In this document: positions 1 through 59,632 of the stretch, piece after piece
Position numbering within the stretch: the stretch's first letter is position 1
How the letters are laid out: the number at the start of each line of letters is the position of its first letter
Assembly (NCBI GenBank): GCA_016182615.1
Contig: JACPGF010000149.1
Coordinates: 1 to 59,632 of the forward strand
Origin: Ignavibacteriales bacterium
GTDB taxonomy: Bacteria > Bacteroidota > Ignavibacteria > Ignavibacteriales > Ignavibacteriaceae
Direction: 5' to 3'
DNA length: 59,632 bases
Translations under genes and position numbers: made by a program
The notes under the pieces: model-generated
Told to the model about the DNA's origin: nothing
The model's input: only the letters and a program-made list of their open reading frames with translations
The model's database searches: none

Positions 1-1053
1 AACGTTTACGACCGCCCGAAAATGACTGACTTTAAATATGAGCCGGATGCAAATCTTGTTTACAAAGTTAAGTACGAGCATCAGCCAACACTTAATTTAA
101 CGCAATACAAAGGCCTTGAAGTTGAAATTGCCGATTTGATTGTTACCGATGAGCTGGTTGAAGCTGAAATAAAAAAACTTATGGAATCGCATACCACCTT
201 AGTTGAGGCAGAAGTTATTGAAGACGAAAACTTTGCAGTTGACTGCGAGTTTAAACGGGTTGACGACGGAGGCGGCCACACTATTGCCGATGATGACAGG
301 AAGCCTTTCCCTATGAACATCCGTTTGTATCAGGAAGGTATTCAGCCTGCTTTAAAAGCTTCGCTGCTTAACAAAAAAGCGGGTGACACGTTCGAGTTTT
401 CATTTGAAGACAAGCATCAGCACACGCACGAGGATGGCACGCACGAAGACCATAATCAGGTAATGAAATACGACGGCGTTATTAATAAAGTAAGCAAAGT
501 GGTATTCCCCGAAACCAACGAAGAATTCATCAAAATGATTTCCCGCAACAAAGCGAACAATATTGAAGAGTTCCGGGAACAAATGCATAGGGATTATGAG
601 TTATTCTTTCAGGAACGGATGGATGAGGAAACCGAGCATAAGCTTGAAGACAAGCTTATCGAGGTAAATCCTTATACAACACCTGCTTCATTTGTTGAAC
701 GGTATCATCAAAATCTTATCGAAGAACGTTCAAAAGAGTTGAAGAAACAAGGCAAACAGTATCCGCGCGAGTATCTGGAAAAAACCCTGAAACCGGCAGC
801 AGAGCGTTTTGTTAAATTGTATTTTATCCGCAAAGAAGTTATTAAACTTGAAAATATTCAGGTTAATGAAGAAATTATGCGGGCACATGCAGAAGAAAAT
901 GCAAAAAAACTGAATTTTGATGCTGAAACCTTGTATAAGATTTATGCAGGGAACGAAGATATGCAGGAAACTGTCCTTCGCCAGGAATACCTGAAGTTCC
1001 TTAAATCAAATAACACCATTATAAAAGTGGAACTTAAAAAGGACGAACATTAA
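1..1053 (+). CDS. tig: Trigger factor, C-terminal ~350 aa (5' end outside window)
   Basis: Frame 1 is open from base 1, with no stop before the listed ATG at 22. The long acidic/helical C-terminal-arm-like sequence sits immediately upstream of clpP, the conserved tig-clpP arrangement. Confidence 0.8.
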   Translation, partial: NVYDRPKMTDFKYEPDANLVYKVKYEHQPTLNLTQYKGLEVEIADLIVTDELVEAEIKKLMESHTTLVEAEVIEDENFAVDCEFKRVDDGGGHTIADDDRKPFPMNIRLYQEGIQPALKASLLNKKAGDTFEFSFEDKHQHTHEDGTHEDHNQVMKYDGVINKVSKVVFPETNEEFIKMISRNKANNIEEFREQMHRDYELFFQERMDEETEHKLEDKLIEVNPYTTPASFVERYHQNLIEERSKELKKQGKQYPREYLEKTLKPAAERFVKLYFIRKEVIKLENIQVNEEIMRAHAEENAKKLNFDAETLYKIYAGNEDMQETVLRQEYLKFLKSNNTIIKVELKKDEH

Positions 1054-1065
1054 TAAAGGTTTGAC

Positions 1066-1677
1066 ATGAAAAATCATGTAGAGATTTACAATCAGTTAGT
1101 ACCATACGTTATCGAGCAGACCGGACGCGGCGAGCGGGGCATGGACATTTACTCGCGCCTTCTCCGTGAAAGAATTATCTTTATCGGCTCGGCCATTGAT
1201 GACCATGTTGCAAGCGTTATTATCGCGCAGCTTATTTTTCTGGAAGCAGAAGATGCTGCCAAAGATATTTTCTTGTACATCAACTCGCCGGGCGGCAGCG
1301 TGTCTTCCGGGATGGCTATTTACGATACCATGCAGTACGTTAAACCCGATGTAGCCACCATTTGCGTGGGTTTGGCAGCATCAATGGGTGCAGTGTTGCT
1401 TGCTGGCGGCGCGGCTGAAAAACGCACCTCGTTACCCCATTCCAAGATTATGATTCACCAGCCTTGGATTGGCGGTATGCAGGGACAGACAACCGACATT
1501 CAGATTCAGGCAAAAGAAATGCTGAAGACCCGCGATGTTTTATACAATGTGCTTTCGAAGCATACCGGAAAAACATTTGATGAAATTATGAAGGATTGCG
1601 ACAGGGATTATTACATGACAGCCGCCGAGGCTATGGAGTATAAGCTCATCGACAACGTTCTTGATAAGCGTAAATAA
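1066..1677 (+). CDS. clpP: ATP-dependent Clp protease proteolytic subunit
   Basis: The 203-aa product has ClpP hallmarks: [21 protein letters not shown], catalytic Ser in GLAASMGA, His in IMIHQP, Asp in DRDYYM. Confidence 0.95.
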
Positions 1678-1693
1678 ACGTCTGAAAATTAAA

Positions 1694-1720
1694 AGCCGTC
1701 CTTTGGGGCGGCTTTTTTTT
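1694..1720 (+). terminator. Rho-independent terminator after clpP
   Basis: AGCCGTCC-TTTG-GGGCGGCT hairpin followed by a T8 run, 17 nt after the clpP stop. Confidence 0.7.
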
Positions 1721-2567
1721 GTATTTATTCAATGAGCAAAACAATTAATCTCAAATTCGAAAAGGTTTTTTGGTTCTATAACGTGGCTCTATAACGAAAA
1801 GTGTGCATAATTTCAGAAAAACTGACCTCGGGGAATTAGAAATGATACCAATTTGTAAAAATAGCCAGATCTGTTCCGGGAAAGTTGTTCGTATTTTGTT
1901 CAGTTTTTAACACAAAATTTCAACTATTTGTTCATCTTTCCAAGTATTCAATATCTACAAATTTCAATAAAAGTGAGGTGCCTTTTTGCTCCGGTAGGAG
2001 TAATCTGTTTGTAGAAAAATAGTTACCCATAGAATAGTGCGCTCCGTTAGGAGTGCTCCAAATTACCCCGGTAATAGAGTCTATAAAAAAGGCAATACAC
2101 CTATATATCTACGGAGCGCAGATGCAAATGGGGTTTAAATTTTCTACATACAGTAGGTGCCAATGGCACCAATTCTCACAAGTCGGCGAACAAAAAGTTA
2201 TCTTTTGGTATCACTATCAAATCCTAGATTCTATATCGGTATTTCAGAACTAATTATTTCCAAGTGATTATCAAACAATTACTTCCAGCTTTTCGACACT
2301 TTTTTTACTGATGTGAGGTCAGTTGTTCTGAATTTGAAAAGTATGTTATGTTATTTTGACATTCTATTGGACTTCAGCCCAACTATGCGTAACATAAGTT
2401 CATCATTCACCATTATAAATTCATACACCGGCAGAGCCAGAAGCGAAAATCTGTACTGCTGAAGTTTTCAAAATATTATATTTCATTGCCCTATTAGTGG
2501 AAGTTACATACCATAAAATTTCCAACAGGAGTAAAATTTTACTAAATAATCCGTTGCACCTTTGTTT

Positions 2568-2867
2568 TTATTTTAGTTTGCTTAGAATATCTCTTGCACT
2601 TTCATGCCCTGCCCCCTCTTCCATCCCTACCATCTGATAGAATTCACATTTCATACAATTGCCCAATTTGGAGGCAAAAGACCCTTGCACAATACCGCCG
2701 CATAATGTACCGGTAATTGCCCAGCAGGCTCTGCCGCCATTTTTTCCGTGGTTAATACCATTTGTCCGTGTTTCGGTTGAGGCGGGGCAAACACCCAGCT
2801 GTAATGCTTTTGCACCATTAGGTTCACGCCCGCAGTTTTTATATTCCCAGCAGTTTTGTATAGCCAT
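2568..2867 (-). CDS. Small cysteine-rich protein with duplicated C-W motif (two-CW-like domain)
   Basis: 99 aa with 7 Cys. NCWEYKNCGRE...GVCPA...GGRACWAITGTLCGG...CMKCEFY matches, from memory, the domain annotated as two-CW, which is usually N-terminal in sensor kinases. Here it stands alone. Confidence 0.55.
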   Translation of the reverse strand: MAIQNCWEYKNCGREPNGAKALQLGVCPASTETRTNGINHGKNGGRACWAITGTLCGGIVQGSFASKLGNCMKCEFYQMVGMEEGAGHESARDILSKLK

Positions 2868-3091
2868 AGAAACTCCGTTTATATATTACTGTTAAAAAAT
2901 CTTCTCTCGAATACGGGTATGTTTGTTTTCGTTGAGAATTCTAAGAGATGTAGTCACATCATGTAATTATATTCGAATGTTTTTACAATTAGTTTAGCTT
3001 GGCAACAAAACTGCCCTAACTGAAAAAAGGAAAAGCAACGGGGCAGGAATTGAGTAACATTGATAAACCGGCACCGCCCATGTTGAGGCTT

Positions 3092-3739
3092 TTATGAGTA
3101 TGGGGCGATAAAGAGGGCAATTACCATATAATGGCTGAATGCACCGAGAATGACAAACACGTGCCATATCTCGTGGAAACCGAATTTGCCACTAAAAAAA
3201 TTAGGCTTTTTAACCGCGTAAATTATTGCACCAAAGGTATAAAAAAAGCCGCCTGCAAAAAACCAAACAAGTGCCTGCGCTGGCATGGTGCGGAGTATTT
3301 CGCCAATTGCAGCTAAGGAAAGCCACCCCATGATAAGGTATATCCCGGTTGAAAGCCACCGCGGCGCGTTCAGGTAAAACAGCTTGAAAATAATTCCGGC
3401 AATGGCAACAATCCAAATTATTATTACCATTCCCCATTGCCAAAAACCGTTAAAAAAATACAGGCAAATAGGAGTGTACGTCCCGGCAATGGAAATATAA
3501 ATTGCCGAGTGATCCAGTTTCCTTAGTTTTTTTATTCCATCGGGCGAGGACTTCTTGAGGTGGTAAAACGCGCTTGAGCCAAACATCAGCACCTGGCTAA
3601 TACCATAAACAGTTAAGGCCACTGCCGAGCCCAAAGTGTGCGGCGCAATAAGCAGCAACACAGCCATGCCAACAAAGGCAAGGCATGCCGCAAAGAGATG
3701 TGTAAGCCCGTTTACCGGTTCGCGAAAATGTGAAAACAT
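3092..3739 (-). CDS. Hemolysin III / PAQR family membrane protein
   Basis: 215 aa with about 7 predicted TM helices. Family motifs present: N..TH, S..YH, LDHSAIYISIAGTYTP, HEIWH..V..G...H. Confidence 0.85.
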   Translation of the reverse strand: MFSHFREPVNGLTHLFAACLAFVGMAVLLLIAPHTLGSAVALTVYGISQVLMFGSSAFYHLKKSSPDGIKKLRKLDHSAIYISIAGTYTPICLYFFNGFWQWGMVIIIWIVAIAGIIFKLFYLNAPRWLSTGIYLIMGWLSLAAIGEILRTMPAQALVWFFAGGFFYTFGAIIYAVKKPNFFSGKFGFHEIWHVFVILGAFSHYMVIALFIAPYS

Positions 3740-3749
3740 GTTAATGCAA

Positions 3750-3777
3750 TTATGAATTAGGATTTATAAATTATAAA
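3750..3777 (+). repeat. Tandem heptamer array, ~4 degenerate units (TTATGAA TTAGGAT TTATAAA TTATAAA)
   Basis: Period-7 repeat read directly. Same unit family as the arrays at 29844, 30982, 37929 and 43187. Confidence 0.4.
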
Positions 3778-3842
3778 CGGGTTTAAGCAATGTAAGCTGC
3801 TAAAACCACCGTACAAAATACGGTAAGAGTACTGAACAACTT

Positions 3843-6800
3843 TTAGAATTTTTTCATTTTCTCCAGTTCTGGTAAAAGCTCACTAATTGCCTGTCTAACC
3901 ATTGCTTCCACTCTGTCAAGGATGGGCCCGATTTTACCGGTGCCTCTTTGTTCCAACGCCGACTTTTCAACTTCCAGTACCATTTCCATTGCATCATTCA
4001 GGCCCATGTACCCCATAGTAGGCCGGAGGCGGTGTGCAATTTTCACCAGTTCGCGCCAATCCCCCGCTTTGTAATGCACCTGCATTTTCGCGAGAGCCCC
4101 GGGTGTTTGCCCGACAAACAGCGTTATCATTTCACGCATCGTCGTCAAGTCTCCGGCAACCATCTCGTATAATGGAGCCAGATGAGTAATTTGTTTTTGG
4201 CCGGAAGTTTCTACATCAGGAGCAGCAGCTATTTCAGGCAAACCGGAAATAACCATACGAGCCTTGGATAACTTACTTAGCAATTCATGCGGTTTAAATG
4301 GTTTGCTTAAATAATCGTTCATCCCGCTTTGCAATACCATTTCTTTCGATTCAAGCAAGGCGGATGCGGTAAGGGCAATAATATATGTATCTTTTTTCGG
4401 CTCACTCAATTCAGTGCGAATTTTTGCCGTCGCCTCGTATCCATCAAGCTCCGGCATCGAAATATCCATGAGCACGAGATTGTAATTCCCATCGCGCAGC
4501 ATGGTAAAAGCTTCTAACCCGTTTTGAGCAATGGCATAGGGGACATCCCATAATTTAAGCATACTAGTAACAACAAGCTGATTCATTTCATTATCTTCGG
4601 CAATAAGGACGTTAAAACCCTTCACGGAATCGGCGGTAATCTCCGGTTCGGGCAGCTTTCCGTACTCCTGATTAACTAAAACCTCTTCTGCCGGTACTCC
4701 AAACGGCATTAATATGGTAAAAACAGAGCCTTTGCCGGGACTGCTTTCAGCAACAATACTGCCACCCTGATTTTCGACAAGCCCTTTAACAATAGCAAGC
4801 CCCAATCCGGTTCCCCGTATTTTAGTTGTTCGGTTATCGGCTACTTGCTCGAAGCGTTCAAAAATCCGTTTCAAATCCTCTTTGCTGATTCCAATACCCG
4901 TATCACTAATTTGAATCATAAGCGTAACCGTACCGTTCGACTTGTCCCAAACCCGGCAGTGTATGGTAACATTGCCTTCCTTTGTAAACTTAACCGCGTT
5001 CGAAACCAGATTGAGTATTATCTGATTCAATCGCACCTGATCGCCGATTAATACATTAGGCACTTCCGGATTAATTTCAATAATAAAATCGATATTCTTA
5101 TCGCTCTTGGCAAATGCAACAGTTTGTTGTACCTGGTTAAGCAGTTCATCAAAAAGGAATGGCTCTTTGGCATAGTCAATTTTACCGGCTTCGATTTTAC
5201 TAAAATCGAGTATGTCGTTGATAATAACCAGCAGGTTCTCTGACGAAAATTTAATAGCATTCAGGAAATGCTCCTGCTCGGGTGAAGGGTGCATTTCTAA
5301 AAGTAAATGCGAAAGGCCAAGTACCGCGTTCATTGGTGTACGGATTTCGTGGCTCATGTGTGCCAAAAACCGGTCCTTTGCCCTGATGGATTCTTCGGCC
5401 GCACCTTTTGCTCTCAGTAATTCTTCTGCAGCATGCTTGCGTTGTGTAATATCCCTGCCAACGGCATACAAAACATCACCTTCAATAAACGCGGTTGCCT
5501 GCCATGAAATCCATTTGATACTTCCGTCTTTACAAATAAACCTGTTTTCGAAATCGGTAATGGTTCCCCCGTTACGCACCTTGTTTATTTCATTAATCGT
5601 GGCATCTCTGTCGTCGGGATGGATGAAATTGGTCAACGGAGAACTTATCAAAACCGGGGATGTATAACCAAGCAGCTTTTCAAATGCCGGATTTATTCTC
5701 CTGAACATTTTGTCAAAGCCAGCTATGCAGAGTAAATCGGGAGAAAGGTTAAAGAACCGGTCACGTTCATCTTCTGCCCGCCGTCTTTCGGTTATATCAA
5801 CACCATAGCCTACAAGGCGCACGATATTTCGCTGTTTGTCCAGCACCGGACTGATAACCCTGAAAAAATATTTTGTCGAGCCGTCGGGGTATGCAATTTT
5901 TTCTTCAAACGGAAAGGCAGTGCCGGTTTTTAGAGCCTGCTTTAAATAAAACTGCCGGTGCCTCCCGACACTTTCGTCAATACCCCTCCTTTTGCAATAC
6001 TCTAAATCGTCCCTGCCAATAATCCAATCCCGCAGTTCACTATCCCGCAAACTTTCGGGATTAATAAACAAGTACCGCAAGTCGGTATCAAAAACGGCAA
6101 TTTGCCCGGGAAGGTCATTAAGGATTTGCTCATAAAATTCCTTAAGCGATTTTATATCATCCTGATATTTTTTAATCTCGGTAATATCACGGGCAACAGC
6201 CTGCAGTCCAACAACCGTGTCTCCTTCAACTAAAAGATGGACATTTTGGCCGAACCAGATTTCCTTCCCGGACTTTGTTATTGCCGGGAACTCGAAGTAA
6301 GTGGAGATAATTTTTTCACGTATCTGCTTTTGGTAAAACCGGTAGGTGCGTTCCTTGTAATCCGGACGCACGAGAGAGAGATAGTTCATCCCTATAAATT
6401 GTTCTTCTGGATATTCCATTACCCGTACGGAAGTAGGATTAACAACGGTAAAGATGCCGCCGGGAGTAATGCAGAATATAACCTCCGAAGCAAAGTTAAC
6501 GATATTGCGGTAATGCTCTTCGCTCTGCTTTATTTTCCGTTCGGTTTGCTTTCTATATGTAATGTCACGGTATTGCCACAAATGTCCGCGGTAACTTTCG
6601 GCCATAAAAATCGGGATATAATCACGCTCGAAAGTTCTGCCGTCAATCAGTTCCAGCTCCAAATTGCGGACAATAACCTTGTTTGATAACGCGGTTTTAA
6701 TACCGGTTACAAATTCCTGCGGGTCTTTGAACATAGATTTAAAATCTTCGACTGAGGAAGTGCAATCCATACCGGTCATATCCTCCGGGGCAGTGGGAAT

Positions 6801-7814
6801 CCCGAACATAGTGCAAAACTCAGCGTTGGTTAGAACAATTTTCCGTTCCTCGTCTTCAACAAGAATCCCGGTTTGCAAATTTTGCATCAACGTGGCAATC
6901 CGCAATGATGCATCGCGCAGTTTTGCCCCGGCTTCAATCCGTCCGGTCACATCCTCCTGAACACCGATAAAATGTGTTGTTACGCCTTCCTCGTTTACAA
7001 GCGGGGTAATGGTAAGGTCATTCCAAAAAAGGGAGCCATCCTTGCGTTGATTAAGCAAAAGAGTTGACACACTTTGCCGTTTTGCAATTGCTTCCCGGAT
7101 TTTCTGCAATGCTTCGCGGTTGGTTCGCGGACTATTCAGGGACCTGCAGTTTTTACCGGTAATTTCATGCTGCTTGTAGCCTGTAAGTTTTTCAAATGAT
7201 TTGTTAACATAAATTATAGGGTTGTCTGCCTGCAATGCATCGGTGATAACAATTCCGTTGCTGCTGCTCATCAGTGCCCGGTCATGCAGCATCAGCATTT
7301 CTTCGGCATTGTTTTTCTCTTGTATGCTCAGTAAGCGCGTGTACGCTGCACCTATTAGCCGGCAAATAAACGATAGTGCTGCAATGTGCACTTTGGTAAA
7401 ACAGCCGGGAACAGCACACGCCAACTCGAGTACACCTACGCAGCCTGCATTGCCCATTACCGGAAGGCACAAATATGATTGTGCCGGTTTGCCATGCAAA
7501 ACAGAGTTTATATTTTCAGGCTTTCCGGTCAGGTACACTGTTTTACCCTTCTTAAATACTTCTCCCGGATTTCTTTCCATTACAGAACTGTTTGCATCTG
7601 CAATTTCTGCTTCCGTGCAGCCTTTTGATGCTGTTAGTTCAAGCCGTGCCGTGCCGGCATTGTAAAAGTACAAACAAGCTTCATCAACAGGGAGGATTTC
7701 GTCAACCGCAGCAAGTACAAAACCACCAAGGCCTTCAACATCAACTGCTGCCTGTAGATGGATGGCAACTTTTTCAAGTTTTTGTAATACCGAAACAGTG
7801 GACAAATTCTTCAT
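3843..7814 (-). CDS. Hybrid sensor histidine kinase (GAF, multiple PAS, HisKA, HATPase, receiver, HPt)
   Basis: 1323 aa. H-box FLAHMSHEIRTPMNAVLG; G-box GTGLGLAIVKGLVENQGG; receiver NVLIAEDNEMNQ...LVLMDISMPELDGYE...SKPF; C-terminal HPt-like AHRLRPTMGYMGL; several PAS-like repeats and an N-terminal GAF-like region. Confidence 0.9.
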   Translation of the reverse strand: MKNLSTVSVLQKLEKVAIHLQAAVDVEGLGGFVLAAVDEILPVDEACLYFYNAGTARLELTASKGCTEAEIADANSSVMERNPGEVFKKGKTVYLTGKPENINSVLHGKPAQSYLCLPVMGNAGCVGVLELACAVPGCFTKVHIAALSFICRLIGAAYTRLLSIQEKNNAEEMLMLHDRALMSSSNGIVITDALQADNPIIYVNKSFEKLTGYKQHEITGKNCRSLNSPRTNREALQKIREAIAKRQSVSTLLLNQRKDGSLFWNDLTITPLVNEEGVTTHFIGVQEDVTGRIEAGAKLRDASLRIATLMQNLQTGILVEDEERKIVLTNAEFCTMFGIPTAPEDMTGMDCTSSVEDFKSMFKDPQEFVTGIKTALSNKVIVRNLELELIDGRTFERDYIPIFMAESYRGHLWQYRDITYRKQTERKIKQSEEHYRNIVNFASEVIFCITPGGIFTVVNPTSVRVMEYPEEQFIGMNYLSLVRPDYKERTYRFYQKQIREKIISTYFEFPAITKSGKEIWFGQNVHLLVEGDTVVGLQAVARDITEIKKYQDDIKSLKEFYEQILNDLPGQIAVFDTDLRYLFINPESLRDSELRDWIIGRDDLEYCKRRGIDESVGRHRQFYLKQALKTGTAFPFEEKIAYPDGSTKYFFRVISPVLDKQRNIVRLVGYGVDITERRRAEDERDRFFNLSPDLLCIAGFDKMFRRINPAFEKLLGYTSPVLISSPLTNFIHPDDRDATINEINKVRNGGTITDFENRFICKDGSIKWISWQATAFIEGDVLYAVGRDITQRKHAAEELLRAKGAAEESIRAKDRFLAHMSHEIRTPMNAVLGLSHLLLEMHPSPEQEHFLNAIKFSSENLLVIINDILDFSKIEAGKIDYAKEPFLFDELLNQVQQTVAFAKSDKNIDFIIEINPEVPNVLIGDQVRLNQIILNLVSNAVKFTKEGNVTIHCRVWDKSNGTVTLMIQISDTGIGISKEDLKRIFERFEQVADNRTTKIRGTGLGLAIVKGLVENQGGSIVAESSPGKGSVFTILMPFGVPAEEVLVNQEYGKLPEPEITADSVKGFNVLIAEDNEMNQLVVTSMLKLWDVPYAIAQNGLEAFTMLRDGNYNLVLMDISMPELDGYEATAKIRTELSEPKKDTYIIALTASALLESKEMVLQSGMNDYLSKPFKPHELLSKLSKARMVISGLPEIAAAPDVETSGQKQITHLAPLYEMVAGDLTTMREMITLFVGQTPGALAKMQVHYKAGDWRELVKIAHRLRPTMGYMGLNDAMEMVLEVEKSALEQRGTGKIGPILDRVEAMVRQAISELLPELEKMKKF

Positions 7815-8311
7815 AAACAGTATTCTGCCGGTAAAACCGTGCCGTTACGTAACAAAACACTTTTTATTCTGACGGGCATGTAAAAACCTTTTAAGAAATT
7901 ATTTTTCTATTTTTTCAAGAGTTCTCATCTGCGCTTACACAACTTTCAATAATGAAATGCTGCTGAACTGGCTGGAGCCGAATTAAAAGTACTCTTTTTA
8001 ATTTTGCTTTCCAAACACAACGCTCACACTTGGAATTAATCCCAGAGTTATGTTTACCGAGTCCATATTGATGGATGTTGATTTTAGTTCATATCCGGTT
8101 TCAACACCAGCCCCAGCCCCGGGATACTCATATTCGACAAGGTATCCCGCAGTTTATCCATGCGGCCGTCTTTAAACTCCGGCACAATTTATTTTTCTTC
8201 ATCACTCCAGTTGCTTTCTTTCAATTCAGAAATTTTATCTTTAAGTGCCGGTGCGGAACCCTTTGCTTTTGCAAAAATACTATCCTGCATATCTTAAGTA
8301 ATCCTTGTTTT

Positions 8312-8950
8312 TTATACAGAGAAACAAATATACTTAATTGTTCTGCCTTGTGAAAGATGGAACTTTTCGAAACGTGTTTGCAGCATAATGTTCCCGGGAA
8401 CATCGTTTGCATTGTACAAATCAGCCGATGAAAAGTGAATGGTGCATTTTTCCCGTGCTGTTATTTTACACGCGTAATCAAATAAAATATCATCATCGGT
8501 TTTTAGATGTACTTTTCCACCCGGGATAAGAATTGCCTTATACACCTCCAGATACCGGGGATGCACGAGCATTGCTTTCATATTCTTCCGGTGCGGCAGT
8601 GGATTGGGGAAAGGAATATATATTTCATCAACCGAGGGAGTAGTAATTATCTCACGCAGCCTTTGAATTTGTGCCAGCAAAAAAGCCGCGTTGCGTACCC
8701 CCGCTTTATCGGCATCCTGAGCGGCGTTCCAAATCCGCGCACCGGCACGGTCAACGCCGATATAGTTCCTGCCGGGGTTTTGCAGTGCAAGGTCTATGGT
8801 GTATTCACCATTCCCGCAGCCAAGCTCTAAAGTGAAACGGCAATTGTTTGAAAAGTAAGCAGTAATTCTATCAATAATATCTTCCTGATCGGTATTAAAA
8901 ACGTTTGGTAGTGTACGTACTTCGGCCTGTTTTAGATGTTTTCTTCGCAT
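8312..8950 (-). CDS. trmB: tRNA (guanine-N7)-methyltransferase
   Basis: 212 aa with SAM motif LELGCGNGEY, then NYIGVD and IYIPFPNP, typical of TrmB. Confidence 0.8.
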   Translation of the reverse strand: MRRKHLKQAEVRTLPNVFNTDQEDIIDRITAYFSNNCRFTLELGCGNGEYTIDLALQNPGRNYIGVDRAGARIWNAAQDADKAGVRNAAFLLAQIQRLREIITTPSVDEIYIPFPNPLPHRKNMKAMLVHPRYLEVYKAILIPGGKVHLKTDDDILFDYACKITAREKCTIHFSSADLYNANDVPGNIMLQTRFEKFHLSQGRTIKYICFSV

Positions 8951-9107
8951 GAATAGGTTAATTATGAAACAAATCGTTATAACTCCCTAAAATTACGGAA
9001 AAATAGACACTGCATCTTTGCATATTTTGCAGTTACCTTACATTTCCCGGTAAGATTGTCGTGTGCTGTATAAAACGGTTTCATTTTAGTAACAACAAAT
9101 ATTTTTT

Positions 9108-9283
9108 GTAACTACTCAGCTTATGTCTAAAATAATTTACATCTCCTAACTTCAGACTATGGGTATCCATCACTTCGTGAAAGCCTGAGGTTAGGTCATA
9201 AAAATTTCGCAGTACTTCTTAAGCTGTTTATTTGTAACTAAACGCCTAAACTCAACTTTATTTTACATAAGCTGAGTAGTTAC
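9108..9283. repeat. 19-bp perfect inverted repeat pair flanking a 138-bp spacer that contains a nested hairpin
   Basis: GTAACTACTCAGCTTATGT (9108-9126) is the exact reverse complement of 9265-9283. Nested CCTAACTTCAG (9145-9155) pairs with CTGAGGTTAGG (9185-9195) with one G-U. Confidence 0.6.
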
Positions 9284-9438
9284 TATTTTTTAAAGCAATC
9301 TTTTATTTCCTTTCCATTTAGGGTAAACATAATTTAAATTGTGCAGGTATTTTTCCGGTTCTAACCGGACGAATGGAAAGCACATTTCCTGTCCGGTATC
9401 CTTAATAAGACAATATGAGAAAGTGAAGTGGAATAGAG

Positions 9439-11301
9439 ATGGAAACAGTTTTGTTGATAGCAGCCGTTGTTTTACTTGTTGTAATTATTTTTCTTGTACT
9501 AAGGCCCCGGCCTGTTAATAACGATGCAAATAATCTGCTTATGCAGAAAATGACGGACATTCAGAACAGCCTGCAAAAAATCGAAAGCGGTCTGAAGGAA
9601 GATTTCCGCATAAACCGCGAGGAAAACTCGGGAAGCGCGAAAGCGAACCGCGAGGAACTCGGGCAGGGGCTGCGTGATATTAAATCGGAACTGTCACAAA
9701 CACTAGCCAATATTACCGGTAGTAATCAAAGTGCCATCGAATCGATAAACAAAACACTCGATGCAAAAATTGAACTGCTGACGAAAAAAATTGACGAGAA
9801 CAACACTGCAAACCGTGACACCCTTACCCGCAACCTGAAAGATTTTACCCTTGAGCAGCGCGGAAAATTTGAAGACTTGCGGACCGAGCAGCAGTCACTT
9901 AAAATACAAACAACAGACTTGCTTGAAAAAATTGCCGCCAGCGTGGAAAGTAAGCTGAACCTGATGTTTGAACAAAACCAGATAGAAAACTCTCTGCTGC
10001 GCGACACGCTGACTGCAACATTCAAGGGATTCCAGGATACGTTCTCGCAAAATGTTGAGGCCTTTAACACGCTGCAGCGCGATAAATTCGCCCGGCTGGA
10101 GGAAGATTTTGCAAAGCTTATTACCAACACCGAAAAAATATTCGAAGGCCTTAAAGTTTCAATCGATGAGCGTTTGCAAAAATCGCTCAAGGCGATAGAG
10201 GATTCCTCGAAGACCGATTCCGTTAATACCCGCGAAGCGCTTGTTTCTTCCTTGAAAACATTTCAGGAAGCATTTGACCGGAACGTAAAATCGTTTAATG
10301 ATGTACAGGTTGAAAAGTTCGGTAATCTCGAATCGAAACAAGACACGCTAATTAAAAACACCGAAAGCAAACTTGAGTTTATCCGCGTGACTGTTGAGGA
10401 AAAATTAGAGAAAACACTCAGCGACCGTCTGGGCCAAAGTTTTGAAACTGTCGGCAAGCAGCTTAACGAGGTTCAGAAAGGCTTAGGCGAAATGCAGACC
10501 CTCGCGCAGGACGTAGGCGGACTGAAAAAAGTGCTCAGCAACGTTAAAATGCGCGGCGGTATCGGTGAAGTGCAGCTTTCCATGCTGTTAGACCAGATTC
10601 TTGCCCCTGACCAGTATCAACCGAACGTGAAAACCAAACAAAACAGCAACGAAATTGTAGAGTTTGCCATTAAACTGCCCGGCCGTGATGATAACAACGT
10701 ACCGGTATGGCTGCCCGTCGATGCGAAATTCCCCAAGGACAAGTACGAAACGTTGCAAGCCGCGTATGACACCGGCGACACCGCGCTAATAGATACGGCA
10801 CAAAAAGACCTTGAAACAACCATTAAAAGGATGGCAAAAGACATACACGACAAATATATCGATCCCCCGAACACAACCGATTTTGGTATCATGTTCCTGC
10901 CGTTCGAAAGCCTGTTTGCCGAGGTTGTCCGCAAAGCAAGCCTGCTCGAGGAACTGAACAGGACATACAAGATTATCGTAACGGGTCCCACCACGCTCGC
11001 CGCGATTCTGAACAGTCTGCAAATGGGCTTTAAAACACTGGCCATACAAAAGCGCAGCAGCGAGGTTTGGAAAGTACTTGGCGCGGTTAAAAAAGAGTTC
11101 GAGCAGTTTGGCGGCTTGATGGAAAAGGCGCAAAACAACATACAAACCGGCCTTAACCAGCTTGATGATGTGATGGGCAAACGGACACGTGCAATACAAC
11201 GGCAGTTACGGAATGTCGAATCGACCAATGAAATAAGTCCTGTGGCTATACTACCGGGAGCAGCCCCTGCTGAACTGTTTGATGACGAAGCGGAGGAGTA
11301 A
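9439..11301 (+). CDS. rmuC: DNA recombination protein RmuC
   Basis: 620 aa with an N-terminal TM helix, a long coiled-coil region and a C-terminal RmuC-type domain (VEFAIKLPG...VWLPVDAKFP...FGIMFLPFESLFAE...IIVTGPTTL). Confidence 0.85.
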   Translation: METVLLIAAVVLLVVIIFLVLRPRPVNNDANNLLMQKMTDIQNSLQKIESGLKEDFRINREENSGSAKANREELGQGLRDIKSELSQTLANITGSNQSAIESINKTLDAKIELLTKKIDENNTANRDTLTRNLKDFTLEQRGKFEDLRTEQQSLKIQTTDLLEKIAASVESKLNLMFEQNQIENSLLRDTLTATFKGFQDTFSQNVEAFNTLQRDKFARLEEDFAKLITNTEKIFEGLKVSIDERLQKSLKAIEDSSKTDSVNTREALVSSLKTFQEAFDRNVKSFNDVQVEKFGNLESKQDTLIKNTESKLEFIRVTVEEKLEKTLSDRLGQSFETVGKQLNEVQKGLGEMQTLAQDVGGLKKVLSNVKMRGGIGEVQLSMLLDQILAPDQYQPNVKTKQNSNEIVEFAIKLPGRDDNNVPVWLPVDAKFPKDKYETLQAAYDTGDTALIDTAQKDLETTIKRMAKDIHDKYIDPPNTTDFGIMFLPFESLFAEVVRKASLLEELNRTYKIIVTGPTTLAAILNSLQMGFKTLAIQKRSSEVWKVLGAVKKEFEQFGGLMEKAQNNIQTGLNQLDDVMGKRTRAIQRQLRNVESTNEISPVAILPGAAPAELFDDEAEE

Positions 11302-11348
11302 TGTAGAATGTAGAATGTAAAATGGAGAATGAAAAATTAAGAGTGTGA
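11300..11348 (+). repeat. Tandem heptamer array, 7 units (AATGTAG x2, AATGTAA, AATGGAG, AATGAAA, AATTAAG, AGTGTGA)
   Basis: Period-7 repeat starting inside the rmuC TAA stop codon (11299-11301). Confidence 0.75.
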
Positions 11349-11682
11349 AACGTGCCTGAGTGCGGGAAATTAACGGGCAAGTTGTTAAGGCGGGTGGGGA
11401 ATGGAAGCGGAATGCAAGCGTGCTTTTTACTTGATTACACAATTAAAAACAATAGTATTATATGAGTCTGGACTAAAAAGCTGCAAATTGATTCTTTTAG
11501 CCTCATTTTTTAGATTAAAATAAAGGCCAAATTAGCTTTTGAGAGTGGACTCATTATATGAATTGTAATATTAAGATATTCAGGATTTTGAGACGTAGAA
11601 TTGTAGATTTTTTTAGCCCTGTGTATTAATCTTTTAAGAATTGGAAAAGTTAGATTTATCCATTTTTTTCTGGAATAGTTAA

Positions 11683-14600
11683 ATGAGTATTAACTGGAAT
11701 AACATTAGAACAATAGGACCCTCTAAAAACGAAGGGTTTGAAGAGTTTGTTTGCCAACTTGCTAGAAAAGAAACTGCTCCTGACAGCTCGATCTTTATCA
11801 GAAAGGGAAAACCTGATGCCGGCGTTGAGTGCTTTAGGATTTTAGAAAATGGTGATGAATGGGCCTGGCAAGCAAAATATTTTACTGCCAGTCTTGAAAA
11901 AGCTCAGTGGCAACAACTGGATCATTCTGTAAACCGGGCAATCAAAGCACATCCTAATTTAAAAAAATATACTATAGCTATCCCAATTGATCCACCGGAT
12001 GCAAGAAATGCAAAGCAAATTTCAATGCTTGAGAGATGGGATGTGCATGTTAGGAAATGGACAAGTTTGGTCTCGAAAAAAGGTAAGACTATTGAAATTG
12101 TTCCGTGGTGGAGTTCTGATTTAATTGAGAAACTTCAAAAACCAGAAAATGTTGGGTTAACTTATTTCTGGTTTAATAAGGAAGAATTCACCGATAGCTG
12201 GTTTATAGAGCAAAATGAACTAGCTATTGCAGACCTAGGGGCACGGTATACCCAGAAACTCAATGTTGAACTTGAAATATCAAAAGTATTTAGCGGCCTC
12301 TCTCGCGATGAAATTTTCAGAAATAGATTTAACCAATTAATTGGAAAATTATTTCTAATTGGAAACAACCTACGATGTGAAGAAAAATTAATAGAAAATC
12401 TGCTCCGAAAGTTTAAAGATGTATTGAGTAAGATCACCATATTATATAATCGCATAAATCTTGTTGGTATTGAACCAATTCCGGTTTACAAACTTATCTG
12501 TTTTTTGAACCAATTGAATGATGTGATTGATTCCATAAGTGATATTCTGTTGGAAGAAGAAGACAAATTAATAATGCCCAATGAATATCATTTTAATAAA
12601 AAGTATGGTTCACAGATAACGCTTATTAGAAAGTTTAACAACTCTATTGGCGAATTAAGAGAATTTTTACAAAGTGCAGTGGTTGAATTGGCCGATAGAC
12701 CGTTTCTATTATTAACCGGAGAAGCTGGTGTTGGCAAATCTCATTTGATTGCCGATATTGTAAAAAGGCGCAATGTCGCCAATTTGAGAAGTCTTTTTCT
12801 GCTTGGACAGCACTTTGTTTCCGACGAAAATCCTTGGTCACAGATATTTTTAGGTCTGCAGCTTAAATGTTCGCTTGATGAGTTCCTAGGCGCTCTAGAT
12901 TCTAAAGCGCAAATAAGTGGAAATAGAATTGTCTTTTTTATTGATGCTATCAATGAAGGCAGGGGAAAATTCTTTTGGGGTAAGTATATAAATAGTTTTA
13001 TTGAGAAAATTAAAAAATATCAGTGGTTGGGGCTTGTTTTGTCTGTTCGCAGTACCTATGTTGACGTTATTTGGTCAAAAACGGAACTTATAGATGAATT
13101 TCTAATTTGCTATAATCATACTGGATTTAAGGATATAGAATTCGAAGCATCAAATGAATTTTTTAACTATTACAACATTCAACTTCCAAATGTTCCTTTA
13201 TTACATCCTGAATTTCAAAACCCGCTGTTTCTTAAATTATTCTGCGAAGGTTTAAGGAATGGTGGTTTCACCAAGATACCTGATGGCATGCAGGGTATAA
13301 CTACGATATTTGATTTTTATACCAGTAGTTTAAATAAAATCTTATCCAGCCCTGATCGATTAAACTATTCTAAGAATTTTAATATTATTGGTAAAGTTTT
13401 GGAGGCACTTGTTGCATATAAAACAAAGAACAAGATTTCCTACGTCCCCCTTGAAGATGCACTTAATATCGTTAATCAATTATCTGCTGAAGTTGGTATC
13501 CCTCATGGTGTCTTATTAGATGAGCTGCAATCAGAAGGAATTCTTACGGAAAATAGATATAGGCTTCCAAGCCATAATTATGAGTATGGATTAAACTTAG
13601 CATACGAAAGATTTGAAGATCATATTGCTGCAAATTTGATTATAACCAAATACCCTGATTTAGAAAATTCCTTCAAAGAAAATGGGGATTTATTCTATAT
13701 TGTTGACAGTGTCGGGGCGTGTTATTCTAACAAGGGCTTGATGGAGGCTTTATCTATTCAATTGCCTGAAAAAATCGGGAAAGAATTCTATGAAATAACT
13801 CCTCATTTAAAAAATGAATACCCCATAATTGAATGTTTTGTTCAGAGTTTGCTTTGGCGGAAAAATGAGACTATTTCACCAAAACTTTTAGATTTTATAA
13901 ATAACTTCGTATTCTCTTTTAATGGAACCCTTGATTTATTTTGGGGAACTGTTCTTTCTGTCTCAGCAATGCCCGGTCATTATTTTAATGCCAACTTTCT
14001 CCATAAGCAACTTTTTCCCTTGAGTTTGGCCAACAGAGATGCTTGGTGGACTATTTTTTTGAAGAAAATGTATTATAATAAATCTATCATTGAAAGATTT
14101 ATTTCTTGGATTTGGACCATAGAAAACAGAAGTTATATTTCTGATGAATCTGTAAAACTGACCAGTATTACCTTGGCGTGGTTTCATACAAGTACAAACA
14201 GAAAATTGCGGGATTCAGCCACCAAAGCATTAGTTTGTCTTTTGGAGGATCGAATAGCGGTTTTAATTAGTCTTTTAAAGGATTTTGAAGGGATTAGTGA
14301 CCCTTATGTTTATGAAAGATTGTTTGCTGTTGCCTACGGATGTGCTTTAAGAACCAGTCAGAAAGAAAAACTGTTGGGACTGAGCACATATATTTTCGAA
14401 ACAATTTTCAATACCAATGCCGAAGTGTATCCGCACATCCTACTCAGAGATTATGCCAGAGGTGTTATTGAATACACAGCTTTTCTGGGATATAAATTGG
14501 AATTTGATATTGAAAAGGCAAGACCACCTTATAGCAGCAGTTTCCCGACATATATACATTCCGATAAATATATAAAAAAGAAATACGGGGTTGACAGTGA

Positions 14601-15909
14601 CTCCGAAAATTTCAAGGATTATCATTGGGGGCAGGACTATATTCTGACATCCATGGTAACTGAGCAAACGAAAAAGATCTATGGCGATTTCGGAAGGTAC
14701 GTCTTTCAGAGAGCCTTGGGTTGTTGGGAATTAAATTGTAATACACTGAGCAATCTGGCAATTGATTTGATATTTGAGAAATACGGCTATGATAAAGAAA
14801 AGCATGGGGGATTTGATCGAGAATTGAGATCAGGTAGAGAAAATATTAGCAGTCCCAATGAAAGAATCGGGAAAAAATATCAATGGCTTGCATTCCATGA
14901 AATACTTGCGAGAGTCTCTGATAATTTCGCCATTAAAACAGAATTTAGCAAAGATACAGGTACTGATATAAAATATGAAGGAACTTGGGATCCATACGTG
15001 AGAGATATTGATCCATCTATTACCATGAAAAATATTGTATCTACAAATGAGCGTGGCTCAACTCATTTCTCGTGGGCAATTGAAAATCATGGAAATTGGG
15101 AGCTAAACAATAAGGACTGGCTTAAAACCACTTCGGATTTACCTGATATTGTGAAACTTCTTACTGTATCGGATAACATGAATTCAGACTGGTTAGTTTT
15201 ATCCGGTTATACAGAGTGGAACGAACCGACAAAACTTGGTTATGAAAAATGGGATTTACCTCAAAAAGAAATGATATATTCAATAAGAAGCTATTTGGCA
15301 CCAGAAGATGAATTTAAAACAATAGAGAACAGGTTTTTAACACAAGATTTTTTATATGCGCAATTACCTCAAGAAACAAATTGGTACGAGGTTTTCAGCA
15401 GAGAGTATTATTGGGCTCCGGCATATAATTATTTTAATCATGACTATTTTGGGAGTCCTGAGAGAGTACAGATATTCGATGAACAAACCAATGAATCAAT
15501 ATTAGATGTGATGATTACTTCTAAAGTATATTATTGGGAGAAAGGAATTGACCATTCAAAAGAAGAAGCAATCAGTATAATCCGCCCAAGCAGAAACATT
15601 TATGAGAATATGTCTTTGCAGTTTTCCAAAAATGAAGGTGAATTAACGGATGTTGACGGAAATTTGATTTGCTTTGATCCCTCCGTCAGTAATAAAACCA
15701 AACCGTCTCTATTGATTAAAAAACAACCTTTTTGGGAATTTTTAAAAAAGAATCATCTGCGTATTTTTTGGAGAATATCCGGAGAAAAAAGAGTGAGTGG
15801 TGGTTACAAAACAAAAAAGGATTTTCTTGGGCGACTTGAAATAAGAGGCAAATATTTATTAAACGAGGCGGGACAACTTGAAGGTCAAATTACGACACGA
15901 AATACTTAG
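11683..15909 (+). CDS. Large STAND-type P-loop NTPase with N-terminal Mrr-like PD-(D/E)xK nuclease domain (Avs/bNACHT-like candidate antiphage protein)
   Basis: 1408 aa. N-terminus FEEFVCQLARKE..KGKPDAGVECF..WAWQAKYF (D45, E49, Q63-x-K65). Walker A LLLTGEAGVGKSHL (aa 343-356, nt 12709-12750). Walker B IVFFIDAINEG (D421 at nt 12943). About 950 aa remain unassigned at the C-terminus. Sequence is visibly AT-richer than the flanks. Confidence 0.6.
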   Translation: MSINWNNIRTIGPSKNEGFEEFVCQLARKETAPDSSIFIRKGKPDAGVECFRILENGDEWAWQAKYFTASLEKAQWQQLDHSVNRAIKAHPNLKKYTIAIPIDPPDARNAKQISMLERWDVHVRKWTSLVSKKGKTIEIVPWWSSDLIEKLQKPENVGLTYFWFNKEEFTDSWFIEQNELAIADLGARYTQKLNVELEISKVFSGLSRDEIFRNRFNQLIGKLFLIGNNLRCEEKLIENLLRKFKDVLSKITILYNRINLVGIEPIPVYKLICFLNQLNDVIDSISDILLEEEDKLIMPNEYHFNKKYGSQITLIRKFNNSIGELREFLQSAVVELADRPFLLLTGEAGVGKSHLIADIVKRRNVANLRSLFLLGQHFVSDENPWSQIFLGLQLKCSLDEFLGALDSKAQISGNRIVFFIDAINEGRGKFFWGKYINSFIEKIKKYQWLGLVLSVRSTYVDVIWSKTELIDEFLICYNHTGFKDIEFEASNEFFNYYNIQLPNVPLLHPEFQNPLFLKLFCEGLRNGGFTKIPDGMQGITTIFDFYTSSLNKILSSPDRLNYSKNFNIIGKVLEALVAYKTKNKISYVPLEDALNIVNQLSAEVGIPHGVLLDELQSEGILTENRYRLPSHNYEYGLNLAYERFEDHIAANLIITKYPDLENSFKENGDLFYIVDSVGACYSNKGLMEALSIQLPEKIGKEFYEITPHLKNEYPIIECFVQSLLWRKNETISPKLLDFINNFVFSFNGTLDLFWGTVLSVSAMPGHYFNANFLHKQLFPLSLANRDAWWTIFLKKMYYNKSIIERFISWIWTIENRSYISDESVKLTSITLAWFHTSTNRKLRDSATKALVCLLEDRIAVLISLLKDFEGISDPYVYERLFAVAYGCALRTSQKEKLLGLSTYIFETIFNTNAEVYPHILLRDYARGVIEYTAFLGYKLEFDIEKARPPYSSSFPTYIHSDKYIKKKYGVDSDSENFKDYHWGQDYILTSMVTEQTKKIYGDFGRYVFQRALGCWELNCNTLSNLAIDLIFEKYGYDKEKHGGFDRELRSGRENISSPNERIGKKYQWLAFHEILARVSDNFAIKTEFSKDTGTDIKYEGTWDPYVRDIDPSITMKNIVSTNERGSTHFSWAIENHGNWELNNKDWLKTTSDLPDIVKLLTVSDNMNSDWLVLSGYTEWNEPTKLGYEKWDLPQKEMIYSIRSYLAPEDEFKTIENRFLTQDFLYAQLPQETNWYEVFSREYYWAPAYNYFNHDYFGSPERVQIFDEQTNESILDVMITSKVYYWEKGIDHSKEEAISIIRPSRNIYENMSLQFSKNEGELTDVDGNLICFDPSVSNKTKPSLLIKKQPFWEFLKKNHLRIFWRISGEKRVSGGYKTKKDFLGRLEIRGKYLLNEAGQLEGQITTRNT

Positions 15910-15972
15910 CTTAATAATTGAGGAGTAAAAATTTTACTATTTTTTATAAATTTAGAATATCTTAACTTATAA

Positions 15973-16434
15973 GTGAAGAAATTTAAAATTACCTCTGTTT
16001 ATTCCGGAAGTAAGACAGAAATCTATTCTGTTCAAATTGATGGTTCTGAGAAATCGGAATTCGAAAAATTCATTGAGCGTTTCTCTGAAACACATAGATC
16101 CGATGTTAATTATTTGGCGGATACGGTTCAGAAAATCGCTGATATTTTTGGTATTCGCGAGCAGTTCTTTAAGCCTCAGGGATTGGACGGCGTGTACCGT
16201 TTTATCATGCATCGCGACAAAAAAACATCTCTCCGTTTATATTGCATAAAATGGGGATCCGAGCTGCTTATTATAGGCGGCGGGGGTATAAAAGAAGTTA
16301 GAACCTGGCAGGAAAGCCACGAGTTAAGTAAAATAGTACGTGAATTGTCAAAAATAGATAAATATCTTTTAGACAATAAAATTGATATAAAAAATGCTGT
16401 TAAATCAAATGAAATATTTGATGAAGGAATATAA
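15973..16434 (+). CDS. Putative RelE/HigB (Gp49-like) superfamily toxin
   Basis: 153 aa. Core GVYRFIMHRDKKTSLRLYCIKWGSELLIIGGGGIKEVRT resembles the RelE/Gp49-type beta-sheet core. Its stop lies 1 nt before the XRE gene. Confidence 0.45.
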   Translation: MKKFKITSVYSGSKTEIYSVQIDGSEKSEFEKFIERFSETHRSDVNYLADTVQKIADIFGIREQFFKPQGLDGVYRFIMHRDKKTSLRLYCIKWGSELLIIGGGGIKEVRTWQESHELSKIVRELSKIDKYLLDNKIDIKNAVKSNEIFDEGI

Positions 16435-16435
16435 A

Positions 16436-16948
16436 ATGGCAATTAACAAATTTTTAGAAATATTACAAAAAATCCCTCAGGAAGTCAGTAGTTTCAACAG
16501 GCTTTCAATGGGTATCGCCGCTTTTCTGGACGATAGATTAAAAGAAAACGGCATGACACAAAAAGCCTTAGCTAATATCATGGCTAAAAAAGAGTCTGAA
16601 ATTAGCAAATGGATGGGTGGCAAACATAATTTTACCATTAAATCAATTGCCAATCTCGAAGCCGCATTAGGCACAGAAATACTATCGGTAAACCAAACAC
16701 AACCAATGCAGGGCAATGGCATTAATGACGTCTCCAATGAAGCAGTTATTATGAGACGGACATTTAACACTGTTAATCTACCTGCTCGGACAGCAATAAT
16801 ATTTATTTACCCCGAATTAGTTGAGCTAAGAACTCCGGGAACAGGAAATTCTTTGGTTAACGCAAGTACAAGGGCGGCTATTCTTAATGAATTAAACCTG
16901 AGTGCCGGAAACCATGAAACCATTAATTCTCAAGCAAGCTGGGCATAG
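16436..16948 (+). CDS. XRE-family HTH antitoxin with ~85-aa C-terminal extension
   Basis: ATG at 16436 is preferred to the listed 16394 start, which overlaps the toxin. HTH: LKENGMTQKALANIMAKKESEISKWMGGKHNFTIKSIANLEAALG. A long non-HTH tail follows, with the hydrophobic patch AIIFIYPELVEL. Confidence 0.7.
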   Translation: MAINKFLEILQKIPQEVSSFNRLSMGIAAFLDDRLKENGMTQKALANIMAKKESEISKWMGGKHNFTIKSIANLEAALGTEILSVNQTQPMQGNGINDVSNEAVIMRRTFNTVNLPARTAIIFIYPELVELRTPGTGNSLVNASTRAAILNELNLSAGNHETINSQASWA

Positions 16949-16950
16949 TA

Positions 16951-17424
16951 ATGCAGACAGAAATAAAAGAGCCGTTGTCTATTAGCTTTAATTTGAAACA
17001 GATACGGACACTTGAATTTTCGATTTCAAACCGTATTAATCAAAATTCGTTTGATGTATCTTTAGTCCAATTCAGAGTTTCCTTAGGTTATGAATTTAAT
17101 GCAGACTCTGATTTACTCGGAATTCAAACTACTGTTGAGGTATTTACCGATAATTCCGAACAGTTGAAAATATGTCACCTCATCACACTTATTACATTTC
17201 AAGTCACTGATTTAGGAAAAATATTTAGATCCTCAGAAAGCGAAATAACTGTCCCCGATATACTCATGCATACTTTTTTATCGTTAGCAATTTCTACAAC
17301 AAGAGGAATACTTACCGCTAAAACCGAGGGCACTGTTTTGCACGATTCATTTATGCCGGTAATTGATTTGCAGCAATTTCTTAGCCAAACAGATACCCCA
17401 AAAGGGAAGCTAATTATCCCCTAA
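16951..17424 (+). CDS. SecB-like chaperone candidate
   Basis: 157 aa (E. coli SecB is 155 aa). Hand alignment to SecB: [14 protein letters not shown] ~ [26 protein letters not shown] ~ [25 protein letters not shown] ~ [32 protein letters not shown] ~ [30 protein letters not shown] ~ APVNFDALF. It starts 2 nt after the antitoxin stop. Confidence 0.5.
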   Translation: [157 protein letters not shown]

Positions 17425-17459
17425 ACAAATCCAGATAAGCAGCAAATTCGAATTCAAGG

Positions 17460-17779
17460 GTTCGTTTCCATTCGGTTGTTTCGTGCAGTATTCCTAACCG
17501 GACAAAATCGGCTATAATGGCATTTGCCGTCGAACTGCTTATCTTTAATGCCTGCTGCACCTGTTGCAAATACCCTCGCAGAGCGGTATCTCCGGCGGAC
17601 AGCCAAAATTTATAAAACCATTTGCTGCTGCCTCGGTTGGTATCGATGCCCTCTTTTTAGAAATACACCCCGGCCCGAAAAACGCCCTGAGCGATGCCGC
17701 CACCCAACTGCCGCTAGAAGATGCCGAAGCACTTCTACGGAAAATTAAGCAGATTGATGATGTGGTAAAACACCGGTAA
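17460..17779 (+). pseudogene. kdsA: 5'-truncated, frameshifted remnant of kdsA (3-deoxy-8-phosphooctulonate synthase)
   Basis: HLLQIPSQSGISGGQPKFIKPFAAASVGIDALFLEIHPGPKNALSDAATQLPLEDAEALLRKIKQIDDVV matches the KdsA C-terminus (THxxQxPG..SGGxRxF...GLFxExHPxPxxAxxDG). A TAA stop at 17546 and a frame change lie upstream. There is no N-terminal half. Confidence 0.65.
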
Positions 17780-17969
17780 CCGCCGGGGGATTTGTTCGCG
17801 GAGTTTGGTCTATTTCGTCGCTTAATGAACCGAATAGCATGTAGTTAGGGTTTTATCCATTCCGCGCAATAATGTATCCGCACATCAATAATTAAAAACT
17901 CATAACCTGTCCGGCTGCATCCATGCATGACTGTTTCTTCCAGGCAGGTTACATGCGGGCGCAGACCGG

Positions 17970-18025
17970 CTCATCACTCCTTACTCATCACTCATCGCTC
18001 ATAATTCATCATTCCTAATTCATAA
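17970..18025 (-). repeat. Tandem heptamer array, ~8 units (minus-strand reading TTATGAA TTAGGAA TGATGAA TTATGAG CGATGAG TGATGAG TAAGGAG TGATGAG)
   Basis: Period-7 repeat read directly on the plus strand as CTCATCA CTCCTTA CTCATCA CTCATCG CTCATAA TTCATCA TTCCTAA TTCATAA. Confidence 0.75.
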
Positions 18026-18099
18026 TTCCCTTGACTTATTATTGCCAAACCATTATCTTACCGAAAATATTTATGATAATTAATTAAACTGATAAAGAA

Positions 18100-18183
18100 A
18101 TGTTTACTCCGGCCGCAAATATTACCGTTAACTCCGCCAATTATTGGTGGTGGCGTGCTGTATTTTTTCGCGTGTTCCGGTAA
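18100..18183 (+). CDS. trp operon leader peptide (27 aa, three consecutive Trp codons)
   Basis: ATG TTT ACT ... TAT TGG TGG TGG CGT ... TAA translates to MFTPAANITVNSANYWWWRAVFFRVFR. The TGG codons are at 18145-18153, about 95 nt upstream of trpE. Confidence 0.8.
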   Translation: MFTPAANITVNSANYWWWRAVFFRVFR

Positions 18184-18213
18184 GCTATAGTATATAATAT
18201 TTAAAGTATCATA

Positions 18214-18252
18214 CCCTGGCCGGAACAATAACGGTCAGGGTTTTTTGTTTTT
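18214..18252 (+). terminator. trp attenuator terminator, with competing antiterminator 18173-18180 / 18220-18227
   Basis: CCCTGGCCG (18214-18222) pairs with CGGTCAGGG (18232-18240), followed by TTTTTTGTTTTT. TGTTCCGG (18173-18180, at the end of the leader ORF) is the exact complement of CCGGAACA (18220-18227), which overlaps the terminator 5' arm. Confidence 0.75.
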
Positions 18253-18277
18253 AAACTAACACGGTAAAGTAGAAGAA

Positions 18278-19753
18278 ATGGATTTTGCCAAATTTTTAGC
18301 ATATACACGGGAATACAACCTTATTCCCGTGCACGAAACCATCGCAGCAGATTTGTTGACACCGGTCTCGGCCTACTTAAAGGTACGAAAGACCGATACT
18401 CCCGGCTTTCTGCTTGAATCGGTAGAGGGTACACTAAACCTTGCACGGTATTCATTTATTGGAGTTGAGCCCGAGAGGATTATCATGAACCGCGGCAGGG
18501 AAATTACCGAGATTACCCCGCAGGGTACAAGCACTATTGAAGGTGATGTTTTCGGGCACATAGAATCCATATTGCAGTCATACCACCAGCCAGCCATTGC
18601 CGAGCTGCCTAGTTTAAGCGGCGGCCTTGTCGGTTTTATCGGTTACGAGAATATGTCGCTTATCGAGCCTACCGTTCCCCGTAAATACAATTCCGGTTTC
18701 GCGTACGACTCCATTCTTGGCCTTTACAAAACATTGCTAGCATTCGACCATTACCGGCATCAGCTTATTATTATCGTTAATGTTTCCGTAACTGCGGATA
18801 CGAATCCCGAACAGGCATACTTGGATGCGAAAGCACAGATTAAAGCAATAAAAAAAGATTTGCGCCAGCAGCCTTTGCATATCAGGGATTTTACGGTCAC
18901 GGGTGATAAACAACCGTCATTCCCCATGGAAAAATTTTCATCGGATATTGCCGCGGCAAAACAACACATCCTCGAGGGTGATATATTTCAAATCGTGTTA
19001 AGCCGCCGCTTTTCAACAACATTCGATGGCGACCTGATACAAGTTTACCGCGCGCTCCGCATTATCAACCCATCTCCCTACATGTACTTTATGGAGTTTG
19101 CCAACGATACGGTGGTGATAGGAACCTCGCCTGAAAATTTATTAAAGGTACAGGGTGGTGTTGCAGAACTGCTGCCGATTGCCGGTACACGAAAACGGGG
19201 CAGCACGGAAGAGCATGACAAGCGGCTTGAGGCTGAGCTGCTCGCCGACCCCAAAGAACTGGCCGAGCACACCATGCTTGTTGATTTGGGAAGAAACGAC
19301 CTTGGCCGTGTATGCGGTTATGATTCGGTACACGTGGTTGAACAAATGCAGATTCACCGCTATTCGCATGTAATGCACATCGTTTCACGGGTTGAAGGGA
19401 AATTGAATGCAGAGAGCAGTGTCTATGATGCACTAAAAGCCTGCTTCCCCGCGGGCACTGTAACCGGCGCGCCAAAAATACGTGCCATGCAATTGATTGA
19501 TGCAATGGAAGATACCGAGCGCAACATCTATGCAGGCGCGGCTGGTTATTTTGACTTCAAGGGCAACATGGATATGTGCATTGCCATTAGAACATTTTTT
19601 GCAAAAGGCAAAACGCTGTACTGGCAGGCAGGCGCTGGCATTGTTGCAGACAGCAAGGCGGAATTGGAAGCATTGGAAATACGGAACAAAGCAGCAGTAC
19701 TGGTAAAAGCATTAGAATTCGCGGAGGTGATAGATGAAAATTCTGGTAATTGA
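18278..19753 (+). CDS. trpE: Anthranilate synthase component I
   Basis: 491 aa with TrpE motifs LLESVEG, INPSPYMYF, GTRKRG, GAPKIRAM and GYFDF. Confidence 0.95.
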   Translation: MDFAKFLAYTREYNLIPVHETIAADLLTPVSAYLKVRKTDTPGFLLESVEGTLNLARYSFIGVEPERIIMNRGREITEITPQGTSTIEGDVFGHIESILQSYHQPAIAELPSLSGGLVGFIGYENMSLIEPTVPRKYNSGFAYDSILGLYKTLLAFDHYRHQLIIIVNVSVTADTNPEQAYLDAKAQIKAIKKDLRQQPLHIRDFTVTGDKQPSFPMEKFSSDIAAAKQHILEGDIFQIVLSRRFSTTFDGDLIQVYRALRIINPSPYMYFMEFANDTVVIGTSPENLLKVQGGVAELLPIAGTRKRGSTEEHDKRLEAELLADPKELAEHTMLVDLGRNDLGRVCGYDSVHVVEQMQIHRYSHVMHIVSRVEGKLNAESSVYDALKACFPAGTVTGAPKIRAMQLIDAMEDTERNIYAGAAGYFDFKGNMDMCIAIRTFFAKGKTLYWQAGAGIVADSKAELEALEIRNKAAVLVKALEFAEVIDENSGN

Positions 19754-20300
19754 TAATTACGATTCGTTCACGTACAACCTTGTACAATTGATTGGTCACT
19801 ACGAAACGGACATAATTGTAAAACGCAATGATGCTGTCACGGCTGAAGAAATAACGGCAATGCATCCGGACAGGATACTGGTTTCACCCGGGCCGGGCAG
19901 GCCGGAGAATTCGAACATTTCCTTAACCGCTATCCGTGATTTCGGTAAAACCATTCCCGTGCTTGGTGTGTGCCTCGGCCATCAGGCAATAGGTCTTATC
20001 TTTGGCGGCAATGTTATCAAGGCTCCCGTGCTGATGCATGGTAAAACATCCTCCATTATCCACGATGGTAAAAGTATTTTCAGCGGCGTTCCGCAGGGGT
20101 TTACTGCCACACGGTATCATTCGCTCATTATCGAAAAGAGCAGCCTTCCCGCTGAACTTACCGTAACTGCAGAAACCGAAGATAGTATAATTATGGGTGT
20201 AAGGCACAAGCATTACCCCATTGAAGGAATGCAGTTTCATCCTGAATCGGTTTTGACAACCGAAGGCACTAACCTAATTAAAAACTGGTTATTACAATGA
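19734..20300 (+). CDS. trpG: Anthranilate synthase component II (glutamine amidotransferase)
   Basis: 188 aa starting ILVIDNYDSFTYNL, with catalytic GVCLGHQ and HPES. GGAGGTG Shine-Dalgarno upstream. Overlaps the trpE end by 20 nt. Confidence 0.9.
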   Translation: MKILVIDNYDSFTYNLVQLIGHYETDIIVKRNDAVTAEEITAMHPDRILVSPGPGRPENSNISLTAIRDFGKTIPVLGVCLGHQAIGLIFGGNVIKAPVLMHGKTSSIIHDGKSIFSGVPQGFTATRYHSLIIEKSSLPAELTVTAETEDSIIMGVRHKHYPIEGMQFHPESVLTTEGTNLIKNWLLQ

Positions 20301-21310
20301 AGCAGATACTCGAAAAAATCATAGAGAAAGAACATCTCAGCAGGCAGGAAGCCTATGAAACCATGATGCGCATCATGTCGGGTGCTATCAATAACGGGCA
20401 GTTGGCAGGATTTTTAACCGCACTAAAGTCCAAGGGCGAAACAGCTGAGGAGTTGGCAGGATTTGTAGAGGCAATGCGCGAGCATGCTATTCCGCTGCCG
20501 CATGACAGAAAAGACGCAATAGATGTATGTGGGACAGGCGGTGATGCAAGCGGCACGTTTAATATTTCAACTGCCGTGGCATTTGTTGTTGCCGGTGCAG
20601 GCGTGCCAATGGCAAAGCATGGCAACCGCTCCATCTCAAGCAAATGCGGCAGTTCGGATGTGTTGCAGCAGCTTGGTGTTGATATTGGCCTTTCAATAGC
20701 AACAGCATCAAAAGCGTTAAACGAAACGGGTATCGTATTTTTATTTGCTCCGCAGTATCATCCGGCAATGCGGCACGCGGGAGAAGTGCGCAAGCAGCTT
20801 GCAGTTAAAACTGTTTTTAATATGCTCGGCCCGCTGTGTAATCCGGCGGGAGTAAAAAGGCAGCTCATCGGGGTGTATAATATCACCGCGGCCCGCAGCA
20901 TGTGCGATGCCGCCGCGTATCTCAATTTCGAGCGGGTCAGTTTTGTTTGCACCGATGGAAAGTTTGATGAAGTTTTACTGCATGGCAGGGCGCATGTTTT
21001 CGATAGAAAAGGCAGCGGCACCGTGAACGGATATAGTTTATCCGCGAAGGATTTCGGTTTGGCGGAAGTGCCCCTTGCAGAATTGCAGGGCGGTGATGCA
21101 CTGGAGAACGCTGCAATTATAATGCGGATTTTACGTGACAAAGTAAAAGATGCCGCATTTAACACGGTAGTTGCCAATGCCGCCTTGGCTTTGCAAATAG
21201 CTGGTAAAGCCGAGACGCTGTTAGAATGCGTGGCAATCGCGGAAGAATCGGTACTCTCAGGAGCAGCCTATGGCAAGCTGGTTAAGTTACAGGAATTACG
21301 GAGTGTATAA
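20297..21310 (+). CDS. trpD: Anthranilate phosphoribosyltransferase
   Basis: 337 aa with DVCGTGGDASGTFNISTA and KHGNRSISSKCGSSDVL. ATGA overlap with trpG. Confidence 0.95.
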   Translation: MKQILEKIIEKEHLSRQEAYETMMRIMSGAINNGQLAGFLTALKSKGETAEELAGFVEAMREHAIPLPHDRKDAIDVCGTGGDASGTFNISTAVAFVVAGAGVPMAKHGNRSISSKCGSSDVLQQLGVDIGLSIATASKALNETGIVFLFAPQYHPAMRHAGEVRKQLAVKTVFNMLGPLCNPAGVKRQLIGVYNITAARSMCDAAAYLNFERVSFVCTDGKFDEVLLHGRAHVFDRKGSGTVNGYSLSAKDFGLAEVPLAELQGGDALENAAIIMRILRDKVKDAAFNTVVANAALALQIAGKAETLLECVAIAEESVLSGAAYGKLVKLQELRSV

Positions 21311-22098
21311 TGAGTATTCTACAAAAAATCATCGAAACAAAAAAAGATGAAGTGCACTCATTAAAAACCGGGATATATCCCTCCCTGTGGAAAAACAATC
21401 CCGCTCTTCAGGCACCGTGCAGAGGGTTCGGTGCTGCACTTGCCCGGAAGGAATTGTCAATCATCGCAGAAGTGAAAAAAGCCAGCCCCTCAAAGGGATT
21501 AATACGGATGGATTTTCATCCGGTAGAAATTGCAAAGGCGTATGAAAAAGGAGGAGCGGCATGTATCTCGGTGCTTACCGATAAAAACTATTTTCAAGGA
21601 GATATAAACCATCTTGCACAAATCAGGAAATCGGTGGCTTTGCCGCTGCTCCGCAAAGATTTTATTATTGACGATGTGCAGTTAACCGAAGCGAAAATGA
21701 ACGGCGCGGACGCGGTGCTTTTAATTGCAGAAGTGCTGAGCACGTCTCAAATAAAAGAGCTCACGCTCTATGCACAGGCGTTGCACATGGATGTCCTTTT
21801 GGAAACACACCATGCCAGTGAACTTGAAAAAATAGATTTTTCCGTTAATTCCATCATCGGTATCAACAACCGCGATTTGAATACTTTTATTACCGACATC
21901 AATACAACGCTAAATATAGCGAAGCTGTTGCCAAAGCACGTTATCGTGGTATCGGAAAGCGGAATAGAGAACAAGGAAACCGTGCAGCAGATTAACCGGG
22001 CAGGCATACATGCGGTTTTAGTCGGCGAGCATTTTATGCGCGTGCAGGATATTAGTGCAGCCCTTGCAGAGATGAAGGAATGGGCACATGAAAATTAA
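21310..22098 (+). CDS. trpC: Indole-3-glycerol phosphate synthase
   Basis: 262 aa with IIAEVKKASPSKG, LRKDFIID and GINNRDL. TAATG overlap with trpD. Confidence 0.9.
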   Translation: MSILQKIIETKKDEVHSLKTGIYPSLWKNNPALQAPCRGFGAALARKELSIIAEVKKASPSKGLIRMDFHPVEIAKAYEKGGAACISVLTDKNYFQGDINHLAQIRKSVALPLLRKDFIIDDVQLTEAKMNGADAVLLIAEVLSTSQIKELTLYAQALHMDVLLETHHASELEKIDFSVNSIIGINNRDLNTFITDINTTLNIAKLLPKHVIVVSESGIENKETVQQINRAGIHAVLVGEHFMRVQDISAALAEMKEWAHEN

Positions 22099-22696
22099 AG
22101 TTTGCGGCATAACCAATACTGCCGATGCACACGCGTGTGAGAGGAACGGAGCGGATGCACTCGGTTTTGTTTTCTATAACAAAAGCAAAAGATACATAGC
22201 ACCGGAAAATGCCGCGGAAATTTGCAAAGCACTTTCGGCTTTCACCACAACCGTAGGCGTTTTTGTTCATACCCCTGTTAATGAAGTTAACAGGATAATG
22301 AAGCAGGCGAAACTGCATGTCGCGCAAATTATTGCCGGTGACCTTACCCCGTATCACGAGCAATGCGAATATCCATTCTATCATTGTGTTCGCATTGATG
22401 ACGATTTTAATTTTGCATGTATAACAATAGATAACGGCAGAAACATTTTGCTTGATACCTATAGCAAAAGCGCTTACGGCGGCACAGGAACCAAATTTAA
22501 CTGGAGTAAAATACCCATGCAAATACGGCACGCGGTAATTCTTGCAGGCGGCATTGGTGAAGGTGACCTGAAAACTATTAAACAAACGATTAATCCCTAC
22601 GGCGTTGATGTTTCATCATCATTGGAAATATCTCCCGGCGTAAAAGACTTAGTAAAGATTGAACAATTTTTTAAAACAGTTAATGCAATAAGGTAA
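22088..22696 (+). CDS. trpF: Phosphoribosylanthranilate isomerase
   Basis: 202 aa with MKIKVCGIT...GADALGFVF and GGTG..F.W...LAGG. Confidence 0.85.
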   Translation: MKIKVCGITNTADAHACERNGADALGFVFYNKSKRYIAPENAAEICKALSAFTTTVGVFVHTPVNEVNRIMKQAKLHVAQIIAGDLTPYHEQCEYPFYHCVRIDDDFNFACITIDNGRNILLDTYSKSAYGGTGTKFNWSKIPMQIRHAVILAGGIGEGDLKTIKQTINPYGVDVSSSLEISPGVKDLVKIEQFFKTVNAIR

Positions 22697-22700
22697 CACG

Positions 22701-23723
22701 ATGTTAGTAATTTTAAAATTGGATGCAGCCCCGGAACATGTATCAAAAATTTGCGAAAAGATACAAAGCCGCGAATGTACCGCGCACGTTATACCGGGCG
22801 CTCAACGGGTTGCCATAGGTGTAACCGGCAACATGGCAAACGTTTCCCGCGATGATTTTCTGCGCATGGAATCTGTGGTGGATGTCGTCCGCGTCTCAAA
22901 AAAATATAAACTCGTCAGTAGGGAAATGAAACCGGATGATTCGGTTATTGATGTACAGGGTGAAAAAATCGGGGGCAGTGCATTGCAGATTATCGCCGGG
23001 CCGTGCTCTGTTGAAAGCAGGCAGCAGCTTCATGATATCGCGGGTCCGCTGCGGGAAATGGGTATAAAGTTTTTCCGTGCAGGTGCATACAAGCCGCGCA
23101 CCAGTCCTTATGCATTCCAAGGCATGAAAGAGAAGGGCCTTGAATTGCTTGATGAAATTAAAAAAGAGTATGGTATGCGCATTGTTACCGAATTGAAAGA
23201 CTCGGAAACCTTAGAGCAGGTACTTGCAACCGCGGACATACTGCAAATAGGCGCGCGTAACATGCAAAATTTTTCTCTGCTCGAAAAAATCGGGCAGACA
23301 TGTAAGCCAGTTTTCCTGAAGCGCGGGCTGGCAGCAAGCATTGAAGACCTGTTGATGAGCGCAGAGTATATTCTTTCGCAGGGTAATTACGAGGTTATCC
23401 TCTGCGAGCGCGGTATCCGCACCTTCGAAACCATGACCCGCAACACGCTTGACCTGAACGCGATTCCAGTTATCAGGGCAACATCGCACCTGCCCGTGTT
23501 TGTTGACCCCTCGCATGGTATTGGTATTTGGGATATGGTACCGCCGATGGCAATGGCTGGTGTGGCTTGCGGTGCAAACGGACTGATGATTGAAGTGCAC
23601 AACAAACCGGAAGAAGCATTGTCTGACGGGTTCCAATCGTTAACACTGAAGAACATGAAAGCCCTGTTGGAAAAACTGAAAGAACTTGCCCCCATCGTTG
23701 GCAAAACTTTGGAGTGCAAATGA
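22701..23723 (+). CDS. 3-deoxy-7-phosphoheptulonate (DAHP) synthase, type I-beta, with N-terminal regulatory domain
   Basis: 340 aa. Core [10 protein letters not shown]...[17 protein letters not shown]...GARNMQN...KRG...DPSH. An ~70-aa ferredoxin-like N-terminal extension resembles the Thermotoga-type enzyme. Confidence 0.85.
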
Positions 23724-24925
23724 GCGGCACATTAAACTATTCTCTGCCCGATAGAGCGGGCCACTTTGGCATATACGGCGGCAAATATGTGCCTGAAACA
23801 TTAATTGCACCCTTGGCTGAGCTTGAGGCAGTGTATCAAAAAGCGGTACACGATGATATCTTTCAGAAAACACTTATGGATTTGCATAGCGAATACACGG
23901 GCCGCCCGACACCGCTTACCTACGCTGAGCGTTTAACGGAATATTACGGAACGGGAAGAATTTATCTAAAGCGTGAAGACCTTTGCCACACAGGTGCACA
24001 CAAAATCAATAACGCGCTTGGGCAGATACTGCTTGCAAAGCAACTTGGCAAAACGCGCATCATCGCGGAAACCGGAGCCGGGCAGCACGGAGTGGCAACG
24101 GCAACAGTTTGTGCAAAGTTCGGATTGCACTGTATTGTGTATATGGGCGAAACAGACATGCAAAGGCAAAGCCTGAATGTTTTCCGCATGAAACTGCTCG
24201 GGGCCGAAGTACGCCCTGTAACCTCGGGCAGCCGCACCCTTAAGGATGCAACCAACGAGGCAATACGGGATTGGGTTGGCAACGTGCACAACACGCATTA
24301 TATTATCGGCTCTGTTGTTGGCCCGCATCCGTACCCCATGATCGTGCGCGATTTTCAATCGATAATAGGCCGTGAGACAAAACAGCAGATTTTGCAAAGA
24401 GAGCAAAAACTTCCGAGCTATATTCTGGCATGCGTAGGGGGTGGCAGTAACGCGGCAGGGATTTTTTATCCATTCATTCAGGATACCGGTGTAAAGCTCA
24501 TTGGCATCGAGGCCGCCGGGCATGGCGTGCATACCGGCAAGCACAGTGCTACGCTTACCTTGGGCAGGCATGGCGTATTTCACGGTATGCTCACATATCT
24601 GCTGCAGGATGCGGATGGGCAAGTGCAGGAAGCCCATTCCATTTCCGCCGGGCTTGACTATCCCGGTGTTGGCCCCGAGCATAGTTACCTGAAAGACTCC
24701 GGCCGGGTTGCATACGCTTCAATCGATGACACGCAGGCACTCAAGGCGGTCAGCCTGATGAGTTTAAAAGAGGGTATATTACCCGCGCTTGAAACAGCTC
24801 ATGCAATAGCATACCTCGAGACACTCATGCCAATACTTAGCACTGCTGATATTGTAGTTGTTAACATTAGCGGCCGGGGCGATAAAGACCTGAACACCAT
24901 CATACAAAACATCTCAGTGGATTAA
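23720..24925 (+). CDS. trpB: Tryptophan synthase beta chain
   Basis: PLP-lysine motif HTGAHKINN, plus GAGQHG and GGGSNA. ATG at 23720 overlaps the upstream TGA (ATGA); the ORF track lists a GTG two codons earlier. Confidence 0.95.
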
Positions 24926-24927
24926 AC

Positions 24928-25713
24928 ATGCAAACGATACACACGCACATTGATACAATAAACAAATCAGGCAGTAAAGCGCTAGCTGTGTTTCTTACGG
25001 CAGGGTTTCCATCCGCTGATACTTACGTTGACACTGCCTGCAGCCTGCTTGATGCAGGTGCAGACATTTTAGAAATTGGCATACCGTTCAGCGACCCGCT
25101 TGCCGATGGCCCCATCATTCAGCAATCGTCACAGCTTGCTTTAGATAACGGCATTCGGTTAAAAGATGTATTTACTTACTGTGAGCAGATACGCGAAAGA
25201 ACCAGCAAAAAACTTGTTGCAATGGGATATGCCAACCCGATACTTTCATACGGTGTCGAAAAGTTCATGACAGATGCTGCCAGCGCGGGGTTTGACGGGC
25301 TTATCGTTCCCGATGTACCGTACGATGAGTATGAAAATTTTTACGGACAGATAAACAAATCACTCGAAACAATTCTACTGGTTACCCCGGTAACAACACC
25401 AGAGCGGATTGCTCTTGTGGATAAAAAAAGCAAGGGATTTCTCTACTATGTTAGCGTGGCAGGAATTACGGGTACACATTCATGGAGCGGAGATGTTATC
25501 GGCAGCCTGCAGCGTGTACGGGCAATGGGTCTGCAAAACAAGCTGATGGTAGGTTTTGGTGTTTCATCCGCCGGAGATATACACAAAATAAAAGGCCATT
25601 GCGATGGGGTTATCGTTGGCAGTGCCATCATCAAAAGGCTGCTTGATGAACCGCAGAATATCAAGCGGGTTGAAGAATTTGTAGCATCCCTTAAACAAGC
25701 ATGCGTGGGTTAA
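24928..25713 (+). CDS. trpA: Tryptophan synthase alpha chain
   Basis: 261 aa with LEIGIPFSDPLADGPIIQ and GFGVS. Starts 2 nt after trpB. Confidence 0.95.
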   Translation: MQTIHTHIDTINKSGSKALAVFLTAGFPSADTYVDTACSLLDAGADILEIGIPFSDPLADGPIIQQSSQLALDNGIRLKDVFTYCEQIRERTSKKLVAMGYANPILSYGVEKFMTDAASAGFDGLIVPDVPYDEYENFYGQINKSLETILLVTPVTTPERIALVDKKSKGFLYYVSVAGITGTHSWSGDVIGSLQRVRAMGLQNKLMVGFGVSSAGDIHKIKGHCDGVIVGSAIIKRLLDEPQNIKRVEEFVASLKQACVG

Positions 25714-26251
25714 AGCGTGGTTACGAATTAAAAAAATACGGGGCTTATAAGTTTAGTGCTTCTTTTAGCTATTGCTTTTCACTCTAGCGTTCAATTGATT
25801 TTGCGGGTTTGTTGTAAATGGTTAAAAAGCCTTCTATCGCATTTTCAACAGCCGGTCAAGCGCGTAACCTTATAATTGCTCCTGATTTCAACCATACTTC
25901 ATTACACACATCTTTTAAAAAGGTGTTAAAAGATCGTTTGTTTGTTTTTACAAATTTGCTACTGTTTGGCCTTTCCTTCAAGGCAGGCAAAATGACTAAT
26001 TTTCTGAGAGCAGTTGTTTTCAGGCATCTTTTTTATTCTGTGCAAAATTGAATAATGATTAGGCTTTAACCCGGGATAGAACACCAAAAAGTTGCAAACA
26101 GTTTGCGGCAAATTATTCGTTTGTTGTGTTATTAATGAATATTTTGGAATATGTAACACCTCTGCATAAGGAGTACGAAACCGATTGTATAAATAAGCTC
26201 AGAACTCAGTAACTTTATATTTGTTTTTATTCCTATTTTATTAACAAGTGC

Positions 26252-27124
26252 ATGAATCTTTTAACCCTTATAAAGAAACACCTCAAAGGTGTATTGTTTA
26301 TACTATTTTTATTATTGCTCGAAAATGTGGCATGGATAATTGAGCCGACTCTTTTTGGCAATGTTATCGATGCCTTTATTGCCAAAGCCGATAAAAACAA
26401 TCTTGAGGCGCAATTAGCCCACATATTCCCCCTGCTGGTTTGGGTTGGTGTTTACCTTATCAACTCCGGGTCGGGTACATTGCGCAGGCTGGCAGAACCA
26501 AGCGTCTTTCAACGGATGTATGTTGAAATTGTTAGTAAAGTTGCCGAGATGTGCAAATCCATTAACCTGAAGCCAAACCGTGCTGCCGCACGAGTGCAAA
26601 TGTCTGAAGAGTACGTTACGTTTATGCAATACCGGGTACCAGAAATTTTTGAACAAGTCATTTCTATTAGCGGTGCAATTATTGCTTTGTGCTTTTTTGA
26701 CTGGCGGATTGCAATGGCTTGTTTATTTATTGCCGGACCGATGTTCTTCCTCGGAAATCTGTACACAAAAAAGGTTGTCCCCATGCAGAGTGAATTACAT
26801 GATACTTTTGAGCACATGTACGACACCTTTGCAAGCCACAATCCTCAAAGAATTAAACGCACATTTGCCAGTATTGCAAACATTAATACAAGTATGGCAA
26901 AATGGGGGGCACTTAACTTCGGAGTTATCAGGCTAATTCTCCTTATCATTTTTATTCTGGTTTTATATATCGCCATCGATTTAAACGATTTTACGACAGG
27001 AAGTATTTATTCTATTGTTGCTTACCTGTGGACATTCGTTGCCTCTGTTGAGTATATCCCTGAGCTGTTGGAAAGCAACGCCTCGTTAACCGATCTGACC
27101 AGAAGGATTAATTCACCGGAGTAA
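26252..27124 (+). CDS. ABC-exporter-type transmembrane-domain protein without an ATPase domain
   Basis: 290 aa. The N-terminus and helix spacing resemble the ABC_membrane six-helix domain. No Walker motifs. Assignment is from pattern only. Confidence 0.45.
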   Translation: MNLLTLIKKHLKGVLFILFLLLLENVAWIIEPTLFGNVIDAFIAKADKNNLEAQLAHIFPLLVWVGVYLINSGSGTLRRLAEPSVFQRMYVEIVSKVAEMCKSINLKPNRAAARVQMSEEYVTFMQYRVPEIFEQVISISGAIIALCFFDWRIAMACLFIAGPMFFLGNLYTKKVVPMQSELHDTFEHMYDTFASHNPQRIKRTFASIANINTSMAKWGALNFGVIRLILLIIFILVLYIAIDLNDFTTGSIYSIVAYLWTFVASVEYIPELLESNASLTDLTRRINSPE

Positions 27125-27198
27125 TCACTACACACCATCCAACACCTTATATTGTTAATGCATTTAGGTGGTTGCTGCTCGCCGCTAAAAAGAATATT

Positions 27199-27912
27199 TT
27201 ATTTGGCTTCTTCGTGAGCTGGCGTTTGTTTTTTATCGGTAATTTCCTTCAGGACCTTTATCATTTCTTCTTTAATTTCCCCGGGTTTCATCGTAAGCAG
27301 ACTGTCAATTTCACGTTTAACGCTTGGTGCAGCATCTGTTTTTATTTCCTGTAAATGTTGCCTTACTAATGCGAATCTTTGTGCATTAAGGCAAAGTGAC
27401 CACTTTGCCGAAGCAGCGGCTAAATACAAGTCAGCATTTATTCTATCCCGCATATTGTCCAATTCAAAGGTTATGCGTTCAATGTATTCTTTTCCACCAC
27501 TGCCGAAAAATGCACCCCAGTAAAAGTCGTTCAAATTCGGGTCATGAGCATTTATGTTTAGAATATTATTATCTGATCTTGCTTCCGTAAATGCTTTAAC
27601 CAGTAACTCGTTACCGGCACACTCACTGTTGATAAAGGCTCTAAGGGCAACGGTATCTTCAACACTTTTAAAGGCTGCATAAAAAAAGCCCATAGGTCCC
27701 GGCTGATTAGCCGGATCCTTAAATGCCGCGATGTCTTTAAATTCCAGAGCCAAATCTTTTAATTCATCAAAATTAGGATCAACAAAATAGCTTTGCAGGC
27801 TCTTGCTGAACTGAAGCATGGCTAAACTCTCCTGCGCTTGTAATGCGGTGGAGATAATAAAGAAAACAACGATTAATAAAACATGTTTCATCTGCAACTC
27901 CGTGATTTTCAT
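27199..27912 (-). CDS. Secreted hypothetical protein
   Basis: Signal-peptide-like MKHVLLIVVFFIISTALQAQ; the real start is probably the internal ATG at 27891. I see no recognisable family. Confidence 0.4.
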   Translation of the reverse strand: MKITELQMKHVLLIVVFFIISTALQAQESLAMLQFSKSLQSYFVDPNFDELKDLALEFKDIAAFKDPANQPGPMGFFYAAFKSVEDTVALRAFINSECAGNELLVKAFTEARSDNNILNINAHDPNLNDFYWGAFFGSGGKEYIERITFELDNMRDRINADLYLAAASAKWSLCLNAQRFALVRQHLQEIKTDAAPSVKREIDSLLTMKPGEIKEEMIKVLKEITDKKQTPAHEEAK

Positions 27913-27984
27913 ACTATTTGATGTATGAATATACTAAACATTGAAAAAACTGAATAAACAACCTGGTTCATCTTTTAAAAATAT

Positions 27985-28659
27985 CTACCTTTTTTTATAT
28001 GGAATCGGATCTGCGATACCCGCCTGCTCAAAACCACGCAAACGGAAGGCGCAACTGTCGCATTCGCCGCAAGCCTCATCATCATTTTGATAACACGACC
28101 ATGTTGCCGCCAGAGGGGCGCTCAGTTCAACACCTTTCAGTACAATTTCAGATTTACTCATATTAATTACCGGGGTAATAATACTAATATGGGTATCCGG
28201 CTTGGTGCCAAGCCGGAGCATTTCCTGATACGCTTTGTAAAACTCCGGTCTGCAATCGGGATAACCGCTTGCATCCTCGTAAACAGCACCGATAAAAATT
28301 GCCGTCGCTCCTATCACCTCGGCCCAACTGACACATGCAGAAAGGATGTTTGCATTACGGAAAGGCACGTAGGACGTTGGTATTTCCTTATTCTGCAAGT
28401 CTGCTTTTGCAACATCCATGTGCAAATCAGTCAACGAAGACCCTCCGATAGCACTAAAATGCGAAAAGTCAATCTCAAGCCGGTGTTTCACTCCGTAGAA
28501 ATCGGCAATATCGTGAAACGCTTTGCGTTCCCGTTTTTGCGTGCGCTGCCCGTAATTAAAATGCGCGAAGGCCAATTCAAATTCCTGCGCGGCAATTGCT
28601 GCTGTTACGCAGCTATCCATACCGCCGGATACTGCTATTACTGCTATTGGTTTACTCAT
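27985..28659 (-). CDS. queC: 7-cyano-7-deazaguanine synthase
   Basis: 224 aa with PP-loop VSGGMDS and a C-terminal zinc cluster CYQ...CGECDSC. Confidence 0.9.
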   Translation of the reverse strand: MSKPIAVIAVSGGMDSCVTAAIAAQEFELAFAHFNYGQRTQKRERKAFHDIADFYGVKHRLEIDFSHFSAIGGSSLTDLHMDVAKADLQNKEIPTSYVPFRNANILSACVSWAEVIGATAIFIGAVYEDASGYPDCRPEFYKAYQEMLRLGTKPDTHISIITPVINMSKSEIVLKGVELSAPLAATWSCYQNDDEACGECDSCAFRLRGFEQAGIADPIPYKKR

Positions 28660-28733
28660 AGTTTATGTTGGATTTAAAATATAAATAGCAGAATTCACAA
28701 AAAACTGAACTCTGCTATGAAGAAAAATTACAA

Positions 28734-29804
28734 TTAATCAGCTTCTAACCGTTCTGTGCGGTCAGCTATTTTCATTTGCTCGATAAGGTCGTTCAGGTCA
28801 CCATTAATGATACCTGAAAGATTATACAGCGTCAATCCGATGCGGTGATCGGTAACCCGGTTCTGTGGAAAATTGTACGTGCGTATTTTGTCGCTACGGT
28901 CACCGCTGCCAACCATTATACGGCGCTGTGCAGCAATTTCGCTGGCCTGCTTTTTCGATTCCGAATCATATAAACGCGCCCGTAAAACCTTTAAGGCTTT
29001 CTGCCGGTTTTTTAACTGCGAGCGCTCATCCTGGCATTGCACCACGATACCGCTGGGCAAGTGGGTAATACGGATAGCGGTTTCCACCTTGTTCACGTTT
29101 TGTCCGCCCGCGCCGCCGCTCCGGTACACATCTATTTTAAGGTCGCCGGGATTAATATCAACCTGCACGTCTTCAACTTCCGGTAAAACAGCCACGGATG
29201 CGGCTGATGTGTGTACGCGTCCACTGCCTTCGGTTTCCGGCACGCGCTGTACGCGGTGCACTCCCGATTCAAACTTCAGATCGCCAAAAACACCAATACC
29301 CTGAATAGAAAAAACGGCTTCTTTTAATCCGCCAAGGCCTGTATCGTTCAAATCAATCAATTCGTATTTCCACCCGCGTACTTCGGCATACCGGGTGTAC
29401 ATGCGGAACAGATCCCCCGCGAATAAAGCGGCTTCTTCGCCGCCCGTACCGGCCCGTATTTCAAAAATAACGTTTTTGTCATCGTTAGGGTCTTTGGGGA
29501 GCAATAAAAATTTTAACTCCGCTTCGAGTTTTTCCCGTTCAGCTTTCAATTCTTCCATTTCAAGCTCAGCCATGGCAACAAGTTCTGCATCTTCATTGGC
29601 ATCAATTATTTCCTTGTTGCCGTTTAGGCCGTTAATAATCTTCATATAGCGTTCGTAGGCTGTCATCAGCGGGGTTAAATCGCTGCGCTCTTTACTCAGG
29701 CTAATCAGTTTATCATGGTTCTTCGTGTTATCCGGGTCAGAGAGCTGATCGGTAATCTTATCGTATTTATCTTTAATCTTCGAAAGTTTTTCGCTAAAAT
29801 CCAT
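28734..29804 (-). CDS. prfA: Peptide chain release factor 1
   Basis: 356 aa with GGQ motif SGGAGGQNVNKVETAIRITH and a PxT-type tripeptide (RVQRVPETE). No RF2-style frameshift site. Confidence 0.95.
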   Translation of the reverse strand: MDFSEKLSKIKDKYDKITDQLSDPDNTKNHDKLISLSKERSDLTPLMTAYERYMKIINGLNGNKEIIDANEDAELVAMAELEMEELKAEREKLEAELKFLLLPKDPNDDKNVIFEIRAGTGGEEAALFAGDLFRMYTRYAEVRGWKYELIDLNDTGLGGLKEAVFSIQGIGVFGDLKFESGVHRVQRVPETEGSGRVHTSAASVAVLPEVEDVQVDINPGDLKIDVYRSGGAGGQNVNKVETAIRITHLPSGIVVQCQDERSQLKNRQKALKVLRARLYDSESKKQASEIAAQRRIMVGSGDRSDKIRTYNFPQNRVTDHRIGLTLYNLSGIINGDLNDLIEQMKIADRTERLEAD

Positions 29805-29843
29805 ACTGCAAATAATAGTTATATAAACCGCAAATATACGGAA

Positions 29844-29885
29844 ATAAGAATTATGAATTATGAATTAGGAATTATGAGTGATTAA
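29844..29885 (+). repeat. Tandem heptamer array, ~6 units (ATAAGAA TTATGAA TTATGAA TTAGGAA TTATGAG TGATTAA)
   Basis: Period-7 repeat read directly, followed by the 18-bp perfect palindrome AATCAGATGCATCTGATT (29884-29901). Confidence 0.7.
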
Positions 29886-30005
29886 TCAGATGCATCTGAT
29901 TACTTTCATTTATCCACTGATTTGATGGCTATCACTTTATCTTTGATAATAGTATTGGATTTAGTGCTGACTAATGAGCTTAAGATTTGAATAGATTGCG
30001 GCTAT

Positions 30006-30088
30006 GCACCGAAGGTGCTAAATTTCAATAACCGCGGATGAAATCCGTGGAAGCAGTGTCCCTACACTTTACGTCCCCGAAAGGGACG
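30006..30088. other. Three closely spaced short GC-rich hairpins
   Basis: GCACC-GAA-GGTGC (30006-30018); CCGCGGAT-GAA-ATCCGTGG (30032-30050); CGTCCC-CGAAA-GGGACG (30072-30088). On the minus strand the loops read UUC/UUCG. Confidence 0.5.
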
Positions 30089-30420
30089 AACCGATTGCTG
30101 ATTGTTAAGTAGCTACTAGTTATTAAATGATATACAGCAAAACGGGCGTTGCAATTGTATTGTTCGGGTTTTTAGTAAGAGCACAAAAATCAACATTTCA
30201 TAAGCCCGGATGGCTGAAATAGATGCAGCAAACAGAAATACAAAAAGATTGAACTCCGGAGTGAAATAGCTATTTCCAAAATCACAAGAATATACACGCG
30301 ATTCAAATAAATCTATCACAACATCCTCGACTCCCGCCCAATATTCAATGAACCAACCGAAACCACAATTCAGCAATTGATTTGTAAATGAATAAATTGT
30401 ATCTTGAAATTCAGTAAGCG

Positions 30421-30981
30421 ATGAAAGGACATGTTATGCCAGTTGAACCAATTATCCGGGAATTCAAAAAAACCGATATTGCAAATTTTCATGAAGCCGT
30501 TTCAGAGAGCATCAAAGAAGCCTATTACTGGCTACCTTGGTGCCACCCCGGATACAGCATCGATGAAGCCCGGAGCTGGATATTGATGCAGGAGTCACTC
30601 AGGCAAGGCGGGCACGAGTATAATTTTTTGATTGTTGACAGGAGAACCGATTTAATTCTCGGGGGCACAGGCATTAACACCATTCACAATTTTCATAAAT
30701 TTTGCTTTCTCGGTTATTGGGTGCGGAGTAGCCAGACAGGCAAGGGTATTGCAACTTCAGCAACCATGCAAACAGCCCGTTTCGCTTTCGAGGAGATTGG
30801 CCTGAACCGTATTGAAATACTTATGGCTGTTGACAATGCAGCCAGTAAAAGAGTAGCGGAAAAAACAAACGCAAAATACGAAGGCATTGCCCGCCAAAAA
30901 CTTTTCCTCCACAACACCTTTGTCGATGCCCACGTGTTCACCATGCTCCGTAACGATTACGTAACAGGACACGGAGAATAG
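30421..30981 (+). CDS. GNAT family N-acetyltransferase (RimJ/RimL-like)
   Basis: 186 aa. LGYWVRSSQTGKGIATSA...RIEILMAVDNAASKRVAEK resembles the acetyl-CoA-binding motif A region of RimJ/L-type GNATs. Confidence 0.75.
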   Translation: MKGHVMPVEPIIREFKKTDIANFHEAVSESIKEAYYWLPWCHPGYSIDEARSWILMQESLRQGGHEYNFLIVDRRTDLILGGTGINTIHNFHKFCFLGYWVRSSQTGKGIATSATMQTARFAFEEIGLNRIEILMAVDNAASKRVAEKTNAKYEGIARQKLFLHNTFVDAHVFTMLRNDYVTGHGE

Positions 30982-31016
30982 TTATGAACTTTGAGTGATG
31001 AGTTATGAGTGTTTAG
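30982..31016 (+). repeat. Tandem heptamer array, 5 units (TTATGAA CTTTGAG TGATGAG TTATGAG TGTTTAG)
   Basis: Starts at the first base after the GNAT TAG stop (30979-30981). Confidence 0.7.
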
Positions 31017-31091
31017 TTTAGCCCGGTTTTTACTTCTTTTTTAAAGATTTGCATTAATAAACCGGGCTATAAAGTAGTATATTTCAGCCTT

Positions 31092-31154
31092 CAAAATTCT
31101 CCATTCTCCATTCTACATTCTACATTATTCATTCTTCATTATTAATTATTCATT
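31092..31154 (-). repeat. Tandem heptamer array, 9 units (minus strand AATGAAT AATTAAT AATGAAG AATGAAT AATGTAG AATGTAG AATGGAG AATGGAG AATTTTG)
   Basis: Starts inside the TAA stop (31153-31155) of the minus-strand nuclease gene. Units are the same as in the rmuC array. Confidence 0.8.
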
Positions 31155-31893
31155 ACTCCCCAAGTCCCCATTTTCCCGGGTCGCACTCCGCTTCCAATTT
31201 ATTTTCCAATTTATCCGGTAGTTTGGGGAAGAAGTTAATCCCGGTTTTACTTTCGATTTCATTGATGCTGACGGCAAACTCAGCAAGCGGGCTGTCACTT
31301 GCCTCGTTTGGCAGAATAAAGCCTATGGCCTTTTTTTCCGGGCCGTAATAATCGAGCACAATTTTGTAATAGGCATTGGGGATGGCAATTTTGTTTATCT
31401 TACCGAGGGTTTTCATTTCACCCCTTAAGATGCCGCCGCTGACGATGTAGAGTTCATGTTCTTTTCTACACAGTTCGCGTACTTTCACTTCGAGTTGTTT
31501 CCATACACCCCGGTTAAACGATTTATACTGCGGGGACATATTGCTCATGTAAAAAGTTTCACTCATAGCCATAGCCGAAAAGCCCATATCCGCTGCCGGG
31601 CACAGGTGTCCGCGGTCGTAGTCGGTTCCCGCGTAATCCGTTGGTGCCGAGCTGCCTGTTTTTACCGCGGGATCGAACTTGAAATTATTTTTCCGTTCCG
31701 CTTCTCCGGCAAGCATGGTATCAACAAGTTTATAGGCAACCCATTCAGCCTGTTCAAATTTTTCGATATAGGAAAGCGTGTAATAGGTGTGTTTTACCAC
31801 ATCGGCATTTTTGCCCTTGGGAAGGTAATCGAAGGATTGGGCGAACAATGATGCGCCCAACAGCATAACGAAACAAAAGAAACGTGCGTTCAT
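31153..31893 (-). CDS. Secreted DNA/RNA non-specific endonuclease (NucA/EndoG family)
   Basis: 246 aa with signal peptide MNARFFCFVMLLGASLFAQ and active-site DRGH motif (DYDRGHLCPAADM), then SNMSPQ...FNRGVW. Confidence 0.85.
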   Translation of the reverse strand: MNARFFCFVMLLGASLFAQSFDYLPKGKNADVVKHTYYTLSYIEKFEQAEWVAYKLVDTMLAGEAERKNNFKFDPAVKTGSSAPTDYAGTDYDRGHLCPAADMGFSAMAMSETFYMSNMSPQYKSFNRGVWKQLEVKVRELCRKEHELYIVSGGILRGEMKTLGKINKIAIPNAYYKIVLDYYGPEKKAIGFILPNEASDSPLAEFAVSINEIESKTGINFFPKLPDKLENKLEAECDPGKWGLGE

Positions 31894-32159
31894 AAAGCCT
31901 CCACTTAAAATTATTACATTTTAATTATGTACAGTGCAATTTAATTATTTGCCTGATAATAGGAAATTAGAATTTGGCGGGAATTATTTAAGGCGTCATC
32001 CCTATTTTTTTAGTTCAAATTGGTCGTTTTTTCACCCACTTTTTTTGCTCGCCCCAACATTTTATCCAAAATTAAATCAATAACTTTGCTTACATGGAAT
32101 TACCCCTCTCATTCTACCATGCGGTTTCTCAACATCTTCATGATATCTCGGTAATAGCC

Positions 32160-33770
32160 CCTAACCCGGCTGCTTTGCACGTAATATAATTACAAATAAT
32201 TTGAAATCGCCGTACCAGTATTTAGAATACTGGTTTTTTTGTTTTATATCGGTATTACTTGTATATGGAATACTCTCGAGAAAGCTAATCACGAAAAAGA
32301 AAAATAGTTTCTCCACGACCTGACTTTGCGATCGCCCATCGTCTCCCCGGCACTGAACTTCGTTGTATCCGAGGTAAGTACTACCTCTATGCTGTCTCTT
32401 CAAAATACGACCCGGTTCGAAAACGAGCCAGAAAAATCATGGGTAAATTACCGGGGACTATAACCGAGGAGAATGGATTTGTTAAAGCTGAGAAACGTAT
32501 CCTCTTGGAGAAAGCCTTTGCGCAAGTTGTTTTGACAAAGATTTGTGTGCGGGAATATGGTTTTACTTCCTTCCTTTCTCAATACAATACCTTGGTCACA
32601 CAAAGATTACACCAGTATTTCCCGGCTGCATTTCAATCAATAATTTACATGGCTTTCGCCATATTTGTTCATAACAGTTCAATCAGAAATATGCCTTTCC
32701 ATACTGCAAAAAGCATGTTGAGCGTTAACGACAAGACCACATACACGGAAAAATATTTTAGTCTGTTATTGCTAGATATCGAAGGCTGGAGAGAGCAAGC
32801 CACTACTTATATGCAAAGCTTTATCAAGCCGAATGATTTCGTCTTAGTCGATATGACAAACATTTTTAGTTCCTCTGAAAACATACGATATGCCAAAGAA
32901 GGATATAATAGCGATATGGTGTTTGAACGACAATTCAACCTCATGTATATTTATTCTCCCCTGCTAGTCCAGCCTGTATTCTACAGGCTCTATTCAGGTA
33001 ACATCAGAGAAGTGAAAGGGTTTAAGCTGTGTTTACAGGAAAGCGGCATTGCTGAGGCGGTAATTATCGCCGACAAAGGTTTTTACTCGAAAGCAAATAT
33101 CGAGAACATGAAGGCAGAAGGATTACATTTTATCAGTCCCATGAAGAGAAATAATAAACTCATCCAGTATGAAAAGCTCCAAAGAAAGGATCTCTCTTAT
33201 TTTAAGTTCGAGAACCGCTACATTTGGTATATCATCCACCCTGATGATGGCGGCAGAAGGGTTTTCCTATTCAAGGAAGAACAACTTATGGTGCAGGAGG
33301 AGAAGGATTATTTGGATAGAATTACCACTCTCCCGGAATACTATCAAATAAAAACTTTCCACGAAAAGAATGAACGATTTGGCACCATTGCTCTTTTATC
33401 TAATCTCGAGACTGAAGATGCCAAACACATCTACACTACCTATAAAAGTACAAGCAACGTAGAAATCATGGTTGATGGGATTAAGAATATTCTTCATGCC
33501 TACAGAACTTATATGCAAAACGAGGATGCATTGCAAGGTTGGATGTTCATTAATCATATTGCCCTACATGGTATTATATCATTTATAACCAGCTGAAGAA
33601 CGGTAAACAACTGAAACGCTTTTCCGTTAAAGATTTTACCAGTCATCTCAACGAAATTAAAAAAAAATGAAAATTAGTGAAAATTGAGTCATTGAGCCAA
33701 TCACAAAGGCGTCTGCTCTCATGCTAGATAAATTGAATATTTATATTACGTAACAAGTAACCGGGTTAGG
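32160..33770 (+). mobile_element. Degenerate IS1634/IS4-like insertion sequence with ~30-bp imperfect terminal inverted repeats
   Basis: CCTAACCCGGCTGCTTTGCACGTAATATAA (32160-32189) matches the reverse complement of 33741-33770 at 25 of 30 positions. The repeats enclose a DDE transposase reading frame. Confidence 0.7.
32265..33670 (+). pseudogene. IS1634-family DDE transposase, disrupted by an in-frame stop and a C-terminal frameshift
   Basis: ATG at 32265 is followed by an in-frame TAA at 32286. The same frame continues ...GKYYLYAVSSKYDPVRKRARKIMGKL... into the 385-aa ORF (AVIIADKGFYSKANIENMKAEGLHFISPMKRN). The frame then changes between ~33554 and 33594, and the tail YYIIYNQLKNGKQLKRFSVKDFTSHLNEIKKK ends at 33670. 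Confidence 0.65.
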
Positions 33771-33822
33771 AATTGAATGGTTTGTTGTTTGTCCAACATG
33801 CATATACTTCTGTAAAGCTATA

Positions 33823-33871
33823 CGAAGCTGCGCTTCGAGCTACGTAGCGCGAAGCGGAGCTTCGCAGAGCC
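33823..33871. repeat. REP-like double hairpin; the second unit recurs at 46255-46282
   Basis: CGAAGC-TGC-GCTTCG (33823-33837) and GCGAAGC-GGA-GCTTCGC (33849-33865). The 28 nt at 33844-33871 match 46255-46282 at 25 of 28 positions. Confidence 0.6.
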
Positions 33872-34142
33872 CCGGGCGTAACCGGAATACCGGGGAAACT
33901 ATTGAATTGCCTACCGTTTTTCTGGTATGAAATTACTCCATAAAGGAGGATGAAACTTTGTGTTTTTAAATATTCCGTATTGTTTGCGCCCTGAGACAAG
34001 TGTCAGGCCCGGTTTTCCTTCCCTTATATATTTCATACCCTTGTGTGTTTTTTTACTTTGTAATCCTATAGTATTAGCCGTATTTTTATACGTTCAATTG
34101 TTTAGAATATTCCTTTCACTTAATAATTTTAGGAGAAACACC

Positions 34143-35192
34143 ATGATTAATAAAATTCGTGAATATCTCGGCGCAGAAGCTGATTCTTTGTTAAATCATA
34201 CTGCGAAATTCCCGAAAGAACAATTACACCTCCCCGGAGCGGATTTTGTTGACAGAGTTTTTATGCCAACCGACCGTAACATTAATGTTCTAAAGAACCT
34301 GCAATGGCTGTATATGACAGGCCGCCTCTCCGGCAGTGGTTATCTTTCAATCCTCCCAGTTGATCAAGGAATTGAGCACTCGGCAGGCGCTTCTTTTGCA
34401 CCGAACCCGGTTTATTTTGATCCGGAAAATATCGTAAAATTAGCAGTTGAAGGCGGATGTAATGCTGTTGCCTCAACTTTAGGCGTTCTTGGCATGGTTG
34501 CAAGAAAATATGCACACAAGATCCCGATGGTATTAAAAATAAACCACAACGAATTGTTAACATACCCGAACAAATTTGATCAGATCATGTTTGCCTCGGT
34601 TGATCAGGCGTATGATATGGGATGTGCAGCTGTCGGTGCTACCATCTATTTCGGTTCGGAAGAAAGTTCACGGCAGATTATCGAAGTGAGCGAGGCCTTC
34701 AGCTATGCTCACGATTTAGGCCTTGCTACTATTCTCTGGTGCTATACCCGTAACAACGCTTTCAAATCCGATAAGGATTATCATGTTTCTGCCGACTTAA
34801 CCGGACAGGCGAACCATCTTGGCGTTACCATTCAGGCAGACATTATCAAGCAGAAAATGCCGGAAAATAACGGCGGATATAATTCGATTAAAGGTTTCGG
34901 CAAAACCCACAAAAAAGTTTACACCGATCTTTCAACCGATCACCCGATTGACCTTACCCGTTATCAGGTAATTAACAATTACATGGGTCGTGCGGGACTT
35001 ATTAACAGCGGCGGCGCATCAGGCGAAAATGATTTTGCCGATGCAGCGAAAACAGCAGTTATTAACAAACGTGCCGGCGGAATGGGCCTTATTTCAGGCC
35101 GCAAAGCATTCCAACGCCCGATGAGCGAAGGTGTTGCCTTGTTAAACCTTATTCAGGATGTTTATCTCTGTAAAGATGTAACCATCGCGTAA
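34143..35192 (+). CDS. Class I fructose-bisphosphate aldolase (FbaB/DhnA family)
   Basis: 349 aa from ATG 34143, which has a GGAG Shine-Dalgarno upstream. [12 protein letters not shown] and KINHNE are typical of the family. The listed 33960 start adds a low-complexity extension. Confidence 0.8.
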
Positions 35193-35225
35193 TGTTTTAC
35201 CGGTAACAAAAAATGATTTATAAAA

Positions 35226-35258
35226 GGCTGCCTGAATGCATCGGGCAGCTTTTTTTTT
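35226..35258 (+). terminator. Rho-independent terminator after the aldolase gene
   Basis: GCTGCC...GGCAGC stem followed by a T9 run. Confidence 0.7.
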
Positions 35259-35360
35259 GGTCAACTTTTTAATGTTTTTTGGGGTACTGCATATAGTTTT
35301 GCAAATTTCCAGGTAACAATGCCTGCAAAACCTTTGCAAACATTAACGGAAGGAAAAAGG

Positions 35361-35768
35361 ATGATACAGCAAATAAAAATGGTAGAAATAATTTTGTATG
35401 TAAGTGATCAAGAAGCAAGCAGCAGATTCTACACGAAATTATTCCGGCAGGAGCCTGATTTGCATGTTCCCGGCATGACAGAGTTTATCGTCTCAGGCAA
35501 CGGTAAAATTGGGCTTATGCCAAATAACGGAATTGCAAAAATTTTAGAAGGCAAAGTTCCACACCCGGGAAGCGGCAGCGGGATACCACGCTGCGAATTG
35601 TACCTGCATGTTGATAATATTGGATTCGAGTACGAAAACGCTTTAAACTGCGGTGCCCTGCTGATAAGCCCGGTTGCCTTGAGAGACTGGGGCGACAAAG
35701 CCTGCTATTTTGCAGACCCTGACGGGCATATTATTGCTTTTGCAGAAAAGCCTGAGTTACAGGAATAG
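35361..35768 (+). CDS. VOC (glyoxalase/bleomycin-resistance) family protein
   Basis: ~135 aa from ATG 35361. The beta-alpha-beta-beta-beta pattern IILYVSDQEASSRFY...CYFADPDGHIIAF is typical of VOC proteins. Confidence 0.6.
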   Translation: MIQQIKMVEIILYVSDQEASSRFYTKLFRQEPDLHVPGMTEFIVSGNGKIGLMPNNGIAKILEGKVPHPGSGSGIPRCELYLHVDNIGFEYENALNCGALLISPVALRDWGDKACYFADPDGHIIAFAEKPELQE

Positions 35769-35971
35769 TCTTTTTGTTTGCCGGTGCATATCTGTTTTGA
35801 TTCTGAGAACAGTGCTCGCCGATCGGGTACAGGAATATTTTCCCTTAGTATTGCTGCAAACAGCCAGCCCTAACAAGGCGAAAGAAAACCCTCTTTCTTC
35901 TCAGACTCCTCGTGTCTTGACAATTTATTTTTTAATAAAATGCACTCGTGTTTACAGTTGGAGTTTTGCCC

Positions 35972-36006
35972 CATTTTTCATTTTTCATTCTTAATTATTC
36001 ATTGCC
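35972..36006 (-). repeat. Tandem heptamer array, 5 units (plus strand CATTTTT CATTTTT CATTCTT AATTATT CATTGCC)
   Basis: Period-7 repeat. The minus-strand reading contains AATGAAA-type units as in the rmuC array. Confidence 0.55.
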
Positions 36007-36172
36007 GCGGCACTTGCCGTCAATCTCACCCGGCTTATGTTTTGCCGCCTCATTTGGGTTAAACCCCCAAAACATCATTACGTTTACCCAATAATTTAAC
36101 ACTACGTACTTTTTTATGACTCCATAAAACAATATTTTTCATTTTCATTGAAATTAATTGCGGTATTTAAAG

Positions 36173-36706
36173 ATGAATGCAAAGACTGAAAAATTACGGT
36201 TCCCTATCGGGCAATATCAAAAGCCGGACAATCTGGACAAGGAGCAGTTAACCATGTACATTCAGTTGCTTAAGGATTTCCCGAAGCAATTGCGTGAAGA
36301 AGTTATGGTAATGAATGCTGCCCAGCTTGCCAAACCATACCGCAAACATGGATGGACAGCGCTGCAGGTTGTTCACCATCTTGCAGACAGCCACATGAAC
36401 GCGTATATCCGCTGCAAACTAGCCCTAACCGAGGATACACCGGTTATAAAACCCTATGATGAAACCCGCTGGGCTAACCTTGAAGATGGCCGCTGTGCAC
36501 CTGTGGAACTATCTGTTGCACTTGTTGAAGGAATTCATGAACGCTGGTGCATCCTGTTACAATCATTATCCGAGGCTGATTTTACAAAAAGTTTTTACCA
36601 TCCTGAGCACAAAAGGGAGATAAGTATTGCCGAAATGCTTGCCATGTACACTTGGCACTCGGCTCATCATCTTTCGCACATAGAAATTTCCGCGAAGGCA
36701 AAATGA
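36173..36706 (+). CDS. DinB/YfiT-family metal-dependent protein
   Basis: ~177 aa with a His triad pattern (VVHHLADSHMNAY ... WHSAHHLSHI), typical of the DinB_2/YfiT family. Confidence 0.7.
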   Translation: MNAKTEKLRFPIGQYQKPDNLDKEQLTMYIQLLKDFPKQLREEVMVMNAAQLAKPYRKHGWTALQVVHHLADSHMNAYIRCKLALTEDTPVIKPYDETRWANLEDGRCAPVELSVALVEGIHERWCILLQSLSEADFTKSFYHPEHKREISIAEMLAMYTWHSAHHLSHIEISAKAK

Positions 36707-37932
36707 TTAAGCTTATAAAAAAAATAAGCCTTACACACTGGATAATGATTTCCATGGTGGTGGGGGCATACATCGGCTGGGCATTTCCTGAGTTTTCACA
36801 AAACCTGAAAGTTCTTTCGAACATTTTCCTCCGGCTCATCAAGTCGCTCATCGTGCCCCTGCTTTTCGGTACCCTTGTTGTTGGTATTGCCGGGCACAGT
36901 GACGATATAAAAAAAGTCGGCAGGCTGGCTCTTAAGTCACTCATCTACTTCGAAATTGTAACAACGCTTGCATTGTTTATCGGGCTTGCCGCGGTTAATC
37001 TTGTGCAGCCGGGTACCGGTGTATCGTTAAAAGTTTCGCAGGTTTCGGATGCGGCTGCAGTGGCCTCGCAACAGAAGATGACATGGCAGGGTATCATCGA
37101 GCATATTGTACCGAAAAGTTTTATCGAAGCCGCTGCTGCCAATGATGTCTTGCAGGTGGTCTTTTTTTCAATTTTGTTTGCAGTTGCAATTACACAAGCA
37201 CCGCAGAAGCACCGCGATACCATGGTCGGGTTTTGCGAGAGCCTCTCGGAAATTATGTTTAAGTTTACCGGCATTGTTATGAAGTTTGCCCCTATTGGTA
37301 TCGGGGCTGCAATTGCATACACTGTTGGGCACAGCGGGGCTGGAGTGTTAATTAATCTCGGTAAACTTGTTCTTACTCTCTACGGTGCATTGGCAGTATT
37401 TATTCTGCTGGTGCTCCTGCCGGTAATGCTCATTTTCAAAATACCTATCCGGGCATTTCTGAAAGCGGTAAAAGAGCCCGCGCTGATTGCTTTTTCAACC
37501 ACATCATCCGATGCAGCCCTGCCCGATGCCCTGAAGCAGATGATAAATTTTGGTGTGCCGAAAAGGATTGTTTCATTTGTGCTGCCAACCGGTTACTCGT
37601 TTAATTTAGATGGTACTACTCTGTATCTTGCCATTGCCAGTGTATTTGTAGCACAGGCGGCAGGCATACCATTAACGTTAGAACAACAACTTATTATGAT
37701 GCTGACCCTTATGCTTACCAGCAAAGGGGTTGCTGCAGTCCCCCGGGCTTCTCTCGTAATTTTGTCGGGAACACTGGTGACCTTTGGTTTACCCTTGGAG
37801 GGTGTAGCGGTTATACTTGGTGTTGACGAACTAATGGATATGGCCCGAACCACGGTAAATCTGGTGGGTAATTGCCTCGCCTCTGCTGTTATGGCCCGCT
37901 GGGAAGGAGAGTTGGTTGTTAAGGAACTATGA
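36703..37932 (+). CDS. Dicarboxylate/amino acid:cation symporter (GltP/DctA, SDF family)
   Basis: ~409 aa from ATG 36703 (ATGA overlap with the upstream stop). Family motifs: SSDAALP, PTGYSFNLDGT, GVAAVP and DMARTTVNVVGN-like. Confidence 0.85.
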   Translation: MIKLIKKISLTHWIMISMVVGAYIGWAFPEFSQNLKVLSNIFLRLIKSLIVPLLFGTLVVGIAGHSDDIKKVGRLALKSLIYFEIVTTLALFIGLAAVNLVQPGTGVSLKVSQVSDAAAVASQQKMTWQGIIEHIVPKSFIEAAAANDVLQVVFFSILFAVAITQAPQKHRDTMVGFCESLSEIMFKFTGIVMKFAPIGIGAAIAYTVGHSGAGVLINLGKLVLTLYGALAVFILLVLLPVMLIFKIPIRAFLKAVKEPALIAFSTTSSDAALPDALKQMINFGVPKRIVSFVLPTGYSFNLDGTTLYLAIASVFVAQAAGIPLTLEQQLIMMLTLMLTSKGVAAVPRASLVILSGTLVTFGLPLEGVAVILGVDELMDMARTTVNLVGNCLASAVMARWEGELVVKEL

Positions 37933-37956
37933 GTGATGAACGATGAGTGATGAGTT
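37929..37956 (+). repeat. Tandem heptamer array, 4 units (ATGAGTG ATGAACG ATGAGTG ATGAGTT)
   Basis: The first unit contains the transporter TGA stop (37930-37932). Confidence 0.7.
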
Positions 37957-38557
37957 GTAAAAGAATAGCATGCATGTGGATTTGACCGGCGTAGGGGGAA
38001 AATTTTTCCGGCGGCATATTTTGGTTGATATGAAAATTTGGCGGCAATTCTGTAATTAGGCGAATCAGGCAGCAGAATCATGCTCAATAACAGGTCCTTA
38101 CAGTGAACTGAATTTTTTAATAAAAATTGACTGCTTTCACCATGCATTTAGTGGCTTGGCATCCATTCCTTTGGAAAAAGCCTGTGGAAAGTGGAATGGA
38201 ACAACCCCAGAGTGAACTCCGGGGTTAGGAGATAATTTGTTTTAACCTCCCGTAGAGCGGTAAGTCTTCAGCTCCAGACGCCTGTTTTACCCGCTTGGAT
38301 AGATTTTAGGCCAATGAAAAAATCCAGAGTAAATAAATATTTTTTGGTTTTTATATTTCAGGACTTTTTTGTCCTTTTTGAAGAAACCAACACTCCATTA
38401 AACATGCTTCAAAAAACTCCGCCTCAATTTCAGGTATAGCGTTAATTGCAGCGCCGGAAATCCCCCGGAACCTGATGAGATTTTAATTGCATTTTGCCTA
38501 AATAATTTTTAACATAAAGTTCAAATCCATAATTATTTAATTTAAGGAGCCGATACA

Positions 38558-41500
38558 GTGAAGAAACTCTTCTTACTTCTTCTCTTATTGACTACATTTG
38601 TATTCTCACAAGTGGAAGTCAGTACCCGTCTTACGCGCGCGATCCAAAACAGCAAGTCAAATGAATATGTGCGTGGTCTTATCCTACTGAAAGATCAAGT
38701 TGATATTGAGGCTTTGGATGCGCGTTTGTATAAAGAACACGTCACGCTGGAGCAGCGTGCATATACGGTAATTACTGCTTTGCAGGAAGTAGCTGCACGC
38801 AGCCAAGGTAATTTAACTTCATATCTGGAACAACAAAAAGCTTCGAGAAAAGTATTCTCGTATCAAAAGTTCTGGGTTGCCAATATGATTCAAATTGAAG
38901 CACAACCTGAGGTATTTCAGGCGCTTATGGGAAGTATGGAACTCTCCCAGATGGATTTGGATGCAGAATTACAATTTGACCGTCCGGTAATAACCAGCTT
39001 TAATACCGAAGGAACGGAATCGGTTGAGCCTGGTGTAAAAATAATTAATGCAGATAAACTGTGGAGATTAGGCATCACGGGCCAGGGACGAATCGTTATG
39101 AATATTGATACGGGTGTTGAAAAGAACCATCCGGCAATCAATTATAAATGGCGCGGAACCCACGTTCCTGCAAACCAGGCTTGGTTTGACCCGGCAGGAT
39201 CGACCACCCCGACCGATTGTGACGGCCACGGAACACATACCATGGGCACCATGTGTGGTTTTTCGCCAACAACCGGTGACACTGTTGGTGTTGCTATTAA
39301 CGCTGAGTGGATTGCTGCAAAAACCATTTGCACAAGCCCGCACACCTCAAATTCAGTTGCTGCTTTCCAATGGGCAATGAATCCGGATGGTGACCCGAAC
39401 ACTATAACCGATATGCCTGATGCAATTAGCAGCAGCTGGTATGATCCTGATGTTTCTGACGAATGTAACGGTATTTACAAAACCACATTGAATGCAGTTG
39501 AAGCAGCCGGTATTGCCGCGGTATTTTCTGCAGGCAACAGCGGGCCATCGGCATCAACCATTACGAAACCGAAAAACATCAATACAGACGAAACCAATGT
39601 TTTTGCAGTTGCTGCTATCAGCGGTGCTACATATCTTGGTGGAAGCAATGATCCTATCGCGAGTTTTTCAAGCCGCGGCCCTTCAGTATGCGGCGGCACA
39701 GGTGCATTATTAATTAAACCCGAAGTTGCAGCTCCCGGCGTTTCAGTCCGTTCTGCTTATCCTCCTACCGGTTATACCAGTATGGACGGAACTTCGATGG
39801 CTTCACCTCACGTTGCAGGTGCTATTGCATTACTCAGGTCTTTTGCACCGACATTAACCGGCAAACAGATTAAGCTTGCTTTGTACAACACGGCAAAGGA
39901 TCTTGGCGCGGTTGGCGAAGATAATAATTATGGACGTGGCCTTATTGACGTGTATGCAGCATACATGACAATGGGTACACCTGATACCATTCCCCCAACC
40001 CCGACAACCGATTTGTCAGTTACAGAACCTACTTCAAACGGTTTAAAAATTACTTGGACCGCTCCGGCTGATACATCTCCAAGCGGCGTTGTTGGTTATA
40101 AAATCAGATACTCTTTAACCCCGATAACCGACACGACATCATATAACAATGCTATGCCGGTACCTTTTAACACGATGCCTAAACCGGCAGGGCAAACAGA
40201 GGCTGTCCGCGTGGATAGTCTGGTTCCTGCAACCACGTATTATTTTGCTCTTCGGTCAAGAGATGTTTGGGGCAACTGGTCAGTACTTTCAAATGTTGCT
40301 TCAGGCGCTACTTTAGCAGCTCCGGTAGCACTTACCACTCCTGACAGTGTTAAAAAAGTACTTGTCCCTCAGCAAATGGTTGTTGACAGTGTTATGATTA
40401 AGAACAATGCCGGTGTACCATCTACTTTAGGTTACTTGGTTACCATGACAAACAACACCTTCCCTCAGGGAATGCTTGAAATGGCTTTGGCTCCTATCAC
40501 CCGTCAGGGAACCGAAAACCTTGCAAACGTAAAATCGACCGGTAACGAAACTTTCTTCGGTCAGTCAATCGAAGGACAGGGCGGACCCGATTCTGCAGGA
40601 TATAAATGGATAGACAGTGACGAACCAAACGGCCCTCAGTATGTGTGGAATGATATTTCCACTACAGGCACTGCAGTAACCGCGTGGACCGCAACCGGAA
40701 CCTTTGATCCGAAAGACGAAGGATATGCCGGACCATTTACCTTTGGTTTCCCGTTCAAGTTTTACCGTCAGGCTAAAACACAAGTATATGTTTCGTCAAA
40801 CGGTGCATTACTATTTAATGTGCCTACCGCGAACATTTTCACCAATGCGGCAATTCCTACTGTTGCTGCTCCGAATGAATACATCGCAGCTTTCTGGGAT
40901 GATCTTGACGGACGTACACAGGGAACAGTACACTACAAAGCGGAAGGTGATAAATTTATCGTTCAGTTTACCAACTGGCAGAAATATTCAGCTACCGGCT
41001 CTTTAACATTCCAGTATGTATTGTATCCAAGCGGTAAAATCATGTTCTATTATAATAACATGAACGCAACATTAAATAGCGCTACTGTTGGTATCGAAAA
41101 TGCAACCGGTACAACCGGTTTACAAATTGCGTATAATGCAACCTATGTTAAAAACAATTTAGCAGTTAAAATTTCTGCTGAACCTGACTGGTTGAATGCA
41201 CAAAACCTGGCAGGTATGCTCTATCAGGGTAACAGTGCTGCTATCCGTTTAGTTTTCCGTTCAGAAGATTATCCTGCCGGTAACTACGGCATGGATTTGA
41301 ACATCCGCACAAACGATCCGGCACACCAATTAATTACCATACCGGTTCGCATGGTTCTCAATCATCCGGCCGTGCCTATTACTGTTACTGCTCCAAATGG
41401 CGGTGAAAACTGGCAGGCTGGTTTAACCAAGAACATCACTTGGAATGCTAACGAAGTTGTTAATGTTAATATTAAATATACAACCGATAATGGCTCCTCG

Positions 41501-43186
41501 TGGCTTGCAGTTGCAGAGGGTGTTTCTGCAGCAGCAGGTACCTATGCTTGGACAGTTCCGGCAACTCCTTCCACACAGTGTAAAGTGCGTGTCAGCGCAG
41601 CCCTTGCTGATTCTATTTTTGATGTAAGCAATGCCAACTTTACCATTAGTGCGGGTGCAATTACCTGGTCTTCTGTTGTTAATGTAAAAGACAACAGCAC
41701 ACTCAATCAGAACCTTACTTTCGGTTTGGCACCAACTGCCACCAACGGTATTGATGCTGCATTAGGCGAAGTATCTCTTCCACCGGCACCTCCGGCTGGT
41801 ACCTTTGATGCCCGTTTTGAATTGCCGTTAACTCCGGCTGACTACTCATGGAAAGATTACCGTAACGACACGTTACAATCAGTAGCATGGGTTGCTAAAT
41901 TCCAACCGGGTGCTTCAGGTTATCCTTTCACGTTTACATGGAACCCTGCAACATTACCAGCTGGTACTTTTATGCTTAAAGATGCTGTTACTGGCACATT
42001 AGTTAATGTTGACATGAAAACAGTCGGTACATACACATTAACAAATACCGGTATCAGCAGCTTAAAGATAGAGTTCACGAAACAGTCAACCATCCCGATG
42101 ACCTTCGCTTCCGGTTGGAACATGTTCTCAGTTCCTTTGGTAGCGGCAGATATGACCGCAGCTACAATATGCTCGGGCGCTAACTCGAATGTTTTCGGCT
42201 ACGGAACATCCGGTTATACCTCAGCAACTACTTTAGGAAATGGTAAAGGCTACTGGGTACGTTATCCTTCAGCTTCAACTTACAACATGAACGGCTCACC
42301 GGTTTCCGGTAATACCATTGCACTTGCTGCAGGCTGGAATATGATTGGACCATACAATTGGAATGCAACCGTCAGCGGTATTACCACTGTTCCGGCAGGC
42401 ATTATCAATTCATCGTTCTTTGAATATAATAACGGTTACGTGCAAGCTACTATGTTACAGAAGACAAAAGGCTACTGGGTACGCACATCTGCTGCCGGCA
42501 CCATGACGCTTCCTGCAACCGTGGCAAAAGCGGGTGAAGTTGTTATTGCAACTGCTCCTAAAGACTGGTCACGGATAATTATTACCGATGCTACCGGTGC
42601 GCAACAAACATTATATGCAGCTCAGGTTGGTCAGGAATCAGCAGCCTCTGCATTTATTCTGCCTCCGGCACCTCCGGCAGGTATTTTTGATGTACGTTAT
42701 GCTTCAGACAAAAATGCAGAAGTATTTGCAGCTCAGCCTGTAAGCGTGCTTATCAACGGCGCTCAGTATCCTGTTAAAATTCAGGTTGTTGGTATGGATG
42801 TTACTCTGTCTGACAATTCAACCAATGGTAAACTTGTTAGTGCTAACCTGAAAAACGGTGAGTCTTATACCCTTGCAAACAGCGGTGTATCCTCGGTTGT
42901 TTTCAGCACCAGCACTAAACCGATGAGCTATGAATTGTTGCAGAACTATCCGAACCCATTCAACCCTTCAACAACAATTAAATTCGGATTACCGGAAAAA
43001 TCAAATGTAACTTTAACCGTCTTTAACCAGTTAGGCGAAAAGATCGCGGTTCTTGTTTCAGGCGATAAAGAAGCCGGTTTCCATACCGTTGAATGGAATG
43101 CAGCTAATCAGGTATCAGGCGTTTATTTCTACGAACTGAAAACCGATAAGTTTACTTCTATCAAGAAACTTATTCTGATGAAGTAA
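38558..43186 (+). CDS. Secreted subtilisin-like S8 peptidase with FN3-like and other beta-rich domains and a T9SS C-terminal sorting domain
   Basis: 1542 aa with GTG start, AAGGAG Shine-Dalgarno and signal peptide. Catalytic motifs NIDTGV (Asp), DGHGTHTMGT (His), GTSMASPHVAG (Ser). C-terminus NYPNPFNPSTTIKF...GVYFYELKTDKFTSIKKLILMK. Confidence 0.9.
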   Translation: MKKLFLLLLLLTTFVFSQVEVSTRLTRAIQNSKSNEYVRGLILLKDQVDIEALDARLYKEHVTLEQRAYTVITALQEVAARSQGNLTSYLEQQKASRKVFSYQKFWVANMIQIEAQPEVFQALMGSMELSQMDLDAELQFDRPVITSFNTEGTESVEPGVKIINADKLWRLGITGQGRIVMNIDTGVEKNHPAINYKWRGTHVPANQAWFDPAGSTTPTDCDGHGTHTMGTMCGFSPTTGDTVGVAINAEWIAAKTICTSPHTSNSVAAFQWAMNPDGDPNTITDMPDAISSSWYDPDVSDECNGIYKTTLNAVEAAGIAAVFSAGNSGPSASTITKPKNINTDETNVFAVAAISGATYLGGSNDPIASFSSRGPSVCGGTGALLIKPEVAAPGVSVRSAYPPTGYTSMDGTSMASPHVAGAIALLRSFAPTLTGKQIKLALYNTAKDLGAVGEDNNYGRGLIDVYAAYMTMGTPDTIPPTPTTDLSVTEPTSNGLKITWTAPADTSPSGVVGYKIRYSLTPITDTTSYNNAMPVPFNTMPKPAGQTEAVRVDSLVPATTYYFALRSRDVWGNWSVLSNVASGATLAAPVALTTPDSVKKVLVPQQMVVDSVMIKNNAGVPSTLGYLVTMTNNTFPQGMLEMALAPITRQGTENLANVKSTGNETFFGQSIEGQGGPDSAGYKWIDSDEPNGPQYVWNDISTTGTAVTAWTATGTFDPKDEGYAGPFTFGFPFKFYRQAKTQVYVSSNGALLFNVPTANIFTNAAIPTVAAPNEYIAAFWDDLDGRTQGTVHYKAEGDKFIVQFTNWQKYSATGSLTFQYVLYPSGKIMFYYNNMNATLNSATVGIENATGTTGLQIAYNATYVKNNLAVKISAEPDWLNAQNLAGMLYQGNSAAIRLVFRSEDYPAGNYGMDLNIRTNDPAHQLITIPVRMVLNHPAVPITVTAPNGGENWQAGLTKNITWNANEVVNVNIKYTTDNGSSWLAVAEGVSAAAGTYAWTVPATPSTQCKVRVSAALADSIFDVSNANFTISAGAITWSSVVNVKDNSTLNQNLTFGLAPTATNGIDAALGEVSLPPAPPAGTFDARFELPLTPADYSWKDYRNDTLQSVAWVAKFQPGASGYPFTFTWNPATLPAGTFMLKDAVTGTLVNVDMKTVGTYTLTNTGISSLKIEFTKQSTIPMTFASGWNMFSVPLVAADMTAATICSGANSNVFGYGTSGYTSATTLGNGKGYWVRYPSASTYNMNGSPVSGNTIALAAGWNMIGPYNWNATVSGITTVPAGIINSSFFEYNNGYVQATMLQKTKGYWVRTSAAGTMTLPATVAKAGEVVIATAPKDWSRIIITDATGAQQTLYAAQVGQESAASAFILPPAPPAGIFDVRYASDKNAEVFAAQPVSVLINGAQYPVKIQVVGMDVTLSDNSTNGKLVSANLKNGESYTLANSGVSSVVFSTSTKPMSYELLQNYPNPFNPSTTIKFGLPEKSNVTLTVFNQLGEKIAVLVSGDKEAGFHTVEWNAANQVSGVYFYELKTDKFTSIKKLILMK

Positions 43187-43228
43187 TTATGCATTATGAG
43201 TGATGAATTATGAGTGCTTAGCGCAGAG
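43187..43228 (+). repeat. Tandem heptamer array, 6 units (TTATGCA TTATGAG TGATGAA TTATGAG TGCTTAG CGCAGAG)
   Basis: Starts at the first base after the peptidase TAA stop (43184-43186). Confidence 0.7.
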
Positions 43229-43285
43229 TGCTAAATTTTTATACACGAGTAATTCGTAACAAGTAATTTTATACGATGATATAGC

Positions 43286-43317
43286 AAAGCCCCGCCACAA
43301 GCGGGGCTTTGTTGTTA
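43286..43317 (+). terminator. Rho-independent terminator after the S8 peptidase gene
   Basis: AGCCCCGC-CACAA-GCGGGGCT hairpin followed by TTGTTGTT. Confidence 0.7.
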
Positions 43318-43584
43318 CATGGCATTTTTGTGAATAAAAAATAGCGGGGTATTGCATCCAGGCTTACCTTTGTTGCGCAGAGTATCCTAACAGCAACGGG
43401 TATAACATCGCTGCCTCACGAGGGCGATTTCTTTTTCCTTAAGGACTCGCTGTTAAATATTTGCATTTCGATGATGATTGAGCACCACTTGAATATTGCC
43501 GAAAGTGAAATAGCCATCATGATAAGTGTAACAACAAATGACAACTGAAGAAGTATAACGAAATTCCCATCGTCTATCCTCAGA

Positions 43585-43692
43585 CTAAAGAGGCTGTGTT
43601 AAAACTCAAATTTTTTTGAAATTTATTTCGATGTTAAGCTGAAATCGAAGAATATAAATGCTTGACAAGGGGTTTTAACACAGCCTCTAAAG
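43585..43692. repeat. MITE-like element with 21-bp perfect terminal inverted repeats around a 66-bp core
   Basis: CTAAAGAGGCTGTGTTAAAAC (43585-43605) is the exact reverse complement of 43672-43692. One arm recurs at 59492-59510. Confidence 0.55.
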
Positions 43693-43811
43693 TCTTGGGT
43701 TAGGTGATGGAAACCGGTATAGATGTGAGACAAATAGTTACTGTTAGGAAAGCACCTTTTTTATATGGCTTTATTCGTATCTTTGTACAGGAAATTTTGA
43801 AAGAGAGAAAT

Positions 43812-44567
43812 ATGTCAACACTCGCTTGTCCTTTATTGGCGTTTCTACTCGCGGCAAACTTTTTTTCGTGTAACAGCAAAAAACAAACAGATTCCACGCC
43901 GGTCGTTTCCGATCCGGGCATTGTCCTGTTATCCGAGAAAACATTGCCGGTTCCGGAACCTTCAGCACTTGCCTATAATGCAAAAACCAAAACCTTGTAC
44001 ACGGTGTCCGATCAAAACGGAATCATTTATGAAATGTCACTCGCCGGGGAAATTATCCGGGAGATACCGGTTACAAGTTCCGATCTAGAAGGAATAGCAT
44101 TTTCAGCAAATTTCGACACGATTTATGTTGCCGAAGAGCGGACGTATCAGATAGTTGCATATTCTTTGACCGGAGTTAAGTATGATTCCTGGAAAAATGT
44201 AACATCTTCTGACACGAAAAATGGATACGAGGGAGTAACGGTAAACGCCGCGGGAAATTTTGTTGTGTTAAATGAAAAACTGCCCATGCTGTTGCTTGAA
44301 GCTGACAAACAGGGCAATGAAATAAAACGGAATGAATTGGCTTATACAAACGATATTTCGGATATTTGTTTTGATGCTGCAGAGAACTGCTACTGGATTG
44401 TCAGTGATGAATCAAAAAAGATTCTAAAATTGAAGCCTGATTATACTTTGATAAACTCATGGTCGGTAAATGTGGCTCAGGCAGAGGGAATCGCGGTTAC
44501 TACCGATGAAATTTATGTTGTTTCGGATTCGGATCAGAAATTGTTAATTTACAAGAAACCCAAATAA
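43812..44567 (+). CDS. Lipoprotein, SdiA-regulated-like beta-propeller family
   Basis: Start at ATG 43812 gives MSTLACPLLAFLLAANFFSCNSK, a lipobox-like signal with Cys. EPSALAYN...LYTVSD...DLEGIAF...YVAEER...YEGVTV...AEGIAV is reminiscent of the SdiA-regulated domain, from memory. Confidence 0.55.
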   Translation: MSTLACPLLAFLLAANFFSCNSKKQTDSTPVVSDPGIVLLSEKTLPVPEPSALAYNAKTKTLYTVSDQNGIIYEMSLAGEIIREIPVTSSDLEGIAFSANFDTIYVAEERTYQIVAYSLTGVKYDSWKNVTSSDTKNGYEGVTVNAAGNFVVLNEKLPMLLLEADKQGNEIKRNELAYTNDISDICFDAAENCYWIVSDESKKILKLKPDYTLINSWSVNVAQAEGIAVTTDEIYVVSDSDQKLLIYKKPK

Positions 44568-44606
44568 TAAAGCAATACTGCCTTATCTAATTATCAAAAG
44601 GATATA

Positions 44607-46196
44607 ATGAAAAAAAATGCACTACTTGTTCTTTTCCTGCTCTCATTGTTAATCGGTGAGAAGGCTTTTGCACAAACCCTTGTGATGAATGAAATTTATT
44701 CAAGGGGCGTTACAGCAGATCCGGATTGGATCGAGTTGTACAACCCATTCCCGGCACCACTTGATATAACAGGCTATAAGATTTATGACAGCGGCGGACA
44801 GACAGGCACCAAACCCAAGCATACCGCTCCTGCCGGTACAATTGTTCCGGCAAATGGCTTTCTGGTAGTTGTCGTGGATGTTTCCGATTCAAGCGGTTTT
44901 GGTTTAAGCAGTAGCGGTGAAACCGTATGGCTTGAGAATGCAACAGGAACGGTTATCGACACGATCGCATTCCCTGCATTAGGTATTGATACATCATACG
45001 GCAGAAAACCCGATGGTTCTGCAGCTTGGCAAAAACTGACACCAACTACTAAAGGCACAAGCAACAGCGGAACTATAGTGCTGCCACTATCGATGAATGA
45101 AATCTATTCAAGAGGTGTAACTGCTGATCCCGACTGGATTGAAGTCTATAACCCGAATACCTCAGCCCTTGATATTACCGGATATAAAATTTACGATGCA
45201 GGTGGCCAGAGCGGCACAAAACCTAAAAAAATATTTCCGGCAGGCACAAGCGTACCTGCAAAAGGCTTTTTTGTTATAGTAACCGATATTCCTACGGCAA
45301 CAGATTCTAGCGGATTTGGATTAAGCAGCAGCGGTGAAACCGTATGGTTAGAAAACGCCGGGGGAGCAATTATTGACTCAATAGCTTTCCCTGGATTAGG
45401 AATTGATACATCCTACGGCAGAAGACCCGATGGAGCTGCTGTATGGCAAAAACTGACACCAACTACTAAAGGCACAAGTAATGCCGGAAGTGTAGTGGCA
45501 GCATTGGTTATGAATGAAATATTCGCGAGGGGTGTTCCTGGTGATTTGGATTGGATTGAAATTTATAACGGCCATTCCGTATCAGTTGATTTAACCGGGT
45601 ATAAAATATACGATAGCGGTGGACAGGTCGGCACAAAGCCAAAAAAGGTTTTCCCGGCTGGCGTAGTTATTCCGGCAAAGGGTTTCTATGTTATAATTAC
45701 CGATGATACCGATTCAAGCGGTTTTGGGCTTTCAAGTTCCGGTGAGGATGTGTGGTTAGAAAATGCGGTCGGCACGGTTATCGATCAGGTAAAATTTCTT
45801 GCTACTGCAAATGTAACACAATCTTACGGCCGCAGCCCCGATGGAGCGACATGGCAAATTTTAAATATTATAACAAAAGGCACATCGAACGGAACAAACG
45901 GGATTTTGGATGAAGCATCCCCCGCGAGTAATTTTGCACTGGCACAAAACTATCCCAACCCGTTTAACCCTTCAACGGTAATTAATTACCAGTTAGCGCA
46001 GAGCGGCTTTGTCAGCTTAAAGGTGTATAACCTGCTCGGTAAAGAAATTGCAACCTTAGTAAACAGCCCACAGGCTGCCGGGAACTATTCCCTCAATTTC
46101 TCAACCGATCAATACCACCTGGCAAGCGGCGTGTATATTTACATCTTAAAGGCCGATGGTTTTACATCGACAAAGAAGATGGTACTCATCCGGTAA
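44607..46196 (+). CDS. Secreted protein with three tandem lamin-tail (LTD) domains and a T9SS C-terminal sorting domain
   Basis: 529 aa with signal peptide. Three ~130-aa repeats (nt 44679-45062, 45087-45479, 45504-45890) each start L(V/S)MNEI(Y/F)(S/A)RGV..D.DWIE(L/V/I)YN. C-terminus NYPNPFNPSTVINY...GVYIYILKADGFTSTKKMVLIR. Confidence 0.75.
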   Translation: MKKNALLVLFLLSLLIGEKAFAQTLVMNEIYSRGVTADPDWIELYNPFPAPLDITGYKIYDSGGQTGTKPKHTAPAGTIVPANGFLVVVVDVSDSSGFGLSSSGETVWLENATGTVIDTIAFPALGIDTSYGRKPDGSAAWQKLTPTTKGTSNSGTIVLPLSMNEIYSRGVTADPDWIEVYNPNTSALDITGYKIYDAGGQSGTKPKKIFPAGTSVPAKGFFVIVTDIPTATDSSGFGLSSSGETVWLENAGGAIIDSIAFPGLGIDTSYGRRPDGAAVWQKLTPTTKGTSNAGSVVAALVMNEIFARGVPGDLDWIEIYNGHSVSVDLTGYKIYDSGGQVGTKPKKVFPAGVVIPAKGFYVIITDDTDSSGFGLSSSGEDVWLENAVGTVIDQVKFLATANVTQSYGRSPDGATWQILNIITKGTSNGTNGILDEASPASNFALAQNYPNPFNPSTVINYQLAQSGFVSLKVYNLLGKEIATLVNSPQAAGNYSLNFSTDQYHLASGVYIYILKADGFTSTKKMVLIR

Positions 46197-46216
46197 CTAT
46201 AATTGCAAAACAATTT

Positions 46217-46251
46217 AAAAAGGCCGCTGAACCCTGTGAAGCGGCCTTTTT
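46217..46251 (+). terminator. Rho-independent terminator after the LTD gene
   Basis: AGGCCGCT (46221-46228) pairs with AGCGGCCT (46240-46247). Flanked by A4 upstream and T5 downstream. Confidence 0.7.
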
Positions 46252-46254
46252 AGT

Positions 46255-46282
46255 GTAGCGCGAAGCGCAGCTTCGCCAAGCC
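46255..46282. repeat. REP-like hairpin, second copy of 33844-33871
   Basis: GTAGCGCGAAGCGCAGCTTCGCCAAGCC. The hairpin is GCGAAGC-GCA-GCTTCGC (46260-46276). Confidence 0.6.
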
Positions 46283-46945
46283 TGCCCAGTTAACGAGACC
46301 CATCAGAAAACTTGTAATGCTACAAATAGGGCGATTTTCCAAACCGCCCTTTGCCAATGTTTTCTGCAACGGTAAAAACGATTTTACGTGCATTACATAA
46401 ACACCTCTGCTGCAAAAACTCCAGAGAGGGGATTCCCGGCTGCATGTTACCTCCATTCATCACTGGAATGCTATTGAGACGTTGAGTATATCGGATTTAC
46501 CGGTTTAACCATGTTTGGCAACAATTCAAATAATTTTATTGGTGCACAAAACCCGGTGTAAATGAAAGCAATAAGAATGAAGGAATAAAAAAGTTAACGA
46601 TGAAAATTCTTAGGCTGAACTATAGAATAGAGGTGCGGATATAGCTTATTAGCATGAATTGCACGATTGGAACTTAATAAAGAATAAGGGATAATTGTTT
46701 TTACCGCTGTTTTGCCTTATTTAATTAATCGGTTAGCAGCAATTAAATTCCATAATAGTTTGGCCTTTAGTGGGTAAAAGGAAGCGTCAAATTTCTAAGT
46801 CCCGCCTTTTTGAAAGGAGGGACTTGAAAAATGCCCTTTCGGCAAACCGAAAACTCTTCCGTTGACACTTTACCTCTCTTGGGAGGCATTGCCCTTTTAT
46901 AGAGAGCAGCTCGGTATGAGTTTGCAACTTATTATTGCTAATAAC

Positions 46946-49336
46946 TTACCGCAAATTCCGGAAGCTATTGCTTAATTTGGATTTATTCCGAGAGAGTAAA
47001 TGTGGAGCCGGCGGGTTCGGCTCAATCCGCTGGCGGTTCGCATCTCCCGAAATTTTAAAATGTGAAATTGATTCTTTTAGATGCGTTGTCATGTTTATAA
47101 GGTTTTCTACCAGTCTGGCAATTTGTTCAGCACCTTCAGCGGTTTGCCGGGTAACAAGGTTAATGCCTTCCATATTTTTGCTGATTTGCTCAGCAGTTGA
47201 AGACTCCTCTTCGCTTGCAGCGGCAACATGGGTAATAACATCAGAAACTTTGTCTGTTTCGGTAATTATCTCTTTCAATGAAGAATCGGCCTGTTGGGCA
47301 AGTAAACGGCCAGTCTCGACTTCATGAGTACTATTACGCATGGACTTGACGGCATCGGCTGTATCAGTTTGAATTTGATGAATCATTTGGGCAATTTCTT
47401 TTGTTGCTTTCGAGGTTCGTTCCGCGAGTTTCCGGACTTCATCCGCGACAACCGCGAAACCACGGCCTTGCTCGCCGGCACGGGCAGCTTCAATTGCAGC
47501 GTTAAGAGCCAGCAGATTCGTCTGATCGGCAATTTCTTCAATTACTTGAACTATTTCTCCGATTTGATCGCTGTTATTCCCTAACGTTTCTATATTGGCG
47601 GCTGTGTCTTGTACAACCTTAGAAAGATGCGTCATACTCTCGATGGTTTTCGATACAATAGTACCACCTGATACAGCCTTTTTCCCTGCGGATTTTGCCG
47701 CATCAGAGGCTTGAGCTGTGTTTTGTGACGTTTCAAGTATCGTACGGGTCATTTCCTCGATAGCTGACACAACTTCATCTGTTTGTGCCGATTGCTCATG
47801 TGTTCCGGCTGCCATCTGATTTGTAAGTGAAGATATTTCAGTGCCGGTATTCGAGGTTTCCTGAATGATTTCATACAAAGTCCCGATCAGGTCGCGCAGG
47901 CTTTTTATAACATTATTAAAACCACGGAACAAAAAACCAACTGCATCATTATTCTCATTTTCCATCGAAATATTCAAATCACCTGTGGCTAATTTTTCCA
48001 TTTCGACCAGAAGGCTGTCAACACTATTCTGCAGGTAAAGGTTCGCGTAAACATGACAATTCTCTTTTTTGTTAAGGTTATTAAAAATGGCCATTGCCAT
48101 TTCCCCGCAATTGTTATATCCGCATGCTCCGCAGTTCAACTCGTCCTTTGGCTCAGTTTTTAGCATATCAGCATAAATATTTCTTGTTTGCAGTTCGTCA
48201 GGTTTCTTTAGCCGTTTCACTTCGTCAGATATAGAGAGGTTTGTATATTTCCTGTTGTAGATTTCCGGCTTCCAGAATTTTTTTACTGCTCTTTGGAGCC
48301 GCCGTTTCGCGAAAAACGAGTGTTGCAATAAACCTTTTTGTTTATACCTTTTCTGCATTTCAAGGTTTCGCTTTTCAATAGCCGATTCAATTTCATCTTG
48401 TGTTTTTCCTTTTGCAGTTCCGGTTCCCCCGTTGCAGCCAAGTTCACAATTCAAACAATCTATTAGCAGCGGAGCCGAGCCATTTTGAATGTTTTCATTA
48501 AGGTGGGCAAGATAATGATAGACTGTTTTAGGCCCTTCTATTTTACGGCTGACGTTTACAATACTAGGCACTTCACGTTGAGCTGTTCTTAACAGACCTC
48601 CCGGTGTTGAAAAAAGGACAGCTCTTTCAGCAGGCACATTATCAAAGTCTATTTTGGGAAATGCATGAAGGGATATTTGCTTTTCTTTTAGATAATCACT
48701 AATCTTTGCAAGAGTAACGTTATAATCACCCAATCCGACTTCCTGAAATTCACGCTTCTTTGCTACACAGGGCGATATTATCAAGGTTTTCATTCGCGAA
48801 AAGGATGGATAATAGTGGCGGATCATCTTTATCGTATGCATCATCGGGCTGTCTGCAGGTGCGAGATACTTGAGTAATTCCGGATGATAAATTTCGATAA
48901 AACTAACAATTGCAGGACACGGCTGAGAAATAACAGCTTTGGGCTTGTGCGCTTTTATATGCTGCAAATAACTTTCTATGGTCAATTCAGCACCAAGACT
49001 GACATCGAATATTGCAGCAACACCAAGCGATTTTAACCATCCGTTAAAATTAAGATATTCCTCAGGGAAAACAGCGGCTATCGCGGGTGCCACAACTGCA
49101 ACAATTTGTTCCCTGTTCTTCAAGTCCTTCATGGCAAGTTCAAAATCATCAATAATCGTGCGGGCATTTTGCGGGCATATTTCAATACACTCACCGCATC
49201 CAATGCATAACTCCTCGTGCAGGCTTACATGATCTCCGGATCCGTTGTTACAGAATTTAACCGGGCATACAGCAATACATCGGTGGCAATTAAGACATTT
49301 GTCTTTATTGACATCAACAACTTTAGATAAATTCAT
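46946..49336 (-). CDS. Soluble methyl-accepting chemotaxis protein with N-terminal [FeFe]-hydrogenase-like sensor module
   Basis: 796 aa. Two ferredoxin-type motifs ([24 protein letters not shown]). H-cluster-like motifs [31 protein letters not shown]. Extra Cys motif [17 protein letters not shown]-terminal MCP signalling domain [34 protein letters not shown]. No obvious TM helix. Confidence 0.85.
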
Positions 49337-49636
49337 AATAAATGTTTAAATGTTTGGATGATTAGTTTAACGAGTAATACATTGCAAGTGGTGTTGTGTG
49401 GGCAACAAGGCAAACTCCGTTATGCAAAAATCGTGATTTTTTACAAACTTTTATCTTATTCCATCACAAAAAAATCAGATATTTTAATTTAAATTGGAAA
49501 GTGTAAATCCGCAGAAAAATCTGTTTAGAAATTCAACAAAAGTTCTTAAACAGGTTTAATTTCTATACAGTTTTTAACTATAACACCCGGCAAACAATCA
49601 TTAATTTAATTCGGACACGGCTTTTAAAGAGCCGCT

Positions 49637-49795
49637 CTATTGTTTTGCCCTTAACCGTTTTACTGCGGCTTGTTCCTCATCAAGCATTATTGCCTCGCAA
49701 AGCAGGGCAATAATTATCTCTTCATCAATCTGTTCAACGGAGGTAATTTCTTTCCAGTAAATTTGTTTCCGGGGGTCTTTGTCATTGGCATCCAT
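49637..49795 (-). pseudogene. Truncated DUF1801-like gene fragment (C-terminal 52 codons only)
   Basis: Minus-strand reading is MDANDKDPRKQIYWKEITSVEQIDEEIIIALLCEAIMLDEEQAAVKRLRAKQ*, with a stop two codons upstream of the ATG. It matches the C-terminus of the intact gene at 54471-54887. Confidence 0.55.
49677..49773. repeat. 97-bp perfect direct repeat, copy 1 (partner 54521-54617)
   Basis: TCATCAAGCATTATTGCCTCGCAAAGCAGGGCAATAATTATCTCTTCATCAATCTGTTCAACGGAGGTAATTTCTTTCCAGTAAATTTGTTTCCGGG is identical at both loci. Flanks are partly similar. Confidence 0.85.
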
Positions 49796-49931
49796 TCTTT
49801 ATGTAACTCGGCTGGCGAGAATTGTGGTGCCGATTATTTACAGGATTATTCCAATGAAAATATATGTAAAAAAAAGACTGCCCTTGGATTCCAAGGGCAG
49901 TTCTGAAAGAGTTCTTATCGGCTTTAGCTTT

Positions 49932-51924
49932 TCATTTTTGTTTATCGAACACGATTGCAGACATATTCATTTTATAGCTGCCATAAATAAGGTTATAGAG
50001 CAGGGATATTTGATTTTTTTCTCCTTCACTTTTCAACAGTTGAGTAGTTTGCTTTATATTCACCCCGTTTGGTATGGAAGATGAATGCTCTATATTCGAA
50101 CCAAATTTGTTTTCAATGATGGTGTCTTTCAGCTGTGTCTGTATTTTCCAATTCCCCGGAAAAGTAATACTCGTTTCTTTTGTAAATATTTCGCGGCTTT
50201 TAATCTTTATTGGGTTAATCCGTTCAACAGTATCAACCTTCTGTGAATACAGATTAACCGGGCTTAATAAACCACCAGTCTGAAAAATGACTTCTTCGGG
50301 TGTTATAGTTACCAAATCATCAACATTATAATTTAATTCAATTATAAAGTCCTTATCAAGATCGGTCAAGTTCTTAATATCATAATGTAATGAGGAAATT
50401 GATATATCCTGTGAAAGGAAGTTCTTACGTATGATTTTTTCTGTTTCTTCCATTTTACTGTCGCTGAACAAAACCCTGTTGGTATAAGCAGGAATTCCAT
50501 GATAGGATTTTATTTCTTTCACTAAAATTTTCCCGTTTTCATCAATATTCAAATTTATTTTAGTATCCGTGGAATCTGTTGAATTGTGAAGATCGGGAAT
50601 TGTCCAGAATTTGCCATTCGTAAGCGCATCATTCGAAATCATTAAGGCAGTCTCATTATTCATTTCTTCCGGGATCTGTCCAACCGGCATATATTTGAGA
50701 TGCGGAAATATAACATACGTATCTTGCCCCATATTTATTTTCAGCGCCGGCACATCAAATTGATGGACTGAAATATATTTAGGATCGAAATAGCCATTGG
50801 AGGCTGAATGTATCAATAAATATTCAGTTTTTATATCGCATTTTTTGAGCATGTAGTATGCAAGCCCGCAAAGCTCATAGGGATTAGCAATTTTTTTGGA
50901 AAGAATATCGGAAAAGTCACGTTCATTATAATCATTGATTATTTTGATGTTTTGTTGGAGAAATGAAAGAATGTTCTTCATTTTCGTAAGGGGGGGGCAT
51001 CTCATTGTTGGTAAGTTCTCTTGTTTTTATGCCAACTGCCGTTGAAAAAAAACCGTCCTTATCCATGACGTATTTTTTAAATTGTGAAGACAAGTTCGGC
51101 CATGTGGTAAAATCGTAAAAACTTGGTGTTAGTTCTAAACCTACAACCCGTAATTGTATATAGGGCGAAATTTCACGGTAATAGGGGGCAAAGGGTTCCA
51201 GCTTTCTTTCCGGGAACATAGTCCCTTTGAAAGTAAAACTCTGTTTGTGGTTCTGTTCATTTAATTCTCTATTGAGCGGAGCTTGCACTGTTTTTGAAAC
51301 ATTTTTAGATTGGATATTCCACCAATCGGGGAATAAAAAACTAATTTGAACATTTTCTGCCGGATTGTTTTTTAAAACATTCAGGTCATATTCCATTAGC
51401 GGTAATTTCCTCGAGACGTGAAAGGTTCTATCAAATCCCTGATCCACATAGGTGCCTTTTTCTGTTCCCGGGATGTTAAGTTTTAATATTCTGTTCCCGT
51501 TATTATCGCTGCTTTCACTAAAGTGTTTTTTTTCAAACCGCTGTATCTTCCCTGAGGGAGATTTTGTCACAACATATATGTTATTGAGTACATCGTCAGG
51601 CCCAATATGAAGGCTAACCAAGGAAGCATCTTTGTCGTCGGGATCTAAAACAATGTATTTTAAATAGGAGATGGTATGGTATTTCCAATTTGTAATATCC
51701 CCCATCTGTTTCGTTGCAGAATGTTCAAAAATTGCTGAAGCATCTAAAAATACACCAGGCTGAGCAGGGTATTTTTTTTCGTATTCCGTGATATCAAATT
51801 TTAAAGATCCTAAAACCGAATCAGATGGCGCAGCAATATGTTTAGTGACTCGGGGGGAAAAGGTACATGAAGCAAGCAACCAAATGAGTAGTAAACAACT
51901 AACGGGTAATAGTTTTTTGAGCAT
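49932..51924 (-). pseudogene. DUF3857/transglutaminase-like/DUF3858-type protein split by a -1/+2 frameshift in a C8 tract
   Basis: ORFs 50932-51924 and 49932-51005 overlap at ATGCCCCCCCCTTACG (G8 on the plus strand, 50990-50997). A 7-C tract would fuse them into ...TNNEMPPLTKMKNILSFLQQNIK..., colinear with the 626-aa paralog immediately upstream on the minus strand (51899-53779). Confidence 0.6.
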
Positions 51925-53779
51925 TGTTTTCTCCTAACAAAAACATATTCGATTTGTTTTTTAAATAGTTCTCATAAAAATTCAGAAAACCTGTTTTAGA
52001 ATAACCTTCAACAATCCGGTTATATTGAGATATCTTGTAAGACAGTTTAATTGTATTGGGAGCAGCCTGCACAGCTTGAGCTGTTAGTCCAAGCGAATCA
52101 AGATCTCCGATTTTCAATTCCTGTGCTTCCGTGTGTAAACCGGTTCCTTGCAAGTCTATTATTAACGAACCATTGTATCTCCCTAAAAATACAATTGGAT
52201 ATTTGTCTGTTTTGCGATTGAGGATATCTGCATTCCATAAACTAAATGCTGTTTGCGGGGCAAAATGGCTTTTAGAAGTTGAAATAATAAATGCTGATAA
52301 ATCAAATTTCGCAGTAAGCACTATTGAATCTTCATTGGAAGAGATTTCTTTAATGTCAATAATACGTACTTTGTTCAATCCGTTAGTTAAATATCTGGAC
52401 AGTGTGTTTTCAAACAATGAGCCCGTCTGTTGCTTTTTTAATGAATTATAGGCAATTATTTCTTGCCTGGTCAGTATAATATTTCCAGTTCCAAACCGTA
52501 AAGAATCCATTTTCGCGGTAATATAAAAAACGACACTGGGTTTGGGTGACGTTTCTTGTAAGGTAACCCATCGCGGGTTCTCCGGATCAAGTACAAGCAC
52601 ATTCTCATCAATTTCCATTTCAGGAAGAATGCCGAAAGGGCAGTTTTTTGAGGTGGCATCAAAAAAAACGGTCTCAGATGAACTCGCATAAACATTGAGA
52701 ACATGGTTAAATTTCCAAGGGTAGGTATGGCCTGATTTAATGGACTCGTTATCCGGGAACAGAACATAATATACTGGTAGAGAGTGCTCGGCAGCAATAG
52801 CCATTATCAGTGTGGCTCTCTCCTTACAATCTGCAAATTTACTAGCCAGTATTTCGGAAGGTTTTCTGGGAACAAGCCCTGAGAATTTCTTTTTTTCAAA
52901 AGCATAACGGAAATTCAAACGGACATAATCATAGATTATTTTTATCTTGCTTAAATCATTGCTTTGTTGCCGTATGGTATCATAAAGTATTTTTTTGTCT
53001 GCTGAATCAAGGCGCGGCTGCAAAGGTGTTAAGCCTGCATACCATTCTGTAATCCCCCTCGGGGTTACTGGTAAAATTTCCTTACCATTTTTCTTTAAAG
53101 AGAAAACAATCTCACCGGAAGAGTTATTTGCATTATAATGATCGAGGCTTGTTTCATATTGAATATTTTTAACCATGAGCACTGTTTTTTCAGAATCGCT
53201 GCTATCAATCGTGTAAGCAATATCCGATCGTGACGGAATAATGGTAAATGCAACTTTAACACTGTCTGAATGGTAAATACTAACTTTGAAAGAAACAATT
53301 GAGTCGATTTTTGGGATTGTAATGCTGCTAAAAAATTTTTCGCTGACGTAATCAGTCTGGTAGGCATAACGGAATTTGTCACCAATTTTTGGGGCTCTCG
53401 CTAGTTCAATACGGTAAATGATATCATCGGTGATAAAATCATCTGCTTCAGAAGGCGAGTCATATTTAACATCAGATAGATCATAATTATTTTCATCAAA
53501 AACGTAATTAATTTTTGAAATTTTACTTATATATGACGATGGAATAGTATAACTCATTTTATCTGTTGAGCGTTTTGATATATAGTCTACTTCATTTCTG
53601 GTAATTGAAGTAACTCTAAATTCGTTTTGCTTGGGTTCGGCGATAGTAATATCAATGCAGGATTTATACAAAAAATCGGGGGACTGAGAAAAGGACAATT
53701 TAGTGAAGAAGGCAAATAGTACGAAAGTAAAAAGCACTCGTATCTTTTCTGATTCTTTAAAAGGAATACTCACAAACAA
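51899..53779 (-). CDS. Secreted DUF3857/transglutaminase-like/DUF3858-type protein
   Basis: 626 aa with signal peptide. Transglutaminase-like core FADCKERATLIMAIAAEHSLPVYYVLF ... NHVLNVY ... FFDAT (Cys-His-Asp spacing). Confidence 0.65.
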   Translation of the reverse strand: MFVSIPFKESEKIRVLFTFVLFAFFTKLSFSQSPDFLYKSCIDITIAEPKQNEFRVTSITRNEVDYISKRSTDKMSYTIPSSYISKISKINYVFDENNYDLSDVKYDSPSEADDFITDDIIYRIELARAPKIGDKFRYAYQTDYVSEKFFSSITIPKIDSIVSFKVSIYHSDSVKVAFTIIPSRSDIAYTIDSSDSEKTVLMVKNIQYETSLDHYNANNSSGEIVFSLKKNGKEILPVTPRGITEWYAGLTPLQPRLDSADKKILYDTIRQQSNDLSKIKIIYDYVRLNFRYAFEKKKFSGLVPRKPSEILASKFADCKERATLIMAIAAEHSLPVYYVLFPDNESIKSGHTYPWKFNHVLNVYASSSETVFFDATSKNCPFGILPEMEIDENVLVLDPENPRWVTLQETSPKPSVVFYITAKMDSLRFGTGNIILTRQEIIAYNSLKKQQTGSLFENTLSRYLTNGLNKVRIIDIKEISSNEDSIVLTAKFDLSAFIISTSKSHFAPQTAFSLWNADILNRKTDKYPIVFLGRYNGSLIIDLQGTGLHTEAQELKIGDLDSLGLTAQAVQAAPNTIKLSYKISQYNRIVEGYSKTGFLNFYENYLKNKSNMFLLGENNAQKTITR

Positions 53780-54470
53780 CTCAGTTTTCTTTTCATGCAG
53801 TAGTTAATTCCACATTGGGTGGATACAAATTTACAAATAATAGTCTGAAAACAAAACAGATTGCTCTTTGAAACAATGAATTATTAAAAACAGATGAACC
53901 CTGAACTGTGCCTGCAAAACTTCTGACAAATTTGGATTAGCAAAAAACAGGATATGAGTTAAAGAAATAAAGCATTTTGAGTATTTCCGCACGCTAAGGC
54001 AAAAAACAGATATAAGATGCTCAGTCTATGAACTCTGAAAAACCGCGTCTTGGGCATGAGTTGTTAACATAATAAAGACTGCCAACATTACAATAAAAGA
54101 AGAAAAACACAATCCGATGTTCATATAAAAACCTGTGCCCTCAATTCTCTATCAGAAAACCGATAAATGCATAGTAAACAAAAACAAATAACACCGTTTC
54201 TTTGCACCCGAAATACCTCCCATTCGATGTACAGAGAAGATAGTTGGAATATATAGAAAAATTTATTTCGCTCTTTGCTATTCCATTAATTCTAAAGGAA
54301 TAAATTCTAAAAATCGATAGCAGTTTTCTGATGTAATAACCAGTCAGCACAGAAAGGGACAAAATGTTCAAAATAATCACCCGGATCCCACGTACTAAAC
54401 AGCCGAAGATAGAATTCTATTATATAATAGCCGGAACCGGTTGAGCTAATTTACTGTCACTGCAAAAAAA

Positions 54471-54887
54471 TTACCTCTGCTTTCGCATCCTTTTTGCAGC
54501 CTCGTGTTCTTCATCAAGCATTATTGCCTCGCAAAGCAGGGCAATAATTATCTCTTCATCAATCTGTTCAACGGAGGTAATTTCTTTCCAGTAAATTTGT
54601 TTCCGGGTGCCTTTATCAAGGTAACCGTACTCATCGATAAGTAAATACCCTTTGGCAAAACCCAATCGTACTCCTTTTTGCTTCGAGTTACCCCATTGTA
54701 CCGAAGGAGGCCAGATAAAACAAACCGTGTTATGCAAACTGAAGTAGGGGACATTGTACGACAGCTTTTCGGTGCAGTGCGGCATACATGTATGTATTAT
54801 GTTCCGCAATTTCTGTACAATGAGGCTTTCTGCCTCGGGAATGAAATTATAAAACTCAGCCAAATTCCCGAAGTTGACATTTTGCAT
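54471..54887 (-). CDS. DUF1801 (YdhG-like) domain protein
   Basis: 138 aa from ATG 54887 (MQNVNFGNLAEFYNFIPE...KLSYNVPYF...). The listed 216-aa ORF adds an implausible low-complexity N-terminal extension. Confidence 0.65.
   Translation of the reverse strand: MQNVNFGNLAEFYNFIPEAESLIVQKLRNIIHTCMPHCTEKLSYNVPYFSLHNTVCFIWPPSVQWGNSKQKGVRLGFAKGYLLIDEYGYLDKGTRKQIYWKEITSVEQIDEEIIIALLCEAIMLDEEHEAAKRMRKQR
54521..54617. repeat. 97-bp perfect direct repeat, copy 2 (partner 49677-49773)
   Basis: Identical to 49677-49773. Lies within the 3' end of the intact DUF1801 gene. Confidence 0.85.
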
Positions 54888-55429
54888 GCTTTTACTTTTT
54901 TTCACGGTCAATCTATTCTTTCTGTTTGTGCAATTTGATTTTATAAGATAGAAAACATGCAAAAGTAATACAATAATCCGGATTAAAAACCATGATAAAC
55001 TGCTTGTACATGATAGGAAAAATGGTGCGGTTAATCGTGTAAAACTTGCAAAAAATTGCTCCGGCAAAAAAATAAAAGTACGTAAGAAAAAATATGCAGG
55101 TTTTACAACAGCAAACAACACGTATCTTTGAGCAAAAAAAGTTTTTACACGCGGTAAAACGTAAAATATTTTTTAACAACGTTATAAGCATGTAAAATTT
55201 TCTTTTAACCTGCCAATTGCTATGTATGTATAGTTTATCCGCTTATAAAGCGGATAGAAAGTATATAACCGGTTTGCAGCCGGATATATTTTTAAAAAAT
55301 TTAAAAAAATATTCCCTGTATTTTTCTGATTAATGAAAAAATATTTTTTGAAATGTTGCATATTAACAAAACATCATTTATATATGTATTATATTTGCAA
55401 AAAATAATTTATTTATTAGAAAAATTTGT

Positions 55430-56503
55430 TTGATTAGCGACCGTTTAAATGTAGTAATAACCTTCAACGCGAAACCGGAAAACAACTCTTCCGCCGCATC
55501 GTTGTCCCCTGAAGTTCCTCATCAAGAATCTCCTGCTCCCTCTACACTGTATGATGACCAATTTGCAGAGTGGGACTCGTGGGAAACCATACATGCAGTT
55601 GAAGCTGCACTCGCTACAAAACATCATGTACAGCTTGTAGAAGCGACTCCCGCTGCACTGCAAACATTAATTGATAAAAAACCCGACATCGTTTTTAATA
55701 TTGCCGAAGGATATCATGGTATAAGCCGCGAGGCACAGGTGCCCGCGCTGCTTGATATGCTTAATATCCCTTATTCGGGGTCAGACCCGTTAACTTTATC
55801 AATTTGTTTGGACAAAGCCCGCACGAAAGAAATTTTAAGTTTTCACAACATACCCAATGCGCGGTTTATCAATGCTTATTCGGCTGCAGATGTTGCAAAT
55901 CATCAACTTCAGTACCCTCTTATCGTAAAACCGGTTGGTGAAGGTTCCGGCAAAGGTATATTTGCCTCGTCATACGTTGAAGACGAACAGTCTCTGCTGC
56001 GTGAGGTTGAACGGATTACTACAGAGTACAAACAGCCCGCGCTGGTTGAAGAATTTTTAAGCGGCCGCGAGTTTACCGTGGCAGTAATGGGTAACGGCAA
56101 AACGGCAAAAGTCCTGCCCATCATCGAAATTTCATTTGCCGGTCTGCCTGAAGGCACAGTGCCAATGTACTCGTACGAGACTAAATGGGTATATGATACA
56201 AAAGACAATGATTTGGATATTCACCATTGCCCCGCCCCGGTTAGCGATGAACTTGAAAAACGGATAAGTGAAATTTGCCTTGCCGCGTACAATGTTTTAC
56301 GGTGCCGTGACTGGAGCCGTATTGATGTCCGGTGCGATAAAGACGGTAACCCGCATATTATCGAGATAAACCCGCTGCCGGGCATATTACCCGACCCCGC
56401 GGATAACTCGTGCTACCCGAAAGCCGCCCGCACAGCCGGATATTCTTATAATGATATGCTGCTCTCGGTGCTTGATGCCGCCCGTGAAAGATACGGCCTA
56501 TGA
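55430..56503 (+). CDS. ATP-grasp ligase, D-alanine--D-alanine ligase-like family (paralog 1)
   Basis: 357 aa with TTG start per the ORF track. PDIVFNIAEGYHG..REAQVPALLDMLNIPYSGS, KPVGEGSGKGI, EEFLSGREFTVAVMG, RIDVRCDKDGNPHIIEINPLPG. Confidence 0.8.
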   Translation: MISDRLNVVITFNAKPENNSSAASLSPEVPHQESPAPSTLYDDQFAEWDSWETIHAVEAALATKHHVQLVEATPAALQTLIDKKPDIVFNIAEGYHGISREAQVPALLDMLNIPYSGSDPLTLSICLDKARTKEILSFHNIPNARFINAYSAADVANHQLQYPLIVKPVGEGSGKGIFASSYVEDEQSLLREVERITTEYKQPALVEEFLSGREFTVAVMGNGKTAKVLPIIEISFAGLPEGTVPMYSYETKWVYDTKDNDLDIHHCPAPVSDELEKRISEICLAAYNVLRCRDWSRIDVRCDKDGNPHIIEINPLPGILPDPADNSCYPKAARTAGYSYNDMLLSVLDAARERYGL

Positions 56504-57537
56504 AACCTGAACCGCTTAACGTGCTGCTCTGCTATAACTCGCCTGTTACCCTTTACACTAATTACTCCGGTAAAGAGCGTGAAGATAACTCCATTCCGGA
56601 TGACAATTCAGAGACATGGTTTGAACACGGTATGCAGGAAATGGTATCGGTACTGCGGGAGCATTTTAGCAATGTAACCACTACCACCATCAATGGCAAT
56701 GTTTACGAGTCTATCGACAAGTTACGTTCATTAAAGCCCGATGTTATTTTCAATCTGGTTGAAAGCATCGAGGGAAACACTGAATTTGAAGCCTACCACG
56801 AGGGTTTGTATGAACTGATGCAGGTGCGGTACACGGGTAATATCCCTGTCTGCACGGCAAACTGTTTGAACAAATTCCGTGCGAAGCAATTATTAAAAGC
56901 ATACGGCCTGCCGGTTCCCGGAGCTGCCGTCTGGAACACTGGAATGAAGCCCGAACATTGTATGAAGGGGCTGCAATTTCCGGTTATTACAAAATTATTA
57001 ACAGAAGACGCGAGTATTGGCATTAGCGAACAAAGTGTTGTGCATGATATGGAAGCCCTTGAAACACAGTGCGCATTTCTTGCAGAGCATTTTCATCAGC
57101 CGGTGCTGATTGAAGAGTACATAGAGGGGCGGGAGTTTAATATTGCTGTACTGGGCAAACAGGTTTTGCCCGTTAGTGAAATATGTTTTGACGGTCTTCC
57201 GGAAAATTTTCCAAAAATTGTAACGTATGAAGGAAAATGGATGGAAGACAGTGTGTATTATCGTCATACGGTTCCGCAATGCCCGGCAAACATTACCGTT
57301 GAGCTGCGTGAAAAGCTGCAAGCTTTAGCACGCCACGCTTACGAGGTGATGCAATGCCGCGACTATGCCCGGATTGATGTCCGGACAGATAAGCATGACG
57401 CACCGTATGTTATAGAAGTTAACCCTAATCCCGATTTATCCTCGGACGCGGGGTTCGCGCGGGCTGCAAAAGCGGCTGGCTTAAGTTACTCTCAATTGCT
57501 TAAAACCATTGTGGATTTTGCACGTGAACGTAACTGA
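56500..57537 (+). CDS. ATP-grasp ligase, D-alanine--D-alanine ligase-like family (paralog 2)
   Basis: 345 aa with ATGA overlap with paralog 1. PDVIFNLVESIEGN, EEYIEGREFNIAVLG, RIDVRTDKHDAPYVIEVNPNPD. Confidence 0.8.
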   Translation: MKPEPLNVLLCYNSPVTLYTNYSGKEREDNSIPDDNSETWFEHGMQEMVSVLREHFSNVTTTTINGNVYESIDKLRSLKPDVIFNLVESIEGNTEFEAYHEGLYELMQVRYTGNIPVCTANCLNKFRAKQLLKAYGLPVPGAAVWNTGMKPEHCMKGLQFPVITKLLTEDASIGISEQSVVHDMEALETQCAFLAEHFHQPVLIEEYIEGREFNIAVLGKQVLPVSEICFDGLPENFPKIVTYEGKWMEDSVYYRHTVPQCPANITVELREKLQALARHAYEVMQCRDYARIDVRTDKHDAPYVIEVNPNPDLSSDAGFARAAKAAGLSYSQLLKTIVDFARERN

Positions 57538-58012
57538 ACCTATCCGTTTATTGCAGGCGGAAGACCGCCCGGCAATTGTTGAGATGCTGCAAAAAACAGA
57601 AATCTTTTATGGCGAAGAAGTAGCAATAGCCTTAGAGCTTATTGATACTGCACTTGCCCTGCCGGGTCAGGAAGATTATTACATCTACGTGTATGAGCAC
57701 GAAGGCAAAGCCGCAGGTTATCATTGCACGGGCAGGCGCCCGTTAACCGATGGCGTTTTCGACTTGTACTGGATTGTTGTTGATCCTGCAGGGACAGGCG
57801 GCGGTTTTGGTTCAGCTTTGCTGAAACATGCCGAGGCTCTCGTGCAATCCAAAGGCGGCAGATGGATACTTGCTGAGACTTCTTCGCGCAAACAATACGA
57901 TAAAACACGGAATTTTTATAAAAAGCATAACTATCAGATTCTGGCACACATCCCCGATTTTTATAAAATGGGTGATGGCATGGTAGTGTACGGCAAGAAT
58001 TTTACGGAATAA
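57509..58012 (+). CDS. GNAT family N-acetyltransferase
   Basis: 167 aa. YWIVVDPAGTGGGFGSALLKHAE resembles acetyl-CoA motif A (Q/RxxGxG/A). The exact start is uncertain, because the listed start overlaps the upstream gene by 29 nt. Confidence 0.75.
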   Translation: MWILHVNVTEPIRLLQAEDRPAIVEMLQKTEIFYGEEVAIALELIDTALALPGQEDYYIYVYEHEGKAAGYHCTGRRPLTDGVFDLYWIVVDPAGTGGGFGSALLKHAEALVQSKGGRWILAETSSRKQYDKTRNFYKKHNYQILAHIPDFYKMGDGMVVYGKNFTE

Positions 58013-58024
58013 ACAGGAACATCT

Positions 58025-59212
58025 ATGGAACTCTGGCAACAGATGATTCGAGACAGTGTGCACACTGTCGATCAGCTTGTAGAAAATTTCGGTATGGACC
58101 GGAATGAGGCTGAAAAACTGAATGAGTTTTTTCAGGTACGGATTAATCCGTACTACCTGAAACTTATCAGATACAAGGGCGATCCGATCTGGCAGCAATG
58201 CGTGCCGGATATTCAAGAGTTGGAGGACATTGATGCTCCAGAGGATCCATTGAATGAAGATGCGATGAGCCCTGTTCCAAACATTACCCACCGGTACCCT
58301 GACCGTGCACTATTCTTAACCACAAGCCAGTGTGGTTTATACTGCCGTTTCTGTACCCGTAAACGTAAAGTGGGCAATTCCGAAAAAATTTCGATGAAAG
58401 GCCTTGAAGCCGCATTTACCTATCTTGAGCAGCATACGGAAATCCGTGATGTTATCATGTCCGGCGGCGATCCGCTGATGCTCACCGATACCATGCTCGA
58501 GAAAATCATCAAACGGCTGCGCCAGATACCACATATTGAAATTATCCGCCTTGGCACCAAGATGCCCTGCGTTCTGCCGCAGCGTATTACCCAGAAATTG
58601 GTTGATATGCTGAAGAAATATCACCCGATTTACGTTAACACGCATTTTAACCATCCCTGGGAGATAACCGAGGAAAGCTCCCGTGCCTGCGCTTTGCTTG
58701 CCGATAACGGCATTCCCGTGGGCAACCAGATGGTGCTGATGAAAGGGGTTAACGATGACCACGTGGTTGTTAAAGACTTGATGCAGAAACTCCTTAAAAT
58801 ACGCGTACGGCCCTATTACATCTATATGGCAGACGAAACCAAGGGTGCGAACCATTTTAGGACAACAGTAGCCAAAGGGCTTGAAATTATAGAACATTTA
58901 CGCGGATGGACCAGCGGGCTTGCCGTTCCCCATTTTGTGATTGATGCACCCGGCGGCGGCGGAAAAATTCCATTGCTGCCCAATTATGTTTTGCACATGG
59001 ATGACCAGAAAATTGTTCTGCGTAACTTCCAGAATAAAATTTACACGTACCGTAACGGTACTCCCCACCCGAAAATTATGCCGGTTATCTTTAACAAAAA
59101 GCGCATAGAGCGCAAGCGTGAGCTTGCCCGAAAACTGCTTGAGGTAAATACTACCGGAAAAACCAGAAAAATTACACTTCCCGTACAGGAAGTTGTTGAG
59201 GAGAAGGTTTAA
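58025..59212 (+). CDS. Lysine 2,3-aminomutase (KamA-family radical SAM enzyme)
   Basis: 395 aa. Radical-SAM cluster CGLYCRFCTRKR, SGGDPL, and PLP-lysine region (HFNHP...). Length and motifs are typical of KamA/AblA. Confidence 0.9.
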   Translation: MELWQQMIRDSVHTVDQLVENFGMDRNEAEKLNEFFQVRINPYYLKLIRYKGDPIWQQCVPDIQELEDIDAPEDPLNEDAMSPVPNITHRYPDRALFLTTSQCGLYCRFCTRKRKVGNSEKISMKGLEAAFTYLEQHTEIRDVIMSGGDPLMLTDTMLEKIIKRLRQIPHIEIIRLGTKMPCVLPQRITQKLVDMLKKYHPIYVNTHFNHPWEITEESSRACALLADNGIPVGNQMVLMKGVNDDHVVVKDLMQKLLKIRVRPYYIYMADETKGANHFRTTVAKGLEIIEHLRGWTSGLAVPHFVIDAPGGGGKIPLLPNYVLHMDDQKIVLRNFQNKIYTYRNGTPHPKIMPVIFNKKRIERKRELARKLLEVNTTGKTRKITLPVQEVVEEKV

Positions 59213-59491
59213 GCAGAGTTTCATCTCATCCCCGGAAGGTAATTCCGGGGCAGGGATACAATAAAACATAGCCCGAAAGCATCACGTCACCATTTTGCAG
59301 CCAAAAGATTTGAACAAAATACAGCATCCGGCAAAGTTGATAATTTGCTGCAAACAGGAAAATTTTCTTTTTAAGCACCAGATCATACTCCTCTTTTAAT
59401 TATCCTGCAATTACTAATTGTACTTGGGTTGCAGTCGGGTAGTTTTCGCACCTTTCATTCGATAAAAAAAACTCAAAAGCCCCCCTCCTTG

Positions 59492-59510
59492 AGAGGCTGT
59501 GTTAAAACTC
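59492..59510. repeat. Solo copy of the MITE arm seen at 43585-43605
   Basis: AGAGGCTGTGTTAAAACTC matches 43589-43607 exactly. No inverted partner is visible before the window ends. Confidence 0.5.
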
Positions 59511-59632
59511 TGAACAAATACAGGTCTCCCTTTAAAAACGAGGTGTTTTTTTTCGATTTTTCCAGACTGCTTTTACCGATTATTCTTTTTTACTGTTTCA
59601 TCTTTTTATTTTCTGCTTTTTAGAGCTTTTTC

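Follow-up and report, generated by a model that had tools for sequence, protein, structure and literature searches.

A gene in a small low-GC island of an Ignavibacteriales genome very probably encodes Avs2 (AVAST type 2), an antiviral STAND NTPase, in its common form with an Mrr-like nuclease. We put the probability of this reading at about 0.88. The gene lies in the 59,632-nucleotide stretch of DNA that was analyzed (the window). It is a complete ATG-to-stop open reading frame, and its extent and length, as given in the original prediction, are confirmed by the ORF list and the translation. The protein is intact and belongs to the Avs2 family over its full length. Its parts follow the order PD-(D/E)xK nuclease, helical extension, STAND NTPase, helical TPR-type domain, and beta-rich C-terminal sensor (Table 1). 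Every part downstream of the nuclease is homologous to EcAvs2, the structure of which has been solved. The AF2 models, the homology to 9O4E, and the motifs bear out the architecture proposed originally, in which a nuclease is followed by a STAND NTPase and a large sensor.

Table 1. Features of the Avs2 gene and its surroundings (window coordinates)
Feature	Coordinates	Strand	Basis
Avs2 gene, 1408 aa plus stop	11683..15909	+	NF041813, PDLC02162, ORF translation
Predicted Mrr-like PD-(D/E)xK nuclease effector, aa 1 to ~165 (boundary approximate)	11683..12177	+	AF2, Foldseek, motif residues
Helical extension between effector and NTPase, aa ~166-338 (boundaries approximate)	12178..12696	+	EcAvs2 alignment, AF2
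STAND NTPase module NBD-HD1-WHD, aa ~339-657 (boundaries approximate)	12697..13653	+	Walker motifs, EcAvs2 ATPase alignment, AF2
Alpha-helical TPR-type sensor domain, aa ~658-1081 (boundaries approximate)	13654..14925	+	9o4e_A alignment, AF2
Beta-strand-rich C-terminal sensor, aa ~1082-1408	14926..15906	+	phmmer to 9o4e_A, AF2
Three-gene cassette, PADLOC candidate defense system PDC-M64	15973..17424	+	PADLOC
Cassette genes	15973-16434; 16394/16436-16948 (HTH protein); 16951-17424	+	
3' remnant (~75 codons) of a DAHP-synthetase-I-family gene (KdsA/AroG-like), right island edge	17549..17779	+	Pfam

Assignment to the Avs2 family

The protein scores 1340.4 bits against the NCBIfam equivalog for Avs2 (NF041813), for which the curated cutoff is 1000. 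Six Avs2 models of PADLOC match it, all at E<=2.6e-159. The match to PDLC02162 runs end to end (aa 1-1405 on model positions 1-1372 of 1379; 1339 bits), and PDLC02164 gives 1480 bits. The family HMM E-values are 0. The cryo-EM structure of EcAvs2 (PDB 9o4e_A, 'AVAST type 2 Avs2') is matched at E=4.8e-278, with aa 169-970 and 1033-1403 aligned; the part aligned to 9o4e_A residues 165-966 gives E=5e-197. Some of the full-length homologs carry the NCBI name Avs2, and the nearest homolog is only 55% identical. The gene had been predicted to encode a single-gene antiphage sensor of the Avs type, and the equivalog, PADLOC, and 9O4E matches agree in making it an Avs2. Avs2 with an Mrr-like dsDNA nuclease is the commonest form of the family, and most Avs2 homologs use such nucleases (PMC13601566).

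The N-terminal nuclease

The N-terminus is confidently predicted to have a PD-(D/E)xK nuclease fold. In the AF2 model (pLDDT 89.5), the order of secondary structure is H-E-E-E-H-E, and a restriction-endonuclease-like alpha/beta core carries the E...D...(E/Q)xK residues. The candidate catalytic residues are E20/E21 in FEEFVCQLARKE (aa 19-30), D45 and E49 in KGKPDAGVECF (aa 41-51), and Q63 and K65 in WAWQAKYF (aa 60-67). Each of these six is kept in 98-103 of 114 homologs (about 86-90%). Among 120 homologs, D45, E49, Q63, and K65 are kept in 107-108. The nuclease motif residues are invariant or near-invariant in alignment A1.

For aa 1-179, the best Foldseek match is the N-terminal Mrr-like nuclease of EcAvs4 (PDB ID: 8dgf; E=5e-5, probability 1.00, TMq 0.61), with 19% identity over 172 aligned columns. 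A weak tail of matches (E 0.01-0.2) contains EcoO109I, Can2, Card1, Hjc, McrC, and AF1548, intermixed with unrelated folds. As in our protein, the EcAvs4 nuclease is placed N-terminal to the STAND NTPase. The Avs4 sensor, which recognizes the portal protein, has no relation to that of Avs2. The original prediction had named both the Pfam profile Mrr_cat and structure prediction as ways to check the nuclease. The latter, together with Foldseek, points to the PD-(D/E)xK fold. No Pfam family matches aa 1-190 at E<=1, Mrr_cat (PF04471) included, and the domain has no sequence match in the PDB. The term 'Mrr-like' therefore describes the fold and the motif and does not denote membership in a profile-defined family.

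Helical extension and STAND NTPase

The segment between effector and NTPase, for which the name helical extension has been used (PMC13601566), aligns with EcAvs2 from residue 165 onward. The AF2 model starts at aa 300, and the part of the extension that it covers is helical. In the NTPase, the Walker A motif GEAGVGKS occupies aa 346-353 (nt 12718-12741) and the Walker B motif IVFFIDAINEG aa 416-426 (D421 at nt 12943). K352, S353, and D421 are invariant (120 of 120 homologs). All the nuclease, P-loop, and Walker B motifs noted originally match in sequence and coordinates, and they are conserved among 114-120 homologs. Calling the module NACHT-like was too specific. Pfam NACHT (PF05729) gives 12.1 bits against a cutoff of 26.7, and the match covers the P-loop only (aa 342-364); the best sub-threshold matches are nSTAND6 at the top and AAA_16. 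When aa 300-1408 are modeled with AF2 (pLDDT 84.5), the best structural match is Avs3 (8dgc), followed by NLRC4, Cdc6/Orc1, and MalT.

The sensor domains

The last ~950 residues had been described as unassignable. This is true by eye only; the tools show that the region is homologous to two domains of EcAvs2, the TPR domain and the C-terminal sensor. No Pfam model covers the sensor region. In the AF2 model the TPR-type domain is all-helical and the C-terminal sensor is beta-rich. The C-terminal sensor matches 9o4e_A residues 1111-1478 at E=2e-81 (phmmer). Searched alone against cluster representatives at 50% identity, it finds 1905 relatives, and 486 of these reach E<=1e-30; wherever the listed match is full length, the sensor match lies at the C-terminal end.

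Seven of the nine EcAvs2 residues that contact the terminase or the bridging ATP are kept, if T1128 to S is counted as conservative. D981, R1130, W1266, E1362, E1444, and E1462 are identical. In the TPR-type domain, D1002 of the YGDFGRY motif corresponds to EcAvs2 D981, and S1050, R1052, and N1054 of the loop RSGRENI correspond to T1128, R1130, and R1132. In the C-terminal sensor, W1190, E1286, G1288, E1368, and E1386 correspond to W1266, E1362, E1364, E1444, and E1462. The kept positions comprise all four direct terminase contacts together with D1002, R1052, and S1050. Of the five published ligands of the bridging ATP, two are replaced (R1132 by N1054 and E1364 by G1288), and ATP bridging or the trigger range may therefore differ as well. 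At the R1132 position, 104 of 120 homologs have R and only 2 have N. The E1364 position is E in 73 and G in 29 of the 120; with G this common, the change to G1288 falls inside the normal variation of the family. The N/G pair is unique to this protein in the set.

Genomic context

The Avs2 gene forms an exchangeable cassette within a small defense island of low GC content on the chromosome of a poorly sampled bacterium. Between about 11400 and 17400 (~6 kb), GC content is 0.31-0.39, versus 0.45-0.50 on either side, which agrees with the AT-richness noted originally. Genes adjoining Avs2 homologs include Avs4, AbiE, DpdF, PsyrT, HEC-06, SoFic, and AriA. Where the island ends on the right, GC climbs from ~0.35 to 0.48 over roughly 17200-17600, immediately upstream of the gene remnant. 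The remnant matches Pfam PF00793 at positions 221-269 of 270 (E=3e-5) and has an in-frame stop upstream. Two T9SS sorting domains in the window point to the Bacteroidota/FCB group.

The neighbor of Avs2 had been taken for a toxin-antitoxin module. The three-gene cassette is real, but its identity as a toxin-antitoxin module is not borne out. Its only significant matches are to PADLOC PDC-M64 (6e-32, 5e-27, and 7e-15). Pfam recognizes no toxin, antitoxin, or SecB-like chaperone domain in it; the two outer genes have no Pfam match, and the middle gene has a borderline HTH_3. The profile of the 157-aa protein did not find SecB in the PDB, and hhalign against SecB gave a probability of 0.2%. Neither a type II toxin-antitoxin nor a tripartite TAC is supported for this cassette, in which none of their recognizable domains were found and which matches PDC-M64 instead.

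Comparison with known systems

EcAvs2 from E. coli (PDB ID: 9O4E; PMC13601566) is collinear with our protein through the helical extension, STAND NTPase, TPR domain, and beta-rich C-terminal sensor, and the Walker motifs are kept. Its own effector is uncharacterized and unrelated to the Mrr-like nuclease seen here, and aa 1-168 are unaligned. Between the GDFxRY motif and the GTGRGR loop, EcAvs2 also contains ~85 additional residues, a helical insert that is absent here. KpAvs2 from Klebsiella pneumoniae (PMC11564622) is alike by its reported architecture of Mrr-family endonuclease, STAND NTPase, and Avs2-type C-terminal domain. Its tested catalytic lysines K71 and K337 are, by description, analogous to K65 and K352. 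However, the operon of KpAvs2 also encodes a radical-SAM protein and Avap2, neither of which flanks our gene, and no Avap2-type accessory partner was identified near it.

VcAvs2-trypsin-MBL (preprint 10.64898/2026.08.25.746987) has the Avs2 sensor and NTPase, but there a trypsin-like protease activates a separate MBL nuclease, whereas the Mrr-like nuclease here is fused. SeAvs3 (PDB ID: 8DGC) is an Avs that senses the terminase and has a nuclease as its effector. Among full-length structural matches in the Foldseek library it ranks first (E=7e-9), at a sequence identity of only 11-12%. Its nuclease, however, is Cap4-like, and its TPR domain is longer and contacts both domains of the terminase, without bridging ATP (PMC13601566; preprint 10.64898/2026.08.25.746987).

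Proposed mechanism

The trigger, oligomerization, and DNA cleavage proposed here for the protein are drawn from homology. In the uninfected cell it would be an autoinhibited monomer, by analogy with EcAvs2, KpAvs2, VcAvs2-trypsin, and EcAvs4. During infection, the large terminase subunit of the phage would dock with its ATPase domain, as in the relatives, in a sensor pocket to which the helical extension, the TPR domain, and the C-terminal sensor all contribute. As in KpAvs2, certain small phage proteins might be bound by the sensor, too. After binding, the ATP-bound NTPase domains would build a tetramer, in which the N-terminal nuclease domains would meet and become active. Non-specific degradation of DNA by the active nucleases would then lead to abortive infection.

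Several of these steps have been described in relatives. EcAvs2-terminase tetramers contain bridging ATP (PMC13601566). In VcAvs2-trypsin-MBL, the TPR domain and the CTD hold the terminase ATPase domain between them, along with two ATP molecules, the tetramer is flat, and the recognition mode is the same as in EcAvs2 (preprint 10.64898/2026.08.25.746987). KpAvs2, with its Mrr nuclease, degrades DNA and causes abortive infection, and the mutations K71A and K337A abolish defense (PMC11564622).

Alternative explanations

The cassette could form one multi-gene system with Avs2, comparable to the KpAvs2 operon with its Avap accessory proteins. The genes share a strand and an equally low GC content across a gap of 63 nt, and KpAvs2 requires the accessory protein Avap2 against some phages (PMC11564622). 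However, tblastn finds no match of the three cassette proteins in 19 loci carrying Avs2 homologs, and a related contig (L020) has the cassette at 93% DNA identity beside a nucleotidyltransferase gene in place of Avs2. PADLOC, moreover, treats PDC-M64 as a separate candidate system. We consider a joint system very improbable, and we think just as little of the view that the gene has lost its function and is decaying together with its island. The gene remnant and the two substituted ligand positions would fit decay, but the ORF is intact and spans the whole family model, all nuclease and NTPase catalytic residues are intact, and the AF2 models are confident. The original prediction also held that the C-terminal recognition module of this nuclease-STAND protein might come from an undescribed clade. 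This is almost certainly wrong. The missing Pfam model and the 55% identity of the nearest homolog could be cited for it, but it is refuted by the sensor alignment to EcAvs2, the many sensor relatives, the seven kept contact residues, and a whole-protein score above the curated equivalog cutoff.

A different question is whether the sensing of this Avs2 is shifted. N1054 and G1288 could mean that the trigger is recognized without bridging ATP, or that phage proteins other than the terminase are preferred; the triggers could then be small proteins like Ksap1/2, which bind mainly the C-terminal sensor. The rare N and the unique N/G combination would agree with this. The EcAvs2 triple mutant R1132A/D981A/E1364A substantially loses defense, but the single mutants R1132A or E1364A retain it in full (PMC13601566). 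In VcAvs2, mutations of basic residues that contact ATP2 weaken activation and tetramerization (preprint 10.64898/2026.08.25.746987). There is also a precedent in KpAvs2, the sensor of which accepts several unrelated triggers (PMC11564622). Given the kept terminase and ATP contacts and the frequency of G at the E1364 position, we regard shifted sensing as unlikely.

Conclusion

The gene belongs to the already characterized Avs2 family and does not represent a new kind of system. It is rather improbable that the protein is a natural Avs2 variant that senses phage proteins without bridging ATP or with a shifted trigger spectrum. If it were, such a variant would offer a handle on the determinants of trigger specificity in Avs2.

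Assignment to the Avs2 Family

On sequence comparison, the 1408-aa protein is assigned to Avs2, and PADLOC, NCBIfam and the PDB, three independent curated resources, concur. Six PADLOC Avs2 models match the protein (E≤2.6e-159), and model PDLC02162 spans aa 1-1405 (model positions 1-1372 of 1379). On the NCBIfam equivalog NF041813 ("AVAST type 2 anti-phage system protein Avs2"), whose curated cutoff is 1000 bits, the protein reaches 1340.4 bits. The sole match in the PDB sequence search was 9o4e_A (Avs2, 1484 aa; E=4.8e-278), the E. coli protein EcAvs2 in complex with PhiV-1 terminase (PMC13601566). Two blocks align: aa 169-970 with chain residues 165-966, and aa 1033-1403 with chain residues 1111-1478. 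Pfam alone leaves the protein nearly blank, with sub-threshold P-loop matches only (nSTAND6, AAA_16, NACHT at 12 bits), which accounts for the failure of the original prediction, made without database searches, to assign the last ~950 residues. The ORF coordinates and motifs quoted there are all in place, and NF041813, PADLOC and 9o4e_A confirm its general reading of an Avs-type nuclease-STAND antiphage sensor. The protein adds a rather divergent new member to a well-known and structurally characterised family.

Table. Coordinates of the Avs2 gene, its motifs and the neighboring features
Feature	Position	Strand	Remark
tig, clpP	22-1677		
trmB	8312-8950	-	
rmuC	9439-11301	+	620 aa as listed
Avs2 ORF	ATG at 11683, stop ends at 15909	+	1408 aa; from ORF list and translation
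Motif FEEFVCQLARKE	aa 19-30 of Avs2	+	nuclease domain
Motif KGKPDAGVECF	aa 41-51 of Avs2	+	D45, E49
Motif WAWQAKYF	aa 60-67 of Avs2	+	Q63, K65
Motif GEAGVGKS	aa 346-353; nt 12718-12741	+	
Motif IVFFIDAINEG	aa 416-426		D421 at nt 12943
PDC-M64 gene 1	15973-16434	+	153 aa; PADLOC 6e-32
PDC-M64 gene 2	16436-16948	+	HTH protein, ~171-184 aa; PADLOC 5e-27
PDC-M64 gene 3	16951-17424	+	157 aa; PADLOC 7e-15
DAHP-synthetase-I-family (KdsA/AroG-like) 3' remnant	17549-17779	+	last ~75 residues; right island edge
trp operon	18278 to 25713		

N-Terminal Nuclease Effector

Residues 1-168 could not be aligned to 9O4E, as the effector of EcAvs2 is unusual and uncharacterised. The AlphaFold2 model of aa 1-179 (pLDDT 89.5, pTM 0.85) was compared with the PDB using Foldseek. 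EcAvs4 gave the best match, with the Mrr-like nuclease at its N-terminus (8dgf; E=5e-5, probability 1.00, TMq 0.61, over 172 aligned columns). The weak matches that follow (E 0.01-0.2) include several PD-(D/E)xK nucleases (EcoO109I, Can2, Card1, Hjc, McrC, AF1548, VRR-NUC and NucS) among unrelated folds. In a comparison of 114 full-length homologs, 98-103 (~86-90%) conserve each of the residues E20, E21, D45, E49, Q63 and K65. For D45, E49, Q63 and K65, the count in a second homolog set is 107-108 of 120. A 40-sequence alignment shows no variation at E21, D45, E49, Q63 and K65 and almost none at E20. Homologs without these residues appear to carry other N-terminal domains. The model, the 8dgf match and the conserved motif residues together bear out the PD-(D/E)xK nuclease that had been called by eye.

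The Pfam search proposed at that time for Mrr_cat gave no match; on aa 1-190, Pfam reports no family for the nuclease domain. A phmmer search of aa 1-179 against PDB sequences returned noise only, and structure prediction was thus needed to confirm the fold. "Mrr-like" is therefore a statement at the level of the fold only. Most Avs2 homologs are reported to carry Mrr-like dsDNA nucleases (PMC13601566), so that an Mrr-like nuclease joined to an Avs2 body is the canonical Avs2 form.

NTPase and C-Terminal Sensor

EcAvs2 has been described in five parts, including the effector, a large helical extension and the ATPase (NBD, HD1, WHD); the last is a beta-strand-rich "C-terminal sensor" (PMC13601566). 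In the AlphaFold2 model of aa 300-1408 (43-sequence alignment; mean pLDDT 84.5, pTM 0.84), an alpha/beta NBD is followed by helical and winged-helix elements, a long all-helical stretch and a beta-rich domain, the same order as in EcAvs2. Foldseek matched this model to Avs3 (8dgc, E=7e-9) and then to NLRC4/NAIP, Cdc6/Orc1, MalT and other AAA+/STAND ATPases. The Foldseek PDB library runs to April 2026 and is without 9O4E, so the comparison to EcAvs2 is a sequence alignment.

The C-terminal recognition module had been considered unassigned and possibly undescribed. This is not supported by the 9o4e_A alignment, nor by a phmmer search of aa 1033-1408 against 1.84 billion 50%-identity representatives, which retrieved 1905 proteins at E≤0.001, of which 486 reach E≤1e-30. 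The full-length proteins among the matches listed (~1200-1750 aa) carry the sensor match at their C-terminal end. The module is thus widespread and already described, and is no new clade.

Residues Contacting Terminase and the Bridging ATP

We mapped the nine EcAvs2 residues that touch terminase or the bridging ATP at its interface (PMC13601566), with counts over 120 homologs. D981 (D1002 here, within a near-invariant YGDFGRY motif), R1130 (R1052), W1266 (W1190), E1362 (E1286), E1444 (E1368) and E1462 (E1386) are kept, and T1128 is conservatively changed to S1050. The two that differ are R1132, which is N1054 here (R in 104/120 homologs, N in 2/120), and E1364, which is G1288 (E in 73/120, G in 29/120). 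The sequence around aa 1050-1054 (14830-14844) reads RSGRENI where the Avs2 loop is G(S/T)GRGR, and that at aa 1288 (15544-15546) reads WEKG against WEEE. The N1054/G1288 pair was found in no other homolog of the 120 and is the sole departure of this protein from the family norm. EcAvs2-type long forms have a helical insert of ~85 residues between GDFxRY and the GTGRGR loop; this is absent here and from most Avs2 homologs.

R1132 and E1364 are bridging-ATP ligands in EcAvs2, where defence withstands R1132A or E1364A alone but is substantially reduced when both are combined with D981A (PMC13601566). The substitutions may be neutral, given that each single mutation is tolerated, or they may weaken ATP bridging, given the impairment of the triple mutant.

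Proposed Mode of Action

In EcAvs2, the helical extension, TPR domain and C-terminal sensor form a pocket that binds the terminase ATPase domain with a "bridging ATP" within the interface, and the NTPase domains assemble a flat tetramer (PMC13601566). VcAvs2-trypsin is reported to show the same recognition mode and to be auto-activated by deletion of its TPR domain and CTD (preprint 10.64898/2026.08.25.746987), so the sensor is also autoinhibitory. The Klebsiella pneumoniae protein KpAvs2, which has an Mrr-family nuclease as here, degrades DNA non-specifically on infection and causes abortive infection. Either K71A (nuclease) or K337A (Walker A) inactivates it, and its triggers include small non-terminase phage proteins (PMC11564622). 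By homology, the protein studied here would be an autoinhibited monomer. Binding of the ATPase domain of a phage large terminase would lead to ATP-dependent tetramerisation, and the tetramer would switch on the nuclease.

Homologs and Their Neighbors

The closest homolog found is 55% identical. Full-length homologs come from Bacteroidota, Cloacimonadota, Bacillota, Gammaproteobacteria and one Methanobacteriaceae MAG, a spread that agrees with the extensive horizontal transfer reported for Avs2 (PMC13601566). We scanned 121 ORFs lying ≤7 kb from Avs2 homologs at 15 loci with PADLOC. Matches include Avs4, AbiEi/AbiEii, DpdF, PsyrT, HEC-06, SoFic, AriA and others; those to DndA/SspA are probably housekeeping cysteine desulfurases. 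The expectation that homologs lie near defence genes holds to the extent that such neighbors occur at these loci; the scan was uncontrolled and therefore does not establish statistical enrichment.

A Low-GC Island with Cassette Exchange

The window is chromosomal. GC content is 0.31-0.39 from about 11400, just 3' of rmuC, to about 17400-17500, against 0.45-0.50 on either side, in agreement with the AT-rich region originally noted. It climbs from about 0.35 to 0.48 over roughly 17200-17600, directly 5' of the DAHP-synthetase-I remnant. This remnant is preceded by an in-frame stop and is 38% identical to the C-terminus of an intact 340-aa ORF (22701-23723) in the trp operon.

The neighboring genes had been taken for a toxin-antitoxin module. 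That identity is unsupported, and the three genes match PDC-M64, a candidate defence system of PADLOC. A TAC system (toxin-antitoxin-SecB-like chaperone) was also considered and found no support in the PDB profile search or in hhalign against SecB (probability 0.2%). The 157-aa protein has four detectable homologs only.

A related 2.6-kb public contig (L020, from Logan SRR11476867) was compared over L020:547-2554 with 15887-17993 of the window. Identity is 93% with 15887-17528 and 85% with 17611-17993, so that the contig has the same PDC-M64 cassette and remnant. Its 5' part carries a gene for a 112-aa nucleotidyltransferase (NTP_transf_2) in place of Avs2. The two sequences become homologous ~22 nt ahead of the Avs2 stop codon, so that the last ~22 nt of the gene are shared. 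As read from the aligned sequences, this junction indicates cassette exchange. None of the three PDC-M64 proteins has a match in 19 Avs2-homolog loci. Together with the replacement in L020, this identifies Avs2 as an independent, exchangeable cassette of a small defence hotspot. Synteny was compared on the right side, through L020, the RmuC homologs on the left being too distant.

Direct or inverted repeats that could serve as att sites or TIRs gave short, chance-level matches only at the flanks. No integrase or transposase was seen within the island, nor any tRNA or Rfam RNA anywhere in the window, and thus no feature of these kinds accounts for the mobility of Avs2. Scanning the island for sigma-70 promoters and terminators gave counts at about chance level, and such a scan would say little if the host uses Bacteroidota-type promoters.

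Several features of the surrounding sequence were also recorded. The start of RmuC is probably further downstream, the identical database protein having 586 aa against the 620 aa listed; its weak PADLOC match to RTasRmuC of DRT systems (5e-7) probably reflects the shared RmuC domain. Over near-full length, the nearest RmuC homologs share ~58-62% identity (up to 75% in partial alignments), which points to a poorly sampled lineage. The exact TrpE protein has no database record. An imperfect tandem array of three copies of a ~21-nt CTCATCA/TTCATAA-like unit (17970-18025, +) lies in the intergenic region 5' of trpE and could be a regulatory leader. A 795-aa protein (46946-49336, -) combines a [FeFe]-hydrogenase-like domain at its N-terminus (aa ~3-308) with a methyl-accepting chemotaxis signalling domain. 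It presumably resembles the hydrogenase-MCP fusions, putatively sensory, that the classification of [FeFe] hydrogenases already includes. Two secreted proteins (38558-43186 and 44607-46196, +), one of them a 1542-aa subtilisin-like protease, have T9SS type A sorting domains, which suggests a chromosome of the Bacteroidota/FCB group.

Significance

The label Avs2 (Mrr-like nuclease form) can be assigned with confidence, and in itself has little importance past annotation. Of some minor value, the protein adds a divergent Avs2, sharing ≤55% identity with any sequence found, from a sparsely sampled lineage that probably belongs to the FCB group, and the locus clearly illustrates how cassettes are exchanged at a defence hotspot. 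Its natural replacements of two bridging-ATP ligands could be of use in structure-function studies of Avs2 recognition.

Follow-up and report, generated by a model that had tools for sequence, protein, structure and literature searches.

Organisation of the locus

The window, the whole 59,632-nucleotide stretch of Ignavibacteriales DNA analysed here, carries four co-directional genes at 55430-59212. The genes and their flanking signals are as follows:

55122-55429, + strand: candidate promoter, AT-rich intergenic region upstream of AG1 with sigma-70-like hexamers
55430-56503, + strand: AG1, Ddl-fold ATP-grasp amide ligase, 357 aa, TTG start
56500-57537, + strand: AG2, second Ddl-fold ATP-grasp amide ligase and AG1 paralog, 345 aa, ATG start
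57509-58012, + strand: small GNAT N-acyltransferase, 167 aa, TTG start (longest ORF)
58025-59212, + strand: KamA-family radical-SAM/PLP lysine 2,3-aminomutase, 395 aa, ATG start
59230-59250, + strand: perfect 8-bp G+C-rich inverted repeat, CCCCGGAA-GGTAA-TTCCGGGG, read directly from the sequence

The spacing given in the initial annotation (a 4-nt overlap, a ~29-nt overlap and a 12-nt gap) was recovered, with some latitude in the second overlap. AG1 and AG2 share 4 nt (ATGA), and 12 nt separate the GNAT stop from the KamA start. AG2 and the GNAT overlap by 29 nt if the latter starts at its longest ORF; on near-identical contigs, gene callers chose GNAT starts that correspond to 57518 or 57524, which shortens the overlap to 14-20 nt. 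Across the candidate starts (57509, 57518 or 57524) the overlap is thus 14-29 nt and the GNAT is 162-167 aa long. The TTG start of AG1 fits its homologues in full-length alignment.

The evidence that 55122-55429 is a promoter region is weak: the best sigma-70-like site (55363-55392, TTAACA-18-TATTAT) matches 10/12 hexamer positions, and promoter-like sites are no more numerous than in the shuffled expectation. No Rfam family, riboswitches included, scored over threshold in the same interval. The inverted repeat begins 18 nt past the KamA stop and may form a terminator hairpin; it lacks a T tract, and for this reason the terminator scan did not report it. Genes 3' of the operon are unrelated in a near-identical contig and the flanks vary among relatives; therefore, the unit consists of exactly four genes. 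The window holds no transporter or stress regulator gene that might hint directly at a physiological role.

The aminomutase

The last protein carries the KamA radical-SAM signature, CGLYCRFCTRKR, as initially annotated. It scores 305 bits against TIGR00238, over the 199-bit cut-off. The AblA model comes nearest among the others (461.5 bits, cut-off 525.4), followed by the models for glutamate 2,3-aminomutase (429 bits, cut-off 650), arginine 2,3-aminomutase (346 bits, cut-off 600) and EpmB (235 bits, cut-off 369). AblA is the top match for every cluster aminomutase scanned, at 447-473 bits, with EpmB at 231-251 bits. The aminomutase thus does not group with EpmB, an outcome that the initial annotation had named among those that would refute its idea.

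The protein aligns with the lysine 2,3-aminomutase (LAM) structure 2A5H at E=3e-121. C103/C107/C110, R112 (LAM R134), D270 (LAM D293) and D307 (LAM D330) are kept in 129/129 cluster homologues, and the PLP lysine lies within a GGGGK314 motif. Invariance of the LAM Arg134, Asp293 and Asp330 equivalents supports a predicted specificity for lysine.

The two ATP-grasp ligases

AG1 and AG2 are paralogs, as first proposed, with 36% identity over 281 aa (E=2e-56). They are separate ancient orthology groups, and every system keeps one of each. Both match the Ddl C-terminal domain PF07478 (AG1, E=5e-37; AG2, E=6e-32); AG2 also has weak matches to RimK (E=2e-5) and TTL (E=3e-4). The C-terminal domain is the only Ddl domain that Pfam recovers; the N-terminal one, to which some of the initially claimed Ddl-like motifs would belong, went undetected by profile in both proteins, yet in Foldseek the full length of the AF2 model of AG1 (pLDDT 83.7) can be superposed on Ddl (TM 0.70-0.86, ~25% identity). 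AG1 also matches PDB Ddl sequences at E=2e-33. Residues 19-45 of AG1 form a disordered insert, and the four that follow (46-49) are an invariant A-E-[W/F]-D motif.

Every Ignavibacteria and distant locus keeps the AG1 counterparts of Ddl K97, K144, K215, R255, D257, E270 and N272; in metagenome loci each is present in 70-80 of 80 (K215 in 70/80). Both ligases look catalytically competent. Ddl Y216 is Trp in both. AG1 still has the residues that match S150, G276 and S281, and probably the one that matches E15. AG2 keeps the ATP-grasp catalytic residues and has Ala for S150, Asp for G276 and Ala-Gly for S281-L282; its predicted acceptor pocket is altered relative to Ddl. The Ddl-type fold fits small amino-acid substrates. 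The ligases are publicly annotated as D-alanine--D-alanine ligase. The best Ddl models reach 193.7 bits for AG1 and 155.6 bits for AG2 vs a 243-bit cut-off, and the database label is probably wrong.

The acetyltransferase and the accessory deacetylase

The GNAT matches PF13508 (E=3e-10) and PF00583 (E=4e-8). Its top NCBIfam match is rimI, at 31.7 bits (cut-off 86.4), and no AblB-type model is among its NCBIfam matches. The nearest structure is PDB 2R7H (E=1.5e-23), which is Dde_3044, the GNAT of the homologous Desulfovibrio alaskensis cluster. An AblB-type GNAT is therefore rejected. The proposed AblA/AblB-like pair stands on one side only: AblA is the nearest model for the aminomutase, though below its equivalog cut-off, and the acetyltransferase is of the 2R7H type.

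Some clusters carry an extra enzyme, in some cases fused to the acetyltransferase, whose closest relatives are acetylpolyamine amidohydrolases (E=5e-71). It is nearer to these small-molecule enzymes than to protein deacetylases, and this resemblance points to a small-molecule N-acetyl-alkylamine.

Conservation and gene fusions

Among Ignavibacteria loci related to this one and long enough to hold all four genes, AG1, AG2, GNAT and KamA occur together in the same order in 71/71, an arrangement far beyond chance. Absence of such co-conservation elsewhere had been set in advance as grounds for abandoning the idea; its presence supports the four genes as a functional unit. Hundreds of bacterial genomes, and some archaeal ones, keep the module together, at times as fusions. 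Many metagenome contigs carry the parts in other orders, as do Woeseia, a Nitrososphaerales archaeon and D. alaskensis G20 (Dde_3041-3044). For example, KamA-AG1-AG2-GNAT is the order of a D. alaskensis G20-like locus (L091) and of 20 metagenome loci out of the 26 that could be tested; one contig has AG2 on the minus strand beside KamA-AG1-GNAT, and its AG1 protein cluster includes a member from a Nitrososphaerales archaeon. In D. alaskensis G20, the supplement of PMC8836040 records Dde_3041-3044 as expressed and shifting together under Cu stress (log2FC -1.3 to -2.7), and the adjacent sigma-54 regulator Dde_3040 as going up.

Fusions support a link between the four activities. KamA is joined to the AG1 orthologue (L086/P0253) or, in the order AG-KamA, to a ligase (P0349). 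The AG2 orthologue is joined to the GNAT in L086, and further AG-GNAT fusions occur in the wider family (P0311, P0370, P0374). About 44 AG-AG fusions were found among the 150 best representatives, and one locus (L089) combines KamA and a GNAT with an AG1-AG2 fusion.

The GNAT does not adjoin 5-6 of the 26 clusters (about a fifth) of the second clade. Acetylation is thus not universal, and it looks like a tailoring or protecting step rather than a core one. Relatives of the ligases also occur without KamA, either with an S58 peptidase (L088) or alone (L090); therefore, the ligase family overall is not restricted to beta-lysine.

A predicted beta-lysine amide pathway

On the present reading, given a probability of roughly 0.65, the four genes make up a single pathway whose predicted product is a small beta-lysine derivative held together by amide bonds. 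In step 1, the best-founded of the series, the KamA-family enzyme would convert L-lysine to (S)- or (R)-beta-lysine by radical-SAM/PLP chemistry. In steps 2 and 3, AG1 and AG2 would form one amide bond each via an acyl-phosphate intermediate. Fusion to KamA in other lineages points to AG1 as the ligase that may handle beta-lysine, and fusion to a GNAT suggests that AG2 acts on or beside an acetylated intermediate. In step 4, the GNAT would acetylate a free primary amine, for which the epsilon-amino group of the beta-lysine part is the most plausible candidate. The acetyl group, whether protecting or regulatory, is probably removable in lineages with the acetylpolyamine-amidohydrolase-like enzyme. 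We infer the order of steps, and the amine and carboxylate used, from fusion patterns alone.

The most likely product, predicted from the genes, is a small, often acetylated, peptide-like compound: a di- or tripeptide-like molecule with (N-acetyl-)beta-lysine, which might serve as a compatible solute, stress metabolite, polycation or signal. The host genome comes from groundwater, a habitat that lends no support to the salt-stress osmolyte role first suggested. The functional unit, the lysine aminomutase and competent-looking ligases survive from that interpretation; the AblB-type GNAT and the support for an osmolyte do not. No description of the four-gene set, and no characterised pathway of such composition, was found in the limited selection of papers searched, in line with the initial annotation. 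An uncharacterised pathway from lysine via beta-lysine, with two ATP-dependent amide bonds and optional N-acetylation, is the best reading.

The ligases might instead work iteratively, making oligo-beta-lysine or a cyanophycin-like branched polyamide in which one extends the backbone, the other adds side chains, and acetylation and deacetylation tune the charge. Two distinct ATP-grasp activities, always paired or fused, recall two-site polymer synthetases; acetyltransferase and acetylpolyamine-amidohydrolase-like enzymes suit control of a polycation's charge; and the double ligase of one relative adjoins the S58 (DmpA/BapA-family) peptidase. A polymer is nevertheless unlikely: the pocket of the Ddl-type fold is closed and takes two small amino acids, Pfam detects neither a primer-binding domain nor any other additional domain in either ligase, and the conserved neighbours of the module include no dedicated gene for depolymerisation or export. 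Modification of a protein or peptide, on the model of EF-P beta-lysylation (EpmA/EpmB) or RimK tailing, is less likely again. The ATP-grasp enzymes would attach beta-lysine to a side chain or terminus and the GNAT would acetylate the same target, which agrees with the place of EpmB in the KamA family, the rimI match of the GNAT (far under cut-off) and the weak RimK and TTL matches of AG2. It is at odds with the EpmB scores, with a nearest fold that belongs to a free-amino-acid ligase, with the small-molecule affinity of the accessory deacetylase, and with the absence, in or beside the module, of an EpmA/LysRS-like gene or a small conserved substrate ORF. A contig assigned to Nitrososphaerales archaea also has the same parts, and such archaea are not known to possess bacterial EF-P.

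The public annotation, taken with the closeness of the KamA homologue to AblA, could mean that two ordinary cell-wall D-Ala-D-Ala ligases lie upstream by happenstance. This is very improbable: every Ddl cut-off is failed, no Ddl N-domain profile is detectable, Tyr216 is replaced in both ligases and S150, G276 and S281 are lost from AG2, the GNAT is not AblB-like, and the ligases are strictly co-conserved with KamA and the GNAT, fused to them in other lineages and both retained in some clusters without the GNAT. The module is also present in a Nitrososphaerales-type contig, and such archaea are not known to have murein. Most improbable is a catabolic role, in which KamA would open a route of lysine fermentation or breakdown and its neighbours would handle the intermediates. 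Clostridial KamA does initiate lysine fermentation, and the homologue here resembles 2A5H; but ATP-consuming ligases are anabolic, and the window and conserved neighbourhood hold no genes for beta-lysine 5,6-aminomutase, 3,5-diaminohexanoate dehydrogenase or a cleavage enzyme.

Comparison with known systems

With the Ddl/VanA family the module shares the full-length fold of AG1 and the catalytic set of both ligases. It departs from that family in the low identity, the failed cut-offs, the Tyr-to-Trp change, inserts in the N-domain and omega-loop region and the rebuilt AG2 acceptor site, and its ligase genes neighbour a lysine aminomutase rather than cell-wall genes, in an archaeal contig too.

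N-acetylated peptides are made by GNAT and ATP-grasp enzymes in bacteria (NAGGN; Ngg/AsnO) and animals (NAA/NAAG; NAT8L with RIMKLA/B). The predicted logic, in which an amino acid is acetylated and then extended by one or more ATP-grasp ligations, is the same, and GNAT-ATP-grasp fusions like Ngg occur among relatives of the module. Its ligases, however, are Ddl-type rather than RimK-type, it has no amidotransferase, and its building block would be beta-lysine from a dedicated radical-SAM mutase. In pyrrolysine synthesis, a radical-SAM enzyme (PylB) rearranges lysine and an ATP-grasp enzyme (PylC) joins the product to a second amine. The pairing of mutase and ligase is a functional analogy only: PylB lies outside the KamA family, PylC is absent among the PDB sequence matches of AG1, and the module has no PylD. 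As in EpmA/EpmB, a KamA-family aminomutase would provide beta-lysine for an amide bond, but the EpmB score is far below its cut-off, EpmA is absent and ligation would fall to ATP-grasp enzymes instead of a LysRS paralog.

The AblA/AblB pathway to N-epsilon-acetyl-beta-lysine is known from methanogens, green sulfur bacteria and Pelobacter (cited in PMC3543383). In both systems a GNAT adjoins a lysine 2,3-aminomutase of the KamA family that has the Asp pair for lysine binding, and AblA is the top-scoring equivalog model for the enzyme described here (461 bits). Unlike AblA/AblB, the module has an aminomutase under the AblA cut-off of 525, a GNAT of a different, shorter subfamily (2R7H type) that is dispensable in some clusters and, in addition, two obligatory ATP-grasp ligases.

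Organization of the operon and its surroundings

The operon at 55430-59212 consists of four open reading frames on the + strand with practically no intergenic space, as the initial annotation had described. The first two genes encode paralogous ATP-grasp ligases of the D-alanine--D-alanine ligase (Ddl) fold, here called AG1 and AG2. The third encodes a small acetyltransferase (GNAT) and the fourth a lysine 2,3-aminomutase-like radical-SAM protein (KamA).

Genes of the operon (position, strand, product)
55430-56503, +, AG1, 357 aa
56500-57537, +, AG2, 345 aa; overlaps AG1 by 4 nt (ATGA)
57509-58012, +, GNAT; on near-identical contigs gene callers choose alternative starts, at positions matching 57518 or 57524
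58025-59212, +, KamA-family protein, 395 aa; separated from GNAT by 12 nt

An AT-rich spacer of 300 nt lies 5' of the operon, beyond which is a divergent DUF1801 gene; on the 3' side is a GC-rich hairpin (perfect 8-bp). On a 99%-identical contig the genes 3' of the operon are all unrelated to it. No riboswitch, RNA leader or other Rfam family was found at the operon by an Rfam search, and PADLOC gave no meaningful matches to anti-phage defence. The nearest database proteins come from Ignavibacteriales MAGs (96% identity), and the operon sequence was detected in groundwater metagenomes.

Side observations concern two other regions of the window. The gene at 46946-49336 (-) encodes a 796-aa protein that resembles a hydrogenase-like sensory chemoreceptor: 4Fe-4S ferredoxin motifs at its N-terminus and a large-subunit domain of [FeFe]-hydrogenase (PF02906, E=4e-31) are joined to a methyl-accepting chemotaxis signalling domain at its C-terminus (PF00015, E=1e-54). 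Several secreted proteins with T9SS C-terminal sorting domains are encoded at 38558-46196 (+); one is a subtilase of 1542 aa and another has three lamin-tail domains. These sorting domains fit an organism of the Bacteroidota/Ignavibacteria group.

The aminomutase

The window aminomutase belongs to the KamA family, scoring 305.3 bits with TIGR00238 against a cut-off of 199.2 bits, the only curated cut-off that it clears. It matches the lysine 2,3-aminomutase (LAM) of C. subterminale (2A5H) with E=3e-121. The CxxxCxxC cysteines (C103/C107/C110) are kept in 129/129 cluster homologues, and the PLP lysine motif GGGGK314 is found in the window protein. R112, D270 and D307 align to LAM Arg134, Asp293 and Asp330, which bind the lysine carboxylate and epsilon-ammonium; the equivalent residues are invariant in the 129 cluster-linked aminomutases. 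Its sequence thus predicts the lysine 2,3-aminomutase substrate class rather than that of the glutamate or arginine aminomutases, whose models give 429 bits (cut-off 650) and 346 bits (cut-off 600), respectively.

The best-scoring model is the AblA equivalog TIGR03820, but its cut-off of 525.4 bits is not reached (461.5 bits). The same holds for five more cluster aminomutases from four lineages, which score 447-473 bits with this model. The EpmB equivalog gives 235.3 bits against a cut-off of 369.3, and in the five other scanned homologues (four lineages) EpmB is also far lower than AblA.

The two ATP-grasp ligases

AG1 and AG2 are 36% identical, and of the Ddl domains each matches the C-terminal one only (PF07478, E=5e-37 and 6e-32, respectively). 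Neither qualifies as a D-alanine--D-alanine ligase by curated models: with PRK01372 (cut-off 243) the scores are 193.7 bits for AG1 and 155.6 bits for AG2, and both fall far under the cut-off of each remaining Ddl and Van model. An AlphaFold (AF2) model of AG1 (pLDDT 83.7; residues 19-45 form a disordered insert) superposes over its full length on Ddl structures, with TM of 0.70-0.86 at ~25% identity.

The pocket residues were compared qualitatively with those of E. coli and Y. pestis Ddl, using E. coli DdlB numbering. The ATP-grasp catalytic set, K97, K144, K215, R255, D257, E270 and N272, is present in both ligases. Among the 82 loci from Ignavibacteria it never varies in either protein, and elsewhere it varies little (kept in 70-80 of 80 metagenome loci); in some distant loci E270 is conservatively replaced by Asp. 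Taken with the modelled fold, these ATP/Mg and acyl-phosphate residues predict that AG1 and AG2 are active ATP-grasp enzymes. The D-Ala site of Ddl (S150, Y216, G276, S281/L282), on the other hand, is not preserved. Trp occupies the Tyr216 position in both ligases, and AG2 has Ala in place of S150, Asp in place of G276 and Ala-Gly in place of S281-L282. AG1 keeps S150, G276 and S281, within its own clade only, and an invariant A-E-[W/F]-D motif opens its first helix at the position of Ddl Glu15. Because the catalytic set is kept and the D-Ala site residues are changed, AG1 and AG2 are probably active ligases of the amino-acid type whose specificities differ from that of Ddl. Public databases that list such proteins as D-Ala-D-Ala ligases are probably in error.

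The acetyltransferase

The third gene product is a member of the GNAT superfamily by its fold profiles (PF13508, 40.6 bits, cut-off 27; PF00583, 33.9 bits, cut-off 20.7) and its acetyl-CoA-binding motif, the glycine-rich segment GTGGGFGSALL aligning to 2R7H. This structure, of the homologous Desulfovibrio alaskensis G20 protein, is the closest and the sole close one (E=1.5e-23); it is a structural-genomics entry with the title 'putative D-alanine N-acetyltransferase'. In an NCBIfam scan at E<=0.01 no AblB-type model was found, the matches being rimI, AAC(6') and PRK03624 only, each far under its cut-off.

Conservation of the module

A survey with an AG1 alignment, covering one genome per GTDB species, yielded at least 583 confirmed stretches, of which the best 80 are all from Ignavibacteria. 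Each of the 71 Ignavibacteria loci with sufficient downstream sequence has all four genes in the order of the window. The sole further frequent neighbour is an upstream 748-aa ORF (74 loci), RecG-like by eye at its N-terminus. This ORF is missing from the window and from two other loci (L002 and L003); it therefore reflects local synteny, not function, and was rejected as a component of the system.

Distant relatives were sought by an exhaustive HMMER search with AG1 against 1.84 billion representatives, which gave 1222 clusters at E<=1e-30. Double ATP-grasp fusions make up ~44 of the best 150 clusters. By ligase orthology (BLAST and a neighbour-joining tree), each system contains one AG1-type and one AG2-type ligase. 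In L086, a locus with two fusions, KamA is joined to the AG1-type ligase and GNAT to the AG2-type.

Fusions and gene orders in homologous loci (L) and AG1-related protein clusters (P); AG, ATP-grasp ligase
L086: KamA-AG fusion, then AG-GNAT fusion (Pfam and context)
P0349: AG-KamA fusion (Pfam scan)
P0311, P0370, P0374: additional AG-GNAT fusions (Pfam scan)
L089: sigma-54 activator, then KamA, AG-AG fusion, GNAT (context)
Contig with AG(-), KamA, AG, GNAT: its AG is in a protein cluster having a Nitrososphaerales archaeon member

Other two-ligase arrangements were also seen. In P0369, P0373, P0377 and P0378 the AG1 relative is fused to an L-amino-acid-ligase-type ATP-grasp protein (PF18603, LAL_C2) that replaces the AG2 paralog. 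A double ATP-grasp fusion from this ligase family is also encoded at L088:3181-6368, in translational coupling with a Peptidase_S58 gene (DmpA/BapA family) and with neither KamA nor GNAT nearby, which suggests a related system for making and trimming a different unusual peptide.

The Desulfovibrio-type clade and accessory genes

A search with the 2R7H sequence found homologues in Desulfovibrio, Oleidesulfovibrio, Woeseia and Spirochaetales. The order in a D. alaskensis G20-like locus (L091) is sigma-54 activator, KamA, AG, AG, GNAT. In G20 itself Dde_3040 is a sigma-54 regulator, Dde_3041 an L-lysine 2,3-aminomutase and Dde_3044 a GNAT; Dde_3042 and Dde_3043 are annotated as 'D-alanine--D-alanine ligase' and carry the GO term 'cell wall organization' (PMC8836040 supplement). 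Dde_3041-3044 are expressed and fall jointly under copper stress (log2FC -1.3 to -2.7), whereas the Dde_3040 transcript goes up (PMC8836040 supplement). A sigma-54 enhancer-binding gene is located directly 5' of KamA in L089:4892-6349, L091:2874-4310 and ~10 metagenome loci, and the Desulfobacterota-type protein has a weak receiver-domain match. Overall, a sigma-54 activator is found upstream in ~11 loci of the metagenome scan.

When metagenomes were scanned with the AG1 of Desulfovibrio type, at least 554 stretches of this second clade were retrieved. Twenty-six loci were of sufficient length for testing: 20 contain KamA-AG1-AG2-GNAT, five contain KamA-AG1-AG2 but no recognisable GNAT, and in one (L154) tblastn assigns KamA and AG1 only. 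In L095, a cluster without a recognisable GNAT, a 511-aa ORF (9047-10582) with zero Pfam matches comes immediately after AG2 and overlaps its stop; it is possibly a non-homologous replacement or an extra component. About nine second-clade loci have an inserted protein in which an N-terminal GNAT-like domain is followed by a histone-deacetylase-fold domain (among them L121, L122, L135, L158, L161 and L170; e.g. L161:7189-9441); the L161 and L170 versions are additionally fused to the 2R7H-type GNAT of the cluster. Such an acetyltransferase-deacetylase fusion is unusual. By structure matches the deacetylase domain is closest to acetylpolyamine amidohydrolases (E=5e-71 to 2e-61). On a Woeseia sp. 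contig tblastn splits the AG2-type ligase (L092:5360-6170), located between AG1 and the deacetylase gene, into three pieces in differing frames; either the gene is a frameshifted pseudogene or the contig is misassembled.

Proposed pathway

A lysine 2,3-aminomutase and two distinct Ddl-fold ligases form the core of the system; most systems add the GNAT and some the acetylpolyamine-amidohydrolase-like deacetylase. The gene content, its conservation, the fusions, the conserved residues and the co-expression in G20 were observed directly; substrates, step order, product and physiological role are inferences. The most economical reading, to which we give a probability of about 0.65, is a biosynthetic route from lysine via beta-lysine. 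Lysine would first be converted to beta-lysine, and two ATP-dependent amide bonds would be formed next, one by each ligase. AG1 would act nearest the beta-lysine step and AG2 nearest the acetylation, because of the fusion patterns (KamA-AG1 and AG2-GNAT). N-acetylation of a primary alkyl amine would serve for tailoring or protection; its most plausible target is N-epsilon of the beta-lysine moiety.

A pathway to an acetylated beta-lysine peptide had been proposed in the initial annotation from the sequence. That idea survives every available test, including co-conservation of the four genes and whether the aminomutase groups with EpmB. The accompanying analogy of the GNAT to AblB is unsupported, the closest structure being 2R7H, as is the osmolyte proposal. 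An osmolyte role of the product is possible, but the habitat of the window organism is groundwater, and Na+/H+ antiporter genes adjoin the module in L086 and lie ~4 kb off in L092, and are near it in no other loci.

Classical acetyl-beta-lysine synthesis beside genuine Ddl genes is contradicted by the failed Ddl cut-offs, the altered D-Ala site and the gene fusions, as well as by the module's occurrence in archaea and by clusters that lack the GNAT. Modification of a protein, in the style of EpmAB or RimK, is a weaker explanation than a small-molecule route: the EpmB score is low, EpmA and a conserved substrate ORF are both missing, and the accessory deacetylase is of the small-molecule type. 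The two ligases might instead synthesize a polymer iteratively, which is also weaker since the Ddl-type fold is closed and polymer-handling genes are absent. Lysine fermentation, which could likewise begin with the aminomutase, suffers from the lack of every downstream gene.

Beyond the biosynthetic route itself, the balance tips slightly towards a widespread pathway of Bacteria and Archaea, absent from the literature searchable here, that makes a new beta-lysine metabolite (e.g. an N-acetyl-beta-lysyl di- or tripeptide) through a new Ddl-fold ligase subfamily mislabelled in databases. It would have a physiology of its own, with sigma-54 control in Desulfobacterota and a removable acetyl group in some lineages. 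A description of this gene combination was not found in the literature, a provisional result given incomplete coverage (few subscription journals). If true, the pathway would be a new branch of beta-amino-acid metabolism, probably with a new small molecule, and a systematic D-alanine--D-alanine ligase annotation error would be corrected. The module itself occurs in hundreds of Ignavibacteria species, Desulfobacterota, Woeseia and a contig attributed to ammonia-oxidising archaea. The question is directly testable because D. alaskensis G20 (Dde_3040-3044) is genetically tractable, with an ordered transposon library (PMC4045070), and the crystal structure of its GNAT exists. The LysX regulon of D. 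alaskensis (PMC4045070), considered as related work, is unrelated to the module.

Comparison with known systems

By the defining tests of each, the module lies outside the AblAB, Ddl and EpmAB systems. The AblA/KamA family is the source of its first step, but the window has no AblB-type acetyltransferase beside the aminomutase; the Pelobacter paper describes classical ablAB only. A further hallmark of AblAB is that salt induces its expression and the build-up of N-epsilon-acetyl-beta-lysine. Neither the neighbourhood of the operon in the window nor the conserved flanks contain the LysRS-like EpmA partner of EpmAB. PylB/PylC offers an analogy in that it, too, combines a radical-SAM mutase acting on lysine with an ATP-grasp ligase. 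The module also resembles NAGGN and NAAG synthesis in the 'GNAT plus ATP-grasp' logic that leads to N-acetylated peptides. NAGGN is made by Ngg, a bifunctional enzyme of GNAT and RimK-type ATP-grasp, plus the AsnO amidotransferase; the amidotransferase is missing from the window operon, and the likeness would be one of functional analogy. The enzyme families and the logic are known; we regard their combination as new and widespread.
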